A DNA stretch of 64,000 nucleotides, from positions 7,998,001-8,062,000 of the forward strand of contig OX597821.1 of NCBI GenBank assembly GCA_951406725.2. The letters are read 5' to 3'. A program made the position numbers and the translations under genes. This DNA is from Octopus vulgaris (taxonomy: Eukaryota). A model generated the notes under the pieces. It made no database searches. It was not told the origin of the DNA and saw only the letters and a program-made list of their open reading frames with translations. Shown here piece by piece: positions 1-64,000 of this stretch (the first letter of the stretch is position 1; each line of letters opens with the position of its first letter).

Positions 1-239
1 ATTTTGCTATTAATAAATGAAGAGTATTTTCCATTTTGTTGTATTTTTCCTTTCTCATTAAACAGAAATGAATGTCAGCTGAAATAACGAATAAATTACT
101 GTATACGAGCGACAAAACCTAGCAACAACAAAAGACAAATGTATGTGTGAACGTGTGTGTGTGTGTATGTGTGTGTGTATGTGTGTGCAAGCGCACCTAT
201 GTGTGGTCTGCATTCTTACCCACATACAGACAGAATTTT

Positions 240-444
240 GTTAGTAAATGCATAATGGAAAATTTTGTCAGTAAATGCTTAAAGGAGAAGCTGAATAAAC
301 AGGGATTTTCAGAAAGAGAAATAGACCGGCTAATTCGTACATTACAAGTGCAATCTGTAACTGGAACAGTGAAAATATGCAAGACTTTTCTCAAGTTCCA
401 AATATGAATTTGTTTGTGTTAACTACATCCCAAAGATGGAGCCT
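240..444 (+). mobile_element. 3' end of an RLE-type (R4/Dong-like) non-LTR retrotransposon
   Basis: The C-terminal peptide FVSKCLKEKLNKQGFSEREIDRLIRTLQVQSVTGTVKICKTFLKF* is typical of RLE retrotransposon ends. Confidence 0.6.
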
Positions 445-953
445 GGATCTTTTCTTTTTGAACGGCACTTTCTAACAATTTCTAGGTAACTAAAAAGTTT
501 TAAACTTCGTATACTGGTAGAATGTGTTTATAAAACATCATTTTCTCTTGGCTTTATTGAGAAAATTCTATAGTTTGTAAGATATTTCGTCTGAAATTTC
601 GAGCATTTCGGCAATTTTAACCAATCAATTACCTCCATTGATGTAAACAACATTCCGTGCTGTATGAATATGTCCCACGTTTAAGAAACAGATTGGGTTT
701 ATTTACATTTGTAAATAAAAAAGAATACCCTTCCCCCACCCCTAACCCTAAATCTAAAATAGATTGAAATGCAATAGATCGATACTAGAACCATAATTAT
801 GGGTGACATTTTCATTTGACACCGCTAGAAAAAATCCCATTTTCCGTAGCGGTGTCGTATGAAATTGTCACCTATAATTATAACCCTAGTATCGATCTAT
901 TGCATTTCAATCTATTTTAGAGTTAGGGTTAGGGGTGGGGGGAGGGTATCTTT
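445..953. mobile_element. Foldback/MITE of the GGATCTTTTC-terminal family, right arm truncated
   Basis: Same terminus and internal blocks as the element at 7247-8211; internal palindrome at 721-953. Confidence 0.65.
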
Positions 954-956
954 ACC

Positions 957-1924
957 TGTCTGTTCATTCCAGTAGACTATGTCCACATACAAAAATAATT
1001 AAAAAAAACAAATGGCCTCTTGGACCCTGTTGTGTCCACTACTCTGATTGGTTGGTATTGCCGCAATTTGTCTCTTGCTCTATTACGCGCCAATGTGCAA
1101 CCCAAACAATCGCAGCCTTCTGATAAGGTCCCGTGACACAGTCTTCTAAATCTCCGTTGGAGCTTCCTAGCTCCTATAAAAGCTAGTTACAACAACCGTA
1201 TTTTGTCTTTGGTTCTAGACCTTCTAAGGTCTAACCACTGAGCACACAGCCAGTTCCAGCGACAACCACACCAGCAGCCCACATGGAGACTCAACTTCGT
1301 CTAGCAGCATTCAGGATCTCCATCTCCGTCGCCTTCATCTTAACGACGTCAACAACATCTCTACGTACACAGCAACAATCGCTCAGGCTTAACTCCTCAC
1401 TGTTTGTGAATTACCTCACCGTGGCTAACAGAAAGTACTACTTGCGAGATCTTCCTGTATCAAGTAACCGGCTCAGCATAGTAGCCACAACCGCTTACAC
1501 GACACGTGCTTCAACCGGCTCTGCATTGTAGCCACAACTTCTTGTTACACCACTTCAACTATTGTGTACCTTACTACGAACTGGTATTTATCTTCATTGT
1601 GTCTGAACTTCTAGCGTCCTATTGTAGACTCTTTCAATGCTCTGTATTTTATCTAACACGCATACACCCTTGTTTGTACACACGTACACATTATGTATGC
1701 ATGACGGCCTGACTATTATTATTATTATTATTATTATTGTTATTATATATGTACTTATGTCACATACACAGACACACACATGTTAACACCTAAATAAAAC
1801 CTTTCTCTTAACATTCTATGGTTGTGTCGTTTCTTTTCCTTCTGGCACTCATTCTCATTTATCCTTTTTGCTTTTATTGTAAAGCGACCGTGCGGTGTAT
1901 TAAAGGAGTCATTCATTCGTCACA
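957..1924 (+). mobile_element. Possible solo LTR
   Basis: CCAAT boxes (1048, 1090), TATAAAA (1175) and AATAAA (1793); ends ...TCACA. TSD not identified and left boundary uncertain. Confidence 0.35.
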
Positions 1925-2239
1925 TCTCCTTTCGCACGGTCGTTCTACATATCTATATGTGCACACATAAACACTTCATACATATAGGCTTTCTATTTTC
2001 CTTATATATAGTAATATTAATATATGCTGGGTACAAAGTCTATGAGCAACGAGAATCCACTACAACATTGAATGACTACAATTTGTTTACAAGGTTTAGA
2101 ATATCAATTGTAGTGCGACGTGCAGCTAGTTACACCTTTGATAGACGGTAGTCATTACGCAATATGTCAATTATATCAGCTCCCTGATGTGACGATGTGT
2201 AGAAACAATTGTAGTGATATGGAATAACGAATGTCTTAT

Positions 2240-2830
2240 ACAGTAATCCCTCGACTATCACGGGACTATACGTTCCAAAGCTCCCCAGCGATAGGTGAAA
2301 AACCGCGTAGTAGAAACAGTACTGTACTACTCTTTTACTTGTTTCTGTCATTTGACTGCGGCCATGCTGGAGCACCGCCTTTTTTTAGTCGAGCAAATCG
2401 ACCCCGGGACTTATTCTTTGTAAGCCCAGTACTTATTCTATCGGTCTCTTTTGCCGAACCGCTAAGTGACGGGGACATAAACACACCAGCATCGATTGTC
2501 AAGCAATGCTAGGGGGACACACACGCATAATATACACATATATGACGGGCTTCTTTCAGTTTCCGTCTACCAAATCCACTCACAAGGCATTGGTCGGCCC
2601 GGGTCTATAGCAGTCCCACTGCCGCGCAGTGGGACTGAACCCGGAACCATGTGGTTGGTTAGCAAGCTACTTACCACACAGACACTCCTGCGCCTGTATA
2701 TTTTTTCATTATTTTTATAATTTGTAAATATTTATTTTATTATAAATGCAAAACAACTCCACGGAGAAATCGACGTAAGCTTAAATAGTAAACAGCGATA
2801 GGCAAACCGCGATATGGCGAGAGACTGTTG
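2240..2830. mobile_element. Tigger/pogo-like MITE interrupted by a SINE
   Basis: Left end TA-CAGTAATCCCTCGACTATCACGG; degenerate right end CCGCGATATGGCGAGAGACTG; SINE nested at 2330-2697. Confidence 0.5.
2330..2697 (-). mobile_element. tRNA-derived SINE (dominant family)
   Basis: Reverse-complement copy of the family consensus: head GGCGCAGGAGT..., tail GACTGAAACAAGTAAAAGAG. Confidence 0.85.
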
Positions 2831-3261
2831 TGTACTTATATACTGATGAAAAGCAAGGATTGAAATATCTACAAAAATGCTCCCTTTCCTAGTGATTTGT
2901 TTTCTCATAATTTTCAGAAACACGTATTATTTCTCTGGAAATTTTCTACAAATACTTTTCAGATGTTATAGATTAAGATTATATCGGAATTTGATAATCC
3001 CCTTGTCTCTCTTTGTTTGTCCCCTCTATGTTTAGCTCCCTGTGGGCAATAAAGAAATAAATATGTAAAAAAAGGCACAAAAATACTGGTAGGTGCGCAT
3101 ACATGAATACTGACACACATAAAACTTTCGTTAGCTATCTTAATACAGTTTCTGAGCTCCTTTAATATGTTAAGTTCCTTTCGTTTTGTACCATAGATCA
3201 CCAACCAAGTTAGCCAAGAATATCACCAAGGAAAAAGCAAAAAGTTATAAAACAAAAGTTA

Positions 3262-3660
3262 TAGGCGCAGGAGTGGCTGTGTGGTAAGTAGCTTGCTTAC
3301 CAACCACCTGGTTCCGGGTTCAGTCCCACTGTGTGGCAATTTGGGCAAGTGTCTTCTACTATAGCCTCGGGCCGACCAAACCCTTGTGAGTGGATTTGGT
3401 AGATGGAAACTGAAAGAAGCCTGTCGTATATATGTATGTGTGTGTATATGTTTGTGTGTCTGTGTTTGTCCCCCTAGCATTGCTTGACAACCGATTCTGG
3501 TGTGTTTACGTCCCCGTAACTTAGCGGTTCGGCAAAAGAGACCGATAGAATAAGTACTGGGCTTACAAAGAATAAGTCCCGGGGTCGATTTGCTCGACTA
3601 AAAAAAGGCGGTGCTCCAGCATGGCCGCAGTCAAATGACTGAAACAAGTAAAAGAGTAAA
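3262..3660 (+). mobile_element. tRNA-derived SINE (dominant family, about 400 bp, over 20 copies or fragments in the window)
   Basis: A-box TGGCTGTGTGG, B-box GGTTCAGTCCC, CORE-like TTGGGCAAGTG, central (TA/TG)n and (GTAAAAGA)n tail. Confidence 0.88.
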
Positions 3661-3984
3661 GAATAAAGATACACAACTCTTTCAGTTCAAGGGAGATAAT
3701 AGACTAATATATCTAGCTCAATCTGAAGCTGTTTGCCAAAGTGAAATAATTCTAGAGTCCTGCCAGATGGGCTGGAATGTATCCAGGACCCCAAAGCAGT
3801 GATTTTAGACCGAGAAGTGTGGCAGGGGAACTTTGTGGCTGCGACCGGGTTGGAACCCGGTTATAAAGAAAAAAAAAAAGACAGAAGAAAAAAGATAGTA
3901 AATTTTTAAAATGTAATAAAAAATATGTAGTTGATTCCTTTGTGCAGGCAAAAATATGCAATATATAGAAAAAAAGTTACAACG

Positions 3985-4230
3985 GGCGTTAGGGCTAGGT
4001 TTTAGGGTTAAGGTTTAGGATAGAGTTAGATCTAGAATTAGGGTTTGGGGGATTAATATTAAGTTTTAGGGTTAAGATTTAATACTAGAGCAAGAGTTAA
4101 GGGCTAGATTCTACAGATGATAGAATTTGAGGTTAGAATTAGGTTTAGAGTTTAGTGGTTAGAATTAAAGTTAGGGTTTGAATTAGCGTAGGAGTTTAAG
4201 GTCACTGTGGGTAAGGGTTAGAGTTACGAT
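3985..4230. repeat. Degenerate TTAGGG-like interstitial telomeric repeat tract
   Basis: Many TTAGGG/TTAGAG/TTAAGG hexamers. Confidence 0.65.
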
Positions 4231-5129
4231 TATGTCGATGAAATTTAATGTAATAACTATTTCGTTGCCATTTGCGACCTCATGAATTATTAAAAAAAAT
4301 TTTCTATCTCATGGTTCTTCTTTCTTCTTTTCCTTGTTCCTCTTTTTCCATTTTTTCTCACAGTTTTGGATTTATATTTTTCATGTGGTTTTACATTATA
4401 TATGTATGATACATACGTGTTATATTCTAATAAAATGCTGTAAATGCTTTTGTATAATAAATTAGGAATTTTGTGAAAATGGGGTTTAACTACCAGTTCA
4501 TTATGTTGAATGTTTTAAACATCAAACGTTACACTATTTGTTTTTCCAAATGGCCGCTTGTTATTTTTCAAAGCGCCCCAACCGTGACTATCCCATCCAT
4601 TTTATTATAATTATTTTGTTTTCGTGAAAGCAGCTAGCCGACAGAACCATTATTGCACCGGACAAAATGCTTAGTAGGATTTCTTCCGGCTTTTTACACC
4701 CTGAGTTCAATTGACGCGGAGGTCGACTTTGTCTTTCAACCTTTCGGATCAATAAAAGAAATACCAGTTGAACACTGCGTTCGATGTAATTGCCTTTTCA
4801 ACATGAAAATTTCTGGCCTTGGGGGCTTACGTTTCCTACTAACTTTCTTTTCTTTTTTCTTTCTTTTTTTTTTGTAAATAAGGATAGATATATTTTTGCA
4901 TACGCAGATGAATCAATTTCTATTGGCGATCTCGGAGTCTGAGCTCAGAAAATACAGCTCAAACTCAGAGAAATTCAATGGAAATTATAATTCAACAGAC
5001 ACAAAGCCTGAAATTTTGGGAGTGGAAGCAGTCGTTTAATTCAACTCTAGTGCTCAACTGACTTATTTCATCGACCCCAAGAGCAAATGAAAAGTCGACC
5101 TCGACGGAATTTGAATAGAAATGCAGGTA

Positions 5130-5530
5130 AGCGCAGGAGTGGCTGTGTGGTAAATAGCCTGTCTACCAACCACATGGTTCCGGGTTCAGTTCCACTGCGT
5201 GGCACCTTGGGCAAGTGTCTTCTACTATAGCCTCGGGCCGACCAAAGCCTTGTGAGTGGATTTGGTAGACGGAAACTGAAAGAAGCCTGTCGTATATATG
5301 TATATGTGTGTATATGTTTGTGTGTCTGTGTTTGTCCCCCCTAGCATTGCTTGACAACCGATGCTGGTGTGTTTACGTCCCCGTCACTTAGCGGTTCGGC
5401 AAAAAAGAGACCGATAGAATAAGTACTGGGCTTACAAAGAATAAGTCCCGGGGTAGAGTTGCTCGATTAAAGGCGGTGCTCCAGCATGGCTGCAGTCAAA
5501 TGACTGAAACAAGTAAAAGAGTAAAAGAGA
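5130..5530 (+). mobile_element. tRNA-derived SINE (dominant family)
   Basis: Full-length copy abutting the promoter. Confidence 0.88.
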
Positions 5531-5599
5531 GTAAGCATTTTGTCCAGCGCACTAACGATTCTGCCAGATCACCCCTTATTTATAAGAATTACAATAGAG

Positions 5600-5700
5600 C
5601 AAGAGAGGCCGGGAAATCAGTCGCTAAGTTGCAAGTCGAATCCAAGAGCAAACAACTCCTCGCTGTCTTGGCAACGACGGATCTCGCGAGATTCCCGCCA
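5600..5700 (+). promoter_or_regulatory. CpG-rich core promoter with TCTCGCGAGA palindrome and E2F-like and RFX-like motifs
   Basis: Local CpG enrichment. ATCTCGCGAGAT at 5681-5692, TTCCCGCC at 5692-5699, GCCGGGAAA near 5608 and TTGGCAAC near 5668. A strong donor follows at 5860/5861. Confidence 0.65.
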
Positions 5701-5860
5701 CATCGTCTCCATTGTTTTTTGGGGTTGGTCGAAAGTTTCCCTCATTTCGGGGCAGATTTTTATGTTTTATTTCATGTTTTGTGGGGAAACAGTAAAAAGA
5801 CCAACTTTTATGGGACGTTCTCAAAGATAATTCATCTACTGAGTAAATTTTGAATAGCAG
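5700..5860 (+). other. Putative non-coding first exon (start approximate), shared by the DUF4817-like ORF and the CWC25-like gene
   Basis: Ends in the consensus donor CAG|GTAAGA immediately downstream of the promoter motifs. Contains a 22-codon uORF at 5762-5830. Confidence 0.55.
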
Positions 5861-7067
5861 GTAAGATTAAAAAACATTTTTTAATTAAAGCCTAGCTCTG
5901 TGTTTTATTGTTTGTGTAGTTTGATGGAAAGAGGAAAGAAAACAAGTTAAGGGGTCCCCGCTGCCAATTAGTGTGCTTAATTAGCGTCTAATTAAGAAGC
6001 TAGGAGACTAAACTACTTTCAAATTACTTCATTGTTTGTAAATTCCCACATTTTGTCTTTATATATCTCCTCATCCGTCGCAAATAAAAGAAAATAATTA
6101 ATATTTCTGAGCTTTTCTATTTTTTTTTTTGTAAGGCATAATTAATGTATAATCGATTGTTGATTGGTGAAAGTGAAAGTTGTGCACCAAAGCTCGACGA
6201 TTGTCAGCATGTAAGGAATGCACCAAATCGCAATATCTGGTGTGGCCTTTCTTTTCTCTAACACGAGTATGTTTTGAGAGAGACATGCCTGCTATTTCTT
6301 GAAGGTCGTGCGTCGGCGTGTAGGCTTCCCTCGTTGCTTCTGAGTAGTAAACAGTTGGTGTTTTGCGCCTATCTGAATAGATCCAGTCAGTCCCTTCGAC
6401 GCACCGATCTAAAATCATCAAGAAGCATGAAGCCAATGAAAGAGTTTTCATATAGTCACTCGACATGCTAGAAATAGCAGTCAGATCTTCCTTATTTTAT
6501 ACCCAACTGCCTCGAGGAAAGAAAAGAGACGCATTAGATAATGTAATCCCGATGGTCATTCCCAGATAGAATGTCTTTTGATCATATGTTTGTTTAATCC
6601 GCATTGACTTGGAAACTGAAAGAACAACCGTGTATTTAATCTAGATCCTTTCTGATCTTAATCCGTCTGTGAGAAATATTAAAGGATGATCTTGGATTAT
6701 AGCGTGTCACTTTCACTTTGTCGAACTGTAGTTGGGTTCAGTTTGTTTTTGGTACCTGCAGAATTTTTGTTTTCGTGTCAGCTTGTTTGTCATAGGACAT
6801 AGTTTTGGGGGCAATTATTGTACACATAAGCTGGGCAAAGTGAAACCCAATGCCAAATCGAAAGTAGGCTTTCACTTACACGCAGCACTTTTCGGCATTC
6901 CCAGTTTATATGTACAGTAATCGAAAGAGCGGCAGTAATTGTTATTTGTGCTGTTGTTGCGGTTGATTTTTCCTGCTGTCTGAGATTCTGAAGAATTCTT
7001 GTTGTTAGATTTGGTTATGACTTCTGATGATCGCACAGAAGCTCCATAATAAGGTAAAAAAAAAAAA

Positions 7068-7160
7068 GTCATCACGTTGAATGCCTCGTCCGATCACCAA
7101 AGTTAAGCAACGTTGAGCTTAGTACTTTGGTGCCCCCTTGAGAAACCTCGGTGCTCTAAT
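7068..7160 (+). pseudogene. 5S rRNA-derived fragment (pseudogene or SINE3 head)
   Basis: CACGTTGAA...CTCGTCCGATCACCAAAGTTAAGCAACGT...TTAGTACTT...GGTGCT follows the invertebrate 5S sequence with deletions. Confidence 0.75.
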
Positions 7161-7246
7161 CATCTTGCTTTCAAATTTTTGCACAAGGCCAGCAATTTCT
7201 GGTACTTACTTTATCGATTCCGAAAGGAGGAAAGGGCACAGACGAC

Positions 7247-8211
7247 GGATATTTTCGCTTTGACCGGCAGATTTTAAAAATAATTTCTTTGTAACTAAAC
7301 ACTTTTAAACTTCTTTTTCTCTTAGCTTTCTTGAGAAAATTCTGTGGTTTGTAAGCTATTTGTTGTTTAATTTCTTGCATTTCGGCAATTTCAACCAATC
7401 AATGACGACTATTGAGGTGAATACAATTTCTCTGGATCTTTGTCAACAACAATTATTTGCGACATATTTCATATCAGTTATGTTCATATGAATAAAAGAT
7501 TATCGTTATTAAACTTTTATTAATAAACACATATTCTAAGTTCACAACATAAGCAGTTTTAATTTTCCTCTCTGTTGCACAGATTCACACATTACATATT
7601 ATATATTCGTTTAAGAAACAGATTGGGTTTATTTACATTTCTGAAGAAAAAAATATACCCTTTCCCCCACCCCTATCCCTAACCTTAACCCTAACCCTAC
7701 CCCTACCCTAACCCTAACTCTAACCCTAGCCCAACCCTAACGCTAACCCTAACCCTAACTCTAGCCCTAACTAACTCTAACCCTAACCCAACCCTAACCC
7801 TAACACAAATCGAAATGCAATTGATCGATACTAGGGTCATAATTATAGGTGGACACTAAAGAGGGAATGGCTTTGTTATCCAGCTCTGTTTACGAGAGAC
7901 CCCTCAGTTTATGGCCACATGGTATCCTTTTTCTCATAAATAACAGGAACAAATTCATATGATGCCGCAAATAATTGTTGTTGACAAAGATCCAGAGAAA
8001 TTGTATTCATCTCATTAGACATCATTGATTGGTTGAAATTGCCGAAATGCAAGAAATTAAACAACAAATAGCTTACAAACTACAGAATTTTTTCAAGAAA
8101 GCCAAAAGAAAAAGGTGTTTCATAAACACATTCTACCAGTATACAAAGTTTAAAAGTGTTTAGTTACAAAGAAATTATTTTAAAAATCTGCCGGTCAAAG
8201 CGAAAAGATCC
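7247..8211. mobile_element. Non-autonomous DNA transposon with ~230-bp TIRs, 8-bp TSD and internal (CCCTAA)n
   Basis: TIR GGATATTTTCGCTTTGACCGGCAG / CTGCCGGTCAAAGCGAAAAGATCC. TSD CAGACGAC at 7239-7246 and 8212-8219. It splits an older repeat. Confidence 0.88.
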
Positions 8212-8493
8212 CAGACGACCTCGGTGGTGTCTGAACTCAGAACGTAAAGGTGGACGAAATGGCGCGGTGATGATTCTGTCAGCTTGCTACCTAACTCTTT
8301 CAAATGTTATAATACTAATACAAATACTAACCACACTAGAGTGCAATATCATAGCATAACAATGTTTACACCAATCACACAAGATTCCAATATCATAACA
8401 GTGCTTGAATTCCATCATCCATTATTGTGACACGTGTCATAATTGTAGCATCCACTGTGGTCACAAACTGTTGGCCAATTTAGTAACTTTCAC

Positions 8494-8656
8494 AGGCGTA
8501 GCAGTGGCTGTGTGGTAAGTAGCTTGCTTACGAACCACATGGGTCCGGGTTCAGTCCCACTGCGTGGCACCTTGGGCAAGTGTCTTCTACTTTAGCCTCT
8601 GGCCGACCAAAGCCTTGTGAGTGGATTCGGTAGACGGAAACTGAAAGAAGCCCGTC

Positions 8657-8702
<46 letters not shown>

Positions 8703-8927
8703 GTACGTGTGTATATATGTTTGTGTGTCTGTGTTTGTCCCCCAACATCGCTTGACAACCGATGGTGGTGTGTTTACGTCCCTGTAACTTAGCAGTTCGG
8801 CATAAAAGACTGATAGATTAAGTACTAGGCTTACAAAGAATAAGTCCTGGGGTCGATTTGCTCGACTAAAGGCGGTGCTCCAGCATGGCCACAGTCAAAT
8901 GACTGAAACAAGTAAAAGAGTAAAGAG
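8494..8927 (+). mobile_element. tRNA-derived SINE (dominant family)
   Basis: Full-length copy. Confidence 0.88.
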
Positions 8928-9699
8928 TGATCACAATATTTCAGTGTTATAACATTATATTTTCTGCTAGAAATAGCTGTCAAATCTCCTTTATCATCAT
9001 TGTCATCACCATCATCATCATTATTATTTTAATGTCCATTTTTCCATGCCTGCATGAGATGGATTTTCTGTGGTTGGATTTTGCTTCTTGTCAGCAAGCC
9101 TCACCTGTTTCCAGATACAGATAAGGGAATATTCTCTCACAATCAAACTTGTTTTCCCTTAAGATTGGAAACAAAGGACACCACTTGCATGATGGTGGCA
9201 CTCGTTTACAATTATCACATGAATTCAAGGCAAGGAGACAGCAACAAAAACACATGTATACATATATATACAAATATGACGGGCTTCTTTCCGTTTCTGT
9301 CTACCAAATCTACTCACAAAGCTTTGGTTGGGCTGAGGCTATAGTAGAAGACACTTGTCCAAGGTGCCATGCAGTGTTAAGACAAGGAGACACAAATGAA
9401 TATATTATCAAGGCATTGTTTTACAGCTTGATGCAATACACCTAGTCACCTCTTGTGCAGCACTGATGCAATGTGGAACACCATTGAGTGCAGGGTATGA
9501 TTTATTTGTTTAACATTTAAACCAGGCTTATCGAACCCAAATATTCTACTTGTTTTAATGTTCAAACTGGTCGCATCCAGCCTCTCACACATCTCCTACA
9601 ATGTCATTCTTAAAAAATAAACATTCACATCATCAAAATATCAAAGTTATGTGATAATACATGATTAGTTCAAAACAATGTGAATAAATAAGCTTGTTT

Positions 9700-9970
9700 G
9701 TGTGTTGTGTTCTTGAGCAAGACACTTTATTTCATGTTGCTCCAGTTCACTCATCTGTAGAAATGAGTTGTGACATCACTGGTGCCAAGCTGTATTGGGC
9801 CTTTGCCTTTCCCTCGGATGACATCGGTGGTGTGGAGAGGGGAAGCTGGTATGCATGGGCGACTGCTGGTCTTCCATAAACCACTTTGCCTGGACTTGTG
9901 CATTGGAGAGGAACATTTTGGGTGCAGTCTCATGGTCCTTCATGACTGAAGGGGGTCTTTATCCTTTTAC
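9700..9970 (+). mobile_element. Second, CORE-like SINE family fragment
   Basis: TTGAGCAAGACACTTTATTTCA...TCCAGTTCACTCA block, also seen near 14740, 20445, 27150 and 56870. Confidence 0.6.
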
Positions 9971-10566
9971 TTTTGACAGAAAAATCTGAAAGGTAAAAAG
10001 TAAAAAAAAACTGATTGGAACTGTCCAGTGTATAAGTGGTAGAACCAAAGCTTTGCATAAAAAGATGACTTTCTGTGCCAAAGGATTTGTGATGTTTTGA
10101 GCTGGGATATTTATAAAGGGTGTGAATGGAGTTTTGTCTTCTACTTTAATTTCTCATGTTACCCTTTTTTATTCTGCTGCTCCTAGTGCCGGTGGTGGTT
10201 GGGGGCTTTGACTTGTCTTTCTTTCATCATTCATTCATTCCTTTCAGAAAACAATAAGACAATACCTACGATATACTGGGGAAGCCTGATTCAATCACCT
10301 TATAGTTGTTCCTCTTAACAGACCATCTTGTGTTTATATTTTGCTGTTATATGTTCTATTTTTTAAAATTATCATTGTGTCTCTTGTATTTTTATGTTCA
10401 ATTAACATGTTTTAAATATTTATTACCATAATAATAATAATAATAATAGTAATAATAATAATAATAACGATTATAATAATAATATTGTTATTATTTCAAA
10501 ATGAAGTATAGGTCTCTAGGTTGGGGATCAGTTTACTGTTTTGATTTTTTTTCAGAGTGCCCAGCT

Positions 10567-11046
10567 ATGTGTGACCAAAGCCCTTACAGTATAGAGGAGA
10601 GACTGATAGCCTCTGTTTGGATGCATGAGCGTGTACGAAACCGACAGAAAGTTCCAGAGATAAGACGAGCGTTTGAGCAGCGCTTTGGGAAGCAGGCTCC
10701 CACTCCTCGGATTTTACGTGAGTGGGAAAAGAAAGTTTTTGAGACCGGCAGTGTTCTGGATGCTTCTCGCTGTGGGCGGCCGGCGACATCTACTGAGCAC
10801 ATTGTGGCTGTGGAACAGTCAATCTTGAACTCACCAACGCAATCGACACGAAAGCGCTCAGCTGAGCTGCAAATACCTAGAAGTACTTTACAAAAAGTAA
10901 TGAAACTTAATTTACAGCGTAAAGCATTGAACATGAACAAAACAACAGACACCTCTGTTCATGAAACAGAAGCTCTTGCTAATAACAATAACAATAATAA
11001 TAATAATAATATTAATAATGATAATAATGACGATGATGTTCAATAA
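10567..11046 (+). CDS. DUF4817-like helix-turn-helix protein (Tc1/mariner transposase N-terminal DNA-binding region only), 159 aa, with poly-Asn tail
   Basis: YSIEERL...IRRAFEQRFGKQAPTPRILREWEKKVFETGSVLDASRCGRP...SPTQSTRKRSAELQIPRSTLQKVMK is a typical mariner-type paired HTH. Acceptor TTTTTTTTCAG| at 10555, ATG at 10567, stop at 11044-11046 overlapping AATAAA (11045-11050). No DDE domain. Confidence 0.8.
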   Translation: MCDQSPYSIEERLIASVWMHERVRNRQKVPEIRRAFEQRFGKQAPTPRILREWEKKVFETGSVLDASRCGRPATSTEHIVAVEQSILNSPTQSTRKRSAELQIPRSTLQKVMKLNLQRKALNMNKTTDTSVHETEALANNNNNNNNNNINNDNNDDDVQ

Positions 11047-12356
11047 TAAAAAGGATGAAGCCATGTTTCTATTTGCTCTCAATTTTTTTGTTTTTGAAAT
11101 ATTTAAGCTTATGTCATACAGTTACATTTGGAAGAGACAAACAAAGAAATTCTCTTTGACCTGTCAGATGTATACATACACATACATGTATGTATATTTG
11201 TGTGTGTGTATGTACATGTACGTGAGTGCTTGATTGGTTAATTGCAATTTTAAATTTCAGGAGAAAACTTGAAGGGAAAGATACATGAGAATACTCACTA
11301 ATAAGAATTGTGTAAAAACTATACAGTACTTTTGTTGTTGAATCAATTGATAGAGGTTGCTGCTGCTGCTTTAATTATGAAGTAATTACCATTTTCATCA
11401 CCGTCATAAACATCATCAGTGCCTCTACTACCATCGTCATCATTACCTGTCAATTGTAGGAAATTGATTGATTTTATAGACATAGGCATGGCTGTGTGGT
11501 AGAGAAGTTTGCACCTTGGGCAAGGATTTTTTTTACTGTAATCCCAGGTTGACCAATGCACTGTGAGTGAATTAGGTAGAGAGGAAACTGTACGAAACCC
11601 ATCATATATTCTTTTACTTGTTTCAGTCATTTGATTGCGGCCATGCTCGAGTACCACCTTAAAGGGATTTTAGTCAAAGAAATGCCCCCCTCCCCCCCGC
11701 CAGGACTTATTCTCTGTAAGCCCAGTACTCATTCTATCAGTCTCTTTGGCTGAACCACTAAGTTATGGAGACAGAAACACACCAACATCAGTTGTCAAGC
11801 AATGGTAGGAGGGAACAAATGCAGACATGCACATTAATACACACACACACATATATATATACACACACACATACAATAGGTTTCTTTCAGTTTCCATCTA
11901 CCAGATCCACCCACAATGCTTTGGTTGGCCTGAGGCTATAGTACAGTGGTTTGCAACCTTTTCACTACCACAGACCCCTTTTATATAAATAAGTTTTCCC
12001 ATGGCCCCCAGGATATTGAAAGGTCTTATTTCTTTATTACCCACACCTATACCCATACAAACTTGGGTTACTTACCCTTATCTGGTTATTGTGCCATTGT
12101 AAATGTGTTAAAAAAATTTGAGCCTACTGATAAAAAAAAAGGTAAGTCGACCCCAATGATGTAATTAGCATGATAATTAATGTCTTATCATTCCTATGTA
12201 ATTTTAATTATGTTAATCACTTTGTTTCTTTCTTTCTAGAAAGTAGTTTTTATGAATTTTTTGTTTTAACTTGTTGAGTGCCCTTAACCTTTGCAGGCCC
12301 TCCAAGACTAGTGAGCTTGATGTTGTTAATGTTTTGTTTGAACTGTTGCAGGTCAA

Positions 12357-12726
12357 CCCTTACAAGAAAGACAGGCAGGGAAGTGATTCCAGAGGCATAA
12401 TGTTGTAGGGTAGGAAGTTGATGGAAATAGTGTTTTTAATGCAGGGACACCTTACAAGAAAAACAGGCAGGGAGATGATTCCAGAGGCATAATGTTGTAG
12501 GGTAGGAAGTTGATGGAAATAGTGTTTTTAATGCAGGGACACCTTACAAGAAAAACAGGCAGGGAGATGATTCCAGAGGCATAATGTTGTAGGGTAGGAA
12601 GTTGATGGAAATAGTGTTTTTAATGCAGGGACACCTTACAAGAAAAACAGGCAGGGAGATGATTCCAGAGGCATAATGTTGTAGGGTAGGAAGTTGATGG
12701 AAATAGTGTTTTTAATGCAGGGACAC
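12357..12726. repeat. Four tandem copies of a 92-bp unit derived from a LINE 3' end
   Basis: CTTACAAG recurs at 12359, 12451, 12543 and 12635. Confidence 0.9.
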
Positions 12727-12975
12727 GGCAATGTTGATGCAATGTTGGAGAGTTGAATGGGTTAAAGGTGCTTGAATGGGGGAGATATGAGATGAGCCAG
12801 TGTAACAGCAATAGGAAAGACAAAGAGGGGAGACAGTGTAGTTGAGGGCCAGAGGCTGGACTGTGTCTATTAGTGATGAAGGCCAACCTGTTGAGTGACT
12901 TTGTTAGGAAGCAGTCCAAGATGTTAATGTGCATAATAGCAGAACCATCCCAAATATGGGAACACAATGACCAAT
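12620..12975 (-). mobile_element. Degenerate CR1/Jockey-group LINE ORF2 C-terminal fragment
   Basis: CSHIWDGS...PTTLCLWNHLP resembles the CSHIWGG...PRTIRLWNSLP tail of CR1-group RTs. Confidence 0.6.
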
Positions 12976-13519
12976 TTTTGTTTTGTTTTTGTTTTACGAC
13001 TGTCTTCCTTTAGTCTGCCTGTATTTCAGGCAGGGCTTCACTAATTGCCAACACGGACCATCATTAGTCTTTTTTTTACTCTCTAGACAGAGGAAGAAAG
13101 GCGGTACCATTGACCCTTTAAAGGCCTGTGAGACTAAACATATTCTTTTTATGTCATTCCTTTCCCTGTTTCCATTTCAGAAAACAAAAAAAATTCTAAC
13201 TTTTATTAAAAATAATTGTATCTAGTGATGTACGGGCATTTATAAAATTTTGGAAATAGAACTTCTAAAAAGAATCTTTTTTTTTATTGGCATAGCTGTG
13301 GGTTAAGAAATTTGTTTTGCAATCAAATGATTTTGGGTTCAGTCTCACTATATGCCACCTTGGGTAGTTGTGTCTTCTGCTCTAGTCCTGGGCAGGCCAG
13401 TGCCTTGAGAATGAATTTGGTAGTTGGAAACTGTCAGAAGCCCATATATATATATATAATGGGCTCAACCAAAGCCTTATGAGTGGATTTGGTAGATGAA
13501 AACGGAAAGAAGCCTGTTG

Positions 13520-13581
<62 letters not shown>

Positions 13582-13776
13582 TTTGTGTTTACGTCCCTGT
13601 AACTTAGTGGTTCGGCAAAAGAGAATGATAAAATAAGTTCTAGGCTTACAAAGAATAAGTCTTGGGGTCAGTTTGCATGAGTGCAATCAAATGACTGAAA
13701 CAAGTAAAAGAATAAAAGAATACATGCATATATACATAAATACATATATATTCATATATGTATGTATGTATAAAGC

Positions 13777-13817
<41 letters not shown>

Positions 13818-15641
13818 GGTGTAGATTTGTTTACATCCCTGTAACATAGCAGTTTGTCAAGAAAGATTGACAGAATAAGTGCCAAACTTAAAATTAGTAA
13901 GGGAGACAATTTGAGTAGCTTAAAGGTGGTGCCCCAACCTGGCTGTAGTCCAATGACTAAAACAAGCGTGATAAAAAAAAATAATGTTGTGGTTTGCTGA
14001 AAAGATGTTTTCAGTATAAATTTATATTTTTATATATTGTAAAGTCTCTGATAGTAATACGTACTTGTGGTGCCTAAGGAAGTTCCACATTTTATAAATG
14101 TTCTTATTTGGGTTTCAATGCATAAATTTGTAAATTGTCTTAACATTGTTTTATCATCATTATCCTCATTGTTTTAATGTCCACTTCTCCATGCAAAGTA
14201 ATATTTTCCCATGGCCAGACATGTTTTTGCTGAATATTGAAAATGAATAACACTGCCTGCGTAACAACTATCATGCAGTGTCACTTGTTAACCATACAGC
14301 CATGCTTGACATAGAGCATATAAAAGATAAGAAAAATCTGATTCGTTACTAGGAGACAACCTTCAAAGAAATCTGGAGTGGAGCCCCGTAGGCAGTTTAG
14401 TGTTCGACTCGACACTCTTCCAGCAGCTCCTGCAACCAAGCTGGTGCCAAACGTAATGCCCTACATTCCTTTGGACTACATCAGCAAGGTCGAGAGAGAG
14501 GAATCCTGACGATTGGGCTACCCAGGATTTTCTTACATCTAGCCCAGGCCTTGCGCAAAACCGGAGAGGAAACTGGAGAGGACATGAAATGTAAAAAACA
14601 GACTGGATTAGTTTATGCGCAACTCCATTGTCTCCCGAGACAAAAGGATGCCAACTACAACTAGTTCAGTGGTTTAATGGTTGGGGTATTTGGCTAACGA
14701 TTGTATGACCGTGAGTTTGATTCCCAGTAATGTGTTGTGTCCTTGAGCAAGACACTTTACTTTACATAGCTCTATTCCCCTCAGCCAGTAAAAATCAATT
14801 GTGCCTGTGATTGAAAGGGCCAACCTTGTCTCGTTCCTTGTCATGCTGAATCTTCATGAGAACTACATTAAGACTATACATGTCTGTGAAGTACTCAGCC
14901 ACTTGCGTGTTAATTTCATGAGCAGGCTGTTCTGTTGATTGGATCAACTGGAACACTCATTGTAATCGGAAGAGTACCCCAATTATAATGTTACCAATAG
15001 AATTTGTTTCCCTTCTTCCCCTCAGTATGGTACCAAAGGTATAAACCACTGATGGCTAATTGGATTGTTCTGTGACTCAAGGGTCATGAGTTCAGCCAAC
15101 TTTAACTGTCTGGGACATTGCATTCTTGTTCAATAATGCTTCAAACTTTTATTTAGTTGTGAGGGTATAAGTACCAGATCTTCCTGGGGGTGGGGTAGTT
15201 AGCTGTAACAGACCATTATCCTATCGAGGGAGCAATTCTTTTCCTTCTTATTTGCTCTCTCTCTCTCATCCACCTGATATATATCAAAAATCAGATTTAA
15301 GAAGCTAATATAGGAGCCATTATGTGGTCATACAGCCTGCTAGAAAAAACAGTACATTTGATCGTAGGTCCGCTTGATCAGGATTGACCTAGGGTTAAAC
15401 AACAACAGAAGGGGACTCTATATGGTCGCTTGATCTGCAAGAAATAACAACCAAATGTTCAAATAGTATACCACAGTGTTAAAACAACACAAAATATGAA
15501 ATGGACAAATTGGATAATGTCATTGTCATATCCTTGGTCCGGGGCTAAACAATATCAGCAGCAGCAACAGTAACAATTGGATTAGGGCATCAGCCCCTTG
15601 TGCCCTTGTGCTTTGCAGATGATTAACATTAATATGTATAT

Positions 15642-16052
15642 ACTCTTTTACTTGTTTCAGTCATTTGAATGCGGCCATGCTGGAGCACCGCCTTTAGTCG
15701 AGCAAGTCGACCCCAGGACTTATTCTTTGTAAGCCTAGTACTTATTCTATCGGTCTCTTTTGCCGAACCGCTAAGTTACGGAGACGTAAACACACCAGCA
15801 TCGGTTGTCAAGTGATGCTGGGGAGACAAACAGACACACAAACACACACACATACATATATATATATATACATACATATACATATATACAACGGGCTTCT
15901 TTCAGTTTCCGTCTACCAAATCCACTCACAAGGCTTTGGTTGGCTCGAGGCTATAGTAGAAGACACTTGCCCAAGGTGCCACACAGTGGGACTGAACTCA
16001 GAACCATGTGGTCGGTAAGCAAGCTACTTACCACACAGCCACTCCTGCGCCT
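15642..16052 (-). mobile_element. tRNA-derived SINE (dominant family)
   Basis: Full-length reverse copy. Confidence 0.88.
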
Positions 16053-16587
16053 GTATGTTTATTTTATTAAAGAAGCCAAAATAACATCAGTGTTGGTTTT
16101 ACAGCTGAGCACATCTCTGTCCCCACTTTTGACAGGTTTATGTTTTCTTTATTGATCACTTCTGAAGTGAAACTTGTTTTGTAGTTCATTCACACCCTTA
16201 ACTTATTCAGTCTCTTTCTAATCCATCAACATTGCTCGTAGGCACGGCTCGTTTGTTAAGAAGTTCATTTTGCAATTATATGGTTTCTGATTTTCACCGT
16301 GCAGCGTCTTGGGGCAAGTGTCTTCATGCATAGTTCAGTTCTAGACTGACCAAGGCCTTGTGAATGAATTTGGTAGGTGGATACTGAAAAGAAGCTCTTG
16401 TCTCCCACATGACAGGTGGGAATACTTATAATTTCCTGTTCCTTTGTCAGTTATTGAATTCCATATTGCACTCTGTACTACACTAATGCTTTATTCCAAA
16501 GCATATGTACATTGAATTTTAATACCAGGTTATTTGTAGGTGGAATAATTATATATATTTATATACATATGAGAGGGAATTGTATAC

Positions 16588-16990
16588 TCTCTTTTACTCT
16601 TTTACTTGTTTCAGTCATTTGACTGTGGCCATGCTGGAGCACCGCCTTTAATTGAGCAACTCGACCCCGGGACTTATTCTTTTGTAAGCCCAGTACTTAT
16701 TCTATCGGTCTCTTTTGCCAAACTGCTAAGTAACGGGGACATAAACACACCGGCATCGGTTGTCAAGCAATGCTAGGGGGACAAACACAGACACACAAAC
16801 ACATATATATATATATACACATATATACAACGGGCTTCTTTCAGTTTCCGTCTACCAAATCCACTCATAAGGCTTTGGTCGGCCTGAAGCTATAGTAGAA
16901 GACACTTGCCTAAGGTGCCACACAGTGGGACTGAACCCGGAATCATGTGGTTGGTAAACAAGCTACTTACCACACAGCCACTCCTGTGCC
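16588..16990 (-). mobile_element. tRNA-derived SINE (dominant family)
   Basis: Full-length reverse copy. Confidence 0.88.
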
Positions 16991-17577
16991 TCATTTTAAA
17001 TTTATATATATATATATATCATCATCATCATCATTTAATGTCTGTTGTCCATGCTGGTGTGGGTTGGACAGTTTGACTGGGCTGGAAGGCTGTGCCAAGG
17101 TCCAGTCTGATTTGGTATGGTTTTCTATGGCTGGATGACCTTCCTAATGCCAACCACCCTGAGAGTGTAATGGGTGCTTTTATGTGCCACCAGCACGGGT
17201 GCCATTTGTGTGACACTGGTATCTGCCACGACTGCGGTTTTGCTCAGCTTGATGTGTCTTCTTCTCATGCACAACATAATGCCAAAGGTCTTGTTCATTG
17301 CCTCTGTGAGGCCCAACGCTTGAAAGAAACTCAGCCACCTTGTCTCGTGAGGCCCAACTCTCAAATGGAACTCAGCCACTTTGCTTCCATGAGGCCACAC
17401 ACACACACACACAATGTTTTACAGATGCAGTATTAGATTAAGTTTGTGATCTCCCTATCATGCTTCAAGCAAATACATCACAGTATTGAGCCAGAGATAT
17501 TGTTTATGGAAGCACTGTGTTAAATAATGCAAAAATATATCAGTAGTTGTTGGAAATCATCCAGCTGCGATATATAT

Positions 17578-17970
17578 CTCTCTTTACTCTTTTACTTGTT
17601 TCAGTCATTTGACTGCAGCCATGCTGGAGCACCGCCTTTAGTCGAGCAACTCGACCCCGGGACTTATTCTATTGGGCTCTTTTTGCCGAACCGCTAAGTA
17701 ACGGGGACATAAACACACCAGCATCGGTTGTCAAGCAATGCTAGGGGGACAAACACAGACACACAAACACACACACACACACACATATATATATACATAT
17801 ATATACGACGGGCTTCTTTCAGTTTCCGTCTACCAAATCCACTCACAATGCTTTGGTCGGCCCGAGGCTATAGTAGAAGACACCTGCCCAAGGTGCCACG
17901 CAGTGGGACTGAACCCGGAACCATGTGGTTGGTAAACAAGCTACTTACCACACAGCCACTCCTGTGCCTA
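17578..17970 (-). mobile_element. tRNA-derived SINE (dominant family)
   Basis: Near full-length reverse copy with a small internal deletion. Confidence 0.85.
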
Positions 17971-18280
17971 TCTGTGTGTGTCTATGTTTCCTTGTCTTTA
18001 TATCTCATGCTGATTGTAAACAAACAGCACTGGAATTCAAGTGGTGCTGTTTGGTTGCAATCCCCTAGAAGAACATGTCTGCACTAGGGAAAAAATATTG
18101 CCTTGCTTGAATGTAGGGAACAGGAAGAGCATCTTACTTTAGAAAATCTTGCCCAATGCATCCTGTCTGACCCATGCAAGCATTGAAAAATAGATGTTAA
18201 AATGATGATAATGGTAATTGTCCAGTCTTCATAATGCTTTCTTTTACATGTCCATTCCACCAAAGTTTCTTCTCTTGCAG

Positions 18281-18393
18281 AAAGCCTGTCCGGATTAACA
18301 AGAGGCCATTGAATGACTCAGAGAGGTTATCTTTGATTTAAGAAGTTCAACGTTTTGCAGGATTAACAAATCAGTTGACATAGAATATTTCAG
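18281..18393 (+). other. CWC25: Putative 5' UTR exon of the CWC25-like gene
   Basis: Polypyrimidine tract plus TTGCAG| acceptor and CAG|GTAAGT donor, in unique sequence. It places an in-frame TAG upstream of the ATG at 20912. Confidence 0.55.
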
Positions 18394-18706
18394 GTAAGTT
18401 CTAATTTTAATAGTTTATTCAAAAAAATTTTTTTTTTCATCTGTTTGTCTAGGCTTTTCTTTCACTTCAATGTAAGTTCTGTCCTCAAATTTTTGTAGTG
18501 ATGCATTACTTCATCTGATTATAGAGACCTGTAACCATTAGCCAGGTTCTGAAGATCTCTGTCTTCTGCTATGAGAAGGCTGGTGGTAGGTGGTGAAATT
18601 TGAACCTAGATCCCAAAGAAATGGAACAGACATGACAAGGCATCTCGCTGGATGCTCTAAGAATTTCACTGGTCTATTTGTAATGAGGCAAAGAGCCACA
18701 TAGAGA

Positions 18707-18770
18707 CTGGCATAGTGGTTAAGAGTGCGGGCCACCAACCCCAAGATTCCGAGTTCATTCCAGACAGTGA

Positions 18771-18812
<42 letters not shown>

Positions 18813-18956
18813 TAATAACAACAAACAAACAAACAAAAAAAACCCTTAGGAATGAGAACCCAGGTTCAAAATTTCCCCAAGACACCTGATGAAGGCTGAA
18901 ACGTTGTGTTAACAACAAACAAGATGAGGACAAATATCTGTCAAATGTAAATAATG
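18707..18956 (+). mobile_element. tRNA-headed SINE carrying a minimal hammerhead-like motif
   Basis: Head TGGCATAGTGGTTAAGAG...CCGAGTTCATTCC, then (AAT)n, then GACAC-CTGATGA-aggct-GAAA-CGTT-GTGTT. Confidence 0.6.
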
Positions 18957-19463
18957 CCTCTATTATTGTTGTAAATTCTAGGTCATCTCTGATCAAACAA
19001 ACCTATAACTACAGATATTCCATTCCATTGTAGCCATTCTGTCTTTTCCTGCACATGTAACTCAGAACCACAAATAAGTGTTTTCTCAGATGGTAGGGTG
19101 TAATTTAAGTTAGATTTATCTATTTCTAGCAATTTGAAAGACCATGTAAGGGCTCCCACATTTCCTTGTTAAATCTGATTGTTGATATATTAAGTACAAG
19201 AAAGAAAAATAAACAGTCCTTGGAGAGAATACTGGTCTGTTACAGCTAAGCACAACTTCAGAAATGTCTGGTACCTTTTCCTCATAGTTTGCTACTTGGT
19301 TGTACCCATCACTAAGCTGTTGGTAAAAATATTTGTTAATCATGTATGTACCTTTATAAATTATTCAAAGTTGAAAGTCATTTTTTAATGTCTATGTTAT
19401 ATCTATATGCTGAAAGACATACAGAAACGCACACATACACAACCCTCAAAAATAGCTATGTAT

Positions 19464-19494
<31 letters not shown>

Positions 19495-19524
19495 GTATAT
19501 ATATACACATGTATATATATTTTA

Positions 19525-19806
19525 CTCATAAGGTATTGGAATATTATTTGCATACTATTCTGCCTAAAATAAAAAGGGATCTACAAATGCAATATCCCTA
19601 CATATCTCACATCTATTTTCTTTTATTTCCTCCACCTCACTCTCTATTTTATATCTTATCTAAATTAACTATTACTTAATCATCCTCTCACACCGTCTCC
19701 GATAAAGGGATATAATTAATAAATATCCTGGAAACAGCTGTAAGACCTATCTATAAATGTTCTAAAATCTACACAGCCTTGGTTTTTTATCTCATTATGA
19801 AATAAA

Positions 19807-19810
<4 letters not shown>
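19525..19810 (+). mobile_element. Penelope-like element 3' remnant with hammerhead-like motif
   Basis: The peptide HKVLEYYLHTILPKIKR resembles a GIY-YIG C-terminus. A type I hammerhead fold follows at 19695-19746. Flanked by (TA)n. Confidence 0.55.
19695..19746 (+). ncRNA. Degenerate type I minimal hammerhead ribozyme
   Basis: Stem I GTCT/AGAC, core CCGATAA (consensus CUGANGA), stem II GGGATA/TATCCT, GAAA, palindromic CAGCTG, cleavage-site UA. Confidence 0.55.
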
Positions 19811-19851
<41 letters not shown>

Positions 19852-20057
19852 TATACACACATATATATATGCATACATATTATATATACATACATATGTC
19901 AATTTAAATACACAATTGAAAGAGCTACTAATACTTTCATGCTATTATGATACTTGAACAGGAATATTTATAAAATATTCCATGTATCTTAAAGCAACAC
20001 AGACTTAAAAAAAAACGACTATATATATGTATACATATAGTCTATTTATCTATCTTT

Positions 20058-20095
<38 letters not shown>

Positions 20096-20911
20096 TTCTC
20101 TATTTCTCTCTTCCCTATTTTCCCTCTCTTTACACAGATGTTATGGACAGACAGATGAAGATCAACTTCTCTTTTTTAATATATGATTGGACTGATATAC
20201 TGAAGAAAAAGAAAATTAAAATTCTGTGTCCTACTTAGAAACACTAATAGTCCAATTTAAACTCATCATCCATAAGTCACTGAACATTGCAATTTGTTAA
20301 TTGCCTAGTCATGTTGTCAATCATCAGTCATTTATCTCTGGTACTCCTATGTTGAGATTGTGGAGCGCATAGCCTAGTGGTTAGGGTATCAGCGCCATGA
20401 TTGTAAGATTGTGGTTTTGATTCCTGGACTGGGCGACACGTGTTCTTGAGCAAAACACTTCATTTCACATTGCTTCAGTTCACTCAGCTGGCAAAAATGA
20501 GTAACGCTGCGATGGACTGGTGTCCCGTCCAGCTGGGGAACACATATGCCATAGAAACCGGGCCCATGAGCCTGGCTAGGCTTTAAAAGGGCACGCACTC
20601 CTATGTTGAGGAAGCAAGTTTGGAAGGAGAGCATGAGAAAAATTGCTTTGCAGCAATTCTTTACATTTCAGATCCAAAATGCCTAAAGTTGGTGGTGAGG
20701 AAACCAGACATGTTTGCTGTTTGGAAACTTTGCAGTTGAAATAGTCACTTTATAGATTCCTCTTCTTTGTATGCTTCCATTTGTGGAGAATAATTGCTTT
20801 TGGCACTTTATATTCTTTAGGTTTGTATTGTTATTTCATTGGTTCCATATCTTGAAGAATAATTCTTTGATAAAATTTTGTCTTTTAATTTCAGCAAACA
20901 AAAACAACAGC

Positions 20912-20958
20912 ATGGATAGCGATGAAAAGAAAAAGATTGTTGAAGTTATGAAAGCCAA
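20912..20958 (+). CDS. CWC25: CWC25-like coding exon 1 (MDSDEKKKIVEVMKA-K); the exon begins at 20895
   Basis: TTTCAG| acceptor, ATG in the context ACAGCATGG, phase-2 donor AA|GTAAGG compatible with the next exon. Confidence 0.7.
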
Positions 20959-21294
20959 GTAAGGATTTTATTCTTGTCTTATCTTTTATCTTCTACTTGT
21001 TTTGTTCGTTAGACTGTGGCCATGCTGGGGTGCCATATTGAGGAATTCTTTAGTCAAATGAATCAGCCCCTGTATTTCTCTTTTTTAAGTCTGGTATTTA
21101 CTGTATTGGTTTCTTTTGAAGAATTGGTAAATTATGTGGATGTAAAAACACACCGACACTGGTTGTCAAGTGGTGGTGGTGGGGAGGGACAAACACACAC
21201 ACATACACACACGCACACATACACACATGCACACACGTGGTGGTGGGGAGGGACAAACACGCACACATACACACACGCACACATACACACATGC

Positions 21295-21326
<32 letters not shown>

Positions 21327-22283
21327 ATACACACATGCACACACACACACACACACACACATAAGTTTCTGTCTACCAAATCCAAACACAAGGCTTTGGT
21401 TGGCCCAAAGCTATAGTAGAAGACACTTGCTCAAGGTGCCACACAGTGGGACTGAACCTGGAACCATGTGGTTGGGAAGCAAACTTCCTACCACACAGTT
21501 ACACCTGTGCCTCTCTCTGGTGTTTCCGCTGTGTTTATTTTTGTTGCTGATTGGAAATATGGTTTTGGGTTCAGTACCACTGTGTAACACCTTTGGCAAG
21601 TGTCTTCTACTATAACTAACCAATACCTTGTGAGTGAATTTGGTAGACGGAAACTGAAAGAAGCCCATCATATGTATGCATGTATGCATGTATGTATGGA
21701 TGGATGGATGCATGCATGTATGTTTCTTTGTGTCTGTGTTTATCCCCCCACCATCTCTTGACAACTGATGTTAGTGTGTTTACGTCCCCTGTAACTTAGC
21801 AGTTCGGCAAAAGACCGATAGAATAAAGAATAACTCCTGGGGTCAATTTCTTTGACTAAAACCCTTTAAGCCAGTGCTCCAGCATGACTGAAACAGGTAA
21901 AAGAATAAAAGAATGTATATGTGTGTGTGTTTGCATCTTTGTGTTTGTTCCCTACCATCACTTGAAACCAGTGTTGGTTTGTTTACATCTCTGTAGTTTG
22001 GTGGTTCAGCGAAAAGGAACCTACAGAATAAGTACCTGGTTTAAAACAGGACAGTAATTACTGGGGTCAATTTGTTTGACTAAACCCTTCAAGGTGATGC
22101 CCCAGCATGGGCACAATCAAATCTCTGAAACAAGTCAACAATAAAAGATAGGTACAAAGCCAAAATTAAGTGGAAGGGATCAGTTAAGGGGTATTAAATC
22201 AATCACAGTACTTGACCAGTACTTTATTTTATCAACTCTGAAAGGGTGCAAAAGAAATCTGATCTCAAGTCATCCAGTCATCA

Positions 22284-22363
<80 letters not shown>

Positions 22364-22799
22364 ATTTATTTATTTTTCCATTAAGGCAGCGAGTTGGCAG
22401 AAACGTTAGCACACCGGGTGAAATGCTTGGCGGTATTTTGTTTGCCGTTACATTCTGAGTTCAAATTCCGCTGAGGCCGACTTTGCCTTTCATCCTTTCG
22501 GGGCCGATTAAAAAAGTACCAGTTGTGCACTGGAGTCGATGTAATCGACTTAATCCCTTTGTTTGTCCTCTCTATGTTTAGCCCCCTGTGGGCAATAAAG
22601 AAATATATATTTTTTTTCATTGACCCCTTCAAAGGTATGAATGTCAGTTGACTTCAGCTAGATTTGAGACGAAAACACAAAGGGTTGTAACTAAATACCA
22701 CAAAATATTTTTGTTTGACACTCTACTAATTCTACCTATCCATCCCTGCTCACCTCATATAATTTTCATTGTGAAAGAATTCTATTTTTACCAATTACA

Positions 22800-23050
22800 A
22801 TCAGTCATGCTGAGTAGGGGTTCTTAAGCAAATACTGGAGCCTGACTGGCTACGATGTGCTTCTACTGGTCAGCATCAAGCTCTCAGGTATTCTTGGACC
22901 TCGCATTGCTGACTTCTTCCACAAAATCATAATCACAGCAGCCTACCTGAGAAATGATCCCTGCAAGGTTGGGAGACTGTTGCCACGTGTGTTACTAGCC
23001 ATTCTCTGGGGCAATGCCTTTGCAATTATGCCCATGAGGTGCGGCTGAAC
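22800..23050 (+). mobile_element. Degenerate CRE-like RLE retrotransposon C-terminal fragment
   Basis: KYWSLTGYDV..VSIKLSGILGP...NDP...RVLLAILWGNAFAIM resembles the ETLG.WGP...DP....QR.S.AIQRGNA end of CRE elements. Confidence 0.5.
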
Positions 23051-23310
23051 ACATTGTTTGGACTGGGGTGTACAACCTGTGACTCCCTTCTCCTCATCTT
23101 TTGTTACTTAATCCCCATCTCTTTTTCTTTGTTTCTCTGTTGAAGGAATTCTGGGTTTTTTCTCGATAATTTGATCTTTTATTCTTTTAAGTTTTTCTTT
23201 CTTTTCTTCCTATAAAAATATGTTGCTCAATAAAAATTCATTTTATTATTTAAAAAATCCCCCAAAATTAGTAAAATGATTGTTTTTTCTTAATTGCATT
23301 CCATCTGCAG

Positions 23311-23429
23311 AAAAGGGGAGAGCAATCTTGATTGGATGTATAAAGGCATGGCACCGGACACCGATGATTATCTTATGGGAAGAAAAGTCGATAATTACAT
23401 TGAGAAGAAATCAGAAACTACTAAAGATG
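23311..23429 (+). CDS. CWC25: CWC25-like coding exon 2 (KGESNLDWMYKGMAPDTDDYLMGRKVDNYIEKKSETTKD)
   Basis: Hallmark LDWMY...YL(L/M)GR motif of Cwc25; canonical AG/GT boundaries. Confidence 0.92.
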
Positions 23430-23583
23430 GTAATGTAATCACTTTATTGTCTTGGAGACAAGTACTAATTATCTAATTAATTAATCTATTTATTGTCTTG
23501 TGTAGCTGTGTGGTTAAGAAGTTTGTTCCCAATCTCATGGTTTTGGTTTCAGTCCAGCTGCATGGTAAGTGTGTGTGTTATAT

Positions 23584-23868
23584 GCAGATATATGGGAAAC
23601 TACCACCTGTGTCATCTCTTGTGAAAGGTAGGAGAGTCCAGTTTGCTGGACGTTGTTGTAGAGCTGAAAAAGAGGTAATTTCTACTCTTCTCCTCTGGAA
23701 GCCATCTTCTCGCAATACCAGAGGGCGCACACTCTCCTACCCTGATGTAATCTCCAGGGATACAGGCATCCAGCAACAGGACCTCCGTAATGCCATGATG
23801 GACCGTGAAGTCTGGCGTAGCATGGTAAATTCCATTGTCTCGACCACGGTCGAACAATGATGATGATG
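23584..23868 (+). mobile_element. 5'-truncated RTE-type LINE with (TGA)n tail, inserted into a SINE
   Basis: RRVQFAGRCCR...LLLWKP...RGR..SYPDVI...MMDREVWR; TSD-like GTGTGTGTGTTATA / GTGTATGTGTTATA. Confidence 0.8.
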
Positions 23869-23947
23869 GTGTATGTGTTATACTATAACCTCAGTCTAGC
23901 CAAAGCCTTATGAGTGAATTTTTTAGATGGACACTAAATATAGCCCT

Positions 23948-23988
<41 letters not shown>

Positions 23989-23991
<3 letters not shown>

Positions 23992-24200
23992 GGTAGCCCA
24001 AAAGTATGTTTACAGTTATTCAACTATCTTTTTCGCATTCATATATATAACAGTTTAGATCTTAATTATAAAAAAGAATGAAACCATTATTCTATGCTAA
24101 TTTAGTTAATTATAAGATAAAAATTTAAATGTAATAAAATGTTTCAAACGAAATTTAAAGTGCCTATGTGATAAGTGTAAACCTACTTTTGGGCCACCTG
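23989..24200. mobile_element. Tc1/mariner MITE
   Basis: TIRs CAGGGTAGCCCAAAAGTATGTTTACA / TGTAAACCTACTTTTGGGCCACCTG, flanked by TA. Confidence 0.8.
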
Positions 24201-24224
24201 TATATAATTGTATGTATGTGTATG

Positions 24225-24522
24225 TGCACCATGCCACACAAACAGGGGAACCCAGGCATGGCTGTCAGACAATTTCTGCGACCACATCACTCCTAACATC
24301 TGACCACTTAACTCCCCAGACTGCAACCCTCTTGATTTTTATGTGTGGGGTGTAGTTGAGCGAGAGACCAACAAAACTCCTTGTAACACCAAAGATGAAC
24401 TGAAGGCAAGGATTATGGCAGCATTCACCAAATTAAACAAGGAAACCATCCAGAAGAGTTGCAGGAGATTCTGAAGTCGTCTGAAGGCTGTGGTTGAAGC
24501 CAATGGCAATTTTGTTGAATAA
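24225..24522 (+). mobile_element. Tc1/mariner (DD37D/maT-like) transposase C-terminal pseudo-fragment
   Basis: APCHT...NI*PLNSPDCNPLDFYVWG...RLKAVVEANGNFVE* with internal stops. Confidence 0.8.
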
Positions 24523-24693
24523 ATTTACTCTTTAGTATTTCAAGATATTTAAAGTCCTTCCATGCATGGGTAGGACTGCATATACATATGTATATTTATA
24601 TCTTTATCTGTCTGTCTATCTATCTATCCATCCATCTGTCTATCTGTGTGTGTGTGTAATATATAAATATGCCTCCTTTATATTTGTATCCAG

Positions 24694-24787
24694 GTAAATT
24701 CAGTACCAACTTCACGACTCGAATCAAGACTAATGTAATGATGGACAGCGCCACGCAGATGCGAGAAGATCCACTCTTTGTGATGCG
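24694..24787 (+). CDS. CWC25: CWC25-like coding exon 3 (GKFSTNFTTRIKTNVMMDSATQMREDPLFVMR)
   Basis: Conserved REDPLF motif; CCAG| acceptor, |GTAAGA donor, phases consistent. Confidence 0.92.
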
Positions 24788-27027
24788 GTAAGAAGACAGC
24801 CATTAAATTAAGAAGTTATTTCAATAATGAATGTTACAGAAGCATCAGTTTTAACCCTTTTGATACCTACCTGCCTGAAACCACTCCTGGTTTGATGATA
24901 CAAATTCCATTTTAAAAATGACCTAAATTAAAAATTCCACCAGAATTTCATTTTAGTTTTTATTCCAAACACCATTTTAAGCATGACTGTTATTTTACTA
25001 AATTTTCCATTAGTTTTGAAACTAATTGACACAAAGGCAACATATTTTGACAAAAATACGGTAACAAAAGAGCTAATGCATTTATATATTCTTTTACTTG
25101 TTTCAGTCATTTGACTGTGGCCATACCTGAAGGATTTTAGTTGAACAAATTGACCCCAGGATTTATTTTTTTTAAAAGCTTAGTACTTATTTTATCAGAC
25201 TCTTTTGCTGAACTGCTAAGTTACAGGGACATAAACACACAAACACCAGTTGTCAAGCAGTGATGGGGGACAGATACACACACACACGTATATACGACAG
25301 GCTTCTTTCAGTTTCTACCTACTAAATCCACTCCCAAGGCTTTGGTTGGTTTGAGGCTATAGTAGAAGACACTTGCCCAAGGTGCCATGCACTGGGACTG
25401 AACCCGGAACCATGTGGTTGGGAGGAACCACTTATTCAGTTTCTTTATCTTTTATCTTTTATCTTTTACTTGTTTCAGTCATTGGTCTGCGGTTATATTG
25501 GGGGCACCATTTTGAAGGGTTTCAGTGAAACAAATTGACCCAAGTATTTTTTTTTAGTATGTCTAATACTTATTCTTTCAGTCCCTTTTGCACTACTATT
25601 AAATTTATCTCAATGTAAACAAACCAACACTGGTTGTTAAGTGGTGGGGTGAGACAAACACAGATACACTTGAACACACAATCATACGCACGCGTACGCA
25701 CACACATACACACACAGAGCAGGTTTCTACATATTTCCCGTCTACCAAATTCAATTACAAGGCACTAGTCAGTCCAGAGCTATAATAGAAGAGACTTGTC
25801 CACCGTGTCACACAGTGGGACTGAACCCAAAACCATGTAGTTGCAAACCAAGCCTCTTAACCACACAGTTGTGCCTGCGACTATAGTTGTACATATTTGT
25901 TTACAGTCTAAGTGATTGATTTGCAACCGTCTTGTCTACTTATGGCAGGGCTTCACTTCTGCTGATGATATGCAAAAAGAAAATAGACAGAAATATAACC
26001 AGAGTTATTCCCCCATATTTCCTAAAATAAAAACATCCAACAAAACTATTATATTGAGCATTGGATAATATTTTTGCCATCTTGGCAAGTTATAGGAAGG
26101 CTTCACCTCTGCTGATGACATGCCAAGAGACAAAAAGGCAGAAATATATTTGGAGTTGTCTCCCATATTTCCTATAAAGAAAAGAAACAAAACAAAACAA
26201 ATACTATTGAGTACTGACTAATATTTTTTCCTCCCCTTTTAGATTTTAAATAATACTGTAGATTAAAGGTGCTGACAGTTATTCAACCCTTTAGCATTTA
26301 AACTGGTTATCCAGCTTAAATATTCTACCTGTTCTATGTTCAAACTGGCCGGATCCTGCTGCTCACACCTACTCTTTAATGTCATACTAAAAATAAATGA
26401 TTGCACTTGTGTAATCTTGGAGCCTCAAGATAATGCATGATTAATTCAAAGCAATGTAAGCAAGGTGCCGTGTAAAAAGCATTGGCATGCGTGCTGGTGC
26501 TATGTAAACAACACTGGTGATAGTTACAAATTAAAAAGCACCCAGTATACTCTGTGGAATGGTTGGCATTAGGAAAGACATCCAACCATAACAACCAAAC
26601 CAAAACAAACCATGGAACCTGGTGTAGCTCCTGGCCTTGCCACTTCCTGTCAAGCCATCCAACCCATGCCAGCATGGAAAATGGACATTAAATGTTGATG
26701 TTTAGCATTCAGAATGTATCATCATCATCATCATCATCATCAAGCGGACGTTAAACGATAATGATGATACATTCAACTGAGTAGTCTGAATGCTAAAGGG
26801 TTAGCTAATGTTTTAAGGTTAGGTAATGTGTCATCATTATCATCATCATCGTTTAACGTCCGCTTTCTATGCTGGCATGGGTTGGACGGTTTGACAGAAC
26901 TGGTTCAATCTGTTCTGGCAGTTTCTACAGCTGGATGCCCTTCATAACACCGACCACTCCAAGAGTGTTGTGGGTGCTTTTTACTTGTACTTTGTTATTG
27001 AATATATGAAAACATGCATATACACAC

Positions 27028-27064
<37 letters not shown>

Positions 27065-27445
27065 TGTGCACGGCCTTTGGTTATGGTATTGAGACCACAG
27101 TCATAAGTACTTGTGTTCAATTCCTGGACTGGCAGTCACATTGTGTCCGTGAGCAGGGCACTTCATGTGTCTGTAGGACTACATTATTCAATGTAATTTC
27201 TTTTCATAAAATATTAAGGTGTGATATGTATTAAGATGTGTCTGCTATTTCTAGCAGTTTGAGCAACCACGTAGTGTTTTTCTTGATGCCTGACATGTAT
27301 GTTATTGACAACCACAGTCATAACAGTGATGTAATATTGATTATAAATACAAATCCTAGAAAACTAAAGAATTTTGTGTTGCTATTGAAATGAACAGATG
27401 TATTGAATTCTTTGTTTCTTAGAGTTCTCTTTGTGTTTTTTAAAG

Positions 27446-27515
27446 GAAACAGGAGGAAGAAGCACGGCGCAGGATTTTGGACAACCCAATTAAAATGAAA
27501 CAAATTCAAAAAATG
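27446..27515 (+). CDS. CWC25: CWC25-like coding exon 4 (KQEEEARRRILDNPIKMKQIQKM)
   Basis: Matches the Cwc25 KKEEEKKREVLNNPVKMKKI segment; AG/GT boundaries. Confidence 0.9.
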
Positions 27516-27854
27516 GTAAAGAGTAAAAAAGTATTGTTGTCATTATCATTATTGATGTTTAGTGCCCCACCCATCCTTGGCCAATTCTGATTGAGCAGGC
27601 CTATGGTCAAAGATGTTCCAGCATCTGATAATAGATTAGTAATAATAATAATACTGTTCAAATTTTGCTACAAGACCAACAACTTCTGGGAAGTGGGTAA
27701 GTTGATTGGATCAACCTCAGCACTCTAATTGAATTTGAACTCAGAACGTAAAGACAGATGAAATGCTACTAAGCATATTGCCTTGTCTGCTAATGATTCT
27801 GCTAGCTCGCTGCCTTCATGATAATGATGATGATGATGATAAATAATAATAACG

Positions 27855-27900
<46 letters not shown>

Positions 27901-27931
27901 TAATAATGATAATAATAATAGACAATACAAA

Positions 27932-28838
27932 GAGCGCAGTGCAATTTCAATAGATGTTTTATTGGTTTGAATGATATTTCATCAGCTTGCCTGTCTTTGT
28001 CAAGTTCAAAGTGCAAAGCAATACATAAAAATTCAAAATTATAGAAATTCAAATTCAAAAGTTTGAATGAGAGCAACTTGTGTTCCCACGTTGATGGAAT
28101 GACATCATCAGACTTCAATTTTACAACAGTCAAAAAGAAAAAGAATATTTAATCAAACAGTTTTATGTAAATATGAAATTCCCCTGTCATTTTGTTCATC
28201 CCTTCAGAGCGTGATGTTAATAACTCACAAACATATTTCTTCTCATGCATTTTGAGGACTGAAAGTGTAGCAGAGTCAGAATATTTTCTGAGAATCTGCG
28301 CTTTCAAGTCTTTTTCAAAATTGCAGCCATTTGATATAAAATGTTCATCAAGTTCTGTTATTGTGCCTGACGTCATATCTGTGCCCATTGAATATTTTGT
28401 TTAATTGTTCTGTTGTACAAACAACATAAATCAAGTTCTGTTTGGTGCATTCTGGTGTGTACACCAAATGGGAATCTCTACACATGTAGATATCAAAATG
28501 CATGAGAAGAAATATGTTTCTGAGTTATTAACATTATGTCCTGAAGGGATGAACAAAACGACAGGGAAATTTCATCATATTTACACAAAGCTGTTTGATT
28601 GAATATTCTTCTTTTTCCTTTTCTTTTTTCTCTCCATTTTTCTTTCTTTTTGACAGTTGTAAAATTGAAAATTGAAGTCTGATGATGTCATTCTGTCAAC
28701 GTGGAAACACAGGTTTCCCTCATTCAAACTCTTTTGAATTTCTGTATATCACTTTTCATTTTGAACTTGACAAAGACAGGCAAGCAGTCAAAATATTGTT
28801 CAAACCAATAAAATATCTATTGAAATTGCATTGTGCTC
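27932..28838. mobile_element. Long-TIR (~325 bp) non-autonomous DNA transposon with GAG...CTC termini (Sola-like)
   Basis: 27932-28256 is the reverse complement of about 28493-28838. The termini read GAGCGCAGTGCAATTTC / GAAATTGCATTGTGCTC. Family assignment is tentative. Confidence 0.7.
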
Positions 28839-29241
28839 TTCATATTTATTTACCTTTGTGAGGAGTTATGTCAATATTAAAAAAAACAAAAAAAATTATA
28901 ATAATAATATACTCATCATCATCATTAACCCATATGGGGATAATAGGCAAAGTTGACTTTGAATGGAGTTTGAACTCAGAATATGAAGAGTCAGAGTAAA
29001 TAATGCAACACATTTTTCTGCCTGGAAAATCTGTGGTTTACTTGCCTAAGATTTCATGCCTATTAAATGTTTGAACTGATTGGATAACTTGGTGATGCTT
29101 AAAACTATTTTACTAAACCTGGGCGGTAGTGGTGGAGGAGCACATGATATAGAATGCTGCTTATGGGTCACATTATAAATTTGAGTATTTTTATTCAGTG
29201 ATGGAACCTTTCTCTCTCTCTCTCTCTCTCTATTTTTCTAG

Positions 29242-29466
29242 CTCAAAAGCCAGAAAAAACCTCACAAGTCCAAGAAACACAAGAAGAGCAAAAAGAAAAA
29301 GAAATACCATGACTCTGACTCTGACTCTGACTCCTCGTCATCAGACTCGTCAGATGAATTAGTGAAGGCTTATCTGGCCATTGTTAAAAAGAAGAATAAA
29401 GACCAGTGTGATGAAGAGCAGAATCCAGTTGACAAGATGCAGAAGTCTTCACATTATGGATTGATT
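29242..29466 (+). CDS. CWC25: CWC25-like coding exon 5 (Lys-rich and Ser/Asp-rich region ending HYGLI)
   Basis: 225-nt open phase-0 exon; KKHKK...SDSDS and YGL motif as in CWC25; |GTAAGT donor. Confidence 0.9.
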
Positions 29467-29615
29467 GTAAGTTCAGAAATAATAAACAGTTTCTAAATTA
29501 GGCACAAAGACAGTGGTTTTGAGGTCTGGAGTTGATTATATTCGCCCCACACACACCTCCAGTGTTTTATTTTCACCTACTCTGAGCAAATGAAAGAATA
29601 ATAATAATAATAATA

Positions 29616-29776
29616 GTCATACAAAAAATAGCACTACTAGACATCGCACACGTCCTACCTAAAACACTTTCAAGACACTAAAAATCAGAGCACCACAACA
29701 AACCACAGCACATACCCAAAGCACAAAGAGCTGTGCTCGGTAGTGCAGTGAAAGCATGTGATAAAAATAAGACTAC

Positions 29777-29780
<4 letters not shown>
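29616..29780 (+). mobile_element. R4/Dong retrotransposon 3' end inserted in (TAA)n
   Basis: IQKIALLDIAHVLPKTLS* resembles IQK.ALLGTAHILRK.L; (AAT)n lies on both sides. Confidence 0.7.
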
Positions 29781-29839
<59 letters not shown>

Positions 29840-31057
29840 GATATCTAGATCAACAGCATAAATATAATGAAATGTGATTTCACACCTGTGGAAATATGAG
29901 TAATGCAGATTACATCAATATGTCATTTATGTGTGTGTGTGTGTGTGTGTGTACTATTTTTTTGCAGTGTGGTATATAGAGTGTGACATATAACCAATGT
30001 TTAGAACACCATTTGTTCAATTATAGATTGAAAGTCCCATTTGTGAAGAGAAATATAAACATTAATCGCTAGTGCTGTGGAAATCAGTAAACCATGATTC
30101 TCTCAGATTGCTATTAGTATTGAATAAATATAAAATCTTATCCCCATTCTATATATATACCATGTTAAATGCATCCAGTCCACACTGTGAAGTGGTTGGC
30201 ATTTGGAAGGGCATCCAGCTGTAAAAACCTCACAAGTCTCTGCTTGTCCCACATAAAAAGCACTCAGTCCTCCTTGCTGGGTGGTTGGTGTTAGGAATGG
30301 CATTCAGCTGTAAAAATCCTGCCAAAACAAGCACAAGGCTTCTGCTTGGCCATCTGTTAAACCATCCAACCCATGCCAACATGGAAGGCGGACATTAAAC
30401 GATTATGATGATACACACACACATATATATCTGATATAGAAATTTAAACTCCCTATAATTGTTGTTGTTGCTGTTGTATATGATTTTTTTCTCTCTGTTT
30501 ATGTTTTTGTATTTGTATCTATTGTTTGTGTCTATGCATTCATTTTTTCCGCTGTTAGTTGTGTTGTTTTTGTTGCTACGGTTGTTATTGCTGCGGTCAT
30601 TATTATATTAAATTGAACTCTTCTGGTAGTAGGACATCTGAGGATGTTGGTACAGAATCGATGAGCTTTTACCTTCCTTGAGTTGTCTCCAATGTTCATT
30701 TACCCGCTCTCCTATGCTATATATATCATCATCATCATCATCATCATTTAACGTCCGCTTACCATCCGAGCGTGGCCGTCTGCCAGCCTCGTCTGGCACC
30801 TGTGTCGGTGGCACATAAAAAACACCATCCGAGCGTGGCCGTCTGCCAGCCTCGTCTGGCACCTGTGTCGGTGGCACATAAAATCACCCACTACACTCTC
30901 AGAGTGGTTGGCGTTAGGAAGGGCATCCAGCTGTAGAAACACTGCCAGATCTGACTGGCCTGGTGCAGCCTTCGGGCTCCCCAGACCCCAGTTGAACCGT
31001 CCAACCCATGCTAGCATGGAAAGCGGACGTTAAACGATGATGATGATGATGATGATG

Positions 31058-31088
<31 letters not shown>

Positions 31089-31098
31089 TTCTTTTCAG

Positions 31099-31352
31099 AA
31101 GAGCAGTTCTAGCCACCAGTCTTCAGAAAGAAATGCTCCTCGGTCAGGCCACTCTCATATCTCCCACAGTAACAGTCCTGAGAAGGATGAGGAAAAGTAC
31201 AAGCATAAACACAAGTCTCACCACTCGCACAGAGATTCTTCATCGAAACACGCACACGATAGCTTTAGCTCTCAGTCGAAATCAAGCGACCATGGACAAT
31301 CTAGATCAGCGTCATCACACACGAGACATCGAAGTCGGTCACCTCCAACAAA
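31099..31352 (+). CDS. CWC25: CWC25-like coding exon 6 (Ser/His/Arg-rich, ...RHRSRSPPT)
   Basis: TTTTCAG| acceptor, open frame, RS-like region, AA|GTAAGT donor. Confidence 0.88.
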
Positions 31353-31878
31353 GTAAGTTGTTAGGGCTCAACCATTTTTGGTTAATTTTGTTCATAGGTG
31401 CAGATGTGGCTGAGTTGTAAGAAGCTTGCTTCCCAACCCCAAGGTTCCAGGTTCAGTCCCACTGTGTGGCACCTTGGGCAAGTGTCTTCTACTTTAGCCT
31501 TGGGCTGACAAAAGCCTTGTAAGTGGATTTGGTAGATGGAAATTGAACGAAACCTGTCGTATATGTGTGTGTGTATATATGTATTTATATATGCATGTGT
31601 GTGTGTATGTATATATATATATATATATGCATGTGTGTGTGTCTTTGTGTCTGTGTTTGTTCCCCACCACTGCTTGACCGCTGTGTTTGGTGTGTTTATG
31701 TTCTTGTAACTTAGCAGTTTGGCAAAAGAGACCAATAGAATAAGTACCAGGCTTTAAAAAAAAAAGAGCTCTGGGGTTGACTTCAAGACGATGTCCCAGC
31801 ATGGCTGCAGTCAAATAACAGAAGCGAGTCAAAGGTAAAAGATAAAAAGTAACAAAAAAGAGAATCCAATACACACAA

Positions 31879-32290
31879 TAGGTACAGGAGTGGCTGTGTG
31901 GTAAGTGGCTTGTTTACCAGTACATGGTTCTGGGTTCAGTCCCACTGCGTGGCACCTTGGGCAAGTGTCTTCTACTATAGCCTCAGGCCGACCAAAGCCT
32001 TGTGAGTGGATTTGGTAGACAGAAACTGAAAGAAGCCCGTCGTATATATGCATATATCTATATGTGTGTGTGTTTGGGTGTCTGTGTTTGTCCCCCCAAC
32101 ATCGCTTGACAACTGATGCTGGTGTGTTTACGTCCTCGTAACTTAGCGGTTCGGCAAAAGAGACCGATAGAATAAGTACTAGGCTTACAAAGAATAAGTC
32201 CCAGGGTCGATTTGCTTGACTAAAGGTGGTGCTCCAGCATAGCCACGGTCAAATGACTAAAACAAGTAAAAGAGTAAAATGAGTAAAGAG
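31879..32290 (+). mobile_element. tRNA-derived SINE (dominant family), in tandem with an older copy at 31396-31840
   Basis: Full-length copy. Confidence 0.85.
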
Positions 32291-32654
32291 TACAAGAAAT
32301 GTTAAGTGAATATTTAGTGTTGTTGCCATTCGGTTGTATTTTATATATTTAACATCAGGCTGTGCTTTTCCCCCCCATTTCCGCTTGACTATCAGTGTTG
32401 GTTTGTTTATGTCGCCATAACTTAGCGGTTTGGCAGAAGAAACTGATAGAATAAGTACTAGGCTAAATAAAAGTCCTATTCTTTTCATTGTTTCAGTCAT
32501 TTGACTGTGGCCGTGCTGAAGCACTGCCTTTATTCGAACAAATTTGACCCCAGGACTTATTCTTTGTAAGCCTAGTACTTATTCTATTGGCCTCTTTTGC
32601 TGAACTGATATTTGGGGACAAATACAGACATGCGAGCACACACACACGCACACA

Positions 32655-32698
<44 letters not shown>

Positions 32699-33292
32699 AT
32701 GGGCTTCTTTCAGTTTCCGTCTACAAAATCCACTCACAAGGCTAGGTTTTGGTTGGCCCAAGGCTATAGTAGAAGACCCCCAAGGTCCCACCCTTTGAGA
32801 CTGAACCAGGAACCATGTGGTTGGGAAGTATGCTCCTTACCACACAGCCACGCCTACACCTGGTTGTTTTGTTTGATTAAAAAACCTTGCAAGGTGGTGC
32901 CCCAGCATGGCCACATTCAAAATGACTGAACGAGTAAATGATGAAAGATAAAACATATCTTGGTCATTGGAAGCGGAGTATCACTCCTGGTACTGTTGTA
33001 GGGTGGGTGTGTCTCTTAGACTGGTGATAGTAAGAGGAAAGGTAGTAAGAAACCACAATTTTTAGGTTTATTCTCAGACTTCCAAGATCTTGTGTGAAAG
33101 TTTACTACAGCATGGCCTTTGATAAATGTACCTGAAGGAACCATGTGGTGTTGAGACATGTGATGGTATAGTCAAATCAGTTGAAGAATTAGAAGAAAAG
33201 TTCCAAGATGAAAGCAAAGTCTAGATTGATTGCATTTAAGAAAATTTCTTTAAATAATTGTAATTTTTTTTTTGTCTGGTTTTTCTTTCCAG

Positions 33293-33451
33293 GAAATTAA
33301 ATGCGAGTGATCGTGAGAAAAAACTTCAAGAAATGATGTCTGACGCTAAATGGCGCTCTGATGTCCGAGCACATAATGTCAAAGTTTATGAGAAAGAATG
33401 TGAGCTTGATGAGAAGAATACTCACAAAGGAAGCAGTTCGGATTTTCTAAA
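33293..33451 (+). CDS. CWC25: CWC25-like coding exon 7 (KLNASDREKKLQEMMSDAKWRSDVRAHNV...)
   Basis: Matches the CWC25 KLSAEELERKRQEMMENAKWR motif; canonical splice sites. Confidence 0.92.
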
Positions 33452-33789
33452 GTAAGCCGTTTTTTCATTATTTGTCAAGTTGCCTTATTTGGCAGTTCTA
33501 TTATTTATAGAGATGCTTTATCTGCTGGTTCTATTAATTATTTGTAGAATTGCCTCATTTGTTATTTCTGTTAATTATTTACTGAGTTACCTTGTTTGGC
33601 AGTTCTATAGTTATGTGTAGTGCAGCCTTAGCTTCTATCCCAATCACTTTTTCCATTGAGCAATAAAAATGTAATGAATTCTGTTTTTGCAGGCACCTTG
33701 ACCTTTAAAGTATATTCTTGTATGTGGGAACGGTATTGCTTAGACTGCTAACAACACTAGTTTGTTGCTAACCATATTTTGCTCCTTTA

Positions 33790-34200
33790 GGTGCTAACTT
33801 TACTAACTTGTTCAGTTGTTAATCCCATCAAAACTCTATCATATCTTCAGTTACTAAGTTTCCCTGTAAAGAAAATTATTTCATTGATTGCTAATGTTAC
33901 TTCTCTGGTTGCTAATCCTATTAACACTGCTTATCTTTTCAGTTGCTAACCTGCTTACTTGTTCAGTTGATAATCCTATTAAAAACCCAACTGTTTCTTT
34001 AGTTGCTAACCTGGATACATATTTAGTTTATAATCCCAATATAAGCCCTACTTTTTCAGTTGTTAATCTGGTTACTCACTTAGTTAATAATCTCATCAAA
34101 GACCCTACTAGTTCTTCAGTTGCTAACCTTCTCTGTTAACAACATTGTCTTGTTTAGTTGCTAAAGTTTATTACATCTACTGTTGTTAATCACATTAACA
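33790..34200. repeat. Degenerate ~60-bp minisatellite in the last CWC25-like intron
   Basis: Recurring (TTC/TTT)AGTTGCTAA(C/T)C; ~20-codon periodicity in ORF 33888-34139. Confidence 0.55.
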
Positions 34201-34221
34201 ATGTCTCTGTCTCTTTTACAG

Positions 34222-34336
34222 CCCCATGATGTCACAACATGCCTCTCAGAGTAGTGTTGAAGAGAGAATCCGGAGAAACAAATACAACATCCAGAGAACT
34301 AAATCACAGTTAAATGCTAACTTTACAAAGAGATAA
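34222..34336 (+). CDS. CWC25: CWC25-like terminal coding exon (PMMSQHASQSSVEERIRRNKYNIQRTKSQLNANFTKR*)
   Basis: Matches the CWC25 C-terminus SSLEDRVKRNIYSLQRT...NFMKR; stop TAA at 34334-34336. Confidence 0.92.
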
Positions 34337-34356
34337 AAAAAACAAAAAAACTTGTA

Positions 34357-34362
34357 AATAAA
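34357..34362 (+). terminator. Polyadenylation signal AATAAA of the CWC25-like gene
   Basis: AATAAA 20 nt after the stop codon, with a T/GT-rich tract downstream. Confidence 0.55.
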
Positions 34363-34517
34363 ATACATGCAGTCATCATCCTTAACCTAGTTACAATTTT
34401 TTGTGTCCAGAGTTCAAATCCTGCTAAAGTGTTTTGTCTTTCATATCTCCTGTGGTCAATAAAATGAAATGCCAGCTAAATACTACTGTAGATAGGTAAA
34501 TAAAATTGACTCTTATA

Positions 34518-34640
34518 CCTCCATCCTCCCCTCCATCCCCCTCCTCCCCTCCACCCCTCCTCCCCTCCTCCCCTCCTCCCCTCCTCCCCTCCTCCCCTCC
34601 TCCCCTCCATCCCCCTCCTCCCCTCCATCCCCCTCCTCCT
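34518..34640. repeat. Pyrimidine-rich (CCCCTCCT/CCCCTCCAT)n tract
   Basis: About 120 bp of almost pure C/T on the + strand, giving G-runs on the - strand. Confidence 0.9.
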
Positions 34641-34994
34641 AAACTTGCTGGCCTTTAAAGCGTTATTATAAATGAAAGAAAGGCAGAGAGACATCAGAAT
34701 TGGTTAAGGGTTGGATTTTATGCCTTCAGTAATTTAGCTGCATATCTTTGCATTCTGAGTTCAAAATCCAACTGTAGATGACTTTCCCTTTCAAATTTTT
34801 AATTGATGAAAAAAAAAATCACTTAAGTACTGGAAGGTTGGTCTTAGGCCAACAGGTCTTGGGGTCTGATGCTATGCCATAAAGTTAAACCCTTTATGGA
34901 TGGATCATCCCATAAACTGGCCTTCACCAGTAATATATATAGACTGCTCTGCCTCTTAGAGTGTGCTTCTCTGGATTTATGTTTTTCCTAGATG

Positions 34995-35762
34995 TGTAAT
35001 GTCAGTGTGCACACACGACAGAGTGTAAGCGCCCTGAGAGAAATGCTGGACATATTGGAAGCATCGGATGTGGCATGCAAGAGAGACGTTTGTGCTGGGA
35101 TGGTCATGTACTACAGATGGATGAGGAGAGATGTGTGAAGAAGTGCCACTCCCAAACAGTTGAAGGAATCCGGGGTAGAGGTAGACCCAGGAAGACATGG
35201 GATGAGGTGGTCAAGCATGACCTTTGAACGTTGGGCCTCACAGACGCAATGACGAAAGACGGAGATCTCTGGAGATATGCTGTGACTGCGAAGACCCGAC
35301 AAATAACGTGAGTTCATAGTTGTTTCCTGCACCAGTTTCACATAGCAGCCCCAGCCCATCCAAAGCACCTTAGATCACAGAACAGCCTGTTGTGCTTACC
35401 TTGGATTGTAGGGCGACCTGCTGTGCTTGAGGAGACCTATTGAGTCAAGTACATCAACATCAAAATAAATATCAAATGGAAATTGTAGTTGTGATACCTG
35501 TGCCGATGGCACATAAGAAGCACTATCCAAATGCCGGTGGCATGTAAAAAGCACCAACTAATTGTGGCCGCTGCCAGCCTCCCCTGGCACGTAAAAAGCA
35601 CCCACTACACTAACAGAGTGGTTGGCGTTAGGAAGGGCATCCAGCTGTAGAAACACTGCCAGATCAGACTGGAGCCTGGTGCAGCCTCCTGGCTTCCCAG
35701 ACCCCGGTCGAACTGTCCAACGCATGCTAGCATGGAAAACGGATGTTAATGATGATGATGAT
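34995..35762 (+). mobile_element. RTE-type LINE 3' fragment with 3' UTR and (GAT)n tail
   Basis: Degenerate R..W.GHV...GRGRPRKTWDEVV motif, followed by the abundant UTR ending in GATGATGAT. Confidence 0.75.
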
Positions 35763-36084
35763 TAGCATGTAAGAAGTCCTCTCAAGGGTTTTCTCTCCGT
35801 GTATAAATCTTTATACACACTTATAAAAAATATTTTATGTCTTATGACTTTTATTACACATGCGAACCACTGGTAATAAATTATTTTAATTTTTTACCCC
35901 TATGCAGTAAAATTTACCAATTCTTAGGCCATATAGTGCACAATTTAAATTTATTTACTGATGTGCTATTCTTACTACACTCGCACACTAAGTTTGAATC
36001 CTTAATTTATAAAGATGGAGCTGTCTTGCACATTTGTTTGCCTTTAGTGGTCCTACTGATGAGCTACAGATACCAAAACTACAG

Positions 36085-36495
36085 ATAAGCGCAGGAGTGG
36101 CTGTGTGGTAAGTAGCTTGCTAACCAACCACATGGTTCCGGGTTCAGTCCCACTGCATGGCATCTTGGGCAAGTGTCTTCTGCTATGGCCCAGGGCCAAC
36201 CAATGCCTTGTGAGTGGATTTGATAGACGGAAACTGAAAAAAGCCTGTCGTATATATGTATATATATATATGTGTGTGTTTGTGTGTCTGTGTTTGTCCT
36301 CCTAGCATTGCTTGACAACTGATGCTGGTGTGTTTACGTCCCCGTCACTTAGCGGTTCGGCAAAAGAGACTGATAGAATAAGTACTGGGCTTACAAAGAA
36401 TAAGTCCTGGTGTCGATTTGCTCGACTAAAGGCGGTGCTCCAGCATGGCCACAGTAAAATGACTGAAACAAGTAAAAGAGTAAAAAGAGTAAAGA
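36085..36495 (+). mobile_element. tRNA-derived SINE (dominant family)
   Basis: Full-length copy. Confidence 0.88.
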
Positions 36496-36731
36496 GTATA
36501 CCAAAACTACAAATAGCAAAACTTGAGTATAGGGTTAACTAATTTTTTGACAGTAGTGCCTATTAGCAACATGCCTTAAGAATTCCTTTTTTTCGTGGTT
36601 TGGGGTTAACTGCCCTTTTTAGCATGTAAGAAGTCCTGTCAAGGGTTTTCTCACTGTGTATAAATCTTTATACCCTTTTATATGCATATATATACATGTG
36701 TGTGTGTGTGTGTATGTATGTATCATATATA

Positions 36732-36788
<57 letters not shown>

Positions 36789-37169
36789 GGAAGCATAATG
36801 GCCCAGTGGTTCAGGCAGTGAACTTGCAGTTGTAGGATCGTGTTGTGTTCATTGAGTGAAAACACCTAAACGAGGCTCCAACAGGGGGTGGTGGCGATCT
36901 TTCACTCTTTCTTCCTGTTTCTGTTGTACCCATATTTCAAAGGGCCGGCCTTGTCATACGCTGTCATGCTGAATTTCCCCAAGAACTACGTTCACGAACA
37001 GGCTGTTCCGTTGATCGGATGAACTGGAACCCTCATCGTCATAACCGACTGACCATCACAATATATATATATATATAAAGGGAAAGTTTACGAAAATAAA
37101 CAAAAGACGAAGGCAGGTGGTGTACAAAACAAACAGATGTATTAGTATAGCGCTCAGGAATAGAAAAAG

Positions 37170-37207
37170 TCTTTTACGTTTCGACCCTACGCTCTTCTAC
37201 AGAAAGA
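37170..37207 (-). ncRNA. Minimal type I hammerhead-like motif in a Penelope-like repeat
   Basis: Minus strand reads TCTTT-CTGTAGA-A-GAGC-GTAG-GGTC-GAAA-CG-TA-AAAGA. Confidence 0.55.
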
Positions 37208-37814
37208 TATACAGAAAAAAAACAAGGAGAGAAAAAAAAATGTGTGTAGTAGCTAACGATCAATATGAAAAAAATAAAGTGAAAACGAAAGGGGCAGTTT
37301 TACGAAAAGTTCAAAAGTTTGTAGACGTCGTGGTGTATTTCAAGGATTTCACATCAATAACAAAGTCACTGTGATCCGTGTAGCAGAGGTGCAGCCAGAG
37401 GGTATCCCCCACCAGCGACTGACAGCCAGTGCTGGCTTGTTCATGTTACAGTCGTTCAACACAACTGTCTGATAGAATAATTGTTTGTTCCTTCTCAAGC
37501 CACACCTGGCTCATAAGGGCCAGTCTCCCGGTTTCCTTGTGACGCTGCAGGTGAGCTGCAAGAGGAAAGAGTGAGAGAAAGTTGTGGCGAAAGAGTCAGC
37601 AGAAGTTCGCCATTACCTTCTGCCGAAGCTGAGTGGAGCTTAGGTGTTTCGCTTACAAACACACACATCGCCCAGTCTGAGATTCGAACCCGCGATCCCT
37701 CGACCGCGTGTCCGCTGCTCTAATCACTAGGCCATGTGCCTCCACCTGATAGAATAATACCAGGGATTACAAGTATTTTTAAAATTTAATTTTAGCTTAT
37801 CTTTTTTTAAAAAT

Positions 37815-37960
37815 TTTATTTTATCTAGTTTCAGCTCACAAGCTGTGGCCATGCTGGGGCACCGCCATTTGGTGTTGCTACATGATTTTACTTCACGAAT
37901 GCTTTTTAGCAATTGCCATTTGGTGCATGAGAGAGTTCGATGCAGCTGCCCTCATCTGTG
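37815..37960 (-). mobile_element. CR1-group LINE extreme 3' end
   Basis: RAAASNSLMHQ peptide and the tail GGCGGTGCCCCAGCATGGCC are shared with the LINE at 63400-64000. Confidence 0.65.
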
Positions 37961-38194
37961 GTCAATTCGTTTGACTAAAATCCTTCGAGGCTGTGTCTCA
38001 GCATAACCCCATCCAGTGACTAAAAAAAAAAACGAGACGAAAAGAAAAAACTATGCAAAGCAGGGGTTTTAATAAACTGTAGCTGTGCCTATTGACTGTG
38101 ATCCCAAGATAAAAAAATGACTTTTCACCAAATAGCAACCACTTTCAGGGGAAACAACTCTGCCTTGCTCTTGCTTGTTTAATATGAAAAAAAA

Positions 38195-38220
38195 AACAGG
38201 AAGTTGCTAAGAGACAGAAA
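38195..38220 (+). promoter_or_regulatory. Proximal promoter/5' UTR motifs of the RPP38-like gene (ETS CAGGAAGT, RFX X-box-like GTTGCTAAGAGAC)
   Basis: Both motifs directly precede AAAATGG at 38221. Confidence 0.4.
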
Positions 38221-38330
38221 ATGGCTACTTTAAGGAAACATGAGCAAAGTCAGTCTTTACACCAGACAGCAGCACGGCAAAAGAAGAAGGCTGTGAAATC
38301 TGTTTTGATAACCCCTTTCAAGACACTTTG
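38221..38330 (+). CDS. RPP38: RPP38-like (RNase P/MRP p38 subunit) coding exon 1 (MATLRKHEQSQSLHQTAARQKKKAVKSVLITPFKTL-W)
   Basis: The spliced product VKSVLITPFKTLWPKIPVEDQQKILDDLK resembles the RPP38 N-terminal VKTSLNNPYIIRWSALESEDMHFILQTLE. Kozak AAAATGG; donor TG|GTAGGT. Confidence 0.72.
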
Positions 38331-39269
38331 GTAGGTCAACGCTCCTTGCAATGTCCAACTAATTTATGTGTGTATTAATTAATTATTACTACATTGTTTA
38401 CTACAGTCTTAAAACCACGTGTTTCTGTGTCTCATCTGTTCGTTCGGCTTTATCGATGGAAACCTTGATACCCTTTAAATATCAGTCTGCCCCGCCCCCA
38501 ACTCTCCATTCTCTACGTTCTTGTACCTTTAAGAGTTGTAAAGTTTTTGCTATTGTTCTGTCCCTCAGCAGCCCCCATCGAGTCAGAGTCTATGAATGAA
38601 AAGCATCTTGGCCGCGATCGATTTGTGTTGGTGACATGGTTTGTGACGAGGCTGTACCAATGGAATTACCACTACTGTCTGTCATCCATCGGCTGGACAT
38701 TTACAGTTTTTGACTATCCAATTTTGTTCACAAGGCTTTGGTTAACCTGAGGTTATTGATAATTACATTCAGTTGCCCAAGATGTCATGCAGTGAGATTG
38801 AACCCGAGACCTCATGAGTGAGAAACGAAGTTCTTAACCATTCAACCATGCTGCTTCCAGGTTTTAAAAACACCTCCTCACTCAACTTTGAAAACCTAGA
38901 ATTAAGGGATATATTGTTCACTGGAACAATAAACATGACACTACCATTTTTTGTTTGCTTTGGTGGTCTTGTGCGTGATAGGCTTCAATACCGTTTCTGT
39001 CTATCAAATTTCCTTTCCAAGACTTCGGTTGGTCCAGTATTGACAATTAAGGCAGAAGGCAGATGCCCGAAATGCCTTGCTGTTAATTGCAAACTTATTA
39101 ACCACACAGACATACCTGTATTTGTTTGTTTGTTTGTTTGGTGTTCATTTTTCATGCTAGCATGAGTTAGAGTAATATATTCTTTTCTACTTTAGGCACA
39201 AGGCCTGAAATTTTTGGGGAGGGGGCCAGGTTAATATAGGGCGTTACGTCTATCAGAAAATCAAAAAAA

Positions 39270-39760
39270 AAATGTGTGTAATAGGTGTAAAACAACTTCC
39301 TATGAACGAATATGAAAAAAAAAATTCGCGCGCGCGAAAGGGGGTGGGGGAGAGGCCTCGGAAAATTCACCTCGGGAAGTTCCGAAAGCGTCTGAGGGGC
39401 TGACCTGGGCACCAAAACAAAAAAAAAAATAGTGTAATATGTGTAAAACAACTTGCTCTAAACGAATATGAAAAAAAATAATGCGCTCTCGCGAAAGAAG
39501 GGTGGGGGAGAGGCCTCGGAAAATTTATATCGGGAATTTCCGAAAGCGTCTTAACTGGGCACAAAAACAAAAACAAAAACAGCGTAATAGGTGTAAAACA
39601 ACTTGCTCTAAACGACTATCATGAAAAAAATGCGCGCTCGCGAAAGGGGGGTGGGGGGTGGGGGAGAGGCTTCGGAAATTTCACATCTTCAGTCCACGGC
39701 CTTTAAACTAAGAAAAAATAGTGTAATTGGTGTAAAACTACTTGTTCTAAACGAGTATCA
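39270..39760. repeat. About 3.3 tandem copies of a ~150-bp CpG- and G-run-rich unit
   Basis: G(T/C)GTAAT..GTGTAAAAC recurs at about 39275, 39432, 39582 and 39721; the three complete units each contain CGCGAAAG..GGGTGGGG. Confidence 0.85.
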
Positions 39761-39769
39761 AGAACACAC

Positions 39770-40659
39770 ACTCACACATTAATCATAAACTCCGTATTTT
39801 TGTACATATTTCGCAAAAAAAAATAAATAAAGAGAAGAAATTCTGGAAAAAGTGAAGAAATGTTGGATCTCCGCCATGTGAATCAAAATACGTGTCAGAA
39901 ACATCTTGAAATACTACAGAAATTATGTTACGAAAATGATAATGTATACATACCTCTTTGAGTGGTCCATCGATAATGATGATAAAGAAATGAGTTGGAT
40001 TTGAACTCAGAATATTGACTAACACAACTACATACTACAAGACTCAAAATATTCAGCCAAGTCACCACCCTTTAACTAGCAATAATAATAACATCAATAA
40101 CATAACAGCCAAAAGATTTATTTGTTCTGAAAATAACAATCATAGTAAATAAATATGTTCTTTAATATTCACATTCATGTGCACAGTTAAACACACTTAC
40201 ATACAAACAGTCACGCATGCATAATACAGAACGGAACACATAAATGAAGGATGCATTACTTAGTATATATTACATCTAGAGAATTTTGATTAATAAGTCA
40301 AATATGCAAATTATAAAGATAATTAATTGCTTTACTAAACAGTGTTGTAAAGGTGAAAAAATAAATTTGGGAAAAAAATACACGCCAAAACTAATTAATA
40401 AAGGATAATTAGGGAAGGATTGACACAAAATAATTATTTTTTCTGTCTCTTTTTTTCTGATAAATGCATCTTAATAAGTGAGAAGAATTGCATATATCTG
40501 AACTATTTCAAAGAAAAGCATAAATTTAATGTTTAAAATAGCTTTAACCAAGGAATGAGATCCAACATTTCTTCACTTTTTCCAGAATTTCTTCTCTTTA
40601 TTTATTTTTTTTTTGCGAAATATGTACAAAAATACGGAGTTTATGATTCATGTGTGAGT
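39770..40659. repeat. Near-perfect ~100-bp inverted repeat pair (39770-39871 / 40557-40659)
   Basis: Direct reverse-complement match with one substitution and one homopolymer length difference. Confidence 0.9.
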
Positions 40660-41619
40660 AAAAGATATAAAATGACCACACACACACACACATATTTACG
40701 ATCAGCTTCTTATAGCTTTTGTCTACTAAATTAACTGACAAGGCTTTGGTTGGCCCGTACCATGTATGGTGCTGCACAGTGGAACTGAACCCGAATCACA
40801 CAGCCATACTGAATATTCTAGAACCTGTTGAAATATATATTTTCGTAATTCAATACAAACATTAACACAATATAGGTACTGGCGTGGCCGTGTGGTTAGA
40901 AGCTTGCTTCCCAACCACATGGTTCTGGGTTCAGTCCCATTGCATGGCACCTTGGGCGAGTGTCTTCTATTGGCTCAAGCAGACCAAAGCCTTGTGAGTG
41001 GATTTGGTAGATGGAAATTTAACGAAACACGTCCTATATATATATATATATATATATATATAATGTGTGTGTGTGTTTGTTCCCAATCACCGCTTGACAA
41101 CCGGTGTTGGTGTGTTTACGCCTCCGTAACCTAGCGGTTTGGCAAAAATGATAGATAGAATAAGTACTAGGCCTTAAAAAAGAAGGGGTCGATATGTTCG
41201 GCTAAAGCCCTTTAAGGTAGTACTGCAGCATGGCCGCAGTCAAATGACTGAAACAAGTAAAAGATAAAAGATAGCAAAAGGGAATCCGATATACACAAGC
41301 GATGTTAAGTGAATGCATAGTGTTGTGGCCATTCTGTTGTATTTCATATATATTTAACCCCAAACTCAGCACTGATAGAGCAAACCTTTTAGAGCAAAGA
41401 TGTGACTTCTTTCAGTCTCCTTCAACCAGATCTGTTCACAAGGCTTAGATCGGCCTGAGGTTATAGTAAAAAAATAGTTGACCAAGTTGCCACGCAGTGG
41501 GACTGAACTTGAAACAACGTAGTTGGGGAGGCGAATAACTTGGCCATTTTTGCGACATGAAATAGTAATGCTGAGAGAGTTATCTCCCTTTTAACTGTAA
41601 AAAAAAAAAAATCGCTCTC

Positions 41620-42030
41620 TCTCTTTACTCTCTTTTACTTGTTTCAGTCATTTGACTGCGGCCATGCTGGAGCACCGCCTTTAGTCGAGCAGATCGACCC
41701 CGAAACTTATTCTTTGTAAGCCCAGTACTTATTCTATCAGTCTCTATTGCTGAACCGCTAAGTGACGGGGACATAAACACACCAGCATCGGTTGTCAAGC
41801 AATGCAAGGGGGACAAACACAGACACACAAACATACACACACACATATATATATATACAAATATACGACAGGCTTCTTTCAGTTTCCGTCTACCAAATCC
41901 ACTCACAAGACATTGGTCGGCCCGGGGCTATAGCAAAAGACACTTGTCCAAGATGCCACGCAGTAGGACTGAACCCGGAACCATGTGGTTGGCAAGCAAG
42001 CTACTTACCACACAGCCACTCCTGCGCCTC
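41620..42030 (-). mobile_element. tRNA-derived SINE (dominant family)
   Basis: Full-length reverse copy. Confidence 0.88.
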
Positions 42031-42297
42031 GATAGATTTTTTTTTATACCAGACGAATTACTGGGGTCGACATAACTCACTGAAATGCCTCCAGAGGGCA
42101 GTGCCACAGCGTCCAAAGATCGAAATCAATAAAAGAATAAATGAAATAAATTAGACTTTTTTTCACTAAGAATTTTTATCTCTTCTAGAAACTAATTTAC
42201 TCCCTCCTACTAATGTGTTGCATTTATATGAATATGTCTTCCATCGTTCTTTACATTCTTCAAAATATCTATATTAAGATGATATTTTATTTTGCAG

Positions 42298-42348
42298 GCC
42301 TAAAATTCCAGTTGAAGATCAACAGAAGATTTTAGACGATCTGAAGAG
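42298..42348 (+). CDS. RPP38: RPP38-like coding exon 2 (PKIPVEDQQKILDDLK), 51 nt
   Basis: TTTTGCAG| acceptor, AG|GTAAAC donor, phase 2-2; completes the Trp codon begun in exon 1. Confidence 0.72.
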
Positions 42349-42407
42349 GTAAACCCTAAACGCTATTTGTTTATTTAACATCCATTTTTCCATGCTGGTA
42401 TGGGTTA

Positions 42408-45400
42408 GACTAGGATCAGCAGAGTAGGCAATATTTATATTGGAATGCAGAGGGTTTATATGGCTACACAAGGGGTTGATAAACACCTGAAATGATGTTG
42501 AGCATTGTTGTTATTTATCAAGTTCATAAAGTGTGTTCGTTAAATTTCTTTAAATATTTTTTATTAAAAAGCAGTAATGACACAAAAGAACGAAGGAATT
42601 ATTACTTGAGGTGGTATTTTATGGCAAGATGCCCTTCCTGTTGCCAATTATTACCTGTGTGATTAAGAAGCTTGCGTCCTAACCATACATACATAAATAC
42701 GTGCATGTATGTTACACTTCTTTACATTCTGAGTTCAGATCCTTTATTTTTTGTTCTTCTGATAAAATAAATTTTAAGTCAGATAATGGATGGGATTGAT
42801 ACAATTGACTGCACTTATCCCTAAAGACATTAAATGATGTAGTCTTAGATATATTTGAACAAATATATATATGTATTTGTTTGTGTGTCTGTGTTTGTCC
42901 CTCTAGCATTGCTTGACAACCGATGCTGGTGTGTTTACGTCCCCATCACTTAGCGGTTCGGCAAAAGAGACCGATAGAATAAGTACTGGGCTTACAAAGA
43001 ATAAGTCCCAGGGTCGATTTGCTCGATTAAAGGTGGTGCTCCAGCATGGCCGCAGTCAAATGACTGAAACATGTAAAAGAGTAAAGAGTAAGAGTAAACA
43101 GATTTATTCATGGTTGGATTGGAATACCTTTCGTCATTGGTCTATGCTAGAAGGGTTGACCAGGGACTAAACAACAACAAGTTATCGTTTATACCATATC
43201 TGTACTGCTTATGCTTCCTATGTGACATAGTTACACTCATGTACCAGCTTTCTTTTAGATGTGTACTGTATTTGCAAGTTAACCTATTGTAACTAGTTAT
43301 CAGAGTTAAATGGGAGATATGGGATGAGAGCAGAACAAAAGTTGGTGATGATGGTCATATGGTGTAAGTGGCAATATTTTGGCCATGTTGTCAGGGCCCA
43401 AAACGTGTTATGCTGGGCAGACAGAAAGCTGTTTTGGGCAACAGTGATAAAAGCCCAGTAAAGTATACAGCCATAAAACGAGACTGCAACATGGTGAAGA
43501 GTGATGGTTGTGTCTGGAAGTCGACCTTCAACCATAAGAGTGAACACATTCATTCATTCATTCGTTCATTCGTTCACTCATTTGTTCATTCAAACAAATC
43601 TTCTTTGGGACAGAAAAATTATCTCCCTTGAAGTATATCTACCCATTTTTTTTTATATGTCCTCTCTCTCTCTTTCGGAGAGGCACTGAGCAGCTATACG
43701 CACACATACACACATGGCAGTAACTTCCACCTACCGAATTCAATCATAAAGCTCTGGTCGGCTCGGGGCTATAGTGGAAGACACCTACCCAAAGTGCCAC
43801 GCAGTGGGACTAAACCCGAAACCATGTAGCTAGGAAGCAAGCTCCCTAACCACACAGCCATGCCCGCGTCTACCTGTTGGTGGATTTTCTGTTTACCTAT
43901 TGATGCTTTGCTGGAGGTCCTGTACTTACTTGTACTTGTGGCAGCATTTACCTGGAGTGGGTTAGTCTTGACATCTCATGTCAGCTTTACTATTTGAAGA
44001 GATGGCATCCTTCTGTAAAGAAGTGGCAATCATCAAATATATATATATATACATACACACATATGAGGAGATGCTGCAAAGTTCCTGGCTTTGGGTAAAA
44101 GAAAATACAGGAGGATCAGTTGATTATGATTTTATCCAACATATTCTCCCTCTCAGATTCACACACTTATTGCAGTGGTCCTTCAGTTTTTCTAAGCCCT
44201 GAAAAAAGAACTCGGAATCTTAGGCCTCCAACCAGGCCTCTGTAGCAGCAGTCACTTCTGAATATGATGAAATTTCATTCCCTTGAAATATTTCTTCAGT
44301 TATAGAAAGAAGTAATAGTCAGAGGGGGCCAAATCAGGAGAGTAAGGTGGGTGGTCTACCAGTTTGAAGCCAAATTCATGTATTTTCTGTAGAATTTCAT
44401 GTGCTGCGTGTGCAAAAACAGGACACCATGGCTCAGCTTTTCATGGGGTTTCTGTTTCAAAGCTTCACTCAGTTTGTCCAACAAAGACATGTGGTATTCT
44501 GCGTTGAAGGTGTAACCTATTGGCAGGTATTTTTTGAGGAGTACTCCATCTTTCTCCCAGAACACTGAAACCAGAACCTTTCTAGCTGACGTTTGGAAAT
44601 GAAACTTCATGGAATATGGTGAACCATTGTGGTGTACTCTGTTGATTACTGCTTCATCTAGGGATCATAATGACGAAGCTAAGTTTTATCCATAGTGACC
44701 TTAACGAGCCATAAAAGCAGCCTCTCCTGCTGCAAACTTGTCCAATATTGCCATTGATGTTGTCACTTTGATGCATTTCTGATAAATGTTCAGTCATTTC
44801 AGCACCCATTTTGCAGAAAGCTTTCCCATGTCCAGAATGTTGAGGTGGTGAAGTATGACCTTCGAACATTGGGCCTTACCGAGGCAATGACTAGTGACTG
44901 AGACCTTTGGAGATATGCTGTGCTTGAGAAGACCCGACAAGCCAAGTCAGACCGTAGCCCGTGGCCTATGCCAGTGGGTATAACTGGTCCACTTATGAGT
45001 ACCCCTCATTCATTGGACAATGAACGTTGCTTGTGAAGACCTATTGAGGCAAGTATAAACAAACCAAACCAGGAAATCCTCAGAGTTTCAACTATGACTT
45101 TAGCTAAAATCTGGTGGTCCTAGAGAATCAGGACATGCACAGCATTGGCTTTGTCCTCTGTGGGTGCAGTAGTTGGTCATCCTGACTGGGATTGATATGT
45201 AACCTTGAAATGACCAGTCTGAAACCATAACATTCAGATTTTCACTATGGAGTCAGGCAGGTGGCCATCCTTCAAGACTTCCTTCATCTTGCCATAGAGT
45301 TCCACCACTCCTTTTGCCTTGACGCCCATGCTTCAATTTTAACAATATCCACTGTAGGAGCTGTCATCATGCATTGAATCTGCAAAAAAGAGAAAGATAT

Positions 45401-45599
45401 ATTGTATACCGTCATGATTTTTTGCATATCCTCTCCTAAATAGTTGTTCTACTTCCACTGTAAAGGTAAAAACTCCACCCTTTCACAATATTCTTAAAGC
45501 TTGGAACTTTACACAGCATCCCCTTGTAGCAGAAAGGAAAAGAAATTTGAACATAGTTGAGTTTTCAATACAGTATGTTAAAAAAAGAAAAGCTGTTCC

Positions 45600-45637
<38 letters not shown>

Positions 45638-46436
45638 TAAACTGCTAAGTTAAGGGGATGTAAGCAAACTAACACCAGTTGTCAAGCAGAGGGGGGGGCA
45701 GAGACACATATATATATACATTTACACACACACAACACATATATATATGACAGGCGTTTTTCAGTTTCCTTCTACCAAGTCCATGTACAAGGCTTTGGTC
45801 GGCCTGTGGCTATAGTAGAAGACACTTGCCCAAGGTGCCACATAGTGGGACTGAACTCTGAAGCATGTGCTTGTGAAGCAAGCATCTTACTACACAGCTG
45901 TGTGCATGTGTGTGTGTGTATATGCATGTGTACAGCTTTGTGAATGTTTACGTTCTGTGCTCACATGAACAGGTGCTGAGCTACCATTAAATTTTCTTGT
46001 CATTCTGTTGACTCCTTGGTGGAATGGTCAATCACATATCAATTTTCTAACATGAAATTGAAAAGTATAGTGAATAAAAAATTTCTTGACTTATGGTGTT
46101 AAGAAGGGCATCCAGCCTTAAAAACCATATCACAATGAACAATTGGAGTCTGCACAGGTCCTCAGATGGCCAGCTGTATGTCAAAACTTCCAACCCAAGC
46201 CAGTATGGAAAATAGATGTTAATGATGATGATGATGATCACAATAATTCCTTCGTTCTTTTGTGTCGTTACTGCTTTTTAATAAAAAATATTTAAAGAAA
46301 TTTAATGAACATACTTTATGAACTTGATAAATAACAACAATGCTCAACATCATTTCAGGTGTTTATCAACCCCTTGTGTAGCCATATAAACCCTCTGCAT
46401 TCCAATATAAATATTGCCTACTCTGCTGATCCCTAG
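42408..46436. repeat. Near-perfect ~195-bp inverted repeat pair (42408-42603 / 46241-46436)
   Basis: Reverse-complement match with about 3 substitutions and 1 indel. Confidence 0.9.
44064..45526 (-). mobile_element. Near full-length degenerate mariner (DD34D) element, interrupted by an RTE fragment
   Basis: TA-flanked TIRs TGAGGAGATGCTGCAAAGTTCC / GGAACTTTACACAGCATCCCCTTG. SARKVLVSVFWEKDGVLL..YL catalytic-region motif. N-terminal HTH remnant at 45075-45370; RTE insert at about 44843-45072. Confidence 0.85.
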
Positions 46437-47443
46437 TTTAATCCATCTGGAAAAAACAGATGTCAATTGAACAGTTGAAAGAATATTTTAAAAAGTTAAG
46501 ATATTTGCTCTCCAACCACATGGTTTCAGGTTCAATCCCACTACAGCCCCATACATTATTGTATGGGGCTGTAGTACTCATACATTATTGGTGGGCTGGA
46601 TTGCTTTTACTCGTATTTGTTAGTCTGAGGAGGTCCAGATATCTCAGTAAGATACCTTGATGTCCAAGGAATACCTTTTAAAAGGTATCTGGATCAGGTA
46701 TGATTGAGATTACTAGTGCAGCTCATCATCATCATCATCCAGTGTTTTAAATCTAGGTTTTGTCCCTGTTAACAAGGGTGGCCAGATCTACCTCAGTACC
46801 ATAGCAACTGAGGTAGGCAGGTGCAGCCCACCCCAACCTTTGGGCTGGCTGGTGCCCATTCTCCTTTGCTATCATGAGGCACTTTTGGAGCTGGATTTTC
46901 TACGGGGAGCATGCCCTTGCTTACCCCCGACCTTAGTTTCTAGACATAAGTGGTTCCGAGACCAAGGCCTTTACTTCGATTTTTAAGAAATGTGGTGGAA
47001 AACTAGCTCAGGAAGGCAGGGACACTACTCCCTGAGACCTCTTTTGGAGCCCCCCTACCTAATATTAGCAACTGATATTATAAAATGTGTGTATATCCAT
47101 GAACAGCATTTAGGCCTCTCCTACACACATCATCTGTAAAGTACTGTGTCCTTGCTACACATTTACAACTAACACATGGTGTCAACAACATACACACATG
47201 TACTCAATGAGCTTCTTTCAGTTTCTGTCAACCGAATCTACTTACTAGGCTTGGTCAGCCTGGGGCTTTAATAGAAGATACTTGCCCAATGTACCATGCA
47301 GTGGGACTGAACCTGAAGCCATTTGGTTGGGGAGCAAACATCTTAACCACACAACCATGGTGCTGTTTAAGATGTCAGAATTATTACAGTATACTCTAAC
47401 AAAATATTCAGTACATGTATGTGTGTGTGTTTTTATATATATA

Positions 47444-47494
<51 letters not shown>

Positions 47495-47497
<3 letters not shown>

Positions 47498-47929
47498 TCT
47501 CTCTATATAAACGGCAGTTTGTCTGTGTGTGTTTCTGTGTGTCTGTTTGCTTGTACCCTCACCCTGACCACGGCTTTCAACCGATTCTGATGAAACTTGA
47601 CACACACATAGCCCAATGTCATAATTCAAAACTAACGCAGCGAAAATTTTGAAAAGTTCCCCCAGTTCTGAAAAAAATCGATAAATTCGACATGGGGTTG
47701 AGAATCAGAAACACAAACCACAGACTGTCATGGGGACGCAACTCGACCTTTTTAACTAAAAAATTTGATGCAACTCGACCTTTTTAACTCAAAAAATTTG
47801 ATGCAACTCGACCTTTTTAATTAAAAAAATTTACCATCATTTTTTTTCCATTTTTTGGCTATAACTCTCTAAAAATATTTTATAGTTATTTCCCTTACAA
47901 ACCCGAGCAACGCCGGACGATACTGCTAG
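47495..47929 (+). mobile_element. Non-autonomous Helitron
   Basis: A|TC 5' end, subterminal hairpin CCGAGCAACGCCGG and CTAG|T 3' end, inserted in (TA)n. Confidence 0.75.
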
Positions 47930-48509
47930 TATATATATATATATATAATGTGCTAGCAGAAAGACTGTCCTCTGGGTGGTTTTCTGCCACCCATTTGATA
48001 ATACTTCCACATTTGTTTCTCAATTCTAATAATCTTTATGATATTTTACGTATAATTATTTCTTTGTATAATAGCGTTCACTTGCTTAGTAAATATTGCT
48101 TTCATTATTTTATAACAGTCATAATCTCTCTTTTTTAAAGAGTCAATCTGTTATATATATTTATGATTAATAATTGATAAAAGTTACATAGGTGTGCATA
48201 GATAGATGGATGGATGGATGGATGGATGGATGGATGGATGGACAGACGGATGCACGCTTGCACACATAGACACACACACTCACACAAAAGTTTGGTGCTG
48301 TGAGAACACTTGGGAATGATGTTTCCTTACTTTTTCAAATATACCCAAATTTAAAATGATCTAATATAATGATATCATTCATTTGGTATGTGTAAAAAAA
48401 TATGCCAAAACAATTTAATTCCACACAAATATATGATACTTGACATATAATTTATGTGTTAATTCTGTTTACTGAGACTTGCTGGAAAGCATATTTTGCT
48501 TTTAAGTAG

Positions 48510-49415
48510 TATCTCCTTGTTGACACAATTGTTCAGTAATGATACCGTTTCCATTTCTCTCGGTCAATATTTTTACATTTGCCTTCTTTTGAACTCTAGA
48601 TATACAACTGACCATGTGAGAAGAATTGTGTCAGAAGATATGTTGCAATTTGTTCAAAAGTCTGTCCCTGTGCATTGTTGCACGTCAAGGCAAAAGCTGG
48701 CTTGACAGGAAATTTTTTTTGTGTGTAAATGTCAATGGAAATTTCATTTCTTGAGACACATGTGATTTTCTTAGGATTAGCAGAGTTGATCCTGCATAAG
48801 GATCAGAAGCAACCTCAGCCTCAATAAGATGATCCTGTAAACTGACAGTGATGTAGTGTGTGCCATTGCAATGCCCATTAGTAGCATCTAAGTTTCTCAG
48901 AAGCATTATGCATTGCTTTGTCTTCAGTTTGAGAATGTGTGGAGGAAACCTCGATGGTGGAAGCTTGTTGATGAACTCAATTGGGTACAGAGTTTCATTA
49001 TCAACTGTATCTGAGCTTCTCTATATTTTTAGCTCACCAGGGACCCTGGTCAACAGAAAATCATTCACAAATTGTGCTGTTTCATTTATTGGAGTAACGA
49101 TAGTTCTATTTGCAAGGCACACAGGGTTTGTGAAGTTATTTTTGAGGTCAGCATATAGAAAATCATATAGACCTGAAAGGGTACTCTTTTCAAGACAAGG
49201 GTCACTGGGTAGTTTGATTTTGAATTCACCTAGGCTTTCTTCAACAGAAATGTTACCATTTCCTACACCAAGAAGGTAATTACCAAACTCTCATTCATCA
49301 GAATGACCTTCTGCAAGAAGTCTTAGATTGGTTATCAACTCCACTACTTCCACATGATTGCAAAGAAAAGATCCCTTTAGTGTTGCATCAACAATTTGTG
49401 GTCTGACATCATTAT
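48510..49415 (-). mobile_element. Helitron Rep/Hel PIF1-family helicase pseudogene fragment
   Basis: YPIEFINKL...PPHILKLK...IMLLRNLDATNGHCNGT...PAFALTCNNAQGQT...FSHGQLY, with stops and frameshifts. Confidence 0.88.
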
Positions 49416-50109
49416 TTTGAAGTAGAATATTCTCCTCTCAAGATACCCTAACCAGTTGGTCATGTGTAGTGGAAACGGAATCATGTCTATGTCTCCATGC
49501 ATATTCAGGCATCTCCTTTCTGTCTGTCGTTGTGCCTTTGCTGCTAAATTTTCTTTTTCAGTTGCATATTATATATAAGTGAAAGCTCATTAAGAACTAT
49601 CTTGTTTAGCATGCTAGAAATAGCAGCAATCACATAGTTATCATTTTAAGGTTTATAGCATTCTAAGTAGCCATACCAACGAAATCACTTCTTCATTTAA
49701 AAAAAAGAAAAAGAAAATTATACTGGGATGTTAAAGAATTTTTATTTCATCAAAAATATTAATTTAACAAACTCTGGAAACTGATAATATTCTTGAAATT
49801 CTGCCTCATATGAAAATTAAGTAGCTATTTTGAGTAATAGCATGCATTCATTCATGACAAAATCACTTAGAAATTATACTGGTATATTAAAAAATTTTCA
49901 TTTCATCAAAAATATTCATTTAACAAACTCCGGAAACTGATAATATTCTTGAAATTGTGTCTTGTATCAAAGTCATACAGCTATTATTAAATTATCATTA
50001 ATGAAAATAGAGGTGAGCGAGAATGAGAGACTGTTGCAAATAAAAACATAAAATGTTGCCTGCAATGAATTAATAGTGTTTATTATTGAACATTAAAATC
50101 TACTCTCCA

Positions 50110-53100
50110 CAGTGAATGCAATGAATATTTAAATTTATGAAGAATTGAATGCAGTGAATGCAATGAATATTTAAATTTATGAAGAATTGAATGCAGTGAA
50201 TGCAATGAATATTTAAATTTATGAAGAATTGAATGCAGTGAATGCAATGAATATTTAAATTTATGAAGAATTGAATGCAGTGAATGCAATGAATATTTAA
50301 ATTTATGAAGAATTGAATGCAGTGAATGCAATGAATATTTAAATTTATGAAGAATTGAATGCAGTGAATGCAATGAATATTTAAATTTATGAAGAATTGA
50401 ATGCAGTGAATGCAATTTAAATTTATGAAGAATTGAATGCAGTGAATGCAATGAATATTTAATTTATGAAGAATTGAATGCAGTGAATGCAATGAATATT
50501 TAAATTTATGAAGAATTGAATGCAGTGAATGCAATGAATATTTAAATTTATGAAGAATTGAATGCAGTGAATGCAATGAATATTTAAATTTATGAAGAAT
50601 TGAATGCAGTGAATGCAATGAATATTTAAATTTATGAAGAATTGAATGCAATGAATATTTAAATTTATGAATGAATGCAGTGAATGCAATGAATATTTAA
50701 ATTTATGAAGAATTGAATGCAGTGAATGCAATGAATATTTAAATTTATGAAGAATTGAATGCAGTGAATGCAATGAATATTTAAATTTATGAAGAATTGA
50801 ATGCAGTGAATGCAATGAATATTTAAATTTATGAAGAATTGAATGCAGTGAATGCAATGAATATTTAAATTTATGAAGAATTGAATGCAGTGAATGCAAT
50901 GAATATTTAAATTTATGAAGAATTGAATGCAGTGAATGCAATGAATATTTAAATTTATGAAGAATTGAATGCAGTGAATGCAATGAATATTTAAATTTAT
51001 GAAGAATTGAATGCAGTGAATGCAATGAATATTTAAATTTATGAAGAATTGAATGCAGTGAATGCAATGAATATTTAAATTTATGAAGAATTGAATGCAG
51101 TGAATGCAATGAATATTTAAATTTATGAAGAATTGAATGCAGTGAATGCAATGAATATTTAAATTTATGAAGAATTGAATGCAGTGAATGCAATGAATAT
51201 TTAAATTTATGAAGAATTGAATGCAGTGAATGCAATGAATATTTAAATTTATGAAGAATTGAATGCAGTGAATGCAATGAATATTTAAATTTATGAAGAA
51301 TTGAATGCAGTGAATGCAATGAATATTTAAATTTATGAAGAATTGAATGCAGTGAATGCAATGAATATTTAAATTTATGAAGAATTGAATGCAGTGAATG
51401 CAATGAATATTTAAATTTATGAAGAATTGAATGCAGTGAATGCAATGAATATTTAAATTTATGAAGAATTGAATGCAGTGAATGCAATGAATATTTAAAT
51501 TTATGAAGAATTGAATGCAGTGAATGCAATGAATATTTAAATTTATGAAGAATTGAATGCAGTGAATGCAAATGAATATTTAAATTTATGAAGAATTGAA
51601 TGCAGTGAATGCAATGAATATTTAAATTTATGAAGAATTGAATGCAGTGAATGCAATGAATATTTAAATTTATGAAGAATTGAATGCAGTATGAATGCAA
51701 TGAATATTTAAATTTATGAAGAATTGAATGCAGTGAATGCAATGAATTTTAAATTTATGAAGAATTGAATGCAGTGAATGCAATGAATATTTAAATTTAT
51801 GAAGAATTGAATGCAGTGATGAATGAATATTTAAATTTATGAAGAATTGAATGCAGTGAATGCAATGAATATTTAAATTTATGAAGAATTATGCAATGAA
51901 TATTTAAATTTATGAAGAATTGAATGCAGTGAAATTTATGAAGAATTGAATGCAGTGAATGCAATGAATATTTAAATTTATGAAGAATTGAATGCAGTAA
52001 TTGAATATTTAAATTTATGAAGAATTGAATGCAGTGAATGCAATGAATATTTAAATTTATGAAGAATTGAATGCAGTGAATGCAATGAATATTTAAATTT
52101 ATGAAGAATTGAATGCAATGAATATTTAAATTTATGAAGAATTGAATGCAGTGAATGCAATGAATATTTAAATTTATGAAGAATTGAATGCAGTGAATGC
52201 AATGAATATTTAAATTTATGAAGAATTGAATGCAATGAATATTTAAATTTATGAAGAATTGAATGCAGTGAATGCAATGAATATTTAAATTTATGAAGAA
52301 TTGAATGCAGTGAATGCAATGAATATTTAAATTTATGAAGAATTGAATGCAGTGAATATTTAAATTTATGAAGAATTGAATGCAGTGAATGCAATGAATA
52401 TTTAAATTTATGAAGAATTGAATGCAATGAATATTTAAATTTATGAAGAATTGAATGCAGTGAATGCAATGAATATTTAAATTTATGAAGAATTGAATGC
52501 AGTGAATGCAATGAATATTTAAATTTATGAAGAATTGAATGCAATGAATATTTAAATTTATGAAGAATTGAATGCAGTGAATGCAATGAATATTTAAATT
52601 TATGAAAAATTGAATGCAGTGAATGCAATGAATATTTAAATTTATGAAGAATTGAATGCAGTGAATATTTAAATTTATGAAGAATTGAATGCAGTGAATG
52701 CAATGAATATTTAAATTTATGAAGAATTGAATGCAGTGAATGCAATGAATATTTAAATTTATGAAGAATTGAATGCAGTGAATGCAATGAATATTTAAAT
52801 TTATGAAGAATTGAATGCAGTGAATATTTAAATTTATGAAGAATTGAATGCAGTGAATGCAATGAATATTTAAATTTATGAAGAATTGAATGCAGTGAAT
52901 GCAATGAATATTTAAATTTATGAAGAATTGAATGCAATGAATATTTAAATTTATGAAGAATTGAATGCAGTGAATGCAATGAATATTTAAATTTATGAAG
53001 AATTGAATGCAGTGAATATTTAAATTTATGAAGAATTGAATGCAGTGAATGCAATGAATATTTAAATTTATGAAGAATTGAATGCAGTGAATGCAATGAA

Positions 53101-53780
53101 TATTTAAATTTATGAAGAATTGAATGCAATGAATATTTAAATTTATGAAGAATTGAATGCAGTGAATGCAATGAATATTTAAATTTATGAAGAATTGAAT
53201 GCAGTGAATGCAATGAATATTTAAATTTATGAAGAATTGAATGCAATGAATATTTAAATTTATGAAGAATTGAATGCAGTGAATGCAATGAATATTTAAA
53301 TTTATGAAGAATTGAATGCAGTGAATGCAATGAATATTTAAATTTATGAAGAATTGAATGCAATGAATATTTAAATTTATGAAGAATTGAATGCAGTGAA
53401 TGCAATGAATATTTAAATTTATGAAGAATTGAATGCAGTGAATGCAATGAATATTTAAATTTATGAAGAATTGAATGCAGTGAATATTTAAATTTATGAA
53501 GAATTGAATGCAGTGAATGCAATGAATATTTAAATTTATGAAGAATTGAATGCAATGAATATTTAAATTTATGAAGAATTGAATGCAGTGAATGCAATGA
53601 ATATTTAAATTTATGAAGAATTGAATGCAGTGAATGCAATGAATATTTAAATTTATGAAGAATTGAATGCAGTGAATGCAATGAATATTTAAATTTATGA
53701 AGAATTGAATGCAGTGAATGCAATGAATATTTAAATTTATGAAGAATTGAATGCAGTGAATGCAATGAATATTTAAATTT
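50110..53780. repeat. Satellite array of 42-bp unit GAATGCAGTGAATGCAATGAATATTTAAATTTATGAAGAATT with 33-bp variants (roughly 90 units)
   Basis: Directly visible tandem array. Confidence 0.98.
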
Positions 53781-54001
53781 GCAAGTATTTGGAGTTTAAA
53801 AAATTCAATAAACTTCAGATATCGAAATTATAGGAAATTTCTTAGAACATGAATTTATAAAAATATTCCCAGACAGTCAAGCTTTTAATATTGCTTTCTT
53901 TTAGTAATTGTTACATATCTAATTAATAACCAGCTTTCTTCATTATAGTATGTATGTATGTGTGTATATATATATCATCATCATCATTTAGCGTCCGTTT
54001 T

Positions 54002-54039
<38 letters not shown>

Positions 54040-54040
<1 letters not shown>

Positions 54041-55205
54041 GGGACCAAGTCAGTAGCGGGGGTGGATGCTCTGAAAGTGTAGCTGCTAGAATAAGAATAG
54101 CCTGGGCAAAGTTCAGAGAGCTCTTACCTCTGCTGGTGACAAAGGGCCTCTCGCTTAGAGTAAAAGGTAGACTGTATGATGCATGTATACAAACAGCCAT
54201 TCTACATGGCAGTGAAACATGAGCTGTGACTGCTGAGGACATGCGTAAGCTTGCAAGGAATGAAGCCAGTATGCTCCGTTGGATGTGTAATGTCAGAGTG
54301 CCTACACAACAGAGTGTAAGTGCCCTGAGAGAAAAGTTGGATTTAAGAAGCATCAGATGTGGTGTGCAAGAGAGACGACTGCACTGGTATGGTTATGTGT
54401 TGTGAATGAATGAGGACAGCTGTGTGAAAAAGTGTCACACCCTAGCAGTTGTTGGAACTTGTGGAAGAGGTAGACCCAGGAAAACCTGGGATGAGGTGGT
54501 GAAGTATGACCTTTGAACATTGGGCCTTACCGAGGCAATGACTAGTGACTGAGACCTTTGGAGATATGCTGTGCTTGAGAAGACCCAACAAGCCAAGTCA
54601 GACCGTAGCCCATGGCCTATGCCAGTGGGTATAACTGGTCCACTTATGAGTACCCCTCATTCATTGGACAATGAACTTTGCTTGTGAAGACCTATTGAAG
54701 CAAGTGTAAACAAACCAAAACCGATGTCAGTACTGCCTGTTTGGCACTCAAGCCAGTGGAACGTTAAAAGCACATCCGAGCATTGTCGTTGCCAGGGCCA
54801 CGGATTGGCTCCTGTGCCGGTGAAACGTGAAAAGCACGATTTGAGCATGATCATTGCCCGCATCACCTTACTAGCACATGTGCTGGAGGCATGTGAAAAA
54901 CAACATCCAAGCAGGGTCGTTGCCAGTGCCACTGGACTGGCTCCTGTGCAGAAAGCATGTAAAAAACACTTTTTGAGCATGGTTGTTGCCAGAACTGTCT
55001 GACTGGCCCTTATGCCGGTGGCACGTAAAAGCACCCACTACACTCTTGCAGTGGTTGGCATTAGGAAGGGCATCCAGCTGTAGAAACTTTGCCAGATCAG
55101 ATTGGAGACTCTTCTAGCCTCTGGCCCATCAGTCCTCAGTCAAACTGTCCAACCCATGCCAGCATGGAAAGCGGACGTTAAACTCTGATGATGATGATGA
55201 TGATA
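54040..55205 (+). mobile_element. RTE-type LINE 3' portion (RT C-terminus, UTR and GAT tail)
   Basis: RIRIAWAKFREL...VKGRLYDACIQTAILHGSET...RRLHWYG...GRGRPRKTWDEVV, with stops. Confidence 0.85.
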
Positions 55206-56247
55206 TATATATATATATGCCAGCGCCGCCTCGACTGGCTTCCGTGTCGGTGGCACATAAAAAGCACCAATCCGACCGTGGCCGATGCCAGCCTCGCCTG
55301 GCACCAGTGCAGGTGGCACGTAAAAAGCACCCACTACACTCACGGAGTGGTTGGCGTTAGGAAGGGCATCCAGCCGTAGAAACATTGCCAGATAAGACCG
55401 GAGCCTGGTGCAGCCTTCTGGCTTCCCAGATCTCTGGTCGAACCGTCCAACCCATGCTAGCATGGAGAACGGACGTTAAACGATGATGATGATGATGATG
55501 ATGATGATATATGTATTTGTATGTATATATGTATTTTTGTGTATGTTTGTGTGTGTGTACAACCTGTAGACTTCTCTTTCTTCTGTCATCTGTACTATGT
55601 TCACCAAAAGTCCTACTCTTTCACACTTCTACTTGTTTTAGCCTGTGAGCTGTGGCCATGCTGGGGAACCACCACCGCAGAGCACTTTGCCTAAACTTTT
55701 ATGCCTAGGATTGGCTCCTGCCGTCCACTTCTCTAAACTTGCCTCTTGTCTCTGCCATGCTTACGTATGTTTCTCTTATAAGCATCGATCCATAGTTATG
55801 AAGACTACTTTGTCATCAGCCTCACCAATCTGCAAGTGTCTGCAAATGCCATGAGCTTTGCCTCCCCCCCCCCCGACTATAAACAAGGTAAACAAACAGT
55901 AGCCACAAGAAAACTAGCTGATTTACAAAACGAAATGAGTGTGTGCATGTGTGCACGCACACACTCACTCACACGCACACACACGCACACGCACACACGC
56001 TCACTTACTCACACACACACGCACTATCTAAGGGAAGTTGATACAGGAAATGGAATATATTGTAAGAGGGAGTCTGAAATCTACTTAGATAAATTGCAGG
56101 CATTCTGAATATAATTATGACACGTATGTGTGAGCTTGTGTGTGTGTGTCTGTGTTGGTTTGTGTGCATGTCTGTGTGCCTCTGTGTGTGTGTATGTGCA
56201 TGTATGTTTGTGATTCTGGATGTATGTGTGCGTGTGCATGTATGTGC

Positions 56248-56292
<45 letters not shown>

Positions 56293-58455
56293 CATGTGTG
56301 TGTGCAGGGACGTGGGAGAGAAAAAGAATGGTAAGCAAGGATGTTATTATGAGTTAACTGGGCAATCAGTCACTGACTTCTCTCCTCAACAACTCCACCC
56401 CCAACGCAGACCATTCAACCTGACACTTCCAATACCACCTACTTAACTCACAATCTAAAAAAAAAAATAATAAACAAAAATAAAATAAAATTACAAAATA
56501 AATGTAAAAACAAACAAAAAAACCAAAACTCTCCTGGAAAGATCCTGCTTGTTCTCCTCATCACTTTTTCCTCATGTTTTTCTTTCCCTGCTCTTCTAAA
56601 CTTACTTCATCTCTCTCAGATATGTGAGAAGCTGAAGCCCTGAAGCTGAGTCAATTCTGATGTTGGATATTAAATTTTGCAGTTAATTACTAAAGAAGCT
56701 AGAAGGAGAAACTAACGCTGCACTATCACCATGGTAACTGATTAATGACAGTCAGTTCAGGTTTACTGTGTAACTTTGTAGTGAAGGTGCAGTGGCTTGG
56801 TGGTTAAGGTGTTGCACTCATGACTGCGAGATCATGGTTTCGATTCCTGGACCAGAAAATTTCTTGTATTCCTGGGCAGGACATTTCATTTCATGTTCTG
56901 GTTCACTCAGCTGTGAATGAGTAATCTTGGTTTTCCATTCAGGGACAGTGTTGTGATCTTGGTCACATATACCCCATACATCTACCCGTGTAGCCAGTAG
57001 GGTAGCATCATTTGAAAGCTACAGCACTACAAGAAAGTGCATTGTGATCAGTGGTGTATAACAATATCCAACAGTCTGGTCATTATGGCATTGTTTGGCT
57101 CAAATAATAATAATGATGACGGTTTCAAATTTTGGTACAAGGCCAGCAATTTCAATGGAGGGACATAAGTTGATTACATCGACCCCACTACTCAACTGGT
57201 TCTTATTTTATTGACCCTGAAAGGATGAAAGGCAAAGTTGACCTTTGTGGAATTTGAACTCAAAACATAAAGATGGACAAAATGCTTAGAAGCATTTTGT
57301 CCAGTGTGCTAACGATTCTGCCAGCTCGCTACCTTAATTACAATAACAATAATAATAATAGTCCTTTCTACTATTGACACAAGGTCTGAAAATTTTTTTG
57401 GGGGCGGTAAGTCGATTACATCGGCTCCAGTGCTCAAAAGGGACAAAAGGCAAAGTTGACCGTGGTGGAATTTGAACTCAGAATGTAAAGAAGCAGAAGA
57501 AATATTGCTAAGCATTTTGCCTGGTGTGCTAACGATTCTGCCAGTTCACTGCCTTAATGACAATAATAATAATAATAATCTCTGTATCATTGCTATCTGG
57601 TAACCCCCCCCCCCACTCTATATATACCCAGGTTTTCACCACTCACTAATCACGCTTCTTTGGTAATATCATGACACTTATATTATGACCTTTGAACTTC
57701 AAGGGTATGCCTTGGCATTTATATCTCTCTCTGCCTTTACTTGACCATCCCATTTATATTCTGATCCCTTTGTGAGTATGCCTGGCACTTTGCCACCATC
57801 TCTATACTGCTGTCTCCAATCTCTCTCCTTCTCCTGCACTTCCCTCAGGTTTCGCCTTTATGGCAGCACACCTGTTTCTGTCCTCACTCCTCATCTCTCT
57901 CTTTGGCCAAGTAACTCTTGTACCTTCTCTACAGCAAGACACCTGTTTCTATCTCTCTGTCTCACTATATATAGCCTTTCATCATCTGGCACAAGATCAC
58001 CTCCTCCAATGCCCCCTCCCCTCTCAAAAGGTTTTCTTTTTCAAGTTACTTGATAACCCTGTCAGTGCAGGTGCTACTTAAAAAGCATCCAGTCCACACT
58101 GTAAAGTGGAAGGGCACTCAGCTGTAAAAACCTTGCCAAAACTGACCTTACCTGTGCTTGTGCTATGTAAAAAGCACAAAGTCCACTCTGCTGAGTGGTT
58201 GGTGTTAGGAAGGGCATCCAGCTGTAAAAATCCTGCCAAAACAGTCACAGAAGTCTGGTGCAGGCATCTGCTTGTTGGCTCCTGTCAAACCATCCAACCC
58301 ATGTCAGCATAGAAGGCGGACGTTAAACGATGTTATTGATGATGATGAATAATTATAATAACGGATGACTTTAATTAAAATGGATGTTGTTTTTCATTTT
58401 CTTTTTTTCTTTCTTTCTCTATTATTTCTAATTGCCCTAAATTCATTATTCTCAG

Positions 58456-58548
58456 CATTCTTCTGCCAGTATACCACGAGAAGAAGGAAACGAACCTGAA
58501 ATCCAAGCAGACAGACATGAAAAACATTGCTAAAAGGAAGGCCATGCA
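58456..58548 (+). CDS. RPP38: RPP38-like coding exon 3 (SILLPVYHEKKETNLKSKQTDMKNIAKRKAM-), 93 nt; gene continues beyond the window
   Basis: TTCTCAG| acceptor, CA|GTAAGT donor, open in phase 2. Lys-rich like the RPP38 linker. The L7Ae domain exons are not in the window. Confidence 0.55.
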
Positions 58549-58949
58549 GTAAGTGTTTGGAAGTCTCATCTTTATCTCTTGACTGTTATCTTTAATAATC
58601 AGACCATCTGTGAAATAGCATTCTTTCTCTTTACTTGCTATGTTTGAAATGATAAGTAGTCACGTAGTTACTTGATTTGCAAGAATTAGCAACCAAATTT
58701 CTAACCCCCCCCACTTCTTTTACCTTTCTGAAACAACACACTACCATCATGAAAAAGAAAAAGAAAAAGAGAAAAGAATAAGGAAAGCCTGACTCTGAGG
58801 TGAGAAGTTTGCTTTTGACCATTTGGTTTAATCCCATTCTATGGCATGTTGGGCAAGTGTCTTCTGTTATAGCCCCAGGCTGATCAAGGCCTTGTGAGTG
58901 GATTTTGGTTGATAGAAATTGAAAGAAACCATCATTGTATATATATATT

Positions 58950-59352
58950 ACTCTCTTTACTCTTTTACTTGTTTCAGTCATTTGACTGCGGCCATGCTGG
59001 AGCACCGCCTTTAGTTGAGCAAATCGACCCCGGGACTTATTCTTTGTAAGCCTAGTACTTATTCTATCGGTCTCTTTTGCCGAACCGCTAAGTGACAGGG
59101 ACGTAAACACACCAGCATCGGTTGTCAAGCAATGCTAGGGGGACAAACACACACACAAATACACACACACGCACATATATATATATATTCATATATACGA
59201 CAGGCTTCTTTCAGTTTCCGTCTACCAAATACACTCACAAGGCATTGGTCGGCCCGGAGCTATAGCAGAAGACACTTGTCCAAGATGCCACGCAGTGGGA
59301 CTGAACCCGGAACCATGTGGTTGGTTAGCAAGCTACTTACCACACAGCCACT
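58950..59352 (-). mobile_element. tRNA-derived SINE (dominant family)
   Basis: Full-length reverse copy. Confidence 0.88.
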
Positions 59353-62037
59353 CATATATATATACATACACATACATACTATGCATGTGTGTGTGTATCA
59401 TCCAGGGTTTTAAATCTGGGTTTTGTCCCCATTAATGGTGGTTGGCTGGATTTACCTCAATGCCATAGGAATTGCCCTCACACCATCTTGCCATAACGAA
59501 TGTGTGTGTCTATGTGTATGTGTGTGTGAGTATGCATGTGTATTTGTGTGTGTGTGTGTGAGTGCATTTGTGTGTATGTGTATGTGTGTGTGTGCTTGTG
59601 TGTATGTGCGTGTGTGTGTGTACGTGTGTGTGTGTATGTGTGTGTGTGTATGTATGTGCGTTCGCATGTGTGTGTGTGTTACACAGACACATCTCTTTGC
59701 CTTGACATTGTATGATAGTTGTAGGTGAGTGCCACCGTCCTGCAAGCAGTGTCCTTCCTTGTCAGTCAATCATCAGCAAAATCATGTCTGGTCATGGGAA
59801 TAACATGAGGGTTGGTGATATACTAACATTTAAGAAATGTAAGGTGGGCATGTCCACCAATCTATCAATCTTGAAGGGTTGGTAGTGGAATAAGGTTGTA
59901 ATTATAAGAGTATGCATTAATATCCCAAAAGAAGTCATAAAACCTAGTGACCTCATCTGCTCATTAGTGGCAGAACTTGCTTGATTACAGCAGTTAGTGG
60001 GTGCCAAGCATAACATTTGACCCTATCAAAACACGTTCAAAAACAGTTGCCAACACTGCTCTAAATCATCAACATTATGATGTATCTCTGAGCCCCCAGA
60101 AACAGCTGTCGGATTCATAACACCTTACTTCCTCCCCTTTAATTTTCTCTGTCCTTTGTGTTCTGTTTAAGTTGGATCTATTAATATAAATATCCAAATA
60201 TTTATACTTATATTCATCATCTGAAATCCTCCATTCTTTGATTTCTCTCATTTTGCATGTATACATATATACATATTTTGTAGTTTATACCAAAGCTGTT
60301 ATATTTAATATATTTAATTTGTTTATCTGCCTAATTGCCTCTATCATCATCATCATCATCATCATTTAATGTCTGTTTTCCATGCTGGCAGGAGCTGGTC
60401 AACTGAAGAGCTGCTCAGGCTCCATGTCTATTTTGGCATGGTTTCTATGGCTGGATGCCCTTCCTAACACCAACTATTTTAGAGAATGTATTGGGTGCTT
60501 TTATGCAGCACTGGCATGAGTGTGTTTACGTGGCCCCGGCACTGGTGCTTTTTATGTGGCACCAGCACCCACAAGCCTTCAAGGTTAGGAATGCTCAGCT
60601 GGGGAGGGATTCAGGGGACATACCTGAGTCAAAAGACAACCATGCTTTTACTTAGCTTGACGTGTATTTTCAAGCACAGCAAACCACCAGGAGTCCCCTG
60701 TCTTCCCCTTGGGGAGTCCTAACATCTATAGATCCTTTGTGTGTGTGTCTGTTGGGCTTCCATTCAGTTTCTTATTTCTTTATTGCCCACAAGGTGGCTA
60801 AACATAGAGGGGACAAACAAGAACAGACAAAGGGATTAAGTCTATTACATCAACCCCAGTGCATAAGTGGTACTTAATTTATTGACCCCGAAAGGATGAA
60901 AGGCAAAGTCAACCTCGGTGGAATTTGAACTCAGAATGTAACGGCAGACGAAATACCGCTAAGTATTTCGCCATGTGTGCTAACGTTTCTGCCAGCTCAC
61001 CACCTTTCTCTTCCACTCAGTTTCTGTCTATTTAATTCACTCATAAGGCATTGGTCAACCTAGGGCTATAGTAGAAGACACTTGCCCAAGGTGTCATACA
61101 GTGGGATTGAAACCAAAACCATGTGGCTGCAAGCTGTACTTCTTAACCACACAACCAAGTCTGCGAAAAGAAAAAAAACATAGAAAACATCCATAAAAAT
61201 GACAAGATGTCTACATTGCAACCTTTGATCATAGGCCTGTTTGATTAAGGTAGGTCTAAGGGCTGGATGACAATGACAACAACAACATTAATCTAAATAA
61301 TCTGTTAAGTCCCAGATTATTTAAATGTCTTTATTATGCCTTGAAAAATAATCTTTGTGTTGTCTGGGAACATTTTAAGAGATGTTTGTACACTAGAGTT
61401 ACAAAATGAAAAAGAGGAAAAGAAAAAAAATGCCTTTTTTAAAAAATATTGTGTGTGTGGGAAGCAATCTGCTATCAGTTCTGATAAGTTTTAATGTCTG
61501 CAGCGATATGCAACTTAACCTTTTTGATATTAATTCCTCTTCAATGGCAAGAGGACACTATTCTGTGTGTGTGCATATAAATGTGCATGTGTGTGTGCAT
61601 GCATATATGTATGTTTGTGTGTATGTATGTGTATGCATGTGTGTCTGTTTGTCTATGTGTGTGTTTGTGTGAATGCATGTATATGTGTATGATTGCGTGT
61701 GTGCATGAGCATGCACATTATATTCTGTTTTTCCCCTTCATTGCTATAATTGGGTAAAATGGTCTTTGACACCATTTCTTTAGAATGAGGCATTAAACAA
61801 ATTAGCAAAAATCAAAAAGTAAATAAAAAACATTTAAAAAAAAAAAGCTTTTATTTAGAGATCCATGTGTGTGTGTGAAAATAGATAACCTTGAAGAAGT
61901 GGCTTGGGTCAAATGTGTATATCAGGTTAGCATGCTGTAGTAAATGAGTTGATGTGAGAATTTTGTTGCCAGGTACGAGGTCTATATTTAAGCTGTGAAT
62001 AATAAATTTGCTTAAATAATTCAGAGAGAGAGAGATA

Positions 62038-62244
62038 CGAAAGGGTGCTTAAAAGATTCTGGCTTTGAGTAAAAGAAAATGCAGAAGGATCAGTTAATTA
62101 TGATTTTGTTCAAAATATTCCCCTCTCAGATTCACACACATATTGCAGTGACCCTTCAGTTTTTCAAAGCCCTGTAAAAGTTCTTGGGATTCCAACCAGT
62201 CCTTTCATGATAGCCTTAAACCATGATAGCCTTAAACCCCTCGT
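62038..62244. mobile_element. Internally deleted mariner derivative related to the element at 44064-45526
   Basis: Shares the terminal ~170 bp with 44064-44235; ends TA-CGAAAGGG...CCCCTCG-TA. Confidence 0.6.
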
Positions 62245-62260
62245 AAATAGATAGATAGAT

Positions 62261-62300
<40 letters not shown>

Positions 62301-62519
62301 CATCCTTCAAATGAAAATCATTATCTCTGATCTTTTACTTGTTTCATGCTGGGGCACTGTGTTGAAGGGTTTTAGGCAAAGCGTTGTGCTTCAGACTGTT
62401 TAGTTATTGCTGGCCACTTTTGAAATTGATAGATTAAGTTATAGGGATGTTAACAAACCAACACTAGTTATCAAGTGGTGGTGGGGAAAACCAACGCAAA
62501 GACACATGCATATACATAC

Positions 62520-62554
<35 letters not shown>

Positions 62555-62711
62555 TCATCATAATCATCATCATCATCGTCATCATCGTTTAAAATCCACT
62601 TTCCCTGCTGGCATGGGTTGGATGGTTTGGTAGGAGATGCTAAGCTAGAGAATTTTGTCAAGCTCCACCATTTGTTTTAGAATGGTTTTGCAATTGGATG
62701 CCCTCTCTCTT

Positions 62712-62744
<33 letters not shown>

Positions 62745-62944
62745 TTATATTGTTCTTTTATTCGTTTACTTGTTTCAGTAATTTGACTGCAGCAGTGCTG
62801 GAGCACCACCTTTAGCCGAACATATTGACCCCAGAACTTATTCTTTGTAAGCCTAGTACTTATTCTATCAGTCTCTTGGAAACATAAACACACCAACACC
62901 GGTTGTGAAGCAATGATGGTGGGGACGAACACAAACATATACAT

Positions 62945-62990
<46 letters not shown>

Positions 62991-63195
62991 CGGCGCACAT
63001 ACCCTTTTGTCTTTTATATATATATATGTATATATATACACGGGCTTCTTTCAGTTTCTGTCTACCAAATCCACTCAAGGCTTTGGTTGGCCCAAGGCTA
63101 TAGTAGAAGACACTTGCCCAAGGTGCCACGCAGTGGGACTGAACCTGGAACCATGGTTGAAAAGCAAGCTTCTTACCACACAGCCATGCCTGCGC

Positions 63196-63227
<32 letters not shown>

Positions 63228-63274
63228 GTATATATGTATGTATGTATGTATATATGTACATATATATGTACATA

Positions 63275-63325
<51 letters not shown>

Positions 63326-63399
63326 GTATATATATATATATACATATATATGTACATACATATATATATATGTGTATATATATATATATATATATGTAT

Positions 63400-64000
63400 A
63401 AATCCTTAAATCCTTAAAAATGTTTTAGCCCGAAGGCCGCGGCCATGCTGGGGCACCACCGCTGAATGAGCTACACTAGTTTGTGAATCCACCTCTGATA
63501 CGTGGCACTTGATCAACAAGGGAGTTCGATGCTGCTGCCCGCATCCGTGTCTCCTGTCGTGAGGTAGGTTCATCTGGGACTCCCAACAAGAAGAGATCCA
63601 GTTTAGTTTTAAAGAAACCCACATCCACACCATGTAAGTCTCTCAGGCATTTAGGGAGGATGTTAAAGAGCTGTGGTCCTCTGAAACCCAAGCTGTTGCA
63701 GTATCTGGACCTGTATTTTGATGGTGATGTTGGAATCCTTGGCACCACGCAGCGGCGCCCCGTTCTGCGGTTGGAGTAACTTTGAATGCCAAAGTTTGGG
63801 ACAAGACCCTCCAGGATTTTCCAGATGTATATCACTGCATATCTCTCCCGCCTCCGCTCCAGGGAGAAGAGGTTTAATACCTTCAGTCTTTCCCAGTAGC
63901 TGACATTTTGCATTGAGACGATTTTCTTTGTGTAGCTTCTCTGAGTTGCTTCGAGTTCTGCTGTTTGTTTTATATTGTGTGGTGACCAAAGTTGGGAGCA
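63400..64000 (-). mobile_element. CR1-group LINE 3' portion (ORF2 C-terminus and 3' UTR), continuing beyond the window
   Basis: SYWERLKVLNLFSLERRRERY...GPQLFNILP...FKTKLDLFL..VPDEP; short tandem tail (TTTAAGGA)n. Confidence 0.88.

Follow-up and report, generated by a model that had tools for sequence, protein, structure and literature searches.

This octopus locus raises the question of whether a CWC25 gene can lose the segment through which its protein reaches the catalytic center, and what, if anything, stands in for it. [quoted passage not shown] The gene lies in a 64,000-nucleotide stretch of Octopus vulgaris DNA (contig OX597821.1, positions 7,998,001 to 8,062,000, forward strand), hereafter the window, and was originally predicted to encode a CWC25-like protein without the N-terminal Cir_N segment. 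A ten-exon model with AG/GT ends was constructed, whose translation gives an open frame of 360 aa from the ATG at 20912 to the TAA at 34334-34336. The features are as follows.

5682..5691, no strand assigned: TCTCGCGAGA palindrome; transcribed cover begins shortly downstream, at 5724
5724..5860, + strand: non-coding exon, likely the first, with GT donor at 5861; contig cover ends at 5860 in 4/4 runs
10557..11051, + strand: intronic ORF with a DUF4817 match (Pfam), ATG 10570, 158 aa, with acceptor and AATAAA
18281..18393, + strand: non-coding exon with the in-frame TAG 18381-18383 (sequence, contigs)
20895..20958, + strand: first coding exon, ATG 20912, remnant helix at residues 1-15 (sequence, contigs, profile match)
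23311..23429, + strand: exon with LDWMY and DYLMG, where the Pfam CWC25 match starts (Pfam, contigs)
24694..24787, + strand: exon with REDPLF (sequence; agrees with P0001)
27446..27515, + strand: exon of the NPIKMK helix (sequence)
29242..29466, + strand: Lys-rich and Ser/Asp-rich exon, up to HYGL (sequence)
31099..31352, + strand: low-complexity exon, Ser/His/Arg-rich (sequence)
33293..33451, + strand: exon of the conserved C-terminal helix, AKWR (sequence)
34222..34336, + strand: final coding exon, ending in TAA; AATAAA at 34357-34362 (sequence)

Contigs were examined from four runs of four studies (X1, X8, X2, and X11), whose RNA status is a guess; none is recorded as RNA, and they were treated as likely RNA because their contigs are spliced. 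In all four, the 3' end of exon 18281-18393 precedes exon 20895-20958, which bears out the predicted in-frame TAG before the ATG. This TAG lies nine codons 5' of the ATG, and a second in-frame stop, TAA, lies farther 5'. The onward join to 23311 is visible in X1, X8, and X11, while the X2 contig carries 908 further letters past exon 20895-20958. The coding exon had been given other bounds earlier, which are corrected here to 20895-20958. Contig overhangs at exon 18281 were 29 letters long in three runs and 22 in X8, and the join 5860-18281 is deduced from these overhangs rather than read directly. The CWC25 transcript appears to start farther upstream than 18281, in the exon ending at 5860. 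A repeat crowds the contig matches in the mapping of the region around 5860. The TCTCGCGAGA palindrome, which we take to be a housekeeping-promoter motif, is likely a promoter element, judging from its sequence and position. The leader contains four stops in the CWC25 frame and shows no likeness to Cir_N; it also contains four ATGs upstream of 20912, each out of frame and opening uORFs of 6–22 aa.

The segment might nevertheless be encoded out of sight, by Cir_N exons located in a gap or farther upstream, by a recoded leader (e.g., A-to-I editing of the TAG), or by the DUF4817 ORF serving as the N-terminus. Cephalopods edit RNA heavily, rare isoforms drop out of assembled contigs, and the public model P0003, of which the window product forms the last 360 aa and which belongs to the same 90% cluster as P0001, fuses the DUF4817 exon in frame to CWC25 by splicing into 18384. 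Against this, no credible Cir_N exon was detected in the window plus 100 kb upstream (164 kb containing no N; best E 0.52), in agreement with the original prediction, in a scan whose control recovered both Cir_N exons of CIR1 (E 0.025 and 0.32). An assembly gap hiding such exons was rejected on this basis, and stop recoding was rejected because of the four in-frame stops and the lack of Cir_N likeness. The DUF4817 match had an E-value of 0.0018, below the Pfam cut-off, and the ORF gave 149 genomic matches among 150 scored; its sequence suggests a helix-turn-helix, transposon-like product outside the CWC25 protein, and its exon is probably an alternative last exon. The contigs are unbroken through the TAG exon in 4/4 runs, which argues against the DUF4817-CWC25 fusion as a common isoform, and P0003 was rejected as the main one. 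The shortened start moreover recurs from phylum to phylum, as described below, and a hidden N-terminus of any of these kinds is highly improbable.

The encoded protein starts with MDSDEKKKIVEVMKAK and passes immediately into KGESNLDWMY. A full PF12542 (CWC25) match was obtained for P0001 with 56.9 bits (cut-off 31.4), while Pfam gave no Cir_N match at E<=1 for octopus CWC25. Human CWC25 aligned with it over human residues 59-425 only (E 1.7e-39). The absence of the segment was hence confirmed, as was the predicted intactness of the frame and downstream motifs, including WMY, EDP, NP, AKWR, and the C-terminal end (NF.KR). The whole-profile alignment begins at canonical residue 20 and leaves out roughly 47-63; spiralian-type CWC25 has lost canonical residues 1-19, and the octopus protein about 1-29. 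An ERKKIEEL-type helix persists, since DEKKKIVEV, suggested earlier to be its remnant, lies in a profile match to canonical 30-47 whose score was reached by 0/200 column shuffles in each of two sets. A helix was predicted at residues 3-18, with pLDDT 81 over residues 1-10, in models that are low-confidence helix strings (pTM 0.23 and 0.25) and for both of which Foldseek gave 0 matches against the PDB. A phase-2 intron follows exon 20895..20958, lying 8 residues ahead of the tryptophan in WMY, and seven partial bird proteins start at this same position.

A regulatory or neofunctionalised paralogue had been one of the explanations first offered, which would leave branching to a canonical CWC25 missed elsewhere, with the window gene as a regulatory duplicate. 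The genome search with PF12542 returned this locus only. At E<=10, a full canonical arthropod CWC25 matched nothing beyond three exons of the window gene, with weak control exon matches (E 0.38–0.56), and the canonical 74-aa CWC25 N-terminus gave no match in the genome. The KKSWHP pattern gave 4 genomic matches versus 2 in the control, none of which extends as Cir_N. Pfam Cir_N matched once over the genome, in a LENG1-like exon on G000:C25, a name that we assume from its sequence. This search missed the intron-split Cir_N of CIR1 and so is no proof of absence, which leaves some room for a second gene, as does the fact that the homologues seen were the best 150 of 571 and the best 120 of 297. 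On the other side stand the lack of a second locus in all five of these genome searches and a tree in which octopus CWC25 nests with molluscs, the branching follows that of the species, and no duplicate lineage is seen; among the matches listed, CWC25 and Cir_N were never combined in a named spiralian protein. One CWC25 locus was thus found, by searches able to miss an intron-split Cir_N; the paralogue explanation loses its footing, and a missed canonical copy is improbable.

When single octopus sequences served as queries, word-based protein searches brought up octopods only, a wrongly narrow range. In the homologue lists, Cir_N-less CWC25 was found in octopods (Octopus sinensis, O. bimaculoides, and Argonauta), gastropods (Haliotis, Batillaria, Nucella, and Elysia), and bivalves (Pecten and Mizuhopecten), and also in the brachiopod Lingula, the nemertean (ribbon worm) Tubulanus, and the rotifer Brachionus. 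The truncated start is common to every named spiralian homologue among the matches listed, with annelids, flatworms, squid, and Nautilus not represented among the named entries. Pfam detected Cir_N in 0/16 spiralian-type proteins and in 2/2 arthropod controls. An Atlas cluster (score 0.79, a lead only) comprises 311 members with CWC25 in 90%, Mollusca as the commonest phylum, and no Cir_N listed. In a tree built from the core, with the N-terminus left off, a branch supported at 98/97 sets apart 22 lophotrochozoan-type rows, and none of the Cir_N rows falls among them. A single origin for rotifers and lophotrochozoans has support of only 83/39, and the quick tree places the two apart. An octopus-specific loss was rejected, as the same truncated start occurs across molluscs, Lingula, Tubulanus, and Brachionus; of the lineage-specific loss proposed originally, the loss stands and the narrow lineage does not, its range being far wider than cephalopods. 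Bivalve CWC25, envisaged as a comparison that has the segment, proved unsuitable because Pecten and Mizuhopecten are themselves without it. An ancient loss of the N-terminal arm in the true CWC25 orthologue is very likely. Lingula CWC25 still starts at the position of internal Met20, and a start at this Met would have removed residues 1-19 a single time, in the stem of either Lophotrochozoa or Spiralia; in octopods the end would then have eroded further, to about residue 30.

Other Cir_N proteins, to which the original prediction looked for compensation, are candidates for supplying the arm, and one that could do so, CIR1 (corepressor interacting with RBPJ 1), is intact in this genome. Octopus CIR1 has a complete Cir_N split by an intron, on the minus strand of G000:C18 at 14398583 (Cir_N 2-12) and 14395406 (Cir_N 13-37). 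Three CIR1 DNA patterns gave 0, 0, and 5 matches without CIR1 because of the intron and sequence differences, and a fourth located it as 1/8 matches. Like CWC25, CIR1 has Cir_N followed by an FMY motif, and residues 11-78 of human CIR1 align with positions 9-80 of the CWC25 profile (E 0.0038). It is nonetheless a separate gene from that of the window, sitting on a different contig and having a zinc-knuckle-like exon; the CIR1 combination of Cir_N, FHP, FMY, and a zinc-knuckle-like segment is absent from the window protein and was found instead at this separate locus, so that the window gene was ruled out as CIR1. Chains of both CIR1 and its paralogue CWC25 are present in the human spliceosome structures PDB 6ZYM and 8I0W, the latter named a C complex in PMC13736545. 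As CIR1 is intact in human beside full CWC25, its presence does not show substitution. Stand-alone Cir_N proteins in the Atlas search were only leads under 0.9, none molluscan, and Saf4/Yju2-family exons occur at two genomic loci. Supply of the arm by LENG1, the third Cir_N protein, would fit with the genome's sole Pfam Cir_N match being the LENG1-like exon and with the description of LENG1 as a CWC25 paralogue. The same paper (PMC13736545), however, predicts that LENG1 pairs with YJU2B as CWC25 does with YJU2, and links it with discarding defective spliceosomes rather than with branching, which makes this a quite improbable source. LENG1 keeps Cir_N; in the window protein the CWC25 domain is present and Cir_N is not.

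That CIR1 substitutes for the missing arm is a possibility to which we give slightly less than an even chance. The remnant helix, together with the WMY segment, would still recruit the shortened CWC25 to the step-1 spliceosome, where it would act as a tether, while the N-terminal Cir_N helix of CIR1 would take over the branch-helix contacts. The combined account, of the sole CWC25 found, with an intact frame and an arm lost as in other phyla, and CIR1 supplying that arm, is to our judgment nearly as likely to be right as wrong. Somewhat more tentatively, the spiralian Cwc25 role may have been divided between CIR1 as the active-site helix and headless CWC25 as the tether before the mollusc/brachiopod/rotifer split. 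Alternatively, the ancient loss needed no replacement, and YJU2, ISY1, and the tethered remnant suffice for branching, perhaps with looser branch-site control. The original prediction called the N-terminus essential, which holds for the whole yeast protein; the N-terminus makes structural contacts, yet N-terminal tags on yeast Cwc25 leave splicing unimpaired, and without Cwc25 purified yeast spliceosomes still splice, if with low efficiency, according to PMC5340917. Yju2 alone brings the branch helix near the 5' splice site (10.1101/500363), and Cwc25 is reported missing in 21/40 reduced lineages (PMC10158995). Further Cir_N-less clades also occur among the homologue rows beyond the named taxa. 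These points are opposed by the near invariance of the canonical segment between yeast, vertebrates, and arthropods, by the strong stimulation of yeast branching by Cwc25 (10.1101/500363), and by the kb-scale introns of the octopus gene, which would set it apart from reduced-genome lineages. A loss without replacement is therefore possible, if on balance doubtful.

Whether or not CIR1 is the substitute, an active-site contact nearly invariant from yeast to human and arthropods is missing, and a large animal clade splices without the CWC25 arm. This constitutes a natural deletion experiment on the role of CIR1 in the step-1 spliceosome and on the need for the CWC25 arm when CIR1 is present; if substitution is true, CIR1 would count as a branching factor of animals that can take the place of that arm. 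The loss is not a cephalopod novelty, and no tie to cephalopod traits is warranted. Public annotation already contains the truncated proteins, named plainly CWC25. No remark on truncated mollusc CWC25 was found in the papers searched, where supplementary orthologue tables might already hold one, and the main text of PMC11283556 mentions neither CIR1 nor CWC25.

Compared with known systems, the octopus protein shares PF12542 with CWC25/CCDC49/yeast Cwc25, the step-1 branching factor composed of PF10197 and PF12542, and its gene retains the canonical intron position 8 residues before the W. It differs in being without the MGGGDLN..KKSWHP..VW segment, the seat of G2 and K10, which contact the branch site in yeast (PMC5340917), and canonical 47-63 is also deleted, so that a single short helix leads into WMY. 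In reduced spliceosomes such as that of Cyanidioschyzon merolae, branching likewise proceeds without the Cwc25 N-terminus (PMC10158995). There, however, the whole of Cwc25 is missing from intron-poor genomes, whereas here the remaining protein is conserved in intron-rich animals.

The window carries an open frame of ten exons with AG/GT ends (G000:C8:7998001-8062000; N count zero), which runs from ATG 20912 to TAA 34336 and encodes 360 residues identical to the last 360 of P0003, a public Octopus vulgaris protein model. Pfam detected the CWC25 domain in this product (56.9 bits) and did not find Cir_N, and its alignment to human CWC25 started at human residue 59 and reached the end. This bears out the original prediction that the N-terminal Cir_N is missing, so that the canonical architecture of Cir_N plus CWC25 is not seen here. 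The in-frame TAG that had been predicted in exon 18281-18393 is indeed present, nine codons 5' of ATG 20912; four upstream ATGs are all out of frame. The octopus intron is located 8 residues before the W of WMY, the point at which 7 bird partial proteins also begin, which fits orthology. Judged by domain, tree, and intron, the window gene is the CWC25 orthologue.

Contigs were placed on the window for 4 of 24 listed sequencing runs, the four coming from four studies; none of the listed runs is recorded as RNA. Each of the four has a contig that joins the TAG exon, at its 3' end, to exon 20895-20958. The loose end listed behind exon 20895-20958 was the start of exon 23311 in three runs. The contigs continued for 214 (X1), at least 255 (X11), and 908 (X2) letters; the X8 contig broke after 8 letters. 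Given these three continuations, 23311 does not receive any further exon at a level that the assemblies retain. Contig cover over 5724-5860 ended at a GT donor in 4/4 runs, and contigs overhung 18281 on its 5' side by 22 letters in X8 and by 29 in each of the other three runs. Contig geometry is thus consistent with an exon whose last base is 5860 and which can be spliced to either of two exons, at 18281 or at 10557, both starting with A. The palindrome TCTCGCGAGA occupies 5682-5691 at the likely start site, and a second 5' leader may be indicated by the contig break that run X1 shows at about 5799. Other features of the window were as follows.

7680-7805, first intron: CCCTAA-type run
10557-11051, plus strand, first intron: 158-aa DUF4817 (helix-turn-helix) ORF; good acceptor and AATAAA present
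12370-12725, first intron: tandem repeat of about 88 bases, four copies
about 50110-53900 (50000-52200 read): AT-rich long tandem satellite, unit about 40 bases

The DUF4817 ORF probably shares the CWC25 promoter as an alternative last exon. Its family is multi-copy (149 matches among 150 scored, the closest of these 70% identical and on contig C5). Fusion of this ORF to CWC25, as modeled in P0003, found no support in contigs of the four runs placed. Long minus-strand ORFs and GC skew at about 50110-53900 are due to the AT-rich satellite.

A profile of 28 canonical N-termini gave a best E of only 0.52 for a Cir_N exon in the window, which has no gap, and 100 kb upstream; on the other stretch scanned, the same profile placed two CIR1 exons first. 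Genome-wide, PF12542 matched the window locus only, a full millipede CWC25 query matched only three exons of the window gene, and a 74-aa canonical N-terminus had no match at E<=10. The pattern KKSWHP matched 4 times, compared with 2 for the control, and 0 of these continued as Cir_N. Related loci were located as follows.

G000:C18:14389462-14398583, minus strand: octopus CIR1 (loci L016, L019, and L020; five exons read)
G000:C25:19271063: LENG1-like Cir_N exon (L001), the sole genome-wide Pfam Cir_N match
contig C9 (L049) and contig C2 (L050-L053): one Saf4/Yju2-family locus on each, the pair likely being YJU2 and YJU2B in either order

The Cir_N of CIR1 is complete but divided between two exons by an intron that falls between KR and VW, so that Pfam searches run exon by exon overlook it. 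Since the genome-wide Cir_N search missed CIR1 and control exon matches were weak, there is a small chance that a finely split copy lies elsewhere in the genome.

The same start as in the window protein was observed for Octopus sinensis, O. bimaculoides, and Argonauta. In a deep homologue search, the best matches had short N-termini aligned to query residue 1 (best 150 of 571). Homologues without Cir_N included Lingula, Haliotis, Batillaria, and Tubulanus among the matches listed, and Nucella, Elysia, Pecten, Mizuhopecten, and Brachionus among the best 120 of 297. Named rows with Cir_N among the matches listed were arthropods, amphioxus, and vertebrates. The listed matches, with or without Cir_N, included no named annelid, flatworm, squid, or Nautilus. 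Pfam found Cir_N in 0/16 spiralian-type proteins (12 of them named) versus 2/2 arthropod controls. A core tree leaving out the N-terminus was built from 58 rows chosen from the 166 of a quick tree, with unnamed short-start and long-branch rows dropped; in it, a 98/97 branch separated 22 lophotrochozoan-type rows, none of which carries Cir_N, from the rest. Nine rotifer-type rows joined them at 83/39, at which a common origin of the two forms is not shown. In the quick tree, SH-aLRT support for the lophotrochozoan group was 83 and rotifers fell elsewhere. The database protein P0166 groups with octopods. The loss of the arm is real, ancient, and widely shared; the lineage-specific loss proposed originally holds as a loss but is not specific to octopus, as other molluscs, Lingula, Tubulanus, and Brachionus have the same start. 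Other CWC25 groups (e.g., P0064, P0133, P0037, and P0029) lack both Cir_N and the helix remnant: a 14-row clade (SH-aLRT 100), an 11-row clade (99), a group of 5 rows whose sequences begin with MFSQ or a similar motif, and the crinoid Antedon. These cases could reflect either additional independent losses or fragmentary gene calls.

When compared with the canonical profile, the spiralian profile matched from residue 20, covered the E..KI..L helix, skipped canonical about 47-63, and rejoined ahead of WMY. The N-terminal helix still matched canonical 30-47 with the WMY anchor removed, a score reached by 0/200 column shuffles in either set. AlphaFold predicted a helix at 3-18, the rest of the model being low-confidence. 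Lingula CWC25 aligned gap-free from canonical residue 20, which is Met in many arthropod forms. From this start and the profile match, canonical residues 1-19 were likely lost first, and erosion to about residue 30 would have followed in octopods.

No published account of CWC25 arm loss in octopus, in molluscs, or with CIR1 was found in the main texts searched; arm-less proteins are already public and annotated as CWC25. Such a loss should surprise spliceosome specialists and is directly testable, its mechanism being inferred. Octopus CIR1 is intact, and human CIR1 has a match to the N-terminal profile of CWC25 and shares PDB entries with CWC25. The study behind 6ZYM reportedly puts CIR1 in the human C complex. 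The L001 exon is presumably LENG1, as named from its sequence. LENG1 is linked to the discard pathway in PMC13736545. On these grounds we tentatively favor a reading in which CIR1 would donate the arm and the headless CWC25 would act as a tether. Its main rival, a real but rather doubtful possibility, takes the arm to be dispensable: tagged yeast Cwc25 still splices, according to PMC5340917, and Cwc25 is absent from 21/40 reduced lineages in PMC10158995. In yeast, Cwc25 is the last factor required for efficient branching (10.1101/500363; PMC8022279). There, the Cwc25 N-terminus enters the branch helix and makes contacts via G2 and K10, as described in PMC5340917, and both contact residues are absent from octopus CWC25.
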